Below, one piece after another: positions 1 to 64,000 of a DNA stretch of 64,000 nt. How positions within the stretch are numbered: position 1 is the first letter of the stretch; each line of letters starts with the position of its first letter. Origin of the DNA: Podarcis vaucheri (taxonomy: Eukaryota). The position numbers and the translations under genes are program-made. Location of the stretch: the NCBI GenBank assembly GCA_965113315.1, contig OZ220365.1. The stretch is one strand, 5' to 3'. Under the pieces are notes generated by a model that worked only from the letters and a program-made list of their open reading frames with translations, made no database searches and was not told the DNA's origin.

Positions 1-1018
1 TTTGATACAACTTAATCTCTCTCAAAATCTCCTGGGACTTTGGTTTTGATCTTAATTTTTTCTCTCCTTCTTTTATCTTTTCCAAAAATTTTTCCTTTTT
101 CTCAATCTGTTTTCTCTTCTTTATTGAATTTTGTTGAATCAAAAATCCTCGCATCACAGCTTTACTTGCGTCCCAGATCACTCTTTTCTCCACATCGCCC
201 TTTAGATTAATTTCAAAATAGTCCTTTAGAGTTTTTTGGGCCTTCATGTGGATCTCTCTATCTCGAAACAGGGTGTCATTCATTCTCCATCTAAACTGAC
301 CAGTTGTTGTAAATTTCATTTCCATCTTCACGGCGTTATGGTCGGAACAGGTTTTTGGGCAGATTTCTACCTTCTTAATCTTCGGAGCCATTCCACTAGT
401 AACCCATATTTGGTCGATTCTGGTCCAGGTCATCTTTGCATGGGAGAAAAAGGTTCCCTCTCTTTCAAGAGGGTTCCTTGTTCTCCAAATGTCTATTAAG
501 TCCATATTGTCAGTCATTTCGAAAAAAGTCTTGGGGAGTCTCCCTTCTTTAGTAAGTGTCAGTCTTTGTGTCTTGTCCATATTTGTAGAAACTACACCAT
601 TCATATCTCCCATGATTATCATATTGTATTCCAAATAATCCGTCAAAGTTTCATGAAGTTTTTTGAAGAATTCTGTTTTACCTTCATTTGGTGCATAGAT
701 CCCAATTATCAAAAATTTTTCTCCTTGTACCTGGATCTCCACCGCCAAATATCTTCCTTGTTCATCTTTGAACATCATTTTTGGGGCCCACTTCTCTTTT
801 ACATAAATCACAACTCCTCTTTTTTTCACTTTGTCCGACGAAATAAATTCTTGTCCCAATTTTTTATTCATAAGCAGTCTCCTATGTGCTCTGGTTATAT
901 GGGTTTCCTGTAAACAAATCAAGTCCAGTTGTTCTCTATACAAAATATGGAATACTTGTCGTCTCTTCAAAGGACTGTTCATCCCATTACAATTCCAGCT
1001 AAGGAATTGCAGGGCCAT
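1..1018 (-). CDS. L1 ORF2p N-terminal AP-like endonuclease domain (open, runs off window)
   Basis: Hand translation MALQFLSWNCNGMNSPLKR...LQETH...IYAPN...GDMN...TRIDQIW...SDHNAV, with no stop seen. Confidence 0.9.
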   Translation of the reverse strand, partial: MALQFLSWNCNGMNSPLKRRQVFHILYREQLDLICLQETHITRAHRRLLMNKKLGQEFISSDKVKKRGVVIYVKEKWAPKMMFKDEQGRYLAVEIQVQGEKFLIIGIYAPNEGKTEFFKKLHETLTDYLEYNMIIMGDMNGVVSTNMDKTQRLTLTKEGRLPKTFFEMTDNMDLIDIWRTRNPLEREGTFFSHAKMTWTRIDQIWVTSGMAPKIKKVEICPKTCSDHNAVKMEMKFTTTGQFRWRMNDTLFRDREIHMKAQKTLKDYFEINLKGDVEKRVIWDASKAVMRGFLIQQNSIKKRKQIEKKEKFLEKIKEGEKKLRSKPKSQEILREIKLYQ

Positions 1019-1022
1019 CTTG

Positions 1023-2062
1023 TTATTTTTCTGGTATTCCTCCAACAGCTCCCAGTTGTTGTTCCTCCTCTGTTGGTGGTGGAAGGTTCTGTCCAAACGA
1101 AAGATTCAGGATGTCTATTGCACTCTTTTGCTCAGCAATTGGGTCTACAGTTCCTTTCTGTAGATCTTCTTGATTTCTTTGCAGGAACCTGTCTTTATCC
1201 TGTACCGTCTTTATTTTCACCTTCTTCCCCCTATAGTCAAAAGACAGTCCCTGTGGAAATTCCCACCTGAAGAGAATGGTGTTCTTCTTCAACAAGTAAA
1301 CCAAATCTTTATAAAAAGCTCTCAAGTCCAAAATATGTTTAGGAATGTCTTTGAAGATCTGTATCGGTGAGTTCCCAATTTGTAGGCCTTTTCAAAATGC
1401 AGTCTTAAAATTCTGTCTCTTTCCTCCTTCGATCTCAAGGTAATCAGACAGTCTCTCGGCGCCTTTCTGTTCTGTCTTCTGCCCAGTCTAAATGCTGTTG
1501 TAATTTTAAATTCGTCTTCCTCTAGATCTTCCCAGGAATCAGCAAACTCTTTCGTTAAATAGTCCGTGAGATTGTCTCCTTCGTCCTCTGGAATTGATCG
1601 TAATTTCAAATTCCTTTCTTTTCTTTGTAGTTCCCACAATGCCAGAGTTGTGTCGTGATCATAGACCTTCCTAGCAATCGGTTCTAATTTTTCCTGGGTC
1701 TCTCCAGCAATAGTTCTGGCTTCCTCCGCAATTTGACGTGTGGCAGAATTTTCTTGCGTAAGCCTGTTTATAGATTCTGTATTCAGGTCAAGTCTTGTTG
1801 TTAAGTCTGTCAATTTCTGTGAATTCTCCGTCAATTTCTTGGTATTTTCTGCCGTCTGTTTTGTTAGATTCTCCAAAGACTGGTTTATCTTAAGAAGGGC
1901 TTGCGACACTGCATCCATGGAGACTGCTGTACCTTTTTCTTGTCCTGTTGTCACTGTAGAGGTTATGCCTGAGATCGAGCCTCTTTTCTTGTGTTGCTGT
2001 AGCTGTTGTTGATATTGCCTTGTCTTGGCTCTCGTGCTTATCTCGTCTGCTGGGCCACTCAT
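1023..2062 (-). pseudogene. L1 ORF1p with a single 1-nt frameshift near 1385
   Basis: Heptad coiled coil (LENLTKQTAENTKKLTENSQKLTDL), RNLKLRSIPE, FRLGR..PRDCLI. Frame switches at EKA/(L)QIGNSPIQIFKDIPK to LRAFYKDL...FRWEFPQGL; ORF-track pieces 1322..2119 and 1023..1331. Confidence 0.85.
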
Positions 2063-3161
2063 ATCCCAAGGTCGTTTCCCACGAGAGCCTTCTCCTAAAG
2101 GAAAATTCCACTGTCCCAAAGCGTAGCAACTTTTAATTTACCCTCTAGAGGGAGCAAATCAAGATGTCCGCAAACAAAGGCAAAGAGTATTTAAAAAGCA
2201 AATTTATCGGGAGGCTTCTATATGTATATTGCAACACCTTCCCAATAGATAGAGTCCCAGCCTTCCCTGATAAATTGTATCCACAAAGTCCCAAAACTTT
2301 GTAACCAATAAGCAATAAGGCTTCCACTTTGTTACTTTCACAGGAATTTAAAGTCAGTTCAGTGCTCCTTTGTTTTAGTAGCAGTTTGTGCCAGGTTGAA
2401 GGCTGCAGAGAGTTCCCTTTCCTTTAAATTAGGCATGCAGCTTTTAAAGTCCCTTATTCCTCCCCTCTGCCCTGCAAGCTAGAGGGGATAATCAAAGTCC
2501 AAATGTCGGATTCAAACAGTTAAAGAGGATTTCCCATACGGATGCAGCTCAGTAACTTTCATTGCTTTAGTTGTCATGCAGTCGGGGGAAGGCAGACTTC
2601 CTTAATTTTTGCCTTTCCCGTTTTCAGCCTAATTTCAGGTAGTTTTGACACGAATAAAGGTTCAGTCTTACTCACGGGTCTTTTTCATCCAAATTATTCA
2701 GGAAGGGAATCGGCGCTCTCCACTAATGGCGACGCGGCTTCACCCTGCGGGCTGGGTAGCGATTCTCAGCACCGCGCTCCCCGTTGTCGTTCCGGAGCCT
2801 TTAAAAAGGCTCTTTCTGCGGTAAAGGGGGGCGCTTCAGGTGCCCACCGAATCTCCTTGTTCACAGGCTCCGTTCCTGTGATTTTAGGGGTCCCCCGCTT
2901 GCCGTAGCGGGTCAGACCCGAACTCGCAGAGCCGTCCTCTCTCCGGAACTCGGAGAGGGAGCAGCCATTAGCGCTGGCGCCGAACCGGAAGTCTCCTGCC
3001 CTTCTTATTGTTAGGGGAAATTGGACTCTGAGGAAAAGTGTCTTGTTACTATGGCTGTGAAGTGGGTTGTCTTTTTCCTCTGAATTGCTTCATGTAAGGA
3101 GGCCCTTTCCGGATACTGCTAAGACAAGTTCAAACTGCTAGACTGGATGCTGTGTGAGGTA

Positions 3162-3482
3162 AAGGTAAAGGGACCCCTGACCATTAGGTCCAGTCGTGGC
3201 CGACTCTGGGGTTGCGGTGCTCATCTCACTTTATTGGCCGAGGGAACCGGCGTACAGTCATGTGGCCAGCATGACTAAGCCGCTTCTGGCGAACCAGAGC
3301 AGCACATAGAAAGGGTGTTTACCTTCCCGCTGGAGTGGTACCTATTTATCTACTTACATTTTGATGTGCTTTTGAACTGCTAGGTTGGCAGGAGCAGAGA
3401 CCGAGCAACGGGAGCTCACCCCGTCATGGGGATTCGAACCGCCAACTTTCTGATCGGCAAGCCCTAGGCTCTGTGGTTTAAC
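3162..3482 (-). mobile_element. Sauria SINE, slightly 5'-truncated
   Basis: Reverse complement of the 50826 element family (cctagggcttgccgatc, ggttcgaatcccc B-box, ACCTTT tail seen as aaaggtaaag). Confidence 0.9.
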
Positions 3483-5538
3483 TCATGTAAGGAGGCCCTT
3501 TCCAGATACTGCTAAGACAAGTTCAAACTGCTAGAGTGGATGCTGTGTGAGGTACAGGGCTGTAAACAGCAACAGCAGAAAGAAATGACATGAACTGCCT
3601 TCAAGGAAGAAGGAATGGGTGATTCCTTGTTTGCCCTCCCCTCATCCCTTTGCCATTCATATCCATTAGGGCTGCATTCATCCATTCACTTAATATTCAT
3701 CCAGTTAAGAGATTTGCTGTACCACCCATCTTGTGAGCTGTCAGGCCCTTTTCTCCCAGTCAACACCATATAAGAGAGCATGTTCGCAACTGGTTTATCT
3801 TGAGAAAATAGTAGAGCTAGCTGTTACCTTTGAAACAGGAAGCAACAACACCTTACCATGCATTCATTATGCTTTTCACCAAATCTTACAGGAGAGCTGA
3901 CAGAGTGATAGATGGTGCGGGTAGTGACTTCACCATGTCCCAAATGTAATGTTTCTGCCAGGTTTCTGCTTCGTGCACTGCTTCTTGTCCTATTTCTGTC
4001 TAGCAACTAATGCAGCAAGCCTCTGCTCTCTCAGCTAATAAATGTGCAGCATCTCAGTGAGGTGCAGGTATTTTGTACTTTTTTGGATTTGTCTGCAACA
4101 GGGTAATTGGGAGCTTTTTTTTGCTTTCCTTCCACACTGTTTGTGTTCCTTCAGAATACGTGAACTGCAGCTGAGGAGGTCAACTGCTAATGTGGCTTTC
4201 ATGCTTGCTGGGTTCTGAAGTGTCTGGCACGCTGCCAGCAATATCAGCTTCTGTTGTATTCAACTGTTCAGTGGCACACTGAATTAAGCATATTATTTTT
4301 GTAGGTAAATGCTGAATATGCCAAAATTAAGATTCTTGCTGTTTCTTGCACTCAAAGGATGCTAGCTTTTCAAAATGCTTAAATGAAAAATTCTTAAATG
4401 AAGGTTTTATCAATCTTTGCACATCCTGATCTCTCTTTCTCTTCCCTTTCCCTTATCATGTTGTCTCAGGGGACTTGTCCTTCAAAAAAATCTATATAAT
4501 CTGCATAGTTCTGAGTTAAGTTAAAATACTATGCTTTTCCATTAAAATCTTTTGAGCTTGTATGCAAACATGAATTGGGTTTGGGGTGTAGGTTTTAGCT
4601 TAATTACAGGGACATTTATTGCAAAGCTGATTTGTTGTGTCAAAGGGATCCTGGATTTCACTGTATGTTTTATATTTACTCTGTGTCAGTGTGATAGATT
4701 TCTATTTCTTCGGTTACATGTGAAAGCTATCTAAAGTGCCATATACCAGTTTATGTTAAGGAGGAATTCTTCAAATTGCTTTAATAGACCCTTGTTTAAT
4801 TTCCTTGTTTGCCCATTACAGCAAAAATTCTAGCAGAATAGGTATGAATGAGACTCTTTGGGTACCTGCAGTACAAACCTAAGCCACCCTTCCCTCTCCC
4901 ATTTGTGAATTTTGTTTGAAGTGAGGGAAGTTGTGGTTTATTAGGCCGCCACAAACTAGAAAAAAATGAGGATTTCAGAATTGACTCATTTCAGCTTGCT
5001 AGACTCCTATTTCCCCACATACTCTGTCCAAACCTGGTTTTAGTGTGCCAGTGTACAGTAGGTGTGTTTTTCATATTCAGTCTGGCCAGTGAATCTGATC
5101 TGATTTTGCTTTGGAGATGTTCAGCCATGGATGGTTCTGAATGTCCTGAAGCAGTTTTTTTTCAACTCCAGCCTACTGATGTAAGATTGTATTTCATAAA
5201 TAAAATCATTTTCTCTTAACACTAATCCCAGTCCAGCATTTGTATAGCTGGATAGATAAGTGTATAATGATGAATAATTTTATGTATTTTTATTAGCAAT
5301 TTATATTTTTTTCTGGAGGGAAATTAAGATAAGCATCGTATCACAGTACAGTGTACCAATGGTGATGTTGCTTCTCCACCTGCGGCAGATGTCGCAAGGT
5401 ATGTGGTGGTTGTAGATTGGGTGACGACAGGAACAGGTATGGTGGCAGCAGCAGGAGGAAGGCTGCATTTCCCGTTTCTCCTCAAATAGCAAAATGGGAC
5501 ATGCCACCCTGGCTGCCAATATCTTTTGAAATGGAACG

Positions 5539-6145
5539 TAGAATCATAGAGTTGGAAGGGATCCCCCAAAGGTCATCTAGTCCAACCCCCAGCAATGCAG
5601 GAGTCTCAGCTAAAGCATCCATGACAGATGGCCAGCCAACCTCTGCTTAAAAACCTCCAAGGAAGGAGAGTCCGCAACCTCCTGAGGGAGTCTGTTCCAC
5701 TGCTGAACAGCTTGTATTGTCAGAATTCTTTTCCTGATGTTTCGTTGGAATCTCCTTTTTTGTATCTTGAAGCCATTGGTTCGAGTCCTACCCTCCAGAG
5801 CAGGAGAAAACAAGCTTGCTCCGTCTTCCATGTGACAGCCCTTGAGATATCTCCTCTCAGCCTCCTCTTTCCCAAGTTAAACATACCCAGCTCCTTCAAT
5901 CATTCCTCATAAGGCTTGGCCTCTAGACTCTTAATCGTCTTAGTTGCCCTCCTCTGCACACATTCCAGCTTGTCAACATCTTTCCTAAATTGTACTGCCC
6001 AGAATTGGACACAGCATTGCAGGTGCGGTCTGACCAAGGCAGAATAGAGCGGTACTATTACCTCCTTTGATCTGGACACTATACTTCAGTTGATGCAGCC
6101 TAGAATAGTATTAGCTTTTTTTGCTGCTGCTTCACACTGTTATTC
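5539..6145 (-). mobile_element. CR1 LINE 3' fragment
   Basis: tagaatcatagag tail; minus peptide EGRTRTNGFK...AVQQWNRLPQEVADSPSLEVFKQRL is a typical CR1 ORF2 C-terminus. Confidence 0.9.
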
Positions 6146-8578
6146 CTGTTTAAGTCTTATCTCCATCTCTCCCTGGTCAAATCCCTGTTCAGTGTGAGTA
6201 GTTGATAAAAAATCAATGAGTAAGTTGATACTCCTGATTTCGACCCAAACTGTGTCTGCAAGCCAGTGAAATGAAGACTGGTGTTATGTCTTAATTGTTG
6301 TTTAATTCAGTGTCAAGGAGATGTATTTGGCTTTAGAGCCAGCTCATATAGCTGCCTTAAGAACATAACATTCCTGCTAGATCACACCAAAGGTCTGAAT
6401 TTGGGAATGGTCATTTTTATGAAAACTGATTACACAATTACTAAGGAGTTGATGGCATTTAGGATAGAGGAAAGGATATCCGTATTCCTCACTCTCTTTC
6501 TCTCTCCCACCTGAGTGTGATTTCTGCTCAGCAGTAAACTTAGATCAGCCCTTTTTAAATTGTGCTGACCAAAAATTGGAAGCCTTTTGAGATCTTTAGT
6601 TATAAGGTAATCCAGTTGCCTTGAACTGGGCTTCCCTTGACTTTCCTGATGAAAAGGGTGAGAGGGAAGCCATTGGGAATTAACATTTTGAGCAGTACCT
6701 GAATGGGAAGGTAGACAGAGCACTGCAGCCATCAGAAGAGATCAGGTTTCCAATGTCCTTTGAAGCTTGCAATGCTCCAGGCACTTGCCAAAGGCTTCAC
6801 AGGGAAGATGAGTTTTGATCAGTGTATTGAAGTGGGAGGGATATATGACATTATACATGTACTGCTCTGTGAGGGAGTTCCAGGTCACCTACTAATTACT
6901 GTTGTTCCAAACAACTTGTTTATTTGCCCAGTTATTCTAGTTAACGTCATCAAATGAGAGGAAAGCCCAAATCTGCAGGAATGTCGTAGAATTCCTGCAG
7001 ATGACTTGGGAGCAGGGGTGTTGATCCCAAACTAATGTAACTGTAACAAGATGGCATTTTAAAAGATGAAAAGTATACTTCTGGAGGGGACAATATGAAT
7101 TGGTTTGCTCTTAAGGAGGAAGGCAGTGGTTGGCAGTTTGTTTCCTAACAATAGCAGGCAGGGGAAAGGTTAGTGAGCATTGCTTCCACATTTTTAGGAG
7201 TTATCCGTCTATAGGTTCACATATCTGCACACAATATCTGCAATTTGGGCCTTTTGTTAATGGCTGTTTCAGCTGAACTCCAGATGACATTAGTTAACAT
7301 GACAATAATAAGAAGTTTGCCCGAAGTCACCCAGCTTCACTTTTGGACAAATGTGTTCTGAGGCAGGCCCATTTATGTTCAGCGTATGAATCCCTAGGGC
7401 AGCCAGGAAGAAATAATTAAAATGAAGCAGCAGCAACTGTACCAGATGGTTGCTGAGCAGGTGCTTTTGCTTGAACTGATGATTGATAGTCCAGAAGAGA
7501 AGGATAGCCTGAGGGAAGGAAGGATGTCACCAAAAATATTTCAAAAGTACCCTAATGATGTACAGTTGGGGAATAAAAGAATAACGTGTGCCCAAACGGG
7601 ATATGTTAAGCACACCACACAATAAAGAATTAAAGACTAAAAGAGTTTTGAATTAGTACTGTTGTTTATACCTATGAGCGTTGCATTTGCCAAACATTTT
7701 TGTTAATAAACTGAATTACACTGGACACTGCACTGGGTTTAAGTAGAGAACAATTCTCACAGGGATTGATTGATTGATTGATTATATTTGTTAGTCGCGT
7801 TCCTTACATTGTAACTCAAAGCAGCATACATTAAGTAGGCCCAGCCCTCCTTCACTAAGCATGCCAATCTAGAACCACCACCTTCCAACTGGGGCCATGC
7901 CCATACTTTAAATAAATGGCTATGAATTAATATACAGTAAAAGCAGCCTTTCGCTACCCACTTGGCATGAAGGAGTAGAACTTACACACAGACCTGAGCC
8001 CTTGCTTCTTTCTCTGTCCCCCAGAAATTAAGCAGTGCTCCCACCATTCTTCTGAGAAGGAAGTCCACAGGGTTTTTTGGTGAAATGTTTAAAGCTGATA
8101 AAAGCACTGCTAAAACTTACAATGGTACTTCATACTTTGCTATACGTGCACACTCATTCACTACTGTGGCAAGAGACCGTCAGTGGAGAGCACCTCACTC
8201 ATTCCTTTTTGGGATCATTAATTCCTCCTTCCTCTGGGAGAGTAGCATGAAGACTGCATAAGGAATCTTTCCTGGCCCCATTTTTATCCTGCCTTTCTTC
8301 CAAGAATCTCAGGGCAATGACCTCCCCCTGCCACTCTTTTATCCTCACACTAGCCATTTGAGAGACCATTTTTTGTGGTGACTGCCACACATAACCCCGA
8401 AATAGAATGGTGCTAGGTTCAAGGCATTGTGGAGAACAAAAATATGGCCAGGCTGCCAATATAATTGCTGTTGCTGCTACTTGCAAGACAGAAACTCCAA
8501 CCACCAGCAGCACACAGAGTATTTGCTGCTGCTAATGGTGAGCCTAATCCCTGAAAAACTGCTGGAGAAATTTGGTGA

Positions 8579-8752
8579 AATCATAGAATTGTAGAATTGG
8601 AAAGGACCCCAAGGGTCATCTAGTCCAACCCCCTGCAATGTAGGCATCTCAGCTAAAGCATCTATGGCAATTGGCCATCCAACCTCTGCTTTTAAAAACC
8701 TCCAAGGAAGGAGAATCCACAACCTCCTGAGGGAGACCATTCCACTGTCAAA
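8579..8752 (-). mobile_element. CR1 LINE 3' end
   Basis: Closely similar to 5539-5710 (ggtcatctagtccaacccc...aaaaacctccaaggaaggaga). Confidence 0.85.
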
Positions 8753-10129
8753 CACTTCTCAATTTCTCTGCAAATGGATAGGGTGGAAAAAAATGAGAAT
8801 TGATTTGTGAACAGCTCTAGTTTCTAAGAGATTTTCCAACAAGCACCTTGCTGCATGAGTGCTGTGATGCTTTTCCAGAAGCACAGGAACTTCACTTGAG
8901 AAGTCATGTCATTTTTCCTCATCAATACATTTTTCTTCGATAATTTTCCATATTTACTGTTGGAAGCGAGCCATGTGGACCACACCAGTATTTGCCAACA
9001 TGGCCTTGCAGAGACTAGCATGGGTTAAATAGTTTCATGCATTATCAGAAGACTTAAACAGGATGCTTGGACCCCAAATCAGTAGTTTTGCAGACATGGC
9101 CCCAAACACTTTGCTGATTGTGCCATTTTCATAATAATGGGCTCTGGCTGGGACCTTTCCTTATACTTTTCAGTGCTTGGATTTGGCACCGTTCCAGCAG
9201 TGAAACAGTCACAATTTTTATATCAGTTTAATATATCTATCACGCTTTCCCCTAGATATTGCATGCTGTCAGTACTTTTGATAAATGGAGATGTTAGTTC
9301 TTCTCATTTAACAGGGTGACAGTTCAATTTCTAGTCACTTTCTAAGCATTTGATGTTCAGATTGCTGACAGTAGAGACTGGTAATTTCAAAAAAGAAGGA
9401 TGGAGAATAGCACACATTTTTGTTTTTTTTAAAATAAAGACAAAACATTTTTTGCTACTGAATTTAAAGAGAGAGGACCCTCAGCAATTATTAGAAAATA
9501 CTTTGTTCTGATGTATTTAATTTTCCCTCTAGAAAATACTTTCAGACTTCAAGTCTAGTAGCCTCCCCCCCCCCAGCAAGTGGTTCTTGTGCTGCCACAA
9601 ATTCAGATTATTCCATTATAAAATATTAGAAAACATGATTATTTACTAACTTTCAGATTTGACAATCCCTTGTTTGATCTTAGATGCACTTCTCTAATTG
9701 TCTATCATATCCCCTGTAAACAAGACATACAGCAGCCCTTCACAGCCTTTCTTAGGTCACACATCACACAGCCACAAAGCTGGGTTTTTACACACAGCAG
9801 CAACCAGAGATCAATCCCAGTTCTGTGGCAGATAGACCTGCCTCAGACATGTGCTTTCAAATGTCTCTGCGTTATATTCACAGCTTCCATCAAATGTGGC
9901 TTACCTCTGGTCCTCCAGATGTTGGACTTCAACCCCTATCAGCCCCAGCTGCCAGTGTCAACTGCCGGGATGATGGGAGGTATAGTCTAATGTCATTGGG
10001 AGGGTCACAGGTTAGCCTGGTTCACTTGTTGCGTGTATGTCTAAAGTTTTATTTTTGTGTGCACACAGAAAATGTAATGTGTGAAGCAGACTTGTACTCC
10101 TAACACCCAGAAGAAATACTGGAGGTGAG

Positions 10130-10267
10130 CAGTGGCGTAGCGTGGGTTGTCAGCACCCGGGGCAAGGCAAGTAATTTGCGCCCCCTAACCCGTGGATTTG
10201 CGCCCCCTAACCCTAACCCCCAGATGTTGCGGCCAGCCCACCCTGCACCCCCCACGCTACGCCACTG
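10130..10267. mobile_element. hAT-type MITE, 138 bp
   Basis: Perfect 17-bp TIR CAGTGGCGTAGCGTGGG; perfect 8-bp TSD GAGGTGAG (10122-10129 and 10268-10275). Confidence 0.92.
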
Positions 10268-10959
10268 GAGGTGAGCTCATTCTGTTTCAGCTTGGTGTAT
10301 GCCACCAATTGCTGGTTCAAAATTCAGAGCAGGTGCCCCAATTCCTCTCTGAATATGTTGGTGGCAACTGAAAAAATAATCTGTGTAATAATTAGGAATC
10401 ATACATTACATCCCATCATGATGTGACACGTGTCTTATTTTGAAATTGATACTTAGTTAAGGGGCCATCTGATGCCACCTTCCATGGGTTTGCTGAAGTT
10501 ATAACTTTTAGCTACCTTATATACCATGCAGGGATCCTGAAGTTTATCCTGTCAACTTTTTCTGCTGTCCTCTTTTCTGCTTTCATTGATTTCTCTGCAT
10601 GATGGGTCTATGGCAATATTCCCTGAATTTTCATCCACTTAATGTTTTGCAGTGTTTTCATTGATCTTTTTATATCATAGTTGTGCTTGAGCCTATTTTT
10701 AGAAAGCAAAGCAATCCATCCTTTGTTTTTAAAATTAAAACTGTGGTCATTAAGATGCGTACTAAACATCTACGCCACCTTGCTTGTTTGAAATTGACAT
10801 TGTTTTGAAATTGAACTCAGGCCTTGCTGCACTTGTTTAATTCTACTGCAGTTCTGCCATTGTGGCTGAGAATGCAATTGTTTTACGTGGTCTGCTATAC
10901 TGAGATTGACTAGGCTTTTCTTTTTCCATTGTATTGTAGCACCCTGCTTGTGGTTAACG

Positions 10960-11470
10960 CTTAGCTGGAATGAAATATTCAATGCAACAATAGAGAAATT
11001 AAAATAATAATTTATTTGTCAGACAAATAAATGAGAGACACAGCGGTATATGGTTACCAAAGCTCTGCCCACTCCAGCCCTGATGGCCAGCACTTATATT
11101 TCCTCAGCCCAGCCCCTTTGCTCCTCCTTTGGCTGCCTCTGTCCAATCAGCCTGGTTGAAATTCCTATTGGCTGTTTGCTAGAACCAATCATAAAAGATA
11201 CACCCATTTCCTATTACCTTTTATGGGAGACAAAGAGCTATATTTCCTTCTATCCATAAATGGCAGACAAGTAGCCATATATCTTACATTTGCCTCGACA
11301 AGGCACCTTAATTATCAGATCATCTTTGCCCTATTGCCCTATTCACTCCAAAACAGATGGCTCATGGTAACAGAGATCTTGGGTTCACCTTCTCACATAC
11401 CATCAATGAAATAAGAATCTAACATTTCTTACTTTCTAAATCCTTTGCATAATTACATTTAAGCCAACAA
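10960..11470 (-). mobile_element. possible old ERV-like solo LTR (boundaries uncertain)
   Basis: Minus-strand order CCAAT boxes (~11143-11190), TATA-like (~11093), AATAAA (~11011); no termini or TSD identified. Confidence 0.3.
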
Positions 11471-13959
11471 ATCTCATACATTAGCTTTTTAGAAGAAAAG
11501 GCTTCAAAAGCAACCTCTTCAATTTACAACTGCCTTTCCCAGCCAGCTGCTTTCCTATTAGCTCTTGCCCTTTAACCTTAGGAAAATGTGGCTCGAGTCT
11601 AATGGGAGGCACATGGGATTATTTTCTGTTAAACAATAAAACTTACTATTTACCAACTCTTAATTAGTGTTTTTGCAGCTTGATTGTATTCTGTAATATG
11701 TAGGGTCACTGTAACCTTTGCTCCCAGCCTGTAATTTCCTTTTACAACTTTGAGAAACTCGTCTCCTGCTAATACTATAAATCAGAGGGGCCCTGTTTAG
11801 GAAGATAAACAGCTGCCAGAGTACTCAGCCAGCTGCTTTTCTGCCTGGCATGAAAGATACAAACATTTACAAATATATTTTTTAAGCTCATTTTAAAATA
11901 CAGGCCTTGATCAGATGCCTCAGTATCCCCCTGCCTCCGTGCCAATACCAGTTAACTGGACTACCCCATGATTGCCTGGGCATGGTTTGCATTTCTGCTA
12001 CTCATTCTAGCATATAATTTCTTTAAAACTTCTCTTCAGAGAGCATACAGTCAAAAGTATGCTATACCAAAGTGTAGTGTAGTTCTGCATCAGATTCTGT
12101 TGAAATGAAGAGTCAGATTATGTAACCTTGCATACATTTTGTATAATTTCAGTTAGCTAGAGCAGAAGGGTGAAGAGTCATAAAAACTACGGAAGTCTGA
12201 TCCCTGGCTTTTCAATGCCTTCCTTTGTTTTGAGATGTTATTAGAGTTGGTCCCTACACTTTCATGTTATGTGCTTTTAAAAAACGAAAGTTGAGATTAT
12301 TGGAACTCTGAAATATGGTCTTTTATTTATCAGTGGGGTAATCTGTGACCCTTCAGATATTGTTTGACTACAGCTCCCACCAGTCTTCACCAGTATGGCC
12401 AGTGTTCAAGGATAATGGGAGCTATGATCAGTAGGAATGTAGGAAGCTATGAATACCTTGGATGATGGGTTCTGGCCAAGCCCAGTGTTTCCAAGACATT
12501 CAAGATTTCCAGAGTGAATCCTGCACCAGTAATGTGCTGTGAGCTATTTTTGTAAAACATTATACTTCCTATGAACAGACCCAGACATTAAGATCTTCCC
12601 CAGAAATCCCCCCTTGCTGTTTTTGAAGTGTTTTAGAGGAGGTGTTTAGGGATTGGGCCTTTTCTACCATGGCTTTGAAACTGCCTCCTGGAGAGAGTTC
12701 ATTCTGCTCCCTCTCTTTGTTTTCATTGCAGAGTGAAAGCTACATTGTTCATGGAGGGTGACATTTAGAGCTCTCTTGAGTGGGTTTCCTTCTCTGGCTG
12801 TTCTACTGGGGTTTTTCTTTCTTTCTTTCTGCTAGTCTTTGATTTCTGTTTACTGCTGCTTAATTGATTTGATATCTGATTCTTGGTTGATTTGTGTATA
12901 TGCTTTGTTTTTAATATGTGCTTCATTTTAAAACGTTATTAGCTGTCTTGTGGATCTTTTAGCTCAAAAAAGTGAGAGATAAATATGTAATGTAAAGATG
13001 TAATTCAGAGCACAGGAAGAACAGTTTTTCTTGCCTCAAAGATTAGTGCAGAAATACAATGGAGTAATTGCGGAAGTAACTGCCATTGAATTCAATGGGA
13101 ATTATTTTTGAGTGAACTTGTATGGCATTGGGCTATATGCCATCCGACTGGGAATTTCCCTAGTCAACAAGAGTAAGACATGAAATGCACTGTGGAACAT
13201 TTGCTATCATGTAGTTTGAATTGATGTCCTGATACCCAGCTAGGTCATCCAGTGCAAATATGAGGATGAACATGTTGCTAGCAGTTTCTCCATATTGTGC
13301 CAATAGCAGTCTTGGTACTTTGTCAACAGACATGGTGCGTTCACATCAGCATTAACCGCCTCAGCTGGGATTACCTCACTGCTGACATAAGTCGTACCAC
13401 TAAACTAAATGCTGTTTCTTTGGAAGCAGAAACCATGTCCAGACACGTTGTCCTCTCCATTGCTTAGTCTTGTGATATCCCACATGTTTTTGTCCTACAG
13501 TGAGGGAGTGTTAATATATGCTGTGAATTGCTTTGCAGCACCTCTCTGCATCCTAAGAGATATTTTAATATTCATACACTATCTGTATAGTGCAGTAGAA
13601 TATTCAGAGTGCTTCATTTACATTCACATATCTCAATAATTATTAGAACAATTCTGCAAGGTAGGCCAGCAAGATTGTCTCTGTGTTGCAGATGCTGTGT
13701 TGTTAGTGGCTTCCTGAAGGCTACCCAATGAGTTCAAGGCAAAGGCGATATTTGAACCCGAGACTGCAAGTCTTGTAGCTACTATGTTACACAGCTCCCA
13801 GTCTTGAGTTTTATGATAGTAGCCTTTCTATGTATGGCACACAAGGTGACCTTGTTCATCACAAAGGTCTGATGAACCCTCTGTGGTGGGACCTATTAGG
13901 ATAATCCACCCCGGTGACTTAAAATAGTCAAGGAATACCTGAAAGCTTTGAAGGATTTT

Positions 13960-14615
13960 CCAGAAGCCAGAGCAATCCTGTCAAGGCATTGGTCTTGCTA
14001 CGGAATGGTGAGATGTGCTGGGCTGTCAACATGATTGCTTCCAAGTGCTCTTTCTGACACTGTCTGGAGAGCTCCTCAGTTCTTCAGGGAGCTCCAAGCT
14101 ATAAAACAAGTTGGACGAAGGCTAGAGCACAAGTGGTGTAAGACTCAATTTGAAACTGATCGGACACAATAGTTATGCCTATTGCAATATGGTAAAGGTG
14201 ACAAAGAAAACTTACTTTGCTACCTCCATCTGGAGTAGCCTGCCAGCAAATCTATTCTGTGTGGTTGTCCTCAGGAATAGAGTTTTGGGACAACTTAGAG
14301 GCCTGTTGTGACATGTTTCCCAGGTATTCTGAGGATAAAATCATCTATCTCTATCATTAGTTGAATGCTACTATTATTGCAGAGCCAAGTGAAGTGTTTG
14401 ACAGAACATCTCGTGGGATTGGTTTCAGTTGATGAAGCTTGAGGACATGGACAAGATGATTGTAGTGGTTTGGCCCACAGCATGCTCCTTTGACACCTGC
14501 CAAACATAGTTAATTTGAACTAGCCAAGAGGAGTTGGCTGGGTGAGTCCAGGGAGTAAACCCATCTTTGCGTGGAGGGGTTGGTGCCTTCCTCCTTGAAG
14601 GAGGCAGTAGTAATA
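13960..14615 (+). mobile_element. degraded L2-clade LINE internal fragment
   Basis: Broken peptides RRLEHKWCKT, KKTYFATSI, VPSSLKEAVV resemble L2 ORF2 upstream of RT. Confidence 0.45.
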
Positions 14616-16440
14616 TATGACATTTTCCTGTATAGTTCTCCAGTTTCAGGATTCAGGCGAGTTGAAATGCAGTTTGTAAATCCACAAATAGTAATTGTGA
14701 TTAACGATCTGCTAGTCTGCTTCTGTTGGTGGCAGCTATGAATTCCTTGTAATGTGAAGTTTGAGCCTCAGTGGTTATATCAGCAAGCTGCAGGTAGCTT
14801 ACAACATTTGTCATTTGTGTCACTATTTTTGTAATTCAGAAGACTTCCGGCTCAGGAAACAGAGACAATGCTTTAGTGGGGCATTGTTCTGGCCTATAAA
14901 ACACCATACATCTATCTCTGAGACTGCAAAGTGACACCATCACTGATTGTAGTCTTTAATTGTCTAAATGGTTTATGTCATGTCTTGTAATTAAGTACAA
15001 TGTTGGCTATGCTGGTTTGATTAGAGTTGGCTGAAAGGCTTTTCTTCCACAATTTAGAGTTGACACACCCTGTGGAAACCTCTATCCTTGCATATCTTCC
15101 CAGCCATGGAACTGGTTAAGTATTTGGTCAGTATAAATTGCCTTACAAGACAGAATACTTGGCAGAAATCCTGCCACAGAGTTGTGCAGATTTTTGTTGT
15201 GGGGGGAGGTGGTTCAGTGATCAATAGTTCTTCAAGTCTGCTTGGTCACTTCTTTTTGCCAGCCAGATTCACTGTGATTGACACCATTCAGATCCACACT
15301 CCTTTTATTTATATTTGCCCTTGCTGAACAGGGTTGTCAGCAGTTCATAGTACACTGGCTTTGGTATTCATGAAGTTACACTAACAGATGCTTTGTGATG
15401 GAGCCCTAGATAAAAGGTGAAATAAGGTTAAGCAAAACACTGTTCATGAGCCAAAAGGCAGTCTCAAGGAAGTCTAGGATAGCTAATGGAGGATTGTGAA
15501 TGGAAACCTGCCAGTGCTATAGGAGCAGTGTGTGGAAGGGTGTGGGGTGAAGGGAGAGTGTCAGTAAAAAGGTGCTTACTTCTACTCAGGCATAATCTGA
15601 GATTCCTGGCAGTTGGAAGTCACCAAAGAGCCTTGTTCCTCTCCTTTCCCCACCTCATTATATGTGGCTTTCTAGCAGGGCCTCTTTCAAAGCCCCTTGG
15701 CTTCAGTTACAAGGAAGCCTTTACATTGAGCAGGTTATTAGTCATAAGGGTCTTGCTATAGGACATGATAATTGTTTTGTGCCACAATACAGTACTGGGA
15801 ATCTCCCCCCCCCTACATTTGCCATTTCTGGGCCAGCTAATGGGGTGGGACCTCTATGGCAAAATTACTGCTTCCCCTGACTCTCCTCTCTGCTTAACCA
15901 GACAGGAATGGGGGAAATAGGATTTGGCTGGCTCCCAAGTGCCTCTACCTCCCACCATGGGCTGCTTTGACAGGTGGATGGGTGACCTATTATGTCAGGT
16001 TACTCAACTTCAAAGGAAATAATCAGGACAGCACTTTAAAGTGTGCTCCAGTTATTTCCTTTCTTCTTTGCAGCCCACCTTAAGTTCAACTGCAAATAAA
16101 AAATGTTCCTAACTTTTAGGAGTTGATGAATATACCTACATAGCGTGGATTAAGAAGGCAATGTAGTACATTGTGATGTGCAATGAGCATATAAGGATTC
16201 CAAGTCATCTTTGATGCTTAGCTGCCCAGTGGTGAATGCAAACCATTGCCTTTCAAACTGTTCAGTGTTGCTCATTCATAGTGGATAGCTTTATTTAAGT
16301 TTCCTAAACTATGGACAGAAGAGAATAAGAAGAATAGTTTTGAATTTCTGGCTTTTAATTATAAGCTTGTAGAGTTTGTCTTTGAACTCCTTTGGACTTC
16401 AAAACAAACAACTCCCTTAGATAAAATGTACCGTAGCCAC

Positions 16441-16639
16441 TTGTTGTTGTTTAGTTGTTTAGTCGTGTCCAACTCTTCGTGACCCCATGGACCAGAGTAC
16501 GCCAGGCACTCCTGTCTTCCATTGCCTTCTGCAGTTTGGTCAAACTCATGCTGGTAGCTTCAAGAACACTGTCCAACCATCTCATCCTCTGTCATCCCCT
16601 TCTTCTTGTGCCCTCAATCTTTCCCAACATCAGGGTCTT
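16441..16639 (-). mobile_element. BovB/RTE LINE 3' end
   Basis: (CAA)n-type tail; minus peptide KTLMLGKIEGTRRRG; matches 45600-45800. Confidence 0.9.
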
Positions 16640-19226
16640 AATCCAGTTAATATTATGGGCTGCAATTGGCAGCCCACAGGTAACGAGTAGCCCAGGATTG
16701 GGGAACTTTTTCTGTGGTGTGTCACATTTCCTTGGTGCTAATCTGACAGAGAGTGCATGCTGAGAGTGGGGAAGATCCTTTTCTCCCTCTTGGCTCCCCA
16801 CACTTGCGTAAAGTTAGGCCTGTGGATTACTCACCCAAGGTCTAAGCACTTTGGCCACATAGTTTCCAACCCAATGGAGAAAGGAAGAGTCTGGAGGGAG
16901 AAGCTGCGAGCAGGTCATACTGAGTAGTTAGCTTTGCTCCCCTCCCACCCCCGCCATGATCACTTCTCAAAGTTTCCCCCTGGTAAAACGTAACTACTGA
17001 GCAGGATCTTTGATCAGTTCCACAGTGTTAAGATAGGTGCTTGTTTCCATAAATACATTTGTTCAAATTTATGAGTTTATGATATCCTCTCAATCGGTTG
17101 ATGTCAAGATTATCCTGGTAATAAGAAGTGATTGTAATTGGAAGAAGACCCCCCACCCCACCCCAGTAGAAAACTGAATCATACAAAGAGCCTCAAAGTA
17201 GACCTTGCTTTTCCCTAAAAGATTTTACAGAGTAAAGCAGAGTTTCAGGTGGGTTCAGCCACTGCCCATAAAACACCTTTCCTCTGTGTCCTTCTGTTAT
17301 TTATCCCCCCATCCCCTTTTGTGCGGGTTGAAAAGAGCTTGAGGGTGCTGCAGAAGTAGGCACATATTTTATTTTGAGGCGGCAATAACCAGTGTAAGGC
17401 TGTTGGGGAGACACGGTGTATATTTCATTTTTACCTTACTGAAAAGAGTTGAGCTCAGCACTTTATCCTGAATTGCAATTGACCTGCATATAGGAAAGTG
17501 GCCCCTGTGTTATCCATCTCTTCACTGGGATTTGACACCACACTTTCAGGTGGTGGTTGTATGAAATGCACTTCTAGTTTGAGGTGGTGGACAGCTCCTT
17601 TATGAAAATCTCCCTTTTTTATATGAACTAGTTTTAAATGAAACAGGATAAAAATAATATTATATGGAAGAATAATTCAGGGATACTATACAGAAGAGAA
17701 ATCATGGGATATATAAGAAAAACAGAGAATGAAATACTTGGTTTGACAGACCAAGATTAGAGTCCAGTCCTATTTACGTTTACTCAGAATTAAGTCCCAC
17801 TTTATTCAGTGGAACCTACTCTCAGGTAAAGGTGCACAGGATTGTAGCCCCAAGTGCTATCTTTCCCTTTTTTTAGTAGGATCCAGTCAAAAGCGAACAT
17901 ATCCAAGCCCCATTGACTTTTGTGAGAAGAGACCTGAGCAAGGGTTAAATTTTCCTATTGAAATCGGCTGGGCTTAAAAGTGCTTGGCTGTATTCATTGA
18001 TCAAGTAAAAACCAATTTTAATTATTGAGGACAATTTTTAATCTGTGTGGTTGGGAGTTAAAGGCATGCTTATTTGTTTTCAAAAGCTTTTTGGTTCTCC
18101 TATATTGCTGTAATAGGGAAGAGGGGGCATTTTCATATCAGACATTAATTGGTGTGAAATAATGGCTTGTTAATTGGTGCTATTGTTATCCAGTTCCAGT
18201 TTGAAAGTCTATAGTGAAGAGTTCAATTGTCATATGAGCTTGTGGCTGAAAGTAATTGCTATCTGGTGCCCATGGGCTGTGGGTTGGTGGCTATCATGTA
18301 TTTTTTGACAACTGAAGGGGAGTGAGTGAAGCAGCAATAACTGTACTCTCTCTAATTTTGTGTTCTGCCATACCCCATCACCGCTGATCTGAAAAGGTTT
18401 GTGGCTCTTGTTTTAACTCATTAAACCATTTCTGATTATGAATTCAAGATTGTTCCTATTTTAAATAAAAATTAAAAAACAGACCAGAGCATGTTTCCCC
18501 AGCCTTTTTAGTCCTGGGGACAATATTTGGAAATGGGCATCACAACATATCCATTTCACAGTAAAAACCCCCACAAAACTATAATAGATTCGCCAGCAGG
18601 CAAAGCATCACATCCCTAAACAAAAGGAAAATAAAAATAAAAATCCACCGACAAAAGAAAGAAAGCAGGCAACACCTTCCACCCGCCACAACAGACAACC
18701 CCCTTGCCAAATAACCAATTTTTTTGTTTAATTGAATGGGTGTGTGTTGGTGCCAAGGGCGTGTCTGAGGGTGCTGTGGTGCCCACAGGCACCTGAGGTC
18801 CAGAAAAAACACACCTTAGGATTGGTTGCTATGATATAATTCAGCCTCCTGAATTCCGCTCATTCCCTAAGAGAAAAATTGTGCAATCATGCCATGAACG
18901 ATTTTCTTTGCAGTGCCCTTTCTTAAGGATTGTCAGACTAAGCTAGCAATAGAGAAACATTCTGTCCTGAACTAGGATTAATTTGCATTCAGCTCAGATG
19001 ATGCAATGATGCAAGGATCTACGAACTGTTGGGAGTATTTCGGTATTTTACTTATTTTTACCACAGCTACCCAAGAGCTCAGAATGACATATAATAAATG
19101 GTAGAACAGTAAAATGCAACATTAAAACAACCCATGGATGCTTCAAAAGCCCATACATGAAATCCACCAGATAAATGTTTCCAGAAGCTGTTTCAGGGCT
19201 TATCCACTCTTAACGTTTGCCCTACT

Positions 19227-19471
19227 CTTTCCAGGCAAGGTCTGCTCTTTCAAGTTCCGTGTCCAATTGCTCTTTTTCCCCCCTCGGAGTTTCCCCCATG
19301 AAAACTCACTCTTTAAAGCTGAAGTGTAACAAATTGCTATTCTGGTTGCTGATTGCTATTTGCTCTGATTCAGCTCTAAAGATCAGGTTTTCACTGGGAA
19401 AGCTTCGGAGGAAAAGAAAAAAAAGGCGCGCTTGCACACAGAGCTTTAAAGAGCAGACCTTGCCTGAAAAG
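19227..19471. repeat. ~245-bp degenerate palindrome (old MITE-like)
   Basis: caggcaaggtctgctcttt (~19232) and aaagagcagaccttgcctg (~19448) are exact reverse complements; pairing continues inward with mismatches. Confidence 0.75.
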
Positions 19472-20348
19472 CATGGAGAAAAAGTAAATGTGTTCATAAG
19501 AATGTTCATAACAGACCTTTGAGAAAAGGATTGGTTTACAGCAGCCTTCACTAGCCAGGTGCCCAGCTGTGCTGGCTGGGATTGTTGGGAGTTGAGGTCC
19601 AAAAACTCTGTGGGGCCATTTAACTGGCAAAGGCTGGTTTATAACACTTCTGAAGACTGGCAGTGTTGGGCTTATTGGGCTTATCCTCATCAACCCTATA
19701 GAGCTGGGAACAGCTGCTGAGAAATCCTGCATTATGTTTTAGTAACAGAGCTGGAATATTAATCAGGACCGCCTTGCCTCATCTAATTAGGAGCAAAGGT
19801 GTGCAGGGCATGCATTTCCTAAGGTACTTTGAGAATATGGGTTGTGTGGTTCAGCATCAGATGTTGAACTGAGGTTGGATACTAGCGGTCAGAATACTTG
19901 TTCTCAGTCATCAAGCAGTGTGTTCTATAATATTAATCATATTGCACACAGTATCATGCCATTGCATATTTGTAGAAGCTCCAAATCTTATTTCCAAGAA
20001 TGTTATATCTCTTTGTTAGAAATCAGTGCAGTGCCACATTTGTAATTCTGTTCTATATTAATTTGTCAGTTCCTTGTAAAAAGCCTGTGGTTAGTTGGAA
20101 GGTATAGCCATCTAGAGCAGTAGTTTCCAAACATTTTACTCCCAGGACCCACTTGAGATGGCTAAAATTACAGAGACCAATGTAGGCCACAAAATAGCTG
20201 GAGAGGAAGGGTTTGGTGTAACAAGCTGACAGTTACTGGCACTTTCTACTGATAGCTAACCTATGCTTGGATATTGCTAAATTGTTTGCCATGACATTTT
20301 CCTTGCGGCAAGGAGTTCCATAGCTCAGCTTTCCTCACGTTGCATATA

Positions 20349-20530
20349 CCGTATTTTTCGCCCTATAGGACACACTTTTTCCCATCCAAAAATGAAGGGG
20401 AAATGTGTGTGCGTCCTATGGGGTGAATGCAGGCTTTCGCTGAAGCCTGGAGAGCGAGGGGGGTCGGTGTGCACTGACCCCTCTCACTCTCCAGGCTTCA
20501 GGAAGCTATCTGCTAGCCGTGGGAGACGCA
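20349..20530 (+). mobile_element. truncated copy of the CCGTATTTTT (Tc1/mariner superfamily) MITE
   Basis: TA|ccgtatttttcgccctatagga, identical start to 24989; right end missing. Confidence 0.8.
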
Positions 20531-21108
20531 GCTTGTAGCAAGTGGGGAAAAGTAGGAAATAAACCATATTTTGGAGCCAGTGCATACTACTACTACTATT
20601 ACTACTACTACTACTAATAATAATAATAATAGAATTTATATACCACCCTGTATCCGCAAGTCTCAGGGCAGTTCAGAATTTACCTTCATGCATTTTTGAT
20701 ATGGCAAAGTCAGCCCACGTTTGCTTTTGGGAGGTTTGCAAATACATTCTGATTCAAATTTATGAGATGCATTGCAACAATAAGAGAGGTGTTGCTCAGC
20801 CTCTCCTTGTCAAACAAAACCAGGCTGTCTATCCTAGGCAGACTTCTCCCATGAACTAAGGTAACTTTCACCTTGCTCAAACAAGGACATGATTCAGATA
20901 TCTGTTGGGTAGGAATATATATGTTGTGTCCTATTTTTACCTCGCTTTATTTTTCAGAGCAGAACCATTTTGGCTGCTTTCTTGCATTTGTGAAGTCATT
21001 TAGTTGTGTGGTTTGGCTTTCAGTATTATGACCAAATCAAATTTTATTCTTCTCAGTCAGGGGAAAACCCACTCTGCCAAGCATGATAATGTTTCTCCTC
21101 CCGTTTAG

Positions 21109-21378
<270 letters not shown>

Positions 21379-22573
21379 TAATATTAGTGCATAGCACTTT
21401 GTGTTTCTCTTTAAAGTCATTTCAACCTTTCACTAGTTTAATGCCACTTGAGCTGTCATGACTCCCCACTGTCCCAAATAAGAATTCTGTAAGTTGTAGT
21501 TTGGTGAGAATACTAAGAATCCTCTGTTTCAAGATTCCTAGCTTCACCTCCAAATCTTATTTCCCTGGGTTTCCTGGGGAGAGGGGTTGACCATTTAAAC
21601 CAGTTTAAGTGTAAATATCTCCTTCCCCACCCTCCAAAAGAATTGTACATACTTCCTGTTTAATCTGCCGTCTTAGGTTGCAGCAGCAGACTTGGTGTCA
21701 ACCAGAACATGATGTTGCCATTTCAGAGTCCTAAGTGTACCTTACATGCTATAGAATTAGTGCAAAGTTGGCAGTAGCACAAGAATTAAAGGCTACTCTG
21801 ACAGTCCTAAAGACTTGGGCAGTGAACTTTGCCACTATGTAAAATATAACCAGCGTTACTGTGCTAGGAATATTCACAGAAGTAGAGGAGCAGCTGATAG
21901 CACCAAGGACAGCTCTAATGATCTGAGAGGAGAACTGAACTTTCTGAGTAGCTCATATTTCTTTTACTGTGTGGATTGTGATTTCTTTTTAAATATTTCC
22001 TGTTGCTGCAGCCCTCATAGAAAGAGTGTTTCAAGTCTCACAGATATACAGATTGCTCTGCTGGGTTAGACAATGATCCAACATTTTGCTTCTGAGAGCA
22101 ACCAGAAAAGAAGCTTGCAAGCAGGGCATAATGAAGATAGCCGTTCCTTGTGTGTGTCCTAAGCATCTAGTTCTCTGAGATAAACACCCATGCAAGATTA
22201 AACTTCCAAATATGGATGCTCAATTTTGTGGTGATGGTAATAGCCATTAATAGGCAATGGATTTGGCTAAACCTTTTTTTAAAAGCTATCAAAGACACTG
22301 GCTATCATTACGGGGTGTGCTAATGAATTTCGTGAGTTAGTCAGGTGTTGTGCATAGGGGAACTTGATATATCTTTTTTCCTCTGCCCTGACCTTACAGC
22401 TAGCCAGTTTCAGTGGGTGATCTGGTATAGTTCCTCATTTACCCCTTCAACATGTTGGGATGTAAATTATTTGGTGATGCAGCTGCATGTTTGAAATAAT
22501 TTTTTCAAACATATAAAGCAAGTTTAAAAGTGCAAGTTAAAAATGAGTTCTTAGTTATAATTCATTTTAAAGG

Positions 22574-22697
22574 GGAGGTCTTTAAGCAGAGGCTTGACAA
22601 CCATATGTCAGGAGTGCTCTGATGGTGTTTCCTGCTTGGCAGGGGGTTGGACTCGATGGCCCTTGTGGTGTATTCCAACTCTATGATTCTATTCTAT
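22574..22697 (+). mobile_element. CR1 LINE 3' end
   Basis: ggaggtctttaagcagaggcttgac...ttccaactctatgattcta tail. Confidence 0.85.
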
Positions 22698-22857
22698 ACT
22701 CCTATATGGTTAGTTTTTAATGTTATTCTTGGGGGACCCCCCCATGACCATCACAGAGAAGATCACAACTGTTTCTTTTCTACAATGCATTTTATAGCAG
22801 TTGCTTTTAACAAGTGGAGGAAATGTGATTCTTGAGTGTTTGCATTAAATTAGATAA

Positions 22858-23415
<558 letters not shown>

Positions 23416-24003
23416 TATTCTGTTACCCCAGTGTTCCACAGATGTAGTTAGTAGGTCACCACACTGTTGACTAGGTATTTTGTGCACAAATGTGGTCATT
23501 AGGAAAAGCACAAAGTGAGAAATCTCTCCCTTTTCTAGAGCACATTCCAGGGAATTCAGAGGGGGCGGTTATTTTGTGCTGGGTAAGAAAGAGAAATATC
23601 TCCCTACTCTGACATACTTGGGGGAGGAGTCAGCATTTCACTTTGTCCCAGTCTTGGAGACACTGAGAAGTGTTCAGTCTCTCATACTGCTTCCAAGTGC
23701 CTCCCCAGAGGACATGAGGGAGAGGAGAGATTGGTTTTTTTTAAAAAAATCACACTGATATCTGCCAATAGTCTGAAGTGGCAGGACTCTTACACTTGTC
23801 TCTTACACTTGATTGTAAGTAAACCCCACCCCATCCCCAAAGTCCTCTAAAATTTGGGGGAAGTGCACACTTGCACTCACTTTGGGAGGGCCTTTGTAGT
23901 GATGAAAATGAATCACAGTTTGGTGCAAAAGGAAGAGTTGGGTCCCTTTCCTGGTCTTTTATATGTGCCAGGTGGGTTATGGGTTCAGGAGCAACCACAG
24001 ATA

Positions 24004-24245
24004 CAGTGGTACCTCGGATTACATACGCTTTAGGTTACATACGCTTCAGGTTAGAGACTCCACTAACCCAGAAATAGTACCTCGGGTTAAGAACGTTGCT
24101 TCAGGATGAGAACAGAAATCGTTCTCTAGTGGCGCATCGGCAGCAGGAGGCCCCATTAGCTAAAGTGGTGCTTCAGGTTCAGAACAGTTTCAGGTTAAGA
24201 ACGGACCTCCGGAACGAATTAAGTACTTAACCCGAGGTACCACTG
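24004..24245. mobile_element. Tigger/pogo-like MITE
   Basis: Perfect 14-bp TIR CAGTGGTACCTCGG; TA on both sides. Confidence 0.9.
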
Positions 24246-24988
24246 TAATAGCTTTCTACCGTTATTTGGATCCGTTTGTTTTTTGAATTAGGGATGGAGA
24301 GAGGACTGCACTCTTCCCCCTCCCACCCCACCTAAATAAATAAATAATACAACATACCATAAAACCTTTGTGACAGAGCAGAGGTTTTATGTTGCACTTC
24401 TAAAGATGTTTTGTGGTTGTGACTTGAAAATGAGAGTTTCAGTGGTATATGAAAGGTGACGATGTACGAATGCTGGCTCATTTTGGAATTTTGATTCTGC
24501 TCCCTTAATCTTCTTTTGATTACAGTGCTTTAGCAAGCTAATAGCATGTTTCAGAGACTGGTTTTAAATTTTCTGTGATATGAGGAAGGTGTTTTGAGAA
24601 AGATGGGATGAAGCCTGAGGCCATCTCTTAATATGATGAAAAGCTCTGCTGGGTTTTTGTAATAAGAACTCCTGAGTAAAAAAGACTTTATTTTTAGATC
24701 TGACTGGTGACATCTTCATTCCTTTTTCACTTCTATTATCTTTTACTCAAATGGCTTTATTTCTACACGTTTTAGCTTGATTGTTGCTCTCCTCCAAATC
24801 CCTTCTGAGCTGAAGTATCAGCCAGAACTGAACACAGGGCTCTCACAACATCATGGCCACAGCTGGCCTAAAATACATTGGCGCCTGAGGCAGGAAATCC
24901 ACATGGCATTTTACTCCTGGCTAAGGAGTGGGAGAGAATGGGAGAGTGAAGAATTACTGAAAACATCCTGATTTTTAAAGGACACATA

Positions 24989-25575
24989 CCGTATTTTTCG
25001 CCCTATAGGACGCACTTTTTCCCCTCCAAAAATGAAGGGGAAATCTGGGTGCGTCCTATGGGGCGAATGCAGGCTTTCGCTGAAGCTTGGAGAGCGAGAG
25101 GGGTCTGTGTGCACCGACCCCTCTTGCTCTCCAGGCTTCAGGAAGACATCCGCAGCCTAGAGTGCCCGGCGCTTCGGGAACACACCCACAGCCTAGGCAA
25201 CCCTGCGGGAGGTCCCGCAGGGCTGTCTAGGCTGCGGATAGCAGCCTGCTTCCCGGAGCGCCGGGCGCGCTGAAGCAGAGTGCCCCTCGCGCCGGGCAGA
25301 CATCTGCAGCGTGGGGAGCCCTGCAGGATAGCAGCCTGCCACCCGGTGCGTGAGGCGCAGAGCGCCCCACGCACCGGGCAGACATCGGCCAGCCCCACAA
25401 GCTTGGGGGACAGCAGGGAAGCGCAGCGCCGCCATCCCACTGTTCCTCAACCTGTTTCGGTTTCCCCGACCTGGTTTTGGGGGGGAAATAAAGGGAATTT
25501 CCCCCCCTTTATTTCCCCCCAAAAAAACTAGGTGCGTCCTATGGGACGGAGCGTCCTATGGGACAAAAAATACGG
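24989..25575. mobile_element. Tc1/mariner-superfamily (Tc2-like ends) non-autonomous element, 587 bp, CpG-rich
   Basis: TA|CCGTATTTTTCGCCCTATAGGACGC ... GCGTCCTATGGGACAAAAAATACGG|TA; sub-terminal gcgtcctatggg repeats. Confidence 0.88.
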
Positions 25576-25672
25576 TAGATTCTTTTGTCTGAGATGATTG
25601 CCTCAGCTGGCTAACTCATGGTCTGGTCGGTCTGGGCTATGGCTGTTCCTAATGGGAGCTAATGCTTTAAGA

Positions 25673-25995
25673 GCATAAGAAGAGCACTGCTGGATCAGGC
25701 CAAAGGTCCATCTAGCCCAGCATCCTGTTCTCACAGTGGCCAACCAGATGCCTGGAGGAAGCCTGCAAACTGGACCTGAGTGCCACAGTGCTCTGCACAC
25801 TTTTGATTCCCAGCACTTGTGATTCCAGCAGTGAATGTAGAACATAGATATTGCAGCTGGTAGTTGATAGCCACAAATGTATCTAATCATTTAAAGCCTT
25901 CCAAGTTGTTGGCCACCACTGCAAATTGTGCGACCAATTTCCATAGTTTCACTAAGCCACTGTGTGAAGAAGTACTTAATTTTGTCTGTCCTGAA
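25673..25995 (-). mobile_element. older CR1-type 3' end (cataagaagagc...ctggatcaggccaaaggtccatctag family)
   Basis: Same family recurs at ~27880, ~30428-30680 and ~45025-45260. Confidence 0.65.
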
Positions 25996-27108
25996 TCTTC
26001 ATATTGGAATCATCCAATGAAGATTCAGATGGTGGATTTACTCTGCTTGATTAGTTGTTCTGTGATGCTTCCCCAGTACTACCATATTATTGTTGTGTTG
26101 TGGGGCTATAGCATAACAACAGCAGGACTAAGAACCCCAGAACATTTGCGGTATGAAAAGTTACAGGGTTTTAGCAGGAATTGCAAGATATAAACTGATT
26201 GGAAATGGAGCAGTATGACTACCTCAAAACATTTCCTGGTGCAGATAGTATGGAAAAAGGGATCATGTATGATCGCTGCCTTCATGAGCACAAATCATCA
26301 TAAATGCACAATAAAAGGGATGTTTAAAGGGGCCCTTTAGTGCCCATTCACCCAGTTTGGAGATATCCATAATAATAATAATTATGAGAGCACTGATAAA
26401 ACCATCCTATTGATTTTCAGTGCAAGAAATTCCTGAGCACATGTGTGGGGTTTTTTTTAGAGTTCATTTGCTTTTCCCTATTCAGTATGACAATACAGGT
26501 CTCCACCAATCCTTCAGCATGGTAAATAATGCTCCAAGCCTTTTCAAATTACCCCTAACAGACCCTGCTGAACAATGCAGTGAGATGGAGATATATACAA
26601 AAATTACAAGCTTCACAAGGCTAGTAAACTGCAAAAGAATGAGAGGAATGTTGGTTTATGATTACAAGAATCATAAGAGTTACTCAAGTAGAGCAGGAAA
26701 GGAGTTATTAAGGAGATGGTATGATTCATTCTTTCTGTAAATGTAACTCTGTTCCATTACAGGTTTACATTAATAGGTAGCTAGCCCATTTCCAGGATGA
26801 TGTGAAAATAGCATATTGATATTCTAATTTCACACGATTGTCTTTTGGGAACTTGCAGAGTATATCCCTACTTATTTCAGCTATGGAAAAAATTGAATTG
26901 CCTTTGTAACAGTCAAGGCAACAGCAGCAACCCTTAAATAAGACTGAAACTCTTGCAGGCAAGGGGTAATGGTGTCAGCATCGCCCTTGAGCCAGTGCCA
27001 CCAACTGGACTCATACATTTCAGCCCCGACTGGGCTAGGCGAGCTGGGTAGCACTTCCAGAGACCACCTTCTGCACAGGAACAGGTCAAAGTGCTGTGGA
27101 CTCACAGC

Positions 27109-27561
27109 TTAGAGTTGTGAGCACCGGATTCACTCCCACAAGAAGACAGTCGTCGCACAGCAGAGTACAGCAGACTCTAGCAGAGTATATAAACAACTCG
27201 GAGAGCAGCTCTGTAGAATATCTTCTTTATTCTATCTACAACTATACAAACTATATACAGAGCTTGATAGGTCTAAGCATAAATGAATGCTGCACTGCAC
27301 TGAGTGTCTGCAGCTGCTCTTAGCAGCAACCTTATCTCTACACACGATCTCTAACACTCAGTCTCTCTCTCTCCGACACTGACTGACTGACTGACTTGGT
27401 GCTGGAGCAGAATAAGTAGAGAGCAGAACACGCCCTCTCTGGAGAATCAGCAGACTCCTCAGGAGATTCTTGGATATGGGAGGGGTGAAATCTCCTCATA
27501 TGGGTCAGGCAGAGAACCAGGGAATCAGGTCGTAAATGACTCTCTCAGATGGATCTCCAAC
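27109..27561 (-). mobile_element. possible solo LTR (boundaries uncertain)
   Basis: Minus-strand AATAAA (~27226), internal (CTGA)n/(CT)n tracts and repetitive U5-like texture; TSD not found. Confidence 0.35.
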
Positions 27562-27879
27562 TGTTTTCTTCAGCAACTGCTGCTGGATCCTTGTGAGCCA
27601 GATGGAATGGGCCTTACCATTCAGATATCAAGATATACGGTCAGATAATATTCAGTCTTCTTCTGCAGCCAGACCAAAGTTTCATATCCTTTCAAACTCA
27701 AGTGCTCTTCAATAGATACAGTTCATGGATTTATGAAGTTTTCAGTGGTTAAGTGATTTAGTAAAGTACCTACGTGTGTGAACTAGTGCAGAGGTGTTCA
27801 AGCTAGTGGTGACACTATTTAATTTAAAAAGATAAGTCTTTAAGACAAAAAAATTAAATTAATTCATAGAGAGCAAAGA

Positions 27880-28450
27880 AGAATATACGAAGAACCCAAC
27901 TGGATCAAATCAATAGCCTATCTGAGCTAGTAGCTTATTTCATCATCACCACCATCTGTTTATTTGTATGCCACTTTTCCACAAAATTGTGCCCAAAGTA
28001 GCTCACAACATCTCAGGCAAACAATTAAGTACAGCGGGAAAACCACTAGCAGGATAAGAGCTCAACAGCACAATAGCACTGATGCTCCCTTGTGACTGAG
28101 ATTCAGAGGCATTGTACCCTTGATTCTGGCAGAAGTAGACTGCCAGCATGACTAGTAGTTATTCAGAACTTTATCCTCCAGGGATTTGTCTAATCCCTTT
28201 TTAAACTTGTTTAGGTTGGAGGACATTCCCACTGAATTGCATAATGTAACTCTGCCCCGTTGAAGTGGCACTTCTTTTTGTCTGTTCTTCAGCTTTATAA
28301 GATGACCCCGGGTTCTAGCATGAAGGAAGATGGAGAAAGACCTGTTAACTTTATCTGCACCATCCATAATTTTATACACTTCTGTCATACCTTTCTTATC
28401 TTTTCTTCTAAACTACCCCCCCCCCGGCAATTGTAACTTTTCCTCATATG
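27880..28450 (-). mobile_element. old CR1 3' fragment
   Basis: Minus peptide MTEVYKIMDGADKV...RTRGHLIKL...KFKKGLDKSLED. Confidence 0.75.
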
Positions 28451-28949
28451 GGAAATACTTTTTCTCTTTCCCCACGTTGTATGTATGTTTGCAGAAAGAT
28501 TCTCAACTGTTTTTCTGCCTGCTGAGGCTTTATGAGGAATGAGTATCAGTAATTTTAAGCATGAATATGGATGCAGAGTATCTCTTTACAGTCAGACTTC
28601 TTATGCTAAGTATTGAAATTTTAAGAAGAGCTTTTACAACTGAGTCTGTTCCAAGTATGAGAAGTATCAAATCGGAAAGATGATTCTGTTTCTGGGATTA
28701 GTTTTGATTGTAGAGTGCATCCAGACATTTTTATGGAGAGTTCAAGTGAGGAGAAATCACTGTTGCCAGATTCTGTGTGTTTGGAAGATTCATTATGAAT
28801 TGCCTTATTTGTTTAATGTTATGACTTCTGGAAAAAAAAGTGTGTTGCGTTTTTTCCAATTTAAGATTCCAGCTTGAAACATGTGATCAGTTAGTGACTA
28901 GGCGGTGCATGGTTATGTAGATAAAAAGTAATAGCTAAGTAAGGAGATA

Positions 28950-30425
28950 TCTGGATGGAAAACTTTGCTGCTGGTAAGCAGAATCATTTTCGATGGCCAA
29001 AAAGGAGGGACTTCAGTTGAAAGGTCATTGGTTAGATTCTGTCCATATTTGAGCATGAAAGACAGTGATTGGGAGAGACCCATCATGGGAAGATATGAGT
29101 CAAATATGTGCTTGTTAGAATCTCGATTACTAAGGAAAGGGTAACTGACAGCACAAATATGGTACTGATTAAAGATGAATGGAAGGGGGGGAAGTTGCCT
29201 ATAATTCCAGAAGTGACAGTATTCATGTCAGGAAACTGACATCAGAGCAGAAGGAGAAGGAGAGTTTCTCTGACTCTGCAGGAGAAGGTACTAGCACCAG
29301 GGGGAGGCGCAGCTTAGTGGAGGGGGAAGGAAATCAGCGTAACACCAAGGATCCAGGAGAGCCAATGGAGAAGGAGGGGGAAGGGCTCTAGGATTCTTCC
29401 CTGGACATCAGTGAGGAGAGCACTGGTCCTCCACTATCCACGCCCTCCCTGCGCAGAAGGCTTCCGCGCAATGAGAGACGGAGAAGACTGGGTGTCAAAC
29501 AGCTTTTATGCTGGAAAAGGTTTAAGAAACGCCCACAGACAGATTCTGCTAGCGACTGAGGCAGCCACGCTGAGATGGGCTGTCCAGTCAAGACGGTTTA
29601 ACCCAGGCAGTTAAGCTCCTCAATGGGGACAGTTTACGCACGAGTAACTCCAATCCACTGCAATTCAGAAAGGAGATGGAAGAAGTGGGGGCAAAGAGAG
29701 TTAGGGTAGAGTAAAATCAAGAGACTTTGAAAGCTGGGTTGTGGAGTTCCATTCCACCAGATACCTGGTACCTGATTCCCCACACCCTGAACAGGATTTT
29801 GAAATCCTGCAGCCCATGTGTTGGTCAGAATGTAGGGTAACAGGCAATGGTTTTCATATGTGGGGGACTTGTGCTGCAATTAAAAAGGGGTTGGGAACTA
29901 GTTTTGCATGAAATGGGATTATGAACTGGTCAAATACATCAACCCAATCCAACACACTCTCTCCTGTCCCTCTTTGAAAGGAACAGGGCAATATGTTTTG
30001 TATAAGGAACTCTTGGTCATCTTGTTTCTTGCAGCCACATTAACAATTGCTAAAAGGTGGGGAAGAACAGGTGAAGTAGTACCAACAAATACGGTTGCTT
30101 GCCATACTGGAAAACCTATCAAAATAGGTTGAAGCACAGTGAAATCTAATGATAGGCAAAGATAGTTTTTGTTGAAGCTGGCATTGCTTTATTACTTATG
30201 CTCCACATAAAGAACATGATTGATTGACTCACTCAACCAACCAACACATGGGCTCCTCTGGAGAGATGTTTTGGGTTGGACTTCATTGTGTGGTGGTAGG
30301 ACTGTTGCTCAGTTTGATGTAACAAAGCTTTTCTTTTTGGGCTGCTGATTATTTGGAAATAGTGCTGCTTGCTCAGTTTCATTTGTTACTATTAGCTAAA
30401 GTAAAATCAAATAAAAATACTAAAA
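28950..30425 (+). mobile_element. old L1 ORF2 3' remnant, interrupted by the 29226 LTR
   Basis: Broken peptides WYLIPHTLNRI, CWSEC..GNGFHMWGTC (cysteine-rich motif), LAATLTIAKRW; A-rich tail at ~30410. Confidence 0.55.
29226..29652 (+). mobile_element. solo LTR, family B copy 1 (Gypsy-like)
   Basis: Starts TGTCAGG; colinear with the reverse complement of 54592-55030; flanks attca/atcca (5-bp TSD with 1 mismatch, tentative). Confidence 0.75.
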
Positions 30426-31160
30426 AGAAAGAAGAGCCCTGCTGAATCAAGCCAAAGTCCCATCTAGTCCAGCATTCTGTTTGCACAATGGCCAGCGAGA
30501 ATCTCCTGGGAAGCCCACAAACAAGTCATGAGTGCAGCATCACTCTCTAGTTCATGTTCCCTGGCAAGTGGTATTTGGAGGAATTCTGCCTGTGATATTC
30601 AGCGTTATATATAGCCACCCTGACTAGTAGCCATTGATGACCTTATCCTCCACTAATTAGTCTAATCCCATTTTCAAGCTCACTTTATTTGCTAGCCTTA
30701 GTTTTCATGTGCCCTTGGCAAAGCATTTTGGGGAACTTTCCTAAAGCCAAACTTAGACAGATGTTTGATGTGAGAGAGCTAGGGACAAGATCTCTTGCAT
30801 TTTTAAAAAAAGCATCTATCTATATATTCTCACTCCCATGAGCAAACAGCAGATTTTTTAGTGTGATTTCAATCACGAAAACAGTGGGGGTAGTGCAGAA
30901 GGAGAGGGAGTGTTCACCCAATTCCACCATCCTGATCAGATTCCTCCCCACACCAAGTTTCCATTGAGCTTTGATAGAGAGAAAAAGCAGCAGGACATCT
31001 GATCACAGCATGCCTAGTTGTGCCCTCCACTTTTCCAGACTGAATGCACAATAATCTGGGCTGCTAAAAAATGCCAAGCCTGAACAGAGAGGATATTTTT
31101 TCCCCATTTTTCCGTGGATTGTATTTAGCTACTGTGTTGTAACTGATGCTGAAAAATTAG

Positions 31161-31346
<186 letters not shown>

Positions 31347-32039
31347 TGACCTTGTTTTCCCTACTTACAGAGTTTGCATTTCCTGTTGTTGATGCTGTTA
31401 CTTTATCCAAGAACTTTACTATTAAGTGAGCATAGTTATCCCTGTAATTGAGAAAAAAAATGGCAGCCATCCAGTTGATACAGTGCTGTTCCTCAGGGGT
31501 GTTTGATTCCTTCCTTTTACGATATGAGGCTTGATTTGGGCAGGGTGGCAGCCATCCAGTGCGTACAACTTGTGAATAGCAAGGTCCATGCCTCAGTCAC
31601 ATGCATGGCCAGCTTAATAGACTTTGATAATTTGCACTTTGCAAATAGTGTACAGAAAGATGCAATGTGAGAAGGTTAGGAGTTTCATTACAGATTTCAT
31701 TAATTGGTTTAAGAATTATTTCTTCCCAAAGAATACCAGGAACAGTAATTGTATGAGGCTGTCCAGGACTCTCTTGCAGATAATTCCCTCCCTAAACTAT
31801 GGTTCTTAGGATTCTTTTAAACTGGGGGTAAACTGTTGTGGGTTTAATGTATCAGTATGCCAGAGGGTTTCCCAGATAGTAGAGATAAAACCCAAGTGTC
31901 AGTTCTACACTGAGACCACGTTGATCCAGTCCTAGCGATACATTACCCTGTCTCAAAGCAGTTGGCATTTATTTAAATTTATATTTAAAACTTGTATCCC
32001 TCCTATTTTAAAAAGAAACTGAAGGTGGTCTGGAAACTT

Positions 32040-32775
32040 CAGCTGGTACAGAATTTGGCAGCCAGCTTGCTCACCATGGCAAGATGGTTTGAGCATATTA
32101 CACTGAACTTGGCCCAACTGTACTGGCTGCCAATTAGTTTTGACCTATAAAGCCCTAAATGGCTCAGGACCATGATATCCCAAGGACAGTCTCTCCCCAT
32201 ATGAGCCAACCTGTACCCTGCGATCATCCTCTGAGGCCCTTATTTGTGTACCTCCTCCATGAGAGGTCTGGAGGGTAGCAACACAATAACGGGCCTTTTC
32301 TATGGTAGCTTCCCATTTGTGGAATGCTTTCCCCAGGCAGGTTTGCCTGGTACGTTCATTACATATCTTTAGCCGCCAGGCAAAAATATTTCTCTTCAAC
32401 CATCTATTTGGCTGATTAACAACCTATGGCTTTTTAAACATGTTGGGGGTGTGTGTGTCATTGGTTTGTTTATGTTTTTGTTTTATTCTGTATTTTGTTT
32501 TCTCATTTTATATTTTTCTGTTGTGGACCACCCTGGGAGCTTTGTATGAAGGGCAGTATACAAATTTAATACAGGACAATAGTAATAGTAGTAGTTGTAA
32601 TAATAATAATACTAAGAAAGGTGCTGTTTTTGACCTATAAAGCCTTAAATGGCTCAGGTCTGCAATACCTCAATGACCTCCTTTCCCCATATGAACCAAC
32701 CTGAGTCCTGCAATCATCTGAGGGCCCTTCTTCATGTACCTTTTCCATGAGAGGTACAGAAAGCAGCAACAATTA
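32040..32775 (+). mobile_element. L2-clade LINE 3' fragment followed by a second partial copy
   Basis: ttgacctataaagcc-taaatggctcagg at ~32140 and ~32630; ctgagg(g)ccctt; (AAT)n tail at ~32600. Confidence 0.75.
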
Positions 32776-33341
32776 GTGGTGGAACTTGCCGAAAACCCAC
32801 CTAAAGTTGTTGAGCACCCACCGCCACGATTGCCATGCCAACACAATTGCCGCAGCAACACGATCATGGCGCTGCACAGCCCGGGGAGTTCCGACTGAGT
32901 GTCTAAGTAAATTTCAATTCATGTGGGTTGAGTGGGAGGCCTTGGTCCATCTTGGCTTCATCTTCAAAGCAATTTAGGTCATGTTGTGTTATTTTTTCTT
33001 TGTTTTGATAAAGGAAAAACTTTACTAGGCAAGCGTTTAACAATTAGAAGTATTTTTTCGTGCTGAGCATATGGATTACTGCAAACACTGTCTAAAGGTA
33101 GGATGAAAATGAAACTGGTTTTCAGAGCATGTAAGCCAGGGAAAGCTACAGCATTTGGGATGAGCTGCAATTATTGAGCTAGAAAACAGGGTTGATTAGT
33201 AGCTGGGGCTGCAAATGCCCTTGTAAGCAGGTGGCTGATAACTTTAAGCATAATTATATTAATAACTGGTATGATCTCTCTTATTACATGTGAAAAATAC
33301 ATATTTTCCCCAACTCTTCCTATCCTTCTGTTTTTCTCTAG

Positions 33342-33503
<162 letters not shown>

Positions 33504-33638
33504 TGATTATGTTAATTCATTCTCACAATACTGTTGATGCTGGTTGGGCAGGTACACTTGATGGGATAGAAACTGAACTTATCAGGTTCTCCCTGTTGTA
33601 ACAGAGAGACTGTATTTATTTTGAAAACATGGTTTTTC

Positions 33639-33689
<51 letters not shown>

Positions 33690-33697
33690 CATCATCA
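33639..33697. repeat. (ATT)n/(ATC)n microsatellite
   Basis: Direct reading. Confidence 0.95.
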
Positions 33698-33803
33698 TTT
33701 ATTACTCACCCTTCGCTGTAAGGTATACATGTGCCTGTTGCTCAGTGTCTTGGCTCAAAACCAAAGGAAGGAGAAGTGCTGTTTTAAGAAGTTCACATTG
33801 TTT

Positions 33804-34461
33804 TGTTGCAGGGGATAAGGATCAGCCAGACGCAGCAATGGAGAATAAGAAGGTGAAGTTTATTGCCAGGCAATAAGGACCCAGTTGGAATCTCTTCCAA
33901 AGAACTGGGACCCCGATTGACAGAAATACAGGGGTCTTTATACCTGAGCAAATCACAGCAAATCATAGATCATAAGACAATCATGAAGGACTCATAACTT
34001 GGTCAGCAAATATCAGCCAATCAGCAAGCAGTTGTCACGCTCCTAGCTACTGGTATAGCACTGGTCCTGCACAGGGTTCAAGTTCCGCTTTCCAATGCTC
34101 CCCAGTGACGCTCAGTCTAACCTTTCCCCTAGTTATGACAGGACAGGGAGCTTGGACATTTTGTGGTTTTGCTCTTCCTGTTCTGTGGATTAATTTAGCC
34201 TGTTCCTGATGGGGAATTTGTACCAGAATCCCTGACTCATGTCTTGTCCGGGGTGCACAGATGTTTCTAGGGGAAAGGTCGGTTCCTAACTTTGCTGTTT
34301 CAAGCAGTTTGCATTTTAGCTAAGGCACAGCTTCCCTTTTGATTCAAGTGGATTTATAAAATACTGTAATCCTTGATTCGTGTAAGCATATATTGAATAT
34401 ATTGATTATTGATAACTGGTTATATGAATAATGTAGGGGTAGCCCTTCCTTCCTTGCCTCA
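33804..34461 (-). mobile_element. ERV solo LTR, 658 bp (4-bp TSD, class I-like)
   Basis: Minus strand TGAGGC...GCAACA; TSD GTTT at 33800-33803 and 34462-34465; TATAAA (~33940) then AATAAA (~33860) on minus; CCAAT at ~34017. Confidence 0.82.
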
Positions 34462-35589
34462 GTTTCATTAGTTTACTTTTCCTGAAGCTCCCATTTTTTA
34501 AACATGTCTGGTGTGGGAAGTTGGAAAGTTGGGGGGTGTTATTTTGGAACTAATTTTCTCCATCATTTTGAGGTGTTCTCTTTTAAAACAAACAAACAAA
34601 CAAAAAATTGTTTTCATCCTGTGGCCTTTCCTACCTTCCTTCTTTATGGTTTCAGCATTATCAGCAGGTATGTACAGGCGAATCAGCATCCTCTATCACT
34701 GGTGCTCTGAGGCACATAATGATGTTTCTTGCCTGCAAGGTGCTTCCTTGCAGGGGCCTTTTGTGAACATGGAGGAGCTCTGTATGTTCAGAGTTGGGAG
34801 TAGGGCAATGTTTTTCTCAGTAAGCTGATCCTCTGCTAAAGGTAATTTGAAGTCTCAGAAGCATGTAAGAAGCAGCACTCTCCTATCTCACTCCATGTGC
34901 TCTACAGTTTTCCCGGTGTTTAAGATGTTTTGTTTCTGAGTCTAGGCTGTCTTGTGTCTTCATGCTCTGTGATTACCTCAGACAGATTAACATTGCCACC
35001 AGATCAGTGGGAAAATGAATAAATATTAAAATAAAGTATGGAGACTGATATCCATTGATTGCATCATACTTCATAATACTAAGGTATTAATAAAAGGATG
35101 CCATGTATGAAATGTGGATTATAATAAGGCAAATAAGTGCAGCCTGCAACAAAAGTTGCAGCGCATCCCCAATACCTAACCAGGAGTGCTGCTCTTCTGC
35201 GCTCCAAGCAGCCTGGAAAAGAAGCGTCATAGAGCTATTTCGAGGCTTGCTTGCACAGAACTTGTTTCTTTCTCATCCTTCTCCCACTATGCAATACAGG
35301 GTTAAAGGGTTATTTTTAAAAAACGGCATTGCATGAATCTCCCACCCACCCAGTTCTCTCCTCCTGGATCCTATAAGGCCTTAAGGACTCAAGCAGTCTA
35401 ATTCCTGTTCTCCTCCGCCCTTGTCCTTTTTAAAAACCTGACATCTTCATTTCATGACTCAGCTGCTATCAGCCATAGATTTATGCAAGCTGCCCAACTT
35501 CTGATGGCTGCATAAGGAGCTTACAGATGAGCTGAGATTTAAGAAGGGCACATGTAAGAAATGGGTAAAAAGGGAAATCACGAAGGAAG

Positions 35590-36910
35590 AGTATACAAGA
35601 GTATCCAGCAGGAAGAAGGCCAGGCAGGCCAAAGCTCAGAATGAGTTCAGGCTTGAAAAAGAGGTTAAAATTAATAATAAAGGTTTCTTTGGCTGTGTTT
35701 GAAGCAGGAAGAAGGACAAACATGTCCTTCTTCATGGAGAAATGCTATTGGATGACAGAGAGAAGGTGGAACTGCTCAACGCTTGCTTTCTATCTCTCTT
35801 TACCCAAAAGAGAAGCAGTGCCCAACCTGGTGATAACATCATAAGTGATGCAAGGAGGGAGCTGCAGCCCAAGGTAGGAAATACGTACTTAGAGTAGATT
35901 CAAATCTCCAGGGCCTGATGAGCTGCACCCAAGGGTACTAAAGGAGCTTGTGAGTCTTTGTCTGTAATCTTTGAGAATTCCTGGAGAATAGGTAAGGTCC
36001 CTGCAGACGAGAGGCAGGCAAATGTTGTCCCCTTCTTCAAAAGGGGTGAAAAGAAGACCTAGGTAATTACTGACTGGTGAGCTTGACATCAATACCAGGA
36101 AAGTCCTAGAACAGATAATTCAACAGTTGGTCTATGACCACTTAGAAATGGATGATGTGATTACTAAGACCCAGCATAGGTTTCTCAAAAATGTGTCTTG
36201 CCAGATGAATTTCATTTCTTTTTTTGATAGAGCTATAAGCTTGGTGGATCAGGAGAATGGATATAGTGTATTTTGATTTCAGTAAGGCTTCTGACAATGT
36301 CCCCCCATGATATTCTTGTAAGGAAGCTGGTAAGATGTGAGTTGAATGAGGTAATTTTTGGATGGATTAGTAGCTGGTTGACTAACTGAACCCAAAGAGT
36401 GTTCACTAATGCTTCCTCATCATCCTGGAATAAAGTTACAAGCAGGGTTCTGTCCTGGGCCCGTTGTTGTTCAATGTCTATAAAGTATCCAATTGACTTG
36501 GATACTATGGTAACTATGGACATACAACAGATGGATAATGGTAAAAGACGCAGTAAACTTAAAAGGAATTGAGAGGATGATCATCACATTTGCAGATGGC
36601 AACAAACTAGGAAGGGTAACTATTGCCGCAGAAGATGGAATTGGGATTGAAAATGTCCGTAACTGATTGGAGAACTGGGTCCAAACTAACAAAATAAATT
36701 TCAGTAGGGACAAACGTAAGGTTCTATCCTTAGGCAGAACCAGCTGCACAAATATATGAATCAGGGAGACGGGACAGGACCTGACTTTCTGGTACTGTTT
36801 GTGAAAAGGATCTGGGGTCTTAGTAGACCACAGGCTTAGCATGAGGGAACAGTGTGCTGCTGCAGCAAAAAAGGAAAAAAAGGTCACTGCTATTCTAGGC
36901 TGCATCAACA
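35590..36910 (+). mobile_element. degraded CR1 ORF2 (RT region)
   Basis: KSPGPDELHPRVLKEL, ANVVPFFK, DFSKA, QGSVLGPLLFN and FADG(D)NKL motifs with stops and frameshifts. Confidence 0.88.
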
Positions 36911-37331
36911 GATTCCCAGGTAGTCACTGCTCCTCTGACACAAAGCATGTCATCCTACTTGGTAGATACCAAAGTGCAGAGCAGAACACCCAGTTAGTAC
37001 TCTTTCTTCTATAGCATCAGTTTGAATAGTTGGCTGCTGAATGGGTGAGTCCCACCCTGACTAATCCAAATAATGGTCAAGCTCTCATTTGCCTTCTTAG
37101 TTGTCCTGCTGGAAAGTGGACAGGTAGATTGTGGGTTTGAAAGGAAAGTATAATGGAAGTCCAGCTTCTGTGCAGGGCATTGCTATATATTTATAATGTA
37201 ATTTGCTAATGGTTTGTCCGCCAAGTGTAGCTCAGCCCACTTGCATGCCACCATTGTAGTCTACTTTGCACATTTGATGAAGGTTGCAGTTAGCAAAATG
37301 CCACAGTGTTTCTTCTCCTTTTAAGTAGTTA

Positions 37332-37840
37332 CAGTGAGGGGGGAAAGTATTTGATCCCCTGCTAAATTTGCCCGTTTTCCCTCTGACGAAGAAATGACCA
37401 GTTCATAAGGTCCTGGAGTGGCCTAGCCAGTCTCCAGACCTTAATCCCATCGAAAATCTGTGGACGAAGCTGAATGTTCAAGTAGCTACACATCAGCCTC
37501 AAAATCTTACTGACTTGGAGAGGATCTGCAAAGAGGAGTGGGACAAAATACCTCCTGAGATGTGTGTAAACCTGGTGGCCACCTACAAGAAACGTCTGAC
37601 ATCTGTAATTGCCAACAAGGGTTTTGCCACCAAGTACTAAGTCATCTTTTGCAAAGGGATCAAATACTTATTTCACTCATTATAATGCACATCAATCTCG
37701 GACTTTTGTCTTCTGGGTATCTGGGGGTTTTCCTGTCATTATTCTGTCTCTCACAGCTACAGTAAACCTACCATTAAAATTATGGACTGGTCATTTCTTT
37801 GTCAGAGGGCAAGCGGGCAAATTTAGCAGGGGATCAAATA
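37332..37840 (+). mobile_element. internally deleted Tc1 (IR/DR type) DNA transposon with transposase C-terminus
   Basis: TA|CAGTG...tatttgatcccctgctaaatttgcccg inverted with cgggcaaatttagcaggggatcaaata; 37407-37640 reads [19 protein letters not shown]...ANKGFATKY*. Confidence 0.92.
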
Positions 37841-37930
37841 GAGTAGTACCTCTGGATGTGAACGGGATCCGTTCTGGAGCCACGTTCTGGGTCACGATTT
37901 GCCACTTCCACGCATGTGCGTGACGTCATT
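37841..37930 (+). mobile_element. fragment of the 23203-family MITE
   Basis: gtacctctggatgtgaacgggatccgttctggagcc matches 23208-23243. Confidence 0.75.
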
Positions 37931-40900
37931 CAACTAGATTAGAGCATGAGTAAATAAAAAGGCTTATTTATCTGTAATAATGGTTCTTTCAGTTGCCTTT
38001 AATGGACCGCCTCACAACTATTCTACTTTTTTCCTTTGAAGAAAATGGACAATGAGGTTTCTGGTTCTGTAGCAATGGGTTCAGGGCTGCAATTCCAGAT
38101 AAACACAAAGAATTAATTCAAAAGAAACAGCCCTCTTATAGTTGTAATGTATTGGTTTGCTGTAATGTTATTCTGCTTATATTTAGGGTAGCATGAAATT
38201 GTGGTTCAGCAAAATCTGCCTATTTTATCTGTTTTACAGATGTTATCCATTCAAACAAAGTTTACCATGTTAAGTAGTGATGTGAAAATGCTTCTAAATA
38301 TTTGCCATCATGCATAAGTTTAGCAATGTGCTCTACCATACTAGGACTAGTCTTTCATTCTGAATTCATGTTGTCAACCAGATGCCTGAGTATAGGAATT
38401 AGTTTTACTGTTGCCAGCAGTTCAGTAGCCTTTAATTCATAATGCTTTTCTCACAGTGCAAACCCTGGTTCTCTGTTTGAAAACTGACCCGCACTTCTAT
38501 TATTAGCGCAACTCTCCCATCCCCTTGAAGCTCTCTGCTGAATACATCTTTGCTGCTTTCTCTTTCATGGAATGGCAAGGGGAAAGCAGCATTTTTGTCA
38601 TGGCAAGCTTCTCCTGTTTGCATGAATTGGCAATGCGCTGCTGTGTTTTGCATGCTGCTGCTTCTGCTGAGTCAGCCCTAGACCATTGATTAGAGCTCTG
38701 TCTCCTCGTGATTCAGACCGCACTGCAGTAGTTTGCAATGCTTGACTGGGGATATTGTATGTATTTGTAAGTGCAGTTTTGTGTCCGTGTGTATCTGTAT
38801 GGCTGAGGCAGAATATTAGGAAAGAGAATGCTTGATCAGGTTTGAAAGTTGAAAGCAGCAGAAACCAAAACCCTAATTAAAGAAGATTATGTTTTTAATT
38901 GTTACATGACCAGGTTCCATCTAAAATTGGCACATCAGTGCAAATACTTAAAAATGTAGTTGCTGATACAGGCATTTTCTAATCTCGGTGCAACTATTGC
39001 TACATTTTGAAATATATATTGGAGCAGAACTGTTTTAATAAAATAGCCTCGTGAGTGCTGCATCTGATTGGAACATAGCTGAGTGACTTAGGTTAGACAT
39101 CAGTGCGTTGTTGCATACTATTAACAATATTGCATGAATAACTCAGGAATATAAATGGCAACAGATTGTGATTTCCATGTTTAAATGCTCATTGTCTGCA
39201 ACCAGAATGGCCAGTGCTAGTGCATTGTTTCTGATGCCGGCAGCCTGACCAAAGGCTAATAAAGATGTGGCAGAGAAGTTGCCCATACTGTGATACAAAT
39301 GGAAACAAAAGGTTTCAAGAGTTTAAGATAGATGCTACACGCTGTGTTTACACCTTTCTCTCAGATTTTGTTTGTTATGACCCCATTACGCTTGAGCTCA
39401 TGAAGTGATGAAAACCGAACTGCAAAATGTCACCAACTTTATTATGGTACTTGACCACTTGTGTGAAAGTCAGTTGTTGTGGGAAATATATTTTCAGTTC
39501 CGTGAGGAACAGCATAGTGTTGATGCTTCACAGATGAAAATAGGGACACTTTTATGTACTTGTAATACTGCTAATTATCACATCAAGGGTACCATCCTAT
39601 TTCACACACTCTATTGTATATTTTAGAAAGCTGTCCTTACTCTCTATATTAGAACTCTGTATGTGTTCATTTACTTTAGCCCACCCTGCACTGGTTTCTG
39701 AAGCAGATGTGTTAGTTAACTGGTCCTAAGATATTATGTTTAAAACAAAATGGTACAAATGTTAAGTCTCTCAGTGGAGATAATTGCATTTAATACGGAA
39801 TAGATACAACTCAAGCATAGTCAGCAACATTTGCTATCTTGAGAGTTTTTTTTAGGAGATAAAGGGGAAGTGGTAAATTGGCATTTTATATTTCTGCAAT
39901 TGAGAGAGAATCCACTGATCACATTATTTGAAAATCAGAATTGTGCTTCCTCTTCAAACTTTCTGGATGAAGAATGATAAATTTATAAAGTGGTGAGGCT
40001 GCTTTTGAAATGGCTCTGGCATCACTGTAGCCAGTTCAAACTTAGTTTCTAATAGCCAGGTTTAAACTCTGGGAACAATAGTTCTGTGAATTTGCAGCAT
40101 ACTTGACTAAGTATGGCATGATTGTATGAATCCTTTATGTCACCAAGTCCCCACCCCCCCAATTTCCCAGATCAGGTTTTTACAAAATAAAGGCCAAATG
40201 GGTTAATGTGCCTGTGAGCACATGTAGAAATAAGATAGGTATGGGCACCTGCCTTAAAGCATGGGGGAGGGAAGAACAATTCTGATGGCTAAACCACTGT
40301 GTAATTCGCTCATCTATACATCCACCTTGTAAGTTGCAAAGCTGAAAAACTCACACTGCCAGTAAGGATTCCATTGTGACCTCCCTTGAGCTATTGCTGC
40401 TGTCTTTGCCTTTTAGATACTGTGGGGTGTGTGGCTGTGTGGGTGTTGAATTCTAAAGAATGGCAACTCTAGTAATGCACTCTTAATTCTTTTTTAAATG
40501 GCGCCTCCAGTCTTCCCCAAATACAGATTGGGATGGTGAGTTGACAGGGACAGGTAGCAGGAAATGAGGGCTGTTCTAGATAAATAGGGGCTGTTAAGGG
40601 GGTGGAATAGAGTGGTCCCTGAGAATACAGACTTAGCCATACCCAATTCAGACAGAGACATAGGCAGTAATAGTCAAGACAAATGGTGAAAATCAACAGG
40701 GCAGAAATAAGAAATGATGCCAGTAAATTCAGGCTGAGAAAGTGTCAATGAGCATGTGAGTCGGGGAGATTATGTGGCTTTTACTGCAGCTCTTTCTGCC
40801 TGAAGACAGAAGGTTCTGTACTACCTCACACAGATCAAGCTCCAAAGTCTAAGCCCCTGTGTACCACCCAGGCATAAAGTATCTGCAAAGTGACCAGCTT

Positions 40901-40948
40901 TAGATAATTTAAGCAGTAAAGCCAAGGCATGTGCTGCAAGAGAAGGGA

Positions 40949-40960
40949 AATAATAATAAT

Positions 40961-40997
<37 letters not shown>
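40949..40997. repeat. (AAT)n microsatellite
   Basis: Direct reading. Confidence 0.95.
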
Positions 40998-40999
<2 letters not shown>

Positions 41000-42285
41000 G
41001 TTAAATTGTTGACCTGATTTCAATTCATTTCTGTTTTTATTTCTCTCCATTTTGCATTTTTATTGTCATGGTTTTCTTTGGGTTTCTCTTTGTTTTACAG
41101 TTCTTTTGGGCTCCTTTTTTGAGACTGTGTTTGATGCGTTGGCTTCCCATCCGCTGCTTGTAACCATCTCAGCCATGAGTTGTGAGTGAGCCATCATGAT
41201 GCTTCTTGGTTTCCCCCCACCCCCCTTTATTTTGTGCTTGCTTGTTTTAATTATTATTAGAGTTCTGAGTTCTCCTTTTGTTTTTGCTTTGGCTTTTGAT
41301 GGTATATACTCTTTTGCTTTTCAGGACTGGGACATGTCTCAACTCTTGATGTACAGGCCAAGAGTCTTCTGCATTCTGAGTTCAAAAAAAGTCCTATTCA
41401 GGTGTTCTGATCTCCCACACAAGGAGAATTGTATGTCTCTGTGTGGGCCACATGTGCTAACTCCACCACCACCATTGCCGTCTTTGTCACCCTCCATAAG
41501 TTAACCACCAAACACATGCAGCAGGGAGCCTGTTCTGTTCTTGTAGGCTCCCTGAAAATATTCAGAATCCTGGAACAAACACGGGTTCTAACTTGCACGA
41601 GGAACCTACTATGGCAGAAAAGCCTCCCTGCTTCCTTTCAGCTCACAGAGGGTGAGAGGGTGGTGGCAGAACTGTCACCCCCATTTTTCCGAATTACATA
41701 TGGGATGAGAACACCTCAATAGGGCTGAAGTGCTGGGTCTTTCTGAGATTGCAGTGGCTCAGGACTGTCCTGGATGGGGATTACTTGGAACTTAACGGCA
41801 GCCTCCCCCATTGTTGTACTTGACTCTTACTATTTATGGGAGAACAGAATATGACAACTCCTGTTTATAGCCATTAAGATTAATTCATTCTGAAGCAGAC
41901 AGCATGAAATCCAAGCTTTTTTAGTGGTGGAATCCTAACCATAACAGCAAGGGATGGTTCAACTGTTATGACAAAATAGCTGTATTGTTCTTTCCTTAGC
42001 ACATGCTTCTTTGTTTTCAACCCCAATGGGGACAAAATACTTCCTTTTTTGCTTAGTTTGCTTAGTAGTTGAGCCTGAATTATGAAATTTATTTATCTAG
42101 AAAAGACTTTTTGTGATAGTGCTTAATGATGGGAAGGGGAAGGTTACTATTTCAAATAGGCTATTCAGAACCCCTAATCTCCTAGTTTGGTGAGGAATTA
42201 CAATGGAGTTTATAACAACTGGGATATGAGTCAATGCAGTGGGGAATCAGTGCTTATGGGCAACCAGCAGGATCCTGACAATGAC

Positions 42286-42826
42286 CTGGTTCAAATGTAA
42301 CTATAAGCCAAGGTTTGTTTAACAAACTAAGTTAACTATGAATTATCCCACAGATGATCAAACAAACCAAGGCTTTTTTCTCCATAGCTTTACCATGTTT
42401 TATAGTTGCCCTTGCCTCATGTTTTATTTTTAGTTGAGGGTATGGGGTGAGATGGCCAAACAAACCATGGTTCTGTGCCAACTTTTTAAATGCCTGCTTA
42501 AAACTTTTCTATTCTGCCAGGCCAATCAGGTAATGAAGACTGCATCCTTCCACAATTGGTTAATAGATGTATATTTTAAACTTTTATATGGTTTGATATA
42601 TTTTTATGACATGGCGATATATAAATATTTTTATAACTCAATAAGGATGTCTTGTTTGCACATTATGCCAAGCCACAGTTAGAATAAACCAAGGTTTATT
42701 ATTATTTAAATAAGCCAACAAGCCATTGCTTCAGATCTGCTGGGTACAGTTGATGATGAAACAAACCATTGTTTAATAAGTAATAGTTTACTAAACCATG
42801 GCTTATTGTTATGTGTGAACCAAGCC
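42286..42826. mobile_element. old TIR-bounded element with internal aaaccatggtt-like repeats
   Basis: ggttcaaatgtaactataagccaaggttt versus the reverse complement of aaaccatggcttattgttatgtgtgaacc; L2-like tail piece at ~42480-42635 inside. Confidence 0.5.
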
Positions 42827-43107
42827 AGTGTGAATTAAGGTAATTAATTGGAACAGTTGACAGAAGCATCCTGTGTTATGCAACTATAATAATGGGTTTT
42901 TTTAAAGGGAAGATGAGGCTGACATGATCATTTTCTGTAGTCACTTAAAGGATTACAGAAACCATTTTGGACTTCTCACTTGCTCTGAAGTTTAATTGAC
43001 TTCAAACCGTTGGTTTTTGGTTTTCTTCAAAGATGAAGCTGGGCTCTGTCCACTCAAGGTGGAAGTATTCTCTTTTAGGGAGGGCTTATCCTTAGCAGAA
43101 TTTTTTT

Positions 43108-43148
43108 CAAACAAACAAACAAACAAACAAACAAACAAACAAACAAAC
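43108..43148. repeat. (AAAC)n microsatellite
   Basis: Direct reading. Confidence 0.95.
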
Positions 43149-43400
43149 TGTAATTAGATCTCTTGTAAGCACTGTGAAGTACAAGTGGCTTTTCCACTGT
43201 CATGTTTTAACTGCTCCTGAGGGGTTTATTCAAGGAGCAATTTTTAATGCCTAACCAAAATGCCTACCTAGGGCATCAGTTCAAGTTAACAAATGTAATT
43301 AAAGTGGTTTATGGCCCTGAGTGATAAATAAAACATTAACAGCTCTGCTAATTCTTAAGTTTGATGTTTAAGTTTAATTTTTCATTATCTTTCCCATTAG

Positions 43401-44815
<1,415 letters not shown>

Positions 44816-45427
44816 ATGGATAAACCTTTTTTAACTGAGTACACACAAGCAAAGGGTTTTATGAATATAGCATGGTCTTATGTAGGAGCACCACAAACTG
44901 TTTTTCAGACTTGGTGGGCAAAATACAGTGTCTAATGTTGAAATTCCAAGAAAGTATACCCTTATGAAACCTCTGCTCTTGTCCATGCAAATTGCCTGCT
45001 TGTGATTTCCTAGCATAAACACTGGCCTGCTAGATCACACCAAAAGTCCATCTAAGCCAGAACTCTGTTTTCATCAGTAGCCAGCTAGATGCCTCTAGAT
45101 GCTCACAGGAAGGGCAGGAGGGCCTCAGCTTTCCCCTGGCATTTGTTCCCAGCACTTGGTTCTCGGATGTTTGGAACATAGCAGCACTTACAGCTATCCT
45201 TGCCGGGTGTTGTAATGATAAAACAGTGCTTCGCTGTGATCGGTATTTAAAAGTCATCTGAGCTATTAGCGATCACTGTCTTATGGCTGTGCATAGATTT
45301 ATCATACATAGTTTGAAATAGTAGTAGTATTGCTGATTCCTCTGTGGAATATAGTTAAATACCAGGTCAGTATCATTTGTTAGCTGTTGTAGCTGAGACA
45401 GAATAGCAAATGGTACCCTGCCCACAG

Positions 45428-45800
45428 GGAATTGACGCTTTTGAATTATGGTGTTGGAGGAGACTCTTGAGAGTCCCATGGACTGCAAGAAGATCAAACC
45501 TATCCATTCTGAAGGAAATCATCCCTGAGTGCTCACTGGAAGGACAGATTGTGAAGCTTGAGGCTCCAATACTTTGGCCATCTCATGAGAAGACAAGATT
45601 CCCTGGAAAAGACCCTGATGTTGGGAAAGATGGAGGGCACAAGGAGAAGGGGACGACAGAGGACGAGATGGTTGGATAGTGTTCTCGAAGCTACCAGCAT
45701 GAGTTTGACCAAACTGCGGGAGGCAGTGGAAGACAGGAGTGCCTGGTGTGCTCTGGTCCATGGGGACACAAAGAGTCGGACACAACTAAACAACAACAAC
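45428..45800 (+). mobile_element. BovB/RTE LINE 3' fragment
   Basis: IDAFELWCWRRLLRVPWTARRSN and LQYFGHLMRRQDSLEKTLMLGK; (CAA)n tail; accctgccc at 45415-45423 and 45799-45807 is a probable TSD. Confidence 0.93.
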
Positions 45801-47779
45801 CCTGCCCTCCCCCCAAATCAACGTGCATGGTACCCAAGGCCAGCCAAGTTAGTTTAGCACTTGTGGCAGAATATATCACCGGCACCTCCCCCTAGCAGTA
45901 AAAAAACAGTAGTATACAATACTATAAAAATGCTGCTCTTTCATACCACCCAAAATTGGTTGCCCGAGCCATCCAGTTCACACTTCCTAATTTTTTAATG
46001 ACTCTTTGTCTGAAAGAAAATCCTTCTTACTCTAAGTTTCTATCTACAATAGCATTATCTAGTTTGTTAAGCTCTGCCAAGAATTGTCAACATTTTATAG
46101 TGCTTTTTGAATGTTCGGGGTATTTCAGATTATCCCCACATTGCAGAAGGGGAGAATGCAGACTGAGATAGAATAGCTTGCCCTGGGGTCACCTAGTGAA
46201 TTCATGGCTGTAGCAAGCTTTTAGTCACTGTGCTACATTTGCACTCAATAAGCTACCCACTGAAAGATGTAAAAGAGATGATATTTCGTACTAAAGACCG
46301 TACTTCTGCACAGAGTGAAATGATGTTCACATCTCTGCTCAGCAATTTCATCTTCCCTTTTGCTCAGAGCAATAATATCTTATTTGCTCTGCAGTGCCCC
46401 CAATTTATACTTTATCTTTTGATGGGCATGAGGAGAGGAAGGCATCCTTCATCTATGAAGTGGAAAATCCTGAAGGAAGACAATTGTTTCAAGCAATATA
46501 TCTGAATCTATGTTGTGAGAAGTAGTTCTGACATTGTGACATCACCTGTTTGTGGAACAGGGGAAGAGAGATTCAGAAATACAGAACATTGTTATTGTTA
46601 GTGGTGCTTTAGTCTGCATTATATTTCTAAAATGCCTTTTAACTCTAAGGTTCACAGGGTAATATACAGTACGGCACTAAAGATAGTATAGAGTTCAGCT
46701 TCATAGCGATTGCTTCTCAGAACGGAAAGTTAGCCCATAGACTGTATCCAACCTTGCAAGATCTTTTCTATGTGGCCAAAGACTTCCAAAATTTGTCGTT
46801 GAACAAGATTAAATTGCTTTTAGTTTATTTTTGAAATGACGGCTACTATAGTCCAGGGATGAATGGACTTATTCAGCCTGAGGGCTTCAGTCCTTTCTAT
46901 GCAGCCTTCTAGGGGCCACATGCCAGTGATGGATTAGACCGCAGACAATAGTGGGCAGTTCAATAAATGTAAAAGTTAACTTTGTATTCTGGGTTGGTTT
47001 CTACACACTCATATACTCTGTTCTATAAAAGTCATTATTGGAGTTTTAGGACATTTCTGAGCCATCTGTGTGTGACGCAAGAGGTGTGGCCTGGGGGAAA
47101 GCCCCCTGGGCCAGATAGAGAGGACGGAGGGCCAGATTTGGGTACAGGACCTGGTATTCCCACCCCCATTGTAAGCATTCCATACACACCATGTTTAAAA
47201 ACACTTACCATGGTTGTTGGCCTCTTTGCATGTGACATTAGCATGCTAGGATCATGCTAAGGCATGCACCTAGCATGCTAATGGCATGCTAATACATAGT
47301 AAGTGTCAAAAATATTAGAGCACATGGGAGATGCATACCTAGAAAAATATTTTACTGGTCAATCCACCTCCACAATTTCTGGCAGTTTGTCATCTATTAA
47401 TCATTTCCTGTAGCATACAGCTTTTGGTGTCGTTTAGGGCAAACGATTGGGTCCAGCCTGCAGGTAGACCACATGCTAAACTACAAGGCAATGTGGAAAT
47501 AGGTAGAGAGGACTTAATGAAATCCATAAATCTCACTCTTCAACTCTTCCCAATTTTAGTCATATCATGTGGCCTTCAAAAAAAAAAAAAAAAAAAAAGC
47601 TCTTTGACCTCAACCTCTTTGGGCCTCTGTAATTCAAATTTTGCTGAAGCCTCTTGTAAAGAGGTTCCATGATTGATATACAGGAATTCCTCACCAGACA
47701 ACGCAATGTAGAAAAAGTTCCCCAGAGACAGAAGGTTTGAAAACCATTACTCTAGATCTTTAACCTTGTGAGAGCCTGC

Positions 47780-48535
47780 TCTTTTTTAATATTATTTTTT
47801 ATTCATTTCTTTTTTAACACAATATTTCAGCATACCAATAACAAAACAAGTAAATTCTTTGCTCTACTGAGCTCGTGACTTCCCTCCATCCCTTCAACCA
47901 GTTTTTAATTTTCAAATCTTTGTGTTGTACTTTATATCCTCTACTTCAGACCTTTATATCCTTATGATCAACTCTGTCTCAATGGTCTATAAAGTTTTGA
48001 GAGTTACAGTTTCTTCGTTGCAGAATTTATATCAATCCCACTAGTGTCTTCACATTTTTACAATAATTATTCATATATCCAATAAATTTACTCCAATATC
48101 TTTGAAACTTTTGGTCGTCTTGGTTCTGGAGCCTGCCTGTCAGCTTGGCCAGTTCCGCAAAGTCCATAATCTTTGTCTGCCACGCCTCAATCATTGGTAG
48201 TTCCTGCAATTTCCATCTTTGGGCTAATAAAGTTCTTGCCGCTGTTCTGGCATACATAAATAGTCTTTGGTCTATAGTTGCAATTTCTTCTCCCATCAAA
48301 CCCAGCAAAAAAGCCTCAGGTTTTTTGGGGAAGGTATATCTAAACATCTTTTTTAGTTCATTGTAGACCAATTCCCAAAATACTTTTACTTTATCACATT
48401 CCCACCACACACTGTATGATAAAAATCTCCATCTTTCTCTCCACATTTCCAACATAGTTTGTTCCTCATCCTATACATATTGGCCAGTTTCACCAGTGTT
48501 AAATACCACCTATACATCATTTTCATTACATTCTG
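47780..48535 (-). mobile_element. L1 3' fragment (ORF2 C-terminus + 3'UTR)
   Basis: MKMMYRWYLT...CWKCGEKDGDFYH, KKPEAFLLG; T-rich tail at ~47780-47815. Confidence 0.9.
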
Positions 48536-48612
48536 TGAGCCTGCTCTTAATTGTATGTTCAGTGGATTTGTCATCAACTGGATTATAGGGCAGCAGTCAC
48601 CTGCTCTGCTGA

Positions 48613-49163
<551 letters not shown>

Positions 49164-49480
49164 TGATCAAAATGGAAGCAGCATATTTGTCCCTTCCCAA
49201 GATTGCAGTTATTCCGAAACTGTAGATTATATCCATTTGTTTTGTTTCAAAGGAGTATTAAGTCCTACGACAATACTTTTTGAGATGGTATCCAGCCATC
49301 CCCACAAACAGCTAATTAGGATGATTCAAATCCAGTTCGTTTGCTAAAACATGATTTGAGGAATGTACAAATGGATTAATAGAATGATTTACGGTATATT
49401 TTATGAGTTGTGTGTGCAACACCTTTGATGGTAACAAATGAATTCTTACACTGATATATCTAGACTGTTTTTCACTATCA

Positions 49481-49620
49481 TAGGTGTGGGGAACTTTTGG
49501 CCCTCCAGAAGTTGATCAACTATAGCTCAGCATTGTAACCATTGCCCCGTGCTTTCTGGGACTGACCGGAGCTGTAGTTCAGCGACATCTGGAGGGCCAA
49601 ATGTCCCATCCACCCCCGTC
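49481..49620. mobile_element. palindromic hAT-like MITE (ccctccagatgttg family; relatives at ~9900-10010 and ~12340-12430)
   Basis: ttggccctccaga ... tctggagggccaa inverted arms. Confidence 0.65.
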
Positions 49621-50335
49621 TATGATGTATAGAAAAGAAAATGCTTGCGCACATTAGCCAATGGCTTAAAGGGCTTTCTCCCAGGATATTCAAATGCTGA
49701 AATGGATTGAGTTCCCTGCTATAGCTGGTCCCTGTGATCTGAAATCAGATTCTGAAATTACTCTAAGATTATTTTTCATACTCATGACTAAGGCAATATT
49801 ATATGGATTAGTGAACTGACCTCCCATTGTGCAGCGACTGTGCAGCAGCTAGATAACAGAATACACGGGTCATTTGCAAGTTGTTGTAGATTTTATTATA
49901 AGCAGCAAATAATACCTTTTGTACCACAGATTATGCCCAATTGTATATTTACCAAGTATACAATTAGGCTTTGCTGTTGTTGTCACTTGGGGATTCTTTG
50001 TGACTGGGAGCACGCCTCCCTTCCTCTCTTGTTGATTTCCCCCATTCAGAGCACCCTGCAATCCAAGCTTAAGATAAGAATCTTAGGGAGGTCGGTGCAA
50101 GCTGCATTGTCTGCTTGGCTCACAGTAGTACTTCAGGTTGGTGCACAAATGCTGAACCTTTAAGCAGGAGATGTTTCCTTTCAGACGTGCCCTGAGATGG
50201 CTTGCTTTAACCAGGGTTGACAGTATTTGGTGAAAGTTACATAAGATGGTTACCCCTGACAGTTGTTATATATTGTTCTACACCAGATGAAAATCGGAAA
50301 ACGCATAGGGAAATTCTTTTAAAAGATTATTTGAG

Positions 50336-50515
50336 GAGAGGCCATAGCTCAGTGGTAGAACACCTGTTCTACGTACAGAATGCTCCATCTCAAGTTCAGT
50401 CCCTGACAACGTCAGGTGAAAGGATCCGAACCCCTAGATTTCTGCTGCCCGTCAGAGTAGACAGTACTGGACTAGTTGAAGAAAAAGTCTAGTATGAGGT
50501 GGCTTTCTGTGTCCC
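50336..50515 (+). mobile_element. old tRNA-derived SINE
   Basis: A-box tagctcagtggtaga, decayed B-box, CR1-like tail (agtagacagtactggactag). Confidence 0.6.
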
Positions 50516-50573
50516 TGTTCTTTCTGACTGTGGATGAACATATGAACCTTATTATAATTTGCTTTTCTTCTAG

Positions 50574-50729
<156 letters not shown>

Positions 50730-50825
50730 TGAGTGACACATTCACAGCCTTTGGTGTTGTCAATATTTGCAGAATCTTACAAGAGGAATAAGTCATTCTT
50801 CAGGGACATTATTTTTTATTATATA

Positions 50826-51194
50826 GGGACGCGGGTGGCGCTGTGGGTTAAAGCCTCAGCGCCTAGGGCTTGCCGATCGAAAGGTCGGCGGTTCGAATCC
50901 CCGCGGCGGGGTGCGCTCCCGCTGCTCGGTCCCAGCGCCTGCCAACCTAGCAGTTCGAAAGCACCCCCGGGTGCAAGTAGATAAATAGGGACCGCTTACC
51001 AGCGGGAAGGTAAACGGCGTTCCGTGTGCTGCGCTGGTTCGCCAGATGCAGCTTGTCACGCTGGCCACGTGACCCGGAAGTGTCTTCGGACAGCGCTGGC
51101 CCCCGGCCAATAGATGTGAGATGGGCGCACAAACCCCAGAGTCTGTCAAGACTGGCCCGTACGGGCAGGGGTACCTTTACCTTTACCTTTACCT
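50826..51194 (+). mobile_element. full-length young Sauria SINE
   Basis: gggacgcgggtggcgctgtggg head, ggttcgaatccc B-box, (ACCTTT)n tail, intact CpGs, tatata on both flanks. Confidence 0.93.
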
Positions 51195-51729
51195 ATATAC
51201 TGTTCGTTTTACAATGGCAAGAATTCCCAGAAGATAGTTTTTGGTTACAGTTCTGATAATGTCATGAATGTACATGAATATGATGTAATCCATTCATTTA
51301 AACAGTGTGATCTTGGACTGTCTCCTCCCACATCACAATATAGCCACTAGATGAGGAGATTCCGAGTACATGCACTCCTGTGGCATTTGGTGACATCATG
51401 TTCTGCCTGGGTTGCTGTATCCCATAAAGGCAGACTGTTGCAACATGCTCAGTGTGATAGTACATTATCCAGGATAGTGGTTGCTCTCTGGTGGGGTCTT
51501 TGTGGCACTGCCTTAGTACCATACTGTTTCTGAAGCAGAGTAAAATAAGGAAGATGGAGAAAGCCTAGCTAGGGAAAACCCCACCTGTCCTCCAGGCCAA
51601 ACCTTGGCTCTTGCCACCTCCATTCTTCAGCACTGTTCATGCCCTTCTGTAAGAAGAAAGCACTTTTTCAAATGGGCTGTAGAAGGCACGTTCAGGCCTA
51701 CACAATTTGGGAGCTTGTGTGACATTACA

Positions 51730-52203
51730 AGGCTTAGGACCTTGATACCTTAAGGACCACTGCTCCCCATACGAACTGGCCTAGACCCTGTGCTTGACAT
51801 CGAAGCCCTTCTCTATGTTCCCCCTCCCCGAGAGGTTTGGCGGGTGCCAACATGAGAACGGGCCTTTTTTGTGATAGCTCCCCATCTGTGAAGTGCTCTC
51901 CCCAGAGATGCTCATCTGGCACCATCATTACATGACTTTAGGCACCAGGCAAAAACATTCCTCTTTACCCAGGCCTTCATCCATTAAATAATCTATGGCC
52001 TGTTAAAGGGGGGGGGCTGTTATTATGATTATTTATTCTTATTATTATATTTATTACTAATGCTTTGTTTTATGTTTTTATTATGCTCTGTAAAATATGT
52101 TTTTAATGTTGTATTCTGAGATCTTTTGATAAAGGACAGTATATAAATCAAAGTGATGGTGATGATGATGATGATGATGATGATGATAATAATAATAATA
52201 ATA
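51730..52203 (+). mobile_element. L2-clade LINE 3' fragment with (GAT)n(AAT)n tail
   Basis: Homologous to 32160-32610 (cgggccttt...agctcccca...caggcaaaaa). Confidence 0.7.
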
Positions 52204-52270
52204 AAAAACAGAAAGCTGACTGCGGTATCAGGACCTTTTCAGCTGATGCTGTTGCTTGTCTCCCCTCTAG

Positions 52271-52490
52271 TGTGGTTAATGTCACTCCAGTTCCTGGAGA
52301 TTTACTTCGTGAGAACACGGAGGATGTTTTGCAAGGCGAGCACCTGAGCGACCAGGAAAATGCTCCCCCAATCTTGCCTGGCCGGCCAGCAGAAAGCTTA
52401 GGCCAGGCTCCAAACACTGCCTTCAATGAAGGAGAGGTTTGGGAAGAGACGGATGTGAACCGCAACAAGCTCAGGATCAGCATCAGCAAA
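52271..52490 (+). CDS. TTBK1: TTBK1 coding exon ([33 protein letters not shown]...[11 protein letters not shown])
   Basis: cccctctag|T GTG ... AAA|gtaaag; 220 nt, phase 2 to 0. Confidence 0.95.
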
Positions 52491-52549
52491 GTAAAGTCCT
52501 TTGATCCTTTTGAATGGGCACTGTTTCTTTTTCCTGCTGGTTTCTGTTA

Positions 52550-54473
52550 AGAATTGAGAACTTCACGTTATTCACAGTCACAAATATAGCATTACAAATG
52601 AAAAGAGAATGATAAAAGAGCCTTACAGAAACTGACTGAGTACGAGGAGTATCGGGCTTCAAGTTAAATAAAGAAAAATCTAAATTATTAACGAAAAATA
52701 TGGGGGTAAAGGAACAGGAAGAATTGGAAAGGGTAACAGGCCTTAAAATCACCATGAAATCTAAGTATTTGGGGATCTGGATTACAAATAAAAATACCAA
52801 TTTGTACGAAGATAATTATGTGAAGAACTGGAACGAAATAAAAGGATATTTAAATAAATGGAGAAAAGTTGAAGTTGTTTTTATGGGGTAGGATATCCTT
52901 GATAAAAATGTCAATTCTCCCCAAAATGCTCTTTCTTTAAAGGCTGGCAAAGGGATATTTCCAATTTTATTTGGCAGAGTAAGAAGCCAAGAATAAGGTT
53001 CAAAGTATTGATGGAGCCTAGAGAAAGGGGCGGGTTCGCAGTCCCAGACCTCAGGCTGTATTTTGAGGCCGCATGCATGACGTGGCTGAAAGATCAGATG
53101 TTACGGACATCCTAGACCTGGAGGGCTGGGACAAAGTTTTTGGGTGGCATGGCTACCTGGATCATGATAAAATAAAAGCACATAGAGGCTTTACTAATCA
53201 TTTGGTGAGAAAGGCTCTATTTGAAGTTTGGGAAAGAAAGAAAACAACAGTAACAGCCAAAACTCACTGGTGGCTGTCGTCTATAGAGTCATCAGCCATG
53301 CATAGAAATAATATGAAAGGCAGTTGGCTAACATATAGGGAACTCGTAGAAGAGATAAAGGATTGCCTGACAGTAAAGAAGTTTGAAGAATTAAAAGAGA
53401 GGGGGGTGAATTGGTTAGAATATTTCCAATTAAAAACAATATTTGAGAAGGATAATAAACTTAAGGGGTTTAATAAATAAATCTCGGTATGGGAGAAGGA
53501 AATCTTATACAACAACCAACAGACTCTCTCAAAAATATATAAATTGTTACAAAATGGGAAAATAGAAAAGGAGGAAAAAGGTGACACAATTAAAAAATAG
53601 GAACAAGATCTGGGCCACTCAATTGAATGTAATGAATGGGAAAGACTATGGACAAAAAATATAAATTTCACGGCATGTTACCTAATAAGAGAGAACTATA
53701 TGAAAATGCGTCATAGGTGGTACCTGGCGCCAAAATCGCTGGCAAAAATGAATAAAACCTATAATAATAAGTGCTGGAGATGTAAGAAACAAAAAGGAAC
53801 CTTCTACCATATGTGGTGGACATGCCCCGAAATTGGGAAATTTTGGAGCATGGTCAACGAAGAAATAAAGAAAATACTAAGAATATCATATAGTAAAAGG
53901 CCAGAGGCATTCCTGTTAGGAATTTTAAATGACGATATTCCAAAAGACAAAACTAGATTTTTCTTATACGCGATGTCTGCAGCAAGAATCCTGGTGGCTA
54001 AGTATTGGAAAAGGAATCAGTTACCCACTAGGGGAGAATGGTTATGTAAGCTTTCAGAATATTTAGAATTAGCCAAATTGACAGATATAATAAGGCAAAA
54101 ACAAAAAAGTGAAGTGAAAAAGGAATGGGAGTGCCTAAATGAATACCTTAAAAGCCAAGGTTCGAAGACAGAAATCTGGCTGAGTCTGGAATAACCTTGT
54201 GAAGTGAAAGGATAAGAAAGAGTGATATATATCTAGATGTTAGGATAGAGATGATAAGGAAAACATAAAGATACAATGAGAGGTAAAGGAGGTGCTATGG
54301 GATTGGTGGAAGTCAATGTTTGTTTTCCTTTTTAGTGTTCATATTATTAAATTGTAAGATTTGAATTTGTTTTTTATATGCTTGTTTTTGTGTTTTGTGT
54401 ATTGTTATTTTTGGGGGGTTTTTTGTTGTGTGGAAAATACTAATAAAATTTACTATTTAAAAAGAAAAGAAAA
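52550..54473 (+). mobile_element. L1, 5'-truncated (end of RT to poly-A), degraded
   Basis: SGFKLNKEKS, KYLGIWIT, ERGGFAVPDL, CWRCKKQKGTFYHMWWTC, PEAFLLG; AATAAA at ~54442 and A-rich tail. Confidence 0.92.
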
Positions 54474-54591
54474 GTGAATGTTAGAATTGTTGTATTGTAG
54501 AGGCCTTTTAAAGGCTTTTTGCAAGAAACAGAGCACCACATTTTGAATTTGTAGATTCATCCAAAGGAAGTGGTTCTTCTTGCCTGACATG

Positions 54592-55030
54592 TGTAATAAT
54601 AATAATAGGGGTTGCTCGTGCGTAAGTTGCCGCCACCCCTGGCAAGGTTGCCTGGTTAAACCTTTTCTGTCCGGACAGCCCTTCACTTCGTGGCTGTTTC
54701 AGTCGCTAGCAGAATCTGTCAGTGGGCGTTTCTTAAACCTTTTCCAGCATAAAAGCTGTTTGACCCCAAGTCTCCTCCTACTCTCCCTGCGCAGAAGTCT
54801 TCTGCGCTGGGAGGGTGTGGGTAGCGGAGGACCCGTGCTCTCCCCGCTAGTCTCCGGCGAGGAGTCCTGGAGCCCCCTCGCCGATTCCCCCATCTGCCCC
54901 CCCTTTATCCCTGGTGTTACGCTGATTTCCTTCCCCAGCTGATGAGCTGCCTCTCTCCCTGCTGGGCCCTTCTCCAGCATCACTTGGGAGCCTTGCCTCC
55001 GCCTCTGGCTCCGATGTCAGTTCCCTGACA
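54592..55030 (-). mobile_element. solo LTR, family B copy 2 (Gypsy-like), 439 bp
   Basis: Minus strand TGTCAGG...TTACA; perfect 5-bp TSD ACATG (54587-54591 and 55031-55035). Confidence 0.85.
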
Positions 55031-56035
55031 ACATGTAAACATCACATTTCTTGGCATTTCTTTGAGGTATTTCCATATCAAAAATAGGTACATAGACCAG
55101 ATTTATACCTATTCTTTCAACCATGATTAAGGACACCATGTTACACAAATATTTATTTACATTGTCATCCCTGTCCATTAGCCTTCCAGTTTCACTTAGA
55201 TTCCTTTCATTTATCTATTTATTGCCTTCATGAGTTTTGCAGCTGTGAAAAGATTTGAAATTAATGAGTGAAGTGCTTTGGGTTTTGGTAAAAATCAATG
55301 ATACAGGAGCTTGAGAGACACTGGTTTTTTATCTAATAAAGCTCTAATTATAAATACTGCTCTACCTACTTGGAATCCAGCTTTCTGGGTGCTGCTTTTC
55401 TTCCTATAAATCAAAAGATGGCGGCCCACAGAAGAGATACCATCAACAAAATGCTGAACTAAAGTTGCCACTTAATTTTGCTGTATGTACTCACACGGGG
55501 ATCATAATGTCAAAGGAGATACTCCTGGTAGATCACAGTTATTACCGCTGAGCAGCCTGCATTGGAAAGTGGAAGTAACTGCTGCAATCCTTCATGACCG
55601 CCTTCTCTTATGCCGTTTACTTGAATAGACAACGCAAGAGGAACCTAAGGAAAATAACATATGAACCAGCTCTGAGACATGTGAGAGCATGTGCCCTCTA
55701 ATCTAGTCATTCTCTGCATTGTGCACAAAGGGGGCGCTGGCGATTGTCATGTTCCTGTTCCACCCCCATGAATATTTTGTGAATATTTGAACAGGGCTAA
55801 GGTTAGGAAGAATCCATCATAAACTTCCAATTCTGCCTTGGTGCTCAGTGTCAGCTTCATAATTCCTTTGAATTGTGACTACTCTTCGTAAAAAAAAAAG
55901 GGCAGTCAAGACAGTATAAACATGATTGTATTGCCCTGAGTCTTCCAAATGATGCTTCTGAGATTGGCATCATGTTCACTACAGTGCCTTAGCTGGATCT
56001 GTAATGTTGTTTTGGGGGTTTGCTATCTTTTGCAG

Positions 56036-56211
56036 ACACAATGTTTGGCAGAAGAAGATCAGAAAAGTGGTGTGTGCCCAAGCTCCCCAGTGCGAGCTGC
56101 ACCAGACTCCCCTACTACTCAAGGGCGTTCTCTGAGATACCGCCGTGTGAACAGCCCTGAGTCTGAGCGCCTCTCCACTGCTGATGGGAAAGGAGATCAG
56201 CACGAGCGAAG
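56036..56211 (+). CDS. TTBK1: TTBK1 coding exon (TQCLAEED...[13 protein letters not shown]...[18 protein letters not shown]...ERR)
   Basis: tcttttgcag|ACA ... CGAAG|gtttgt; 176 nt, phase 0 to 2. Confidence 0.94.
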
Positions 56212-56273
56212 GTTTGTTTATGGTCCACATGGACTTTTTATTATTTACTTATTTAGAAAATTTATATACCACT

Positions 56274-57030
56274 TGTCAGAGCTGCCTCCAGATCCGAGCT
56301 CACAGAGGATCACGCTAGCCAGCATTCACTGTATAAAAGTCTTTATTGATTTACAGTTTCCATTTTCAAGCTGTAGCGCGCAACTCTACGTCTTATAAGC
56401 TAGACCGGCGAAGCTCTGTCTGAGTCTCCGCCTCCTGTACACCAACTTAATACCCTAGCCTTACTCCACCTTTTCCTCCTGACCGTTCTTCTCTGGGTCC
56501 CTCTGCCCCCCGTGGTCTCTTCCTTCCGGGTCTCTTCTGACGCTGACCCCCCGGACCCTTCTGTCTCCTTGCGGCGGGCTTTAGGACCTGGCTCCCTTTC
56601 CAGGCTGCTTACTGTGCCGCCTTCCTGTGCATTTGAACTTGGCGCGCGCGCCCAACCTCCCACTTTCCGTTTGACCATTTCTTCTCTCTCCGATGGAGGT
56701 GTGGCCACTCCTGACTCATGTCCTCCCCCCTGCGGCGAGCCGCCTGATCCCGATGCCTGGCGTCCTTCTCCCCCACTGCGCTCTGTTGGGGATGTTGGCC
56801 CCGATTTCCAACTGCTGCTCTCTGAACCCCCTTTTGTCCCTTCTTCCTGGGGTGTCCCCCTAAGCTCCCCCCTTGCTCTGGTCACTGGCGCTCCTTTCTG
56901 TGAATCTTCCGATTCACTGGAAAGACTCGGAGATCTTGGGTCGTCGTCATCGCTCATCTTTCCTTCGGACTCCTCCCCTTCACTCTCTGTTTCCTCCCTT
57001 GCCCTCGCCTCTGCTCCTGAACCCCTGACA
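56274..57030 (-). mobile_element. solo LTR, family A (Gypsy-like), 757 bp, CpG-rich and young
   Basis: TGTCAG...CTGACA termini; perfect 5-bp TSD CCACT (56269-56273 and 57031-57035); minus-strand TATAA (~56395) and AATAAA (~56342). Confidence 0.9.
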
Positions 57031-59117
57031 CCACTGAACATTTTTTACAGAAATTTATAAAATCAAAATACAAGTAAAATACAAATAAGTACATTAAATG
57101 TCAGTTTTCATTTCTTAGTACAGAAAGTATTGATCTGACGTGTAGAGATCTTTCCTATTCCTGATTAGTTCAAGAGGGTTCTAGAAAGTTTCTTCTCTGT
57201 GTGAAAGAATGTTTATTTCTATGTGAGAGAAACTGGAAGAATCCTTTCCTTTCACAAGAAATAAATCCTAGCCTTTTGTTGCTAGTCCTGAAAATCACTA
57301 GCAGAAAAACACAGTCACCAGATGCTTTTCTTCCAGTGCAGAAGTTGGCGTTGCCAAAAACCTCTCTGGAGATTTGCTGTTACACATTATATAGTGTCTT
57401 TATTACACAGAACATCATTAAAAACCTATCATTTAAAACATCAAGTCAGCAACTGAACAGGATAAAGCTTTCAAGGATCCAGATAGGCCTGGGTAGAAAA
57501 CTGAGGTTTTAGGAGATGTCTGAAGCCTTTACAGTTTAAGCTTAATAGGGTTTTATTTAAAATAACGGAAAGTTTGTTTGTGAAAGACAATGAGTTCCCA
57601 TTTCCAAGCACCATTTTGGATCCCTTTCATCCAAAATGAATGAATGTTTGGATGTACAGAGCTTACCCATTGTGGGTAGTATCCGCTGTAATACTTTCCT
57701 AAAAGAATTGTTTATTGCATGCTAAAGATTATTCTGCTGTTTTATGGTGAAGGTGACTTATGATGGCACAACATCTCAGGAACACTCTGCTGTATTCAGA
57801 TACTAATGGAAAAGGGCAGCACAATTCATTTTTATTCAAGAAAAATAACCATATTATTGGTGTTTAAATATGTTCTGCCTTAAGAGTAATGAGAGCTTTC
57901 CCAATATCAGAGAGGTCTAGAAATCCAGTTCGGATGAGGATTCTAGAAACCAAGAGGACAAGTAATATGGTTACAATCAGTTAATAAGAGGATAGGGGAT
58001 TTTTCCATTATTTTATTTAGGCTCTGGGGTTACTTTTAGTTTTATCACTAGCATGCCATCTATTTCCCCTGTTGGTGGATCTGTTTTGGGCAACTCTTTC
58101 TCCTGGAAAGGCTTGATAATTACTGATAAAATACAGCATAATATTTACTGCACGGTATGCAGTCACAGCAGGGATAACTCAAATCCAGATTGTAGATTTA
58201 TAAAAAGGTTATGAACTCATCATTTTGCACTTACTTTTTTCACTTTCAAAATATTAATACAATTGGTTCTGAGTGAAGTTTGAGAACTTTCAATGATAGG
58301 TTTTAACAGAATGAAAAAGTAGTTCATGAGATTAACACAAGATTATTAAATTTTAAAACAATCTTTATTGGTTTTTAAATAAATACAAATACGATAGCCA
58401 TTAAACACTTATCCAGCTGTACATCTAAGGGTGCTCGTTTTATCCATTGTCTTTAGATATACACTTACACAATCAATGTTCAAACATCACACAAGGTTTC
58501 TTTTGGTTGTCTGAAAGTTCTGCTTTTAAGCGATTATATGAAAACATGGACAAGAAAAGCAAGTAGCTGCCTTGTTGTGCAAAGCTGTTTGTAGGGATGG
58601 GAAGCAATATGTTCACATACCTTAAACTTCCGGATATGTATGTTCAGAATGAACCACTCACTTTTTTAAAAATTCAGGACCGTGATCTGGAACAACAAGT
58701 AGTTTCTGGAACTAAGCTCAGGTGAGCCTCTTGTTCAATTTCAGTCCTGCAGTGTGTATGCCCCTTTACTGGGGAGTATCTGTAGCAGGACAGGGGCAGT
58801 TGTATTTGGGTACTAGCAGCTAAAATCCTCCCAGGTCTGTAACAAGACCCAGGAGTGAAAGTTTTGCGCAGAGCATTCTGCAGATATTTCAGAAGGAGAG
58901 GAACATGTGGAAATATGCAAAGCAATGGGACTTCAGTTTTTAGGAGACCTTAAGTACTTAGTAAATAGCAAGTCTTGCCATGTGACTCGTGAAAGGTGCA
59001 TTCAGATGATTTGCTATTAAAAATTATATAGTGCCTTTATTGCACAAGAACTTGTGCGTATCAGTATTACACTTCAGTAAACCTTTAGTCTTAAATCTTG
59101 AGCTGAATTCTAGCGGA

Positions 59118-59480
59118 ATTCAGAGTGTTGGTGCTGACCTTTAAAGCCCTAAACGGCCTCAGCCCACAATATCTGAAGGAGGTCTCTACCTCCATTGCTC
59201 ACCCCGGAACTGAGGTCCTCCTCTGAGGGCCTTCAGGTGGTTCCCTCACTGCGAGAAGTGAAGTTACAGGGAACCAGGCAGAGGGCCTTCTGGGCAGTGA
59301 CACCCTCCCTGTGGAACGCCCTCCCATCAGATGTAAAAGAGATAAAGAACTACACAACTTTTAGAAGACACCTGAAGGCAGCCCTGAATTGGGAAGTTTT
59401 TAATGTTTGATGTTTTACTATGTTTTTATTTGTACTGTAAGCTGCCCAGATGGGTGGGTATTATTATTATTATTATTATT
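59118..59480 (+). mobile_element. L2-clade LINE 3' end
   Basis: Close match to 44411-44810 (gtgttggtgctgacctttaaagccctaaacggcctc...); (ATT)n tail. Confidence 0.9.
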
Positions 59481-59512
59481 GCTGCCCCTTAGGCTTTTTG
59501 TCTTATTTTCAG

Positions 59513-60071
59513 GTCACGAGTGGATTTGCCCTGTTCTCCTTCACGGCTAGTATGCTCTTCCCAGCCAGCACAGATGCTGTCCATTGACACCGGACAGGTA
59601 GACAGGCAGGCAAGTGGCAGGATGGATGTGTCTGCTTCTGTGGAGCATGAAGCCCTCAGCAATGCTTTCCGATCGGTACCCCTGGCTGAGGAGGAGGACT
59701 TTGACAGCAAAGAGTGGGTTATAATTGATAAGGAAACGGAACTGAAGGACTTCCACCCTGGTGCTGAACCAAGCACATCTGGAACAACAGATGAAGAGCC
59801 CGAGGAGCTGAGGCCTATTGAAGAGGGTGACGAGAGAAGGCGACTGGGGGCAGAAGCGGCAGTGAGGCCGAAAATTCATGATGGGAGAACCCGGGGTATG
59901 CAGCCTGTGGCTGAGGAGGACACTTCCCACAGACATGAAGGGCATTGTCAGTCAGTCTCTGACAGCAAACATGAACAGCAACCAGGAAGCCCCACACAGT
60001 CCCCCTTATATTCAGCACCAGCTATCCGACAGCGGAGACGAGAATCTGAGCCTACTGGTCCTGAGAGACAG
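59513..60071 (+). CDS. TTBK1: TTBK1 coding exon ([11 protein letters not shown]...[22 protein letters not shown]...[13 protein letters not shown])
   Basis: tattttcag|G TCA ... CAG|gtaaga; 559 nt, phase 2 to 0. Confidence 0.95.
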
Positions 60072-62124
60072 GTAAGACATTCAAAATAAGCACCGTTCAT
60101 CCTTTTTTTGCTTTAGTTCCCATTTCGATTGTATAAAGTTGTTGCCTCTAGGAAAACGTCCCCACCCCCAATCTGTCGCAGAGAATTCTTACTCTGCTGT
60201 ACCAGATTCCAGAGGTATGTTTTCAATATGAGTATTATTATGGCACCAGCATCAAGAATATTTAATTAAGGCCATTAAGCTGGTCTCCGACCGTAATAAA
60301 TTATCATCATCATCATCAGTTAAGACCACCGTTGAAAGTGGGATGACATGAACTCTCCTCGATGCAAAAAAGTGTCAAAACATAGATGTTCAGTGGATTT
60401 CCCCATTAGGTTCCTGTATGCCCTTTCTGCCCCTCTGAAATCCCCCACTTCCACCCCTGTGCTCCTCGTTCTGTGTTTCCATTCCTTTCTATGCTGCGAA
60501 GAGAAGAGACATAGGTAGGCAGGCAGACATGTGCACATGTGAATTTGAAGTCCAAACCACAGTGTGTAGTGCCTAGAGTGTCATTCCAGAGGAAGCAACA
60601 CTACTCTAGTAACTGCACTCTGTGGTTGGTGGTCCAAGCTCACATGTGCTCCATACTGATTGCTTACCTGTGTCTTTTCACTTCCACCTCTTGGTGGCAG
60701 CTTGAACAAAGTGAAAACATAGGAGGTTCCTAGGGACAGGGTGAAGATATGAGAAGTGCTGGGGGGGGGGGTATGAGAGTACAGAGGGTGCTGTATGTTG
60801 GAGGCCACATTGAGTGAAGCTGCGGGATGCTCTTAGCCCATGGACACAGCTTGTTCAGCTCTGCTGTAGGATGAGGCAGATTTGTAAGGATTTTGCTGGG
60901 CCACAGCAGAGCTCACTGAAAACAGTTTCAGCTAAGTGGCTAAGATATATGGGTGGGAATTCTTTCCATCATTTCATGGTATTAGAATGGGGGGTGCACT
61001 TTAATGCTTTTCTGGGCAGGTAGTACTATAGTTGAAAACAAATGGTAAGTGGGGCTCTGTAAATATGATCCCTGGGGCAGATCTTCAGCAGCCTCTTGCT
61101 GGCAGCTTGGGTGTGGGGAAGGTTGCTGGCTGTGAGTCTGGAGGCTTGGTTTCTCCTCTAGCTGTTTCCTCCCCAGAGATTGGGCATCTAGTCTTACTGG
61201 AGCATGCCAGTCCTTCCTGGCTGTCCCTTCCTCAGCTAGGTCAGTGCCCATGTCCAGCAACTGTGTCTTCTTCTATTCATGATCCATGTCCAGGTTCATC
61301 AGGGGAAGAAACAGTAGGTTATCATAATAACTTTTGTTAGGTTAAATGTGGGGGAGAAATAGCAATTCAGTTTTCTTTCAGTGCTGGAGTTTCCCCCAAA
61401 TATTACTGCCATTCAGAACGTTTATGCTATAAAGTGATAGAAAGTTAAAGGAACTTCCTATAGCACCTTTGGGTAAACTAAAGAAAATGAGTTATTACTA
61501 AAATAATGTACGCAAAGCACTTTTAGCACTCTAAAGTGCTATATAAATGCTAAGCGTTATAGGGAAAATGTTATCTAGTAGACACCAGGGAGACGAACAT
61601 GGTAAATGACTCCCAGGTATCCTGCTGAAATGAACTAAAATGCCATACTTCTTCACCAGGCTCCCAAATATACCTGCTTGTGTTTCCTTTGTTCCCAATT
61701 ACACCTTTCTAGCTGTTTCCTTAAAAAAATTATTTATCCAGTAGCTAGGTTGTTCCATGAATCAAGCCATTTCTGCATTTGGTTGAATAATCTATGTTTT
61801 CTAACTCATTGCTTAAGTTCGTAGCTGTGTAAAAAAAACAAAAAGCAAAACAAAACCAGAGCTCTAAACATTAATAATTGAATTAATGTGTTGTGAAGTT
61901 ACACAAATAACTCTTAATACATAGATCTTGAGGGGAACAAATGTGTGGATATTGGGGCAGTGGTTGAACGGAGAAAAGAAAAGGCTGCTTGTATTCTGAT
62001 AGTGTCCAAAGGAAAGAAATCCTGCACTTGAATCTTCATTATGGTGCAGGACAAAGGAAGCCAATAATAGGCAGGATTAAAGTTGAGAAGATGCTATTTG
62101 TGCAACATTTTTACTATCCTGGGT

Positions 62125-62126
<2 letters not shown>

Positions 62127-62161
<35 letters not shown>
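62127..62161. repeat. (CA)n microsatellite
   Basis: Direct reading. Confidence 0.95.
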
Positions 62162-62163
<2 letters not shown>

Positions 62164-62889
62164 CATTTTGAGACTTGAATCTTGCTCACTGTAGATCTCA
62201 CTAAAGAAAGTTCTAGCTGCTTCAGGCTTGTGATTTTGAGAGATGTTCCTCTGTAATTTGATACCAATAACATGAACTAGACCGGTTACATAGGATTCTT
62301 GTGAGTTCCTAAAATCCTTTAATCCCGTCATATAGATGATGAGCAAAGGCTTATCCTCTGTGAGAAAATAGTGTCTCTAAATATGTCATGAGGCATTCCT
62401 ATGTTGCTTTTTAAAGTCAATTCTGTCCCTTTAATTAATTAAACTGCCCAGGGATCAATTTTGTTAAAGAGTGGTCTACAGATCTTTTAATTAACAAATA
62501 CAATGAAGACTTGTTTGCTAGTTCCAGCCACTGGATCACAAGAACACAATGCTTTTAAGCTACTGGCCAGATTTCCCTTTTCAGTGGTTTCAATTATTCT
62601 TTGAAAAATGCTGAAATACTGATTTTGTGGCAGCCAAACATTCCCTATTTTTCCCTTTCATCTTCCTAGTATTATTATTAATGTCACCAAATTTGCAAGT
62701 ACTTTTCAATGACTTTTTAAAAGGTAGGATTTTAAGGGGGAGAGACCATGAGAGGGAAATATTCAGCTTTGGTAAGGAATATCAGAACTTTTTTTTTTTT
62801 AATAATGTCTTTTTTGTGGCAAATATCCCCTTTGGGGGCAAGGTGTTCGAGAAGATGACGGCAGCCTAGTTTCAGGCAAGCTTGAAGGA

Positions 62890-64000
62890 AGCTGATTATT
62901 TGGTCACATTTCAGTCCGGTTCCAGGTCTCGTCATGGCACTGAAACTGCTTTGGTTGCCCTGCTTGGTTGCATTTGTTGGGAGACAAATGGGGTGAATGT
63001 CACTCTGCTCATTCTCCTTGACCTCCCTATGGCTTTTAAAATCTTTGGCCATGATATCCTTGTAGAGAGCTCTCCAGACTGGGGTTGGGAAACACTGCAT
63101 TACAGTGGAGCCATTTTGAGAAAGTAGCTATGGCACCATGGGAGTTCTCTGGCATCCTGCAGGGTTACATCTTGCCCCCCCATGCTATTTAATACCTTTT
63201 GAAGCTGCTGTGAGATGTCTTCAGGAGATTTGGAGAAAGGTGCCATCAACGTGCAGGTGATGCATAGCTCCATCTCTCCATTCCCTCCGAATCAGACGAT
63301 GCGGTTCAAGTGTTAGACCAGTGTTTGGAAGCAGTAATGGATTTGATGTAGGCCAATAAATTGAAGCTGAATCCTGGTAAGACAGAGGTGTTAACAGGGT
63401 TCTGAGTCGTGTTGAGAAGGTGGGGAGGTGGCCTGTTCTGGATGGGGTTGCAGTTCTGTAACTTGTGGGTACTCCTGGATCCAAACCTTGGCACTGAAGT
63501 GGCTAGGACTGCCTGTTTCCAGCTGTGACCCCTTTTGGACAGAAATGACTTGGCCACTGTACTCTATGTTCCGGTAACTTCCAGATTGGATTATTGTAGC
63601 ACACTCTTTGTGGGGTGCTCTTAAAGACACACTGGCAATTTCAACTGGTCCAAAGTGCAGCAGTCAGATTATTGGCTTGGGTTCCCATTTAGAATTAACT
63701 CCTGTTCTAAAGCAGCTGTACTGATTGCCAGTTCACTTGTAGGCACAAGGCAAGGTGCTTAAATTAGTGTCCAAATCCCTAAATGACTTCGGTCCCAAAT
63801 ATCTGAAAGAGAGCTCCTTTCCTACAGAGTGCCTTGGGTGTTAAGATCAGCAGAGGAGGCCCTCTTGTTATTTGCATCGCCACCCTTGGGTGTGGTGGCC
63901 TGGAGGTGAGGACACAATTCCCTAAACTCTGGGATTCCCTCCCCACAGAACTGCACCCAGCACCTTCACTGTATTGCTTTTGTCATATGCTGAAGAAATG
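62890..64000 (+). mobile_element. degraded L2-clade LINE (RT region), runs off window end
   Basis: FQSG.R..HGTETALVAL, LLILLDL..AF, LKLNPGKTEV, RLDYCS motifs with many lesions. Confidence 0.85.

Follow-up and report, generated by a model that had tools for sequence, protein, structure and literature searches.

U3 of two solo LTRs in a lizard genome encodes the end of a chromovirus integrase that carries candidate LEDGF/HRP2-binding motifs

Two LTRs found in a 64,000-nucleotide stretch of Podarcis vaucheri DNA (contig OZ220365.1, hereafter the window) carry the remains of a reading frame that, in whole elements of the same family, is the end of Pol: past the chromodomain it continues across the polypurine tract, enters the 3' LTR and spans U3. 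Both LTRs most likely derive from a chromovirus of the Tf1/sushi type whose integrase tail likely serves nuclear import and is also likely to act as a tether to host chromatin. The evidence comes from the reading frames of whole elements, from selection on the LTR-encoded codons and from motifs located upstream and inside of the LTR.

Two solo LTRs with broken reading frames

The features of the two copies are as follows.

29226..29662, plus strand: solo LTR copy 1, subfamily S1a, 437 bp, TGT...GCA
29221-29225 and 29663-29667: target-site duplication of copy 1, ATTCA
29227..29559, plus strand: U3-encoded Pol/integrase tail frame of copy 1, 110 codons and TGA, broken
29425..29559, plus strand: constrained last 45 codons of copy 1, with a Pro-rich part, an Arg-rich part, a G-V-K-Q-L-L-C-W helix and a basic cluster
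29535..29545, plus strand: self-primer of copy 1, 11 nt, complementary to the primer-binding site of whole elements
54592..55030, minus strand: solo LTR copy 2, subfamily S2a, 439 bp, TGT...ACA
55031-55035 and 54587-54591: target-site duplication of copy 2, CATGT
54699..55029, minus strand: U3-encoded tail frame of copy 2, broken by a frameshift
54699-54833, minus strand: constrained part of the copy 2 frame, with Cys-Trp at 54744-54749
54713..54723, minus strand: self-primer site of copy 2

Because they start with TGT, end with CA and are bordered by 5-bp target duplications, both copies were identified as solo LTRs; they belong to different subfamilies and are ca. 77% alike. The initial annotation had delimited the reading frames correctly but not the repeats, the LTRs being longer than proposed (29226-29662 and 55030-54592). 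Its description of the frame was recovered by translation: both copies read from LTR base 2 to a shared TGA, the lesion being an in-frame stop at 29389-29391 in copy 1 and a frameshift in the G run at 54897-54903 in copy 2. Its hand count over the last 58 codons was exact, with 3, 7 and 15 differences at codon positions 1, 2 and 3, respectively, and with 12 codons that differ synonymously and 11 non-synonymously. When 25 changes were placed at random (5,000 trials, with models of transition bias and of 8-fold CpG bias included), the mean was 4.6-5.4 synonymous codons and the probability of reaching at least 12 was 0.0006-0.0036.

In copy 1, the Cys-Trp pair localizes at 29509-29514 and the last 45 codons match the pattern of a bipartite nuclear localization signal (NLS; see below). 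The start of this LTR (29226-29241) forms a small perfect hairpin with 6-bp arms and a 4-nt loop, which also codes for the first residues of the tail.

Pol read-through and self-priming in whole elements

Whole elements correspond to LTR pairs ca. 5.1 kb apart and have no env. In the one whole element that was submitted to Pfam, domains occur in the order Retrotrans_gag, zf-CCHC, RVP_2, RVT_1, RT_RNaseH, H2C2, rve, SH3_Tf2-1 and Chromo, the chromodomain being C-terminal to the GPY/F-SH3 region. Past the chromodomain, the Pol frame goes through ca. 90 acidic residues and the polypurine tract, enters the 3' LTR at base 2 and crosses U3 to the TGA; the integrase extension comprises ca. 200 residues, about half of which are coded by U3. 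A Pol tail that continues beyond the polypurine tract and into the 3' LTR, one of two origins initially considered for the frame, is thus seen directly in whole elements: in 15 of the 27 whole-element stretches with a chromodomain match (a count that includes two duplicates of one insertion), nothing interrupts the frame between the chromodomain and the LTR stop, the other 12 having private stops or frameshifts. Since the U3 frame is continuous with Pol in whole elements, it is taken here as an integrase tail and not as an accessory gene.

The primer-binding site pairs with an LTR-internal site over 11 nt in 16 of 18 elements and over 10 nt in the other two. Compensatory changes between the primer-binding site and the self-primer were found in S2 (4 elements) and in two further elements (L147 and L158), and none of the tRNAs tested for had its complement in the primer-binding site. 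Among nine more distant LTR pairs, three showed self-priming over at least 10 nt, and a scripted search gave 6-9 nt in the other six. The self-primer at 29535..29545 would represent the 5' end of the transcript and the U3/R border, in which case, with a start at 29535, the frame would span all of U3 and end ca. 24 nt into R. When raw reads from five sequencing runs were mapped onto two whole elements, coverage was low for either strand, most reads aligned only in part and no pile-up marked a start or an end, which is why the start site is still given as inferred; among the runs listed as containing the sequence, none was recorded as RNA. The LTR has no conserved AATAAA or TATAAA. With U3 upstream of this inferred start, a solo LTR would be unable to express the frame from its own promoter, and the frame in solo LTRs is a relic.

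The second origin considered initially was an accessory protein comparable to nef or sag, expressed from a transcript of its own or from solo LTRs. An in-frame ATG does occur at column 47 in nearly all S1, S2 and S4-S6 copies, but it is missing in 7 of 7 S3 copies and the LTR edge has no start codon; together with the continuity with Pol and the location of U3 upstream of the inferred start, this makes a separate gene extremely improbable. Based on its domain order, self-priming and 5-bp target duplication, all read from the sequence, the parent is assigned to the Tf1/sushi-type Gypsy chromoviruses, in a lizard host of lacertid type according to the best matches of one host exon and of the element's proteins.

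Selection on the U3 frame

Values of dN/dS were calculated pairwise on real copies only, with within-group divergence subtracted. After dropping frameshifted rows, the groups contained 23 (S1a), 35 (S2a), 7 (S3), 7 (S1b) and 4 (S2b) copies, and the 8 rows removed from the set correspond to 3 late frameshifts and 5 pattern misses. The purifying selection suspected from the two window copies is borne out between subfamilies and is strong on the last 45 codons, for which net between-subfamily dN/dS was 0.09-0.23 in 4 of 4 comparisons at kappa 1 and 3, with upper bounds of at most 0.75. For the first 64 codons, values were 0.34-0.56 at kappa 1 and 0.49-0.80 at kappa 3, three of the four intervals spanning 1 in the latter case; the first 65 or so LTR codons form a disordered spacer under weak constraint. 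Masking of CpG sites, under which a spurious signal had been expected to vanish, left it in place between S1a and S3 and between S2a and S3 (0.14-0.27) but removed it between S1a and S2a (0.56-0.73, with intervals spanning 1), and the S1b-S2b comparison was borderline at kappa 3 with CpG codons masked. Over the whole frame, S1a and S2a gave 0.59 in the Pol frame versus 0.62 in another sense frame; with S3, values below 1 were restricted to the Pol frame and to the antisense frame that shares its third positions. In 19 whole elements, dN/dS was 0.05-0.08 for the catalytic domains, 0.12-0.25 for the chromodomain, 0.50-0.58 for the LTR spacer and 0.19-0.31 for the LTR end, which is therefore constrained about as much as the chromodomain.

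The conserved block is near-identical between the two window copies, yet it is not frozen DNA since, when compared to S3, it has a net dS of 0.60-0.96 for a dN of 0.05-0.11: synonymous changes occur at codons for Leu, Arg, Gly, Gln, Cys and Phe, leaving the residues as they are. Promoter constraint alone, which had been named as what might explain the block away, does not account for it, as this is the part with the highest synonymous divergence from S3. A related explanation would be that U3 is open only so that Pol terminates close to the poly(A) site, giving a short 3' UTR that avoids decay, with the conserved end reflecting a constraint on promoter or self-primer DNA. Such a role would agree with the near neutrality of the first 64 codons, with the location of stops near the inferred start site in several families and with the overlap of the last codons with the self-primer, but not with the synonymous variation just described at the codons of six conserved residues; as a general explanation it is very unlikely, being disfavoured for the last 45 codons, and it may explain the spacer.

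FxGF motifs upstream of the LTR

Two motifs, F-x8-FxGF and F-x9-FxGF, occur in the segment that connects the chromodomain to the polypurine tract, with acidic Ser/Thr linkers of 8 and 9 residues, respectively, that are conserved across families. Their sequence and spacing agree with those of motifs known to bind LEDGF/HRP2. Host motifs taken from solved LEDGF complexes (JPO2, PogZ and MLL1) read F-x8-FVGF, F-x10-FAGF, F-x8-FYGF and F-x14-FLGF, and the combination of a predicted helix ending in Phe with an 8-residue acidic linker is that of PogZ and JPO2 motif 1. Among 200,000 shuffles of the extension, 0.29% contained one motif and none contained two. An in-frame FxGF motif follows 45 of 49 distinct chromodomains, and across 15 aligned copies, with identities as low as 30%, the Phe/Gly core shows little or no variation, the F, G and F of motif 2 being the same in all of them. 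Motif 1 has a dN/dS of 0.07-0.15 (a third comparison being saturated); the region of motif 2, which has an Arg at the x position, has a dN/dS of 0.26-0.57 with two of three intervals spanning 1. AlphaFold, run on 15 copies, predicts the 201-residue extension to be disordered (mean pLDDT 54, pTM 0.14) except for two helices, at residues 6-13 and 181-188, that correspond to FxGF motif 1 (pLDDT about 65) and to the Cys-Trp motif; no helix is predicted at motif 2.

In the available part of PMC9987994, the TND-interacting motif (TIM) is described as a helix joined to FxGF by an acidic linker that is 8-16 residues long and frequently a target of CK2 phosphorylation, FxGF mattering uniquely for LEDGF and HRP2; the same FxGF consensus is given in the part of PMC6877644 that is available. 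The host genome contains IBD exons of PSIP1 and of an HRP2-like paralogue. Given the resemblance of the motifs, binding of the FxGF pair to the TND/IBD domain of LEDGF/p75 or HRP2 is quite probable. Tethering of the LEDGF/HRP2 type could in turn bias insertion toward transcribed, H3K36-methylated gene bodies, a step that we put forward tentatively.

Alternatively, the tail may be a real Pol extension devoted to nuclear import and to general binding of RNA or chromatin, with FxGF motifs that bind another partner or leave insertion unaffected. Acidic disordered tails with aromatic motifs can indeed bind several partners, and the second motif is weakly constrained. Many TND proteins are also reported to read similar motifs (PMC9987994, available part). 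The spacing shared with PogZ and JPO2 motif 1 and the near-invariant Phe/Gly core, conserved at such low identity, argue otherwise, and we regard this alternative as unlikely though worth keeping in mind. A further candidate, the likeness of an L-x-D-S-S sequence to the Ty5 targeting motif, was dropped because distant families do not have L-x-D-S-S.

Decay of the chromodomain cage

HP1 cage positions 1 and 3 are non-aromatic in 47 of 49 distinct chromodomains, which corresponds to the loss of two of the three methyl-lysine cage residues. As a group, these domains lack the three HP1-like aromatics of type I (H3K9me-reading) chromodomains and are type II-like by the definition found in the available part of PMC3059260. 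The only full F/W/Y cage occurs in L165, which represents a separate chromovirus family through the single copy considered (contig C41, 18.82 Mb); in this element FxGF motifs are absent, Pol ends ahead of the LTR and the TATA box is canonical. In a tree based on the SH3-chromodomain region and limited to sequences gathered in this work, motif-bearing elements form one clade with a support of 0.81 when the database relative P0130 is included and of 0.995 without it. P0130 is a basal member of the clade, with one motif and a less decayed chromodomain. Since all motif-bearing elements fall in a single clade, cage loss and motif gain count as one event and do not provide a statistical correlation.

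It is conceivable, with some doubt on our part, that this clade swapped heterochromatin reading for the mimicry of a host motif; the cage would have decayed, tandem FxGF motifs would have been gained and U3 would have been annexed as code for an import-and-docking helix, reaching the tether of HIV by an independent route.

The basic Cys-Trp end and distant families

Distant families were retrieved by an SH3-family search followed by a search with one distant tail. Their LTRs, of 360-410 bp, are entered in the same frame, and their tails are 69-115 codons long and close with G-φ-x-x-φ-φ-C-W, preceded by a basic stretch and followed by more basic residues, the codons being different. The rows of the motif table of distant families were chosen for holding Cys-Trp, and these sequences illustrate the forms of the motif and not its frequency. 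Both FxGF motifs, the in-frame junction and the Cys-Trp motif are kept in far-diverged families, the basic clusters vary among distant families, and the database relatives P0122 and P0129 have ends like that of the LTR tail. A bipartite NLS consists of two basic residues, a spacer of 10-12 residues and a segment with at least 3 of 5 basic residues, and all 88 in-frame copies of S1-S6 conform to this pattern.

By analogy with the NLS linker of Ty1 integrase, the basic end coded by the LTR could be a bipartite NLS that imports the complex, its Cys-Trp helix docking on a second partner; we consider the arguments for and against this assignment to be evenly balanced. The helix could instead be an amphipathic, possibly Cys-acylated anchor to membranes or to the nuclear envelope. 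Cys-Trp basic helices resemble acylated basic helices, a helix is predicted at this place, and G-φ-x-x-φ-φ-C-W is kept between basic runs while other residues change. Its location at the end of an integrase and the bipartite pattern found in every in-frame S1-S6 copy point away from an anchor, as does Ty1 integrase, where a targeting site lies inside the NLS linker (PMC7459421, available part), and an anchor appears quite unlikely. Cys-Trp begins 26 nt before the self-primer in both the window family and L228 (33 nt in L241), and because this distance is shared by two families an overlapping role at the DNA level may exist.

Searches with the tail gave no significant Pfam match (best E 0.21) and no sequence relative in the PDB, where one match had an E of 0.3. 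A word search with the LTR tail retrieved 0 of 107 candidates at E<=0.001; since a profile search found a full relative, P0122, together with P0123, which matches motif 1 only, the blank result of the word search reflects a limit of sensitivity. Three database entries (P0128, P0134 and P0143) correspond to gene models in which the integrase region is fused to a vomeronasal receptor, a KRAB box and an olfactory receptor, respectively, and are probably annotation artefacts.

Genomic distribution of the copies

The host gene context in the window, which is outside of the element, is as follows.

21109..48760, plus strand: TTBK1 kinase exons, at about 21110, 23110, 31300, 33390, 43410 and 48660

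Copy 1 lies in sense orientation inside a TTBK1 intron and copy 2 in antisense orientation beyond the last of the kinase exons identified; the proximity of both copies to a single gene is anecdotal. Other mobile elements of the window include LINE fragments with endonuclease and reverse transcriptase domains at 2-1105 (minus strand) and 43644-44291 (plus strand), and, within 3090-3558, a SINE-like insertion flanked by a 76-bp direct repeat, an unusually long duplication.

In the genome of the same species, each LTR query gave ca. 4,100 candidate copies, 40 of which were scored each time, and an LTR 25-mer had 361 exact matches versus 0 for its reversed control. Among 41 LTRs sampled by exact 25-mer match, 24 were open to the conserved stop, 3 had premature stops and 14 were frameshifted or otherwise altered; shuffled U3 sequences were open in 1.9% of the shuffles.

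Most whole elements are located on contig C41. This pile-up lends no support to gene targeting and may result from low recombination, C41 possibly resembling a non-recombining sex chromosome. Between ca. 20 and 26 Mb of C41 (L115, L118-L141, L145 and L146), one insertion with a shared flank has been amplified about two dozen times, pointing to an ampliconic array. Some 24 loci of C41 in which the frame is shifted before the polypurine tract were considered as an active lineage devoid of the tail; this was rejected, and the loci were interpreted as one amplified insertion because the distinct 3' LTRs of L118, L131, L132 and L138 share the downstream flank of L115, whose tail is in frame. The amplified frameshifted loci were left out of the counts, although L123 and L126 may be separate. 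Also on C41, L031 and L032 are duplicate whole elements lying inside a Copia-like element, with an integrase-like frame in the flank.

Comparison with known systems

Read-through of Pol into the 3' LTR, together with a targeting motif, is described in the available parts of PMC3059260 and PMC3605345 for CRM group A and for some beet chromoviruses, and the layout found here is therefore of a known kind. As far as these two sources go, the lizard element resembles plant CRM group A in its Pol reading into the 3' LTR. CRM elements differ, however, by tRNA-Met priming, by a CR motif that takes the place of the chromodomain and by their plant hosts, while the lizard element has a self-primer, keeps a chromodomain upstream of the polypurine tract, resides in a vertebrate and carries FxGF motifs; on priming and chromodomain position it falls outside CRM group A. 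No report of Pol read-through into the LTRs of vertebrate chromoviruses was found, older subscription papers and repeat-library notes that may describe it lying outside the search.

With Tf1/sushi elements (V-clade), as described in the available parts of PMC6317226 and PMC4600332, the lizard element shares the Gag-PR-RT-RH-IN-chromodomain order, the absence of env, self-priming and the 5-bp target duplication. In the part of PMC3601003 that is available, sushi LTRs are modelled without mention of a reading frame. The motif-less relatives L165 and P0136-P0141 end shortly after a chromodomain with an aromatic cage, whereas the lizard clade adds ca. 200 residues, half of them in the LTR. An LTR, usually taken as a non-coding promoter, can thus be dual-coded over the whole of U3, which matters for the dating of LTRs and for the reading of apparent selection in solo LTRs.

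Ty1 integrase has its site for Pol III (AC40) targeting in the linker of a bipartite NLS (available part of PMC7459421), and the likeness to the lizard tail concerns a C-terminal basic bipartite pattern with a conserved non-basic core between the clusters. This is an analogy only, as Ty1 belongs to the Copia superfamily, unlike the lizard Gypsy element.

The motifs of JPO2, PogZ and MLL1, according to the available part of PMC9987994, share with the candidate motifs of the lizard element an acidic Ser/Thr linker of 8-9 residues and FxGF, after a short helix ending in Phe that in the lizard element is predicted for motif 1, and JPO2 has two motifs in tandem as the lizard element does. The lizard motifs occur in the integrase of an LTR retrotransposon, whereas those of JPO2, PogZ and MLL1 occur in host proteins, PogZ being itself derived from a transposase. 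The viral section of the same review names only lentiviral integrases in its available part, and a literature search conducted mostly at the level of abstracts found no report of FxGF or IBD-binding motifs in a retrotransposon integrase. If the proposed binding is true, it would offer vertebrate chromoviruses with a decayed chromodomain a concrete mechanism of site choice. HIV integrase binds the same IBD through a folded surface, without a motif of the FxGF type, and a vertebrate Gypsy integrase equipped with the linear IBD-binding motif of its host would then represent a second, convergent solution beside lentiviral LEDGF/HRP2 tethering.
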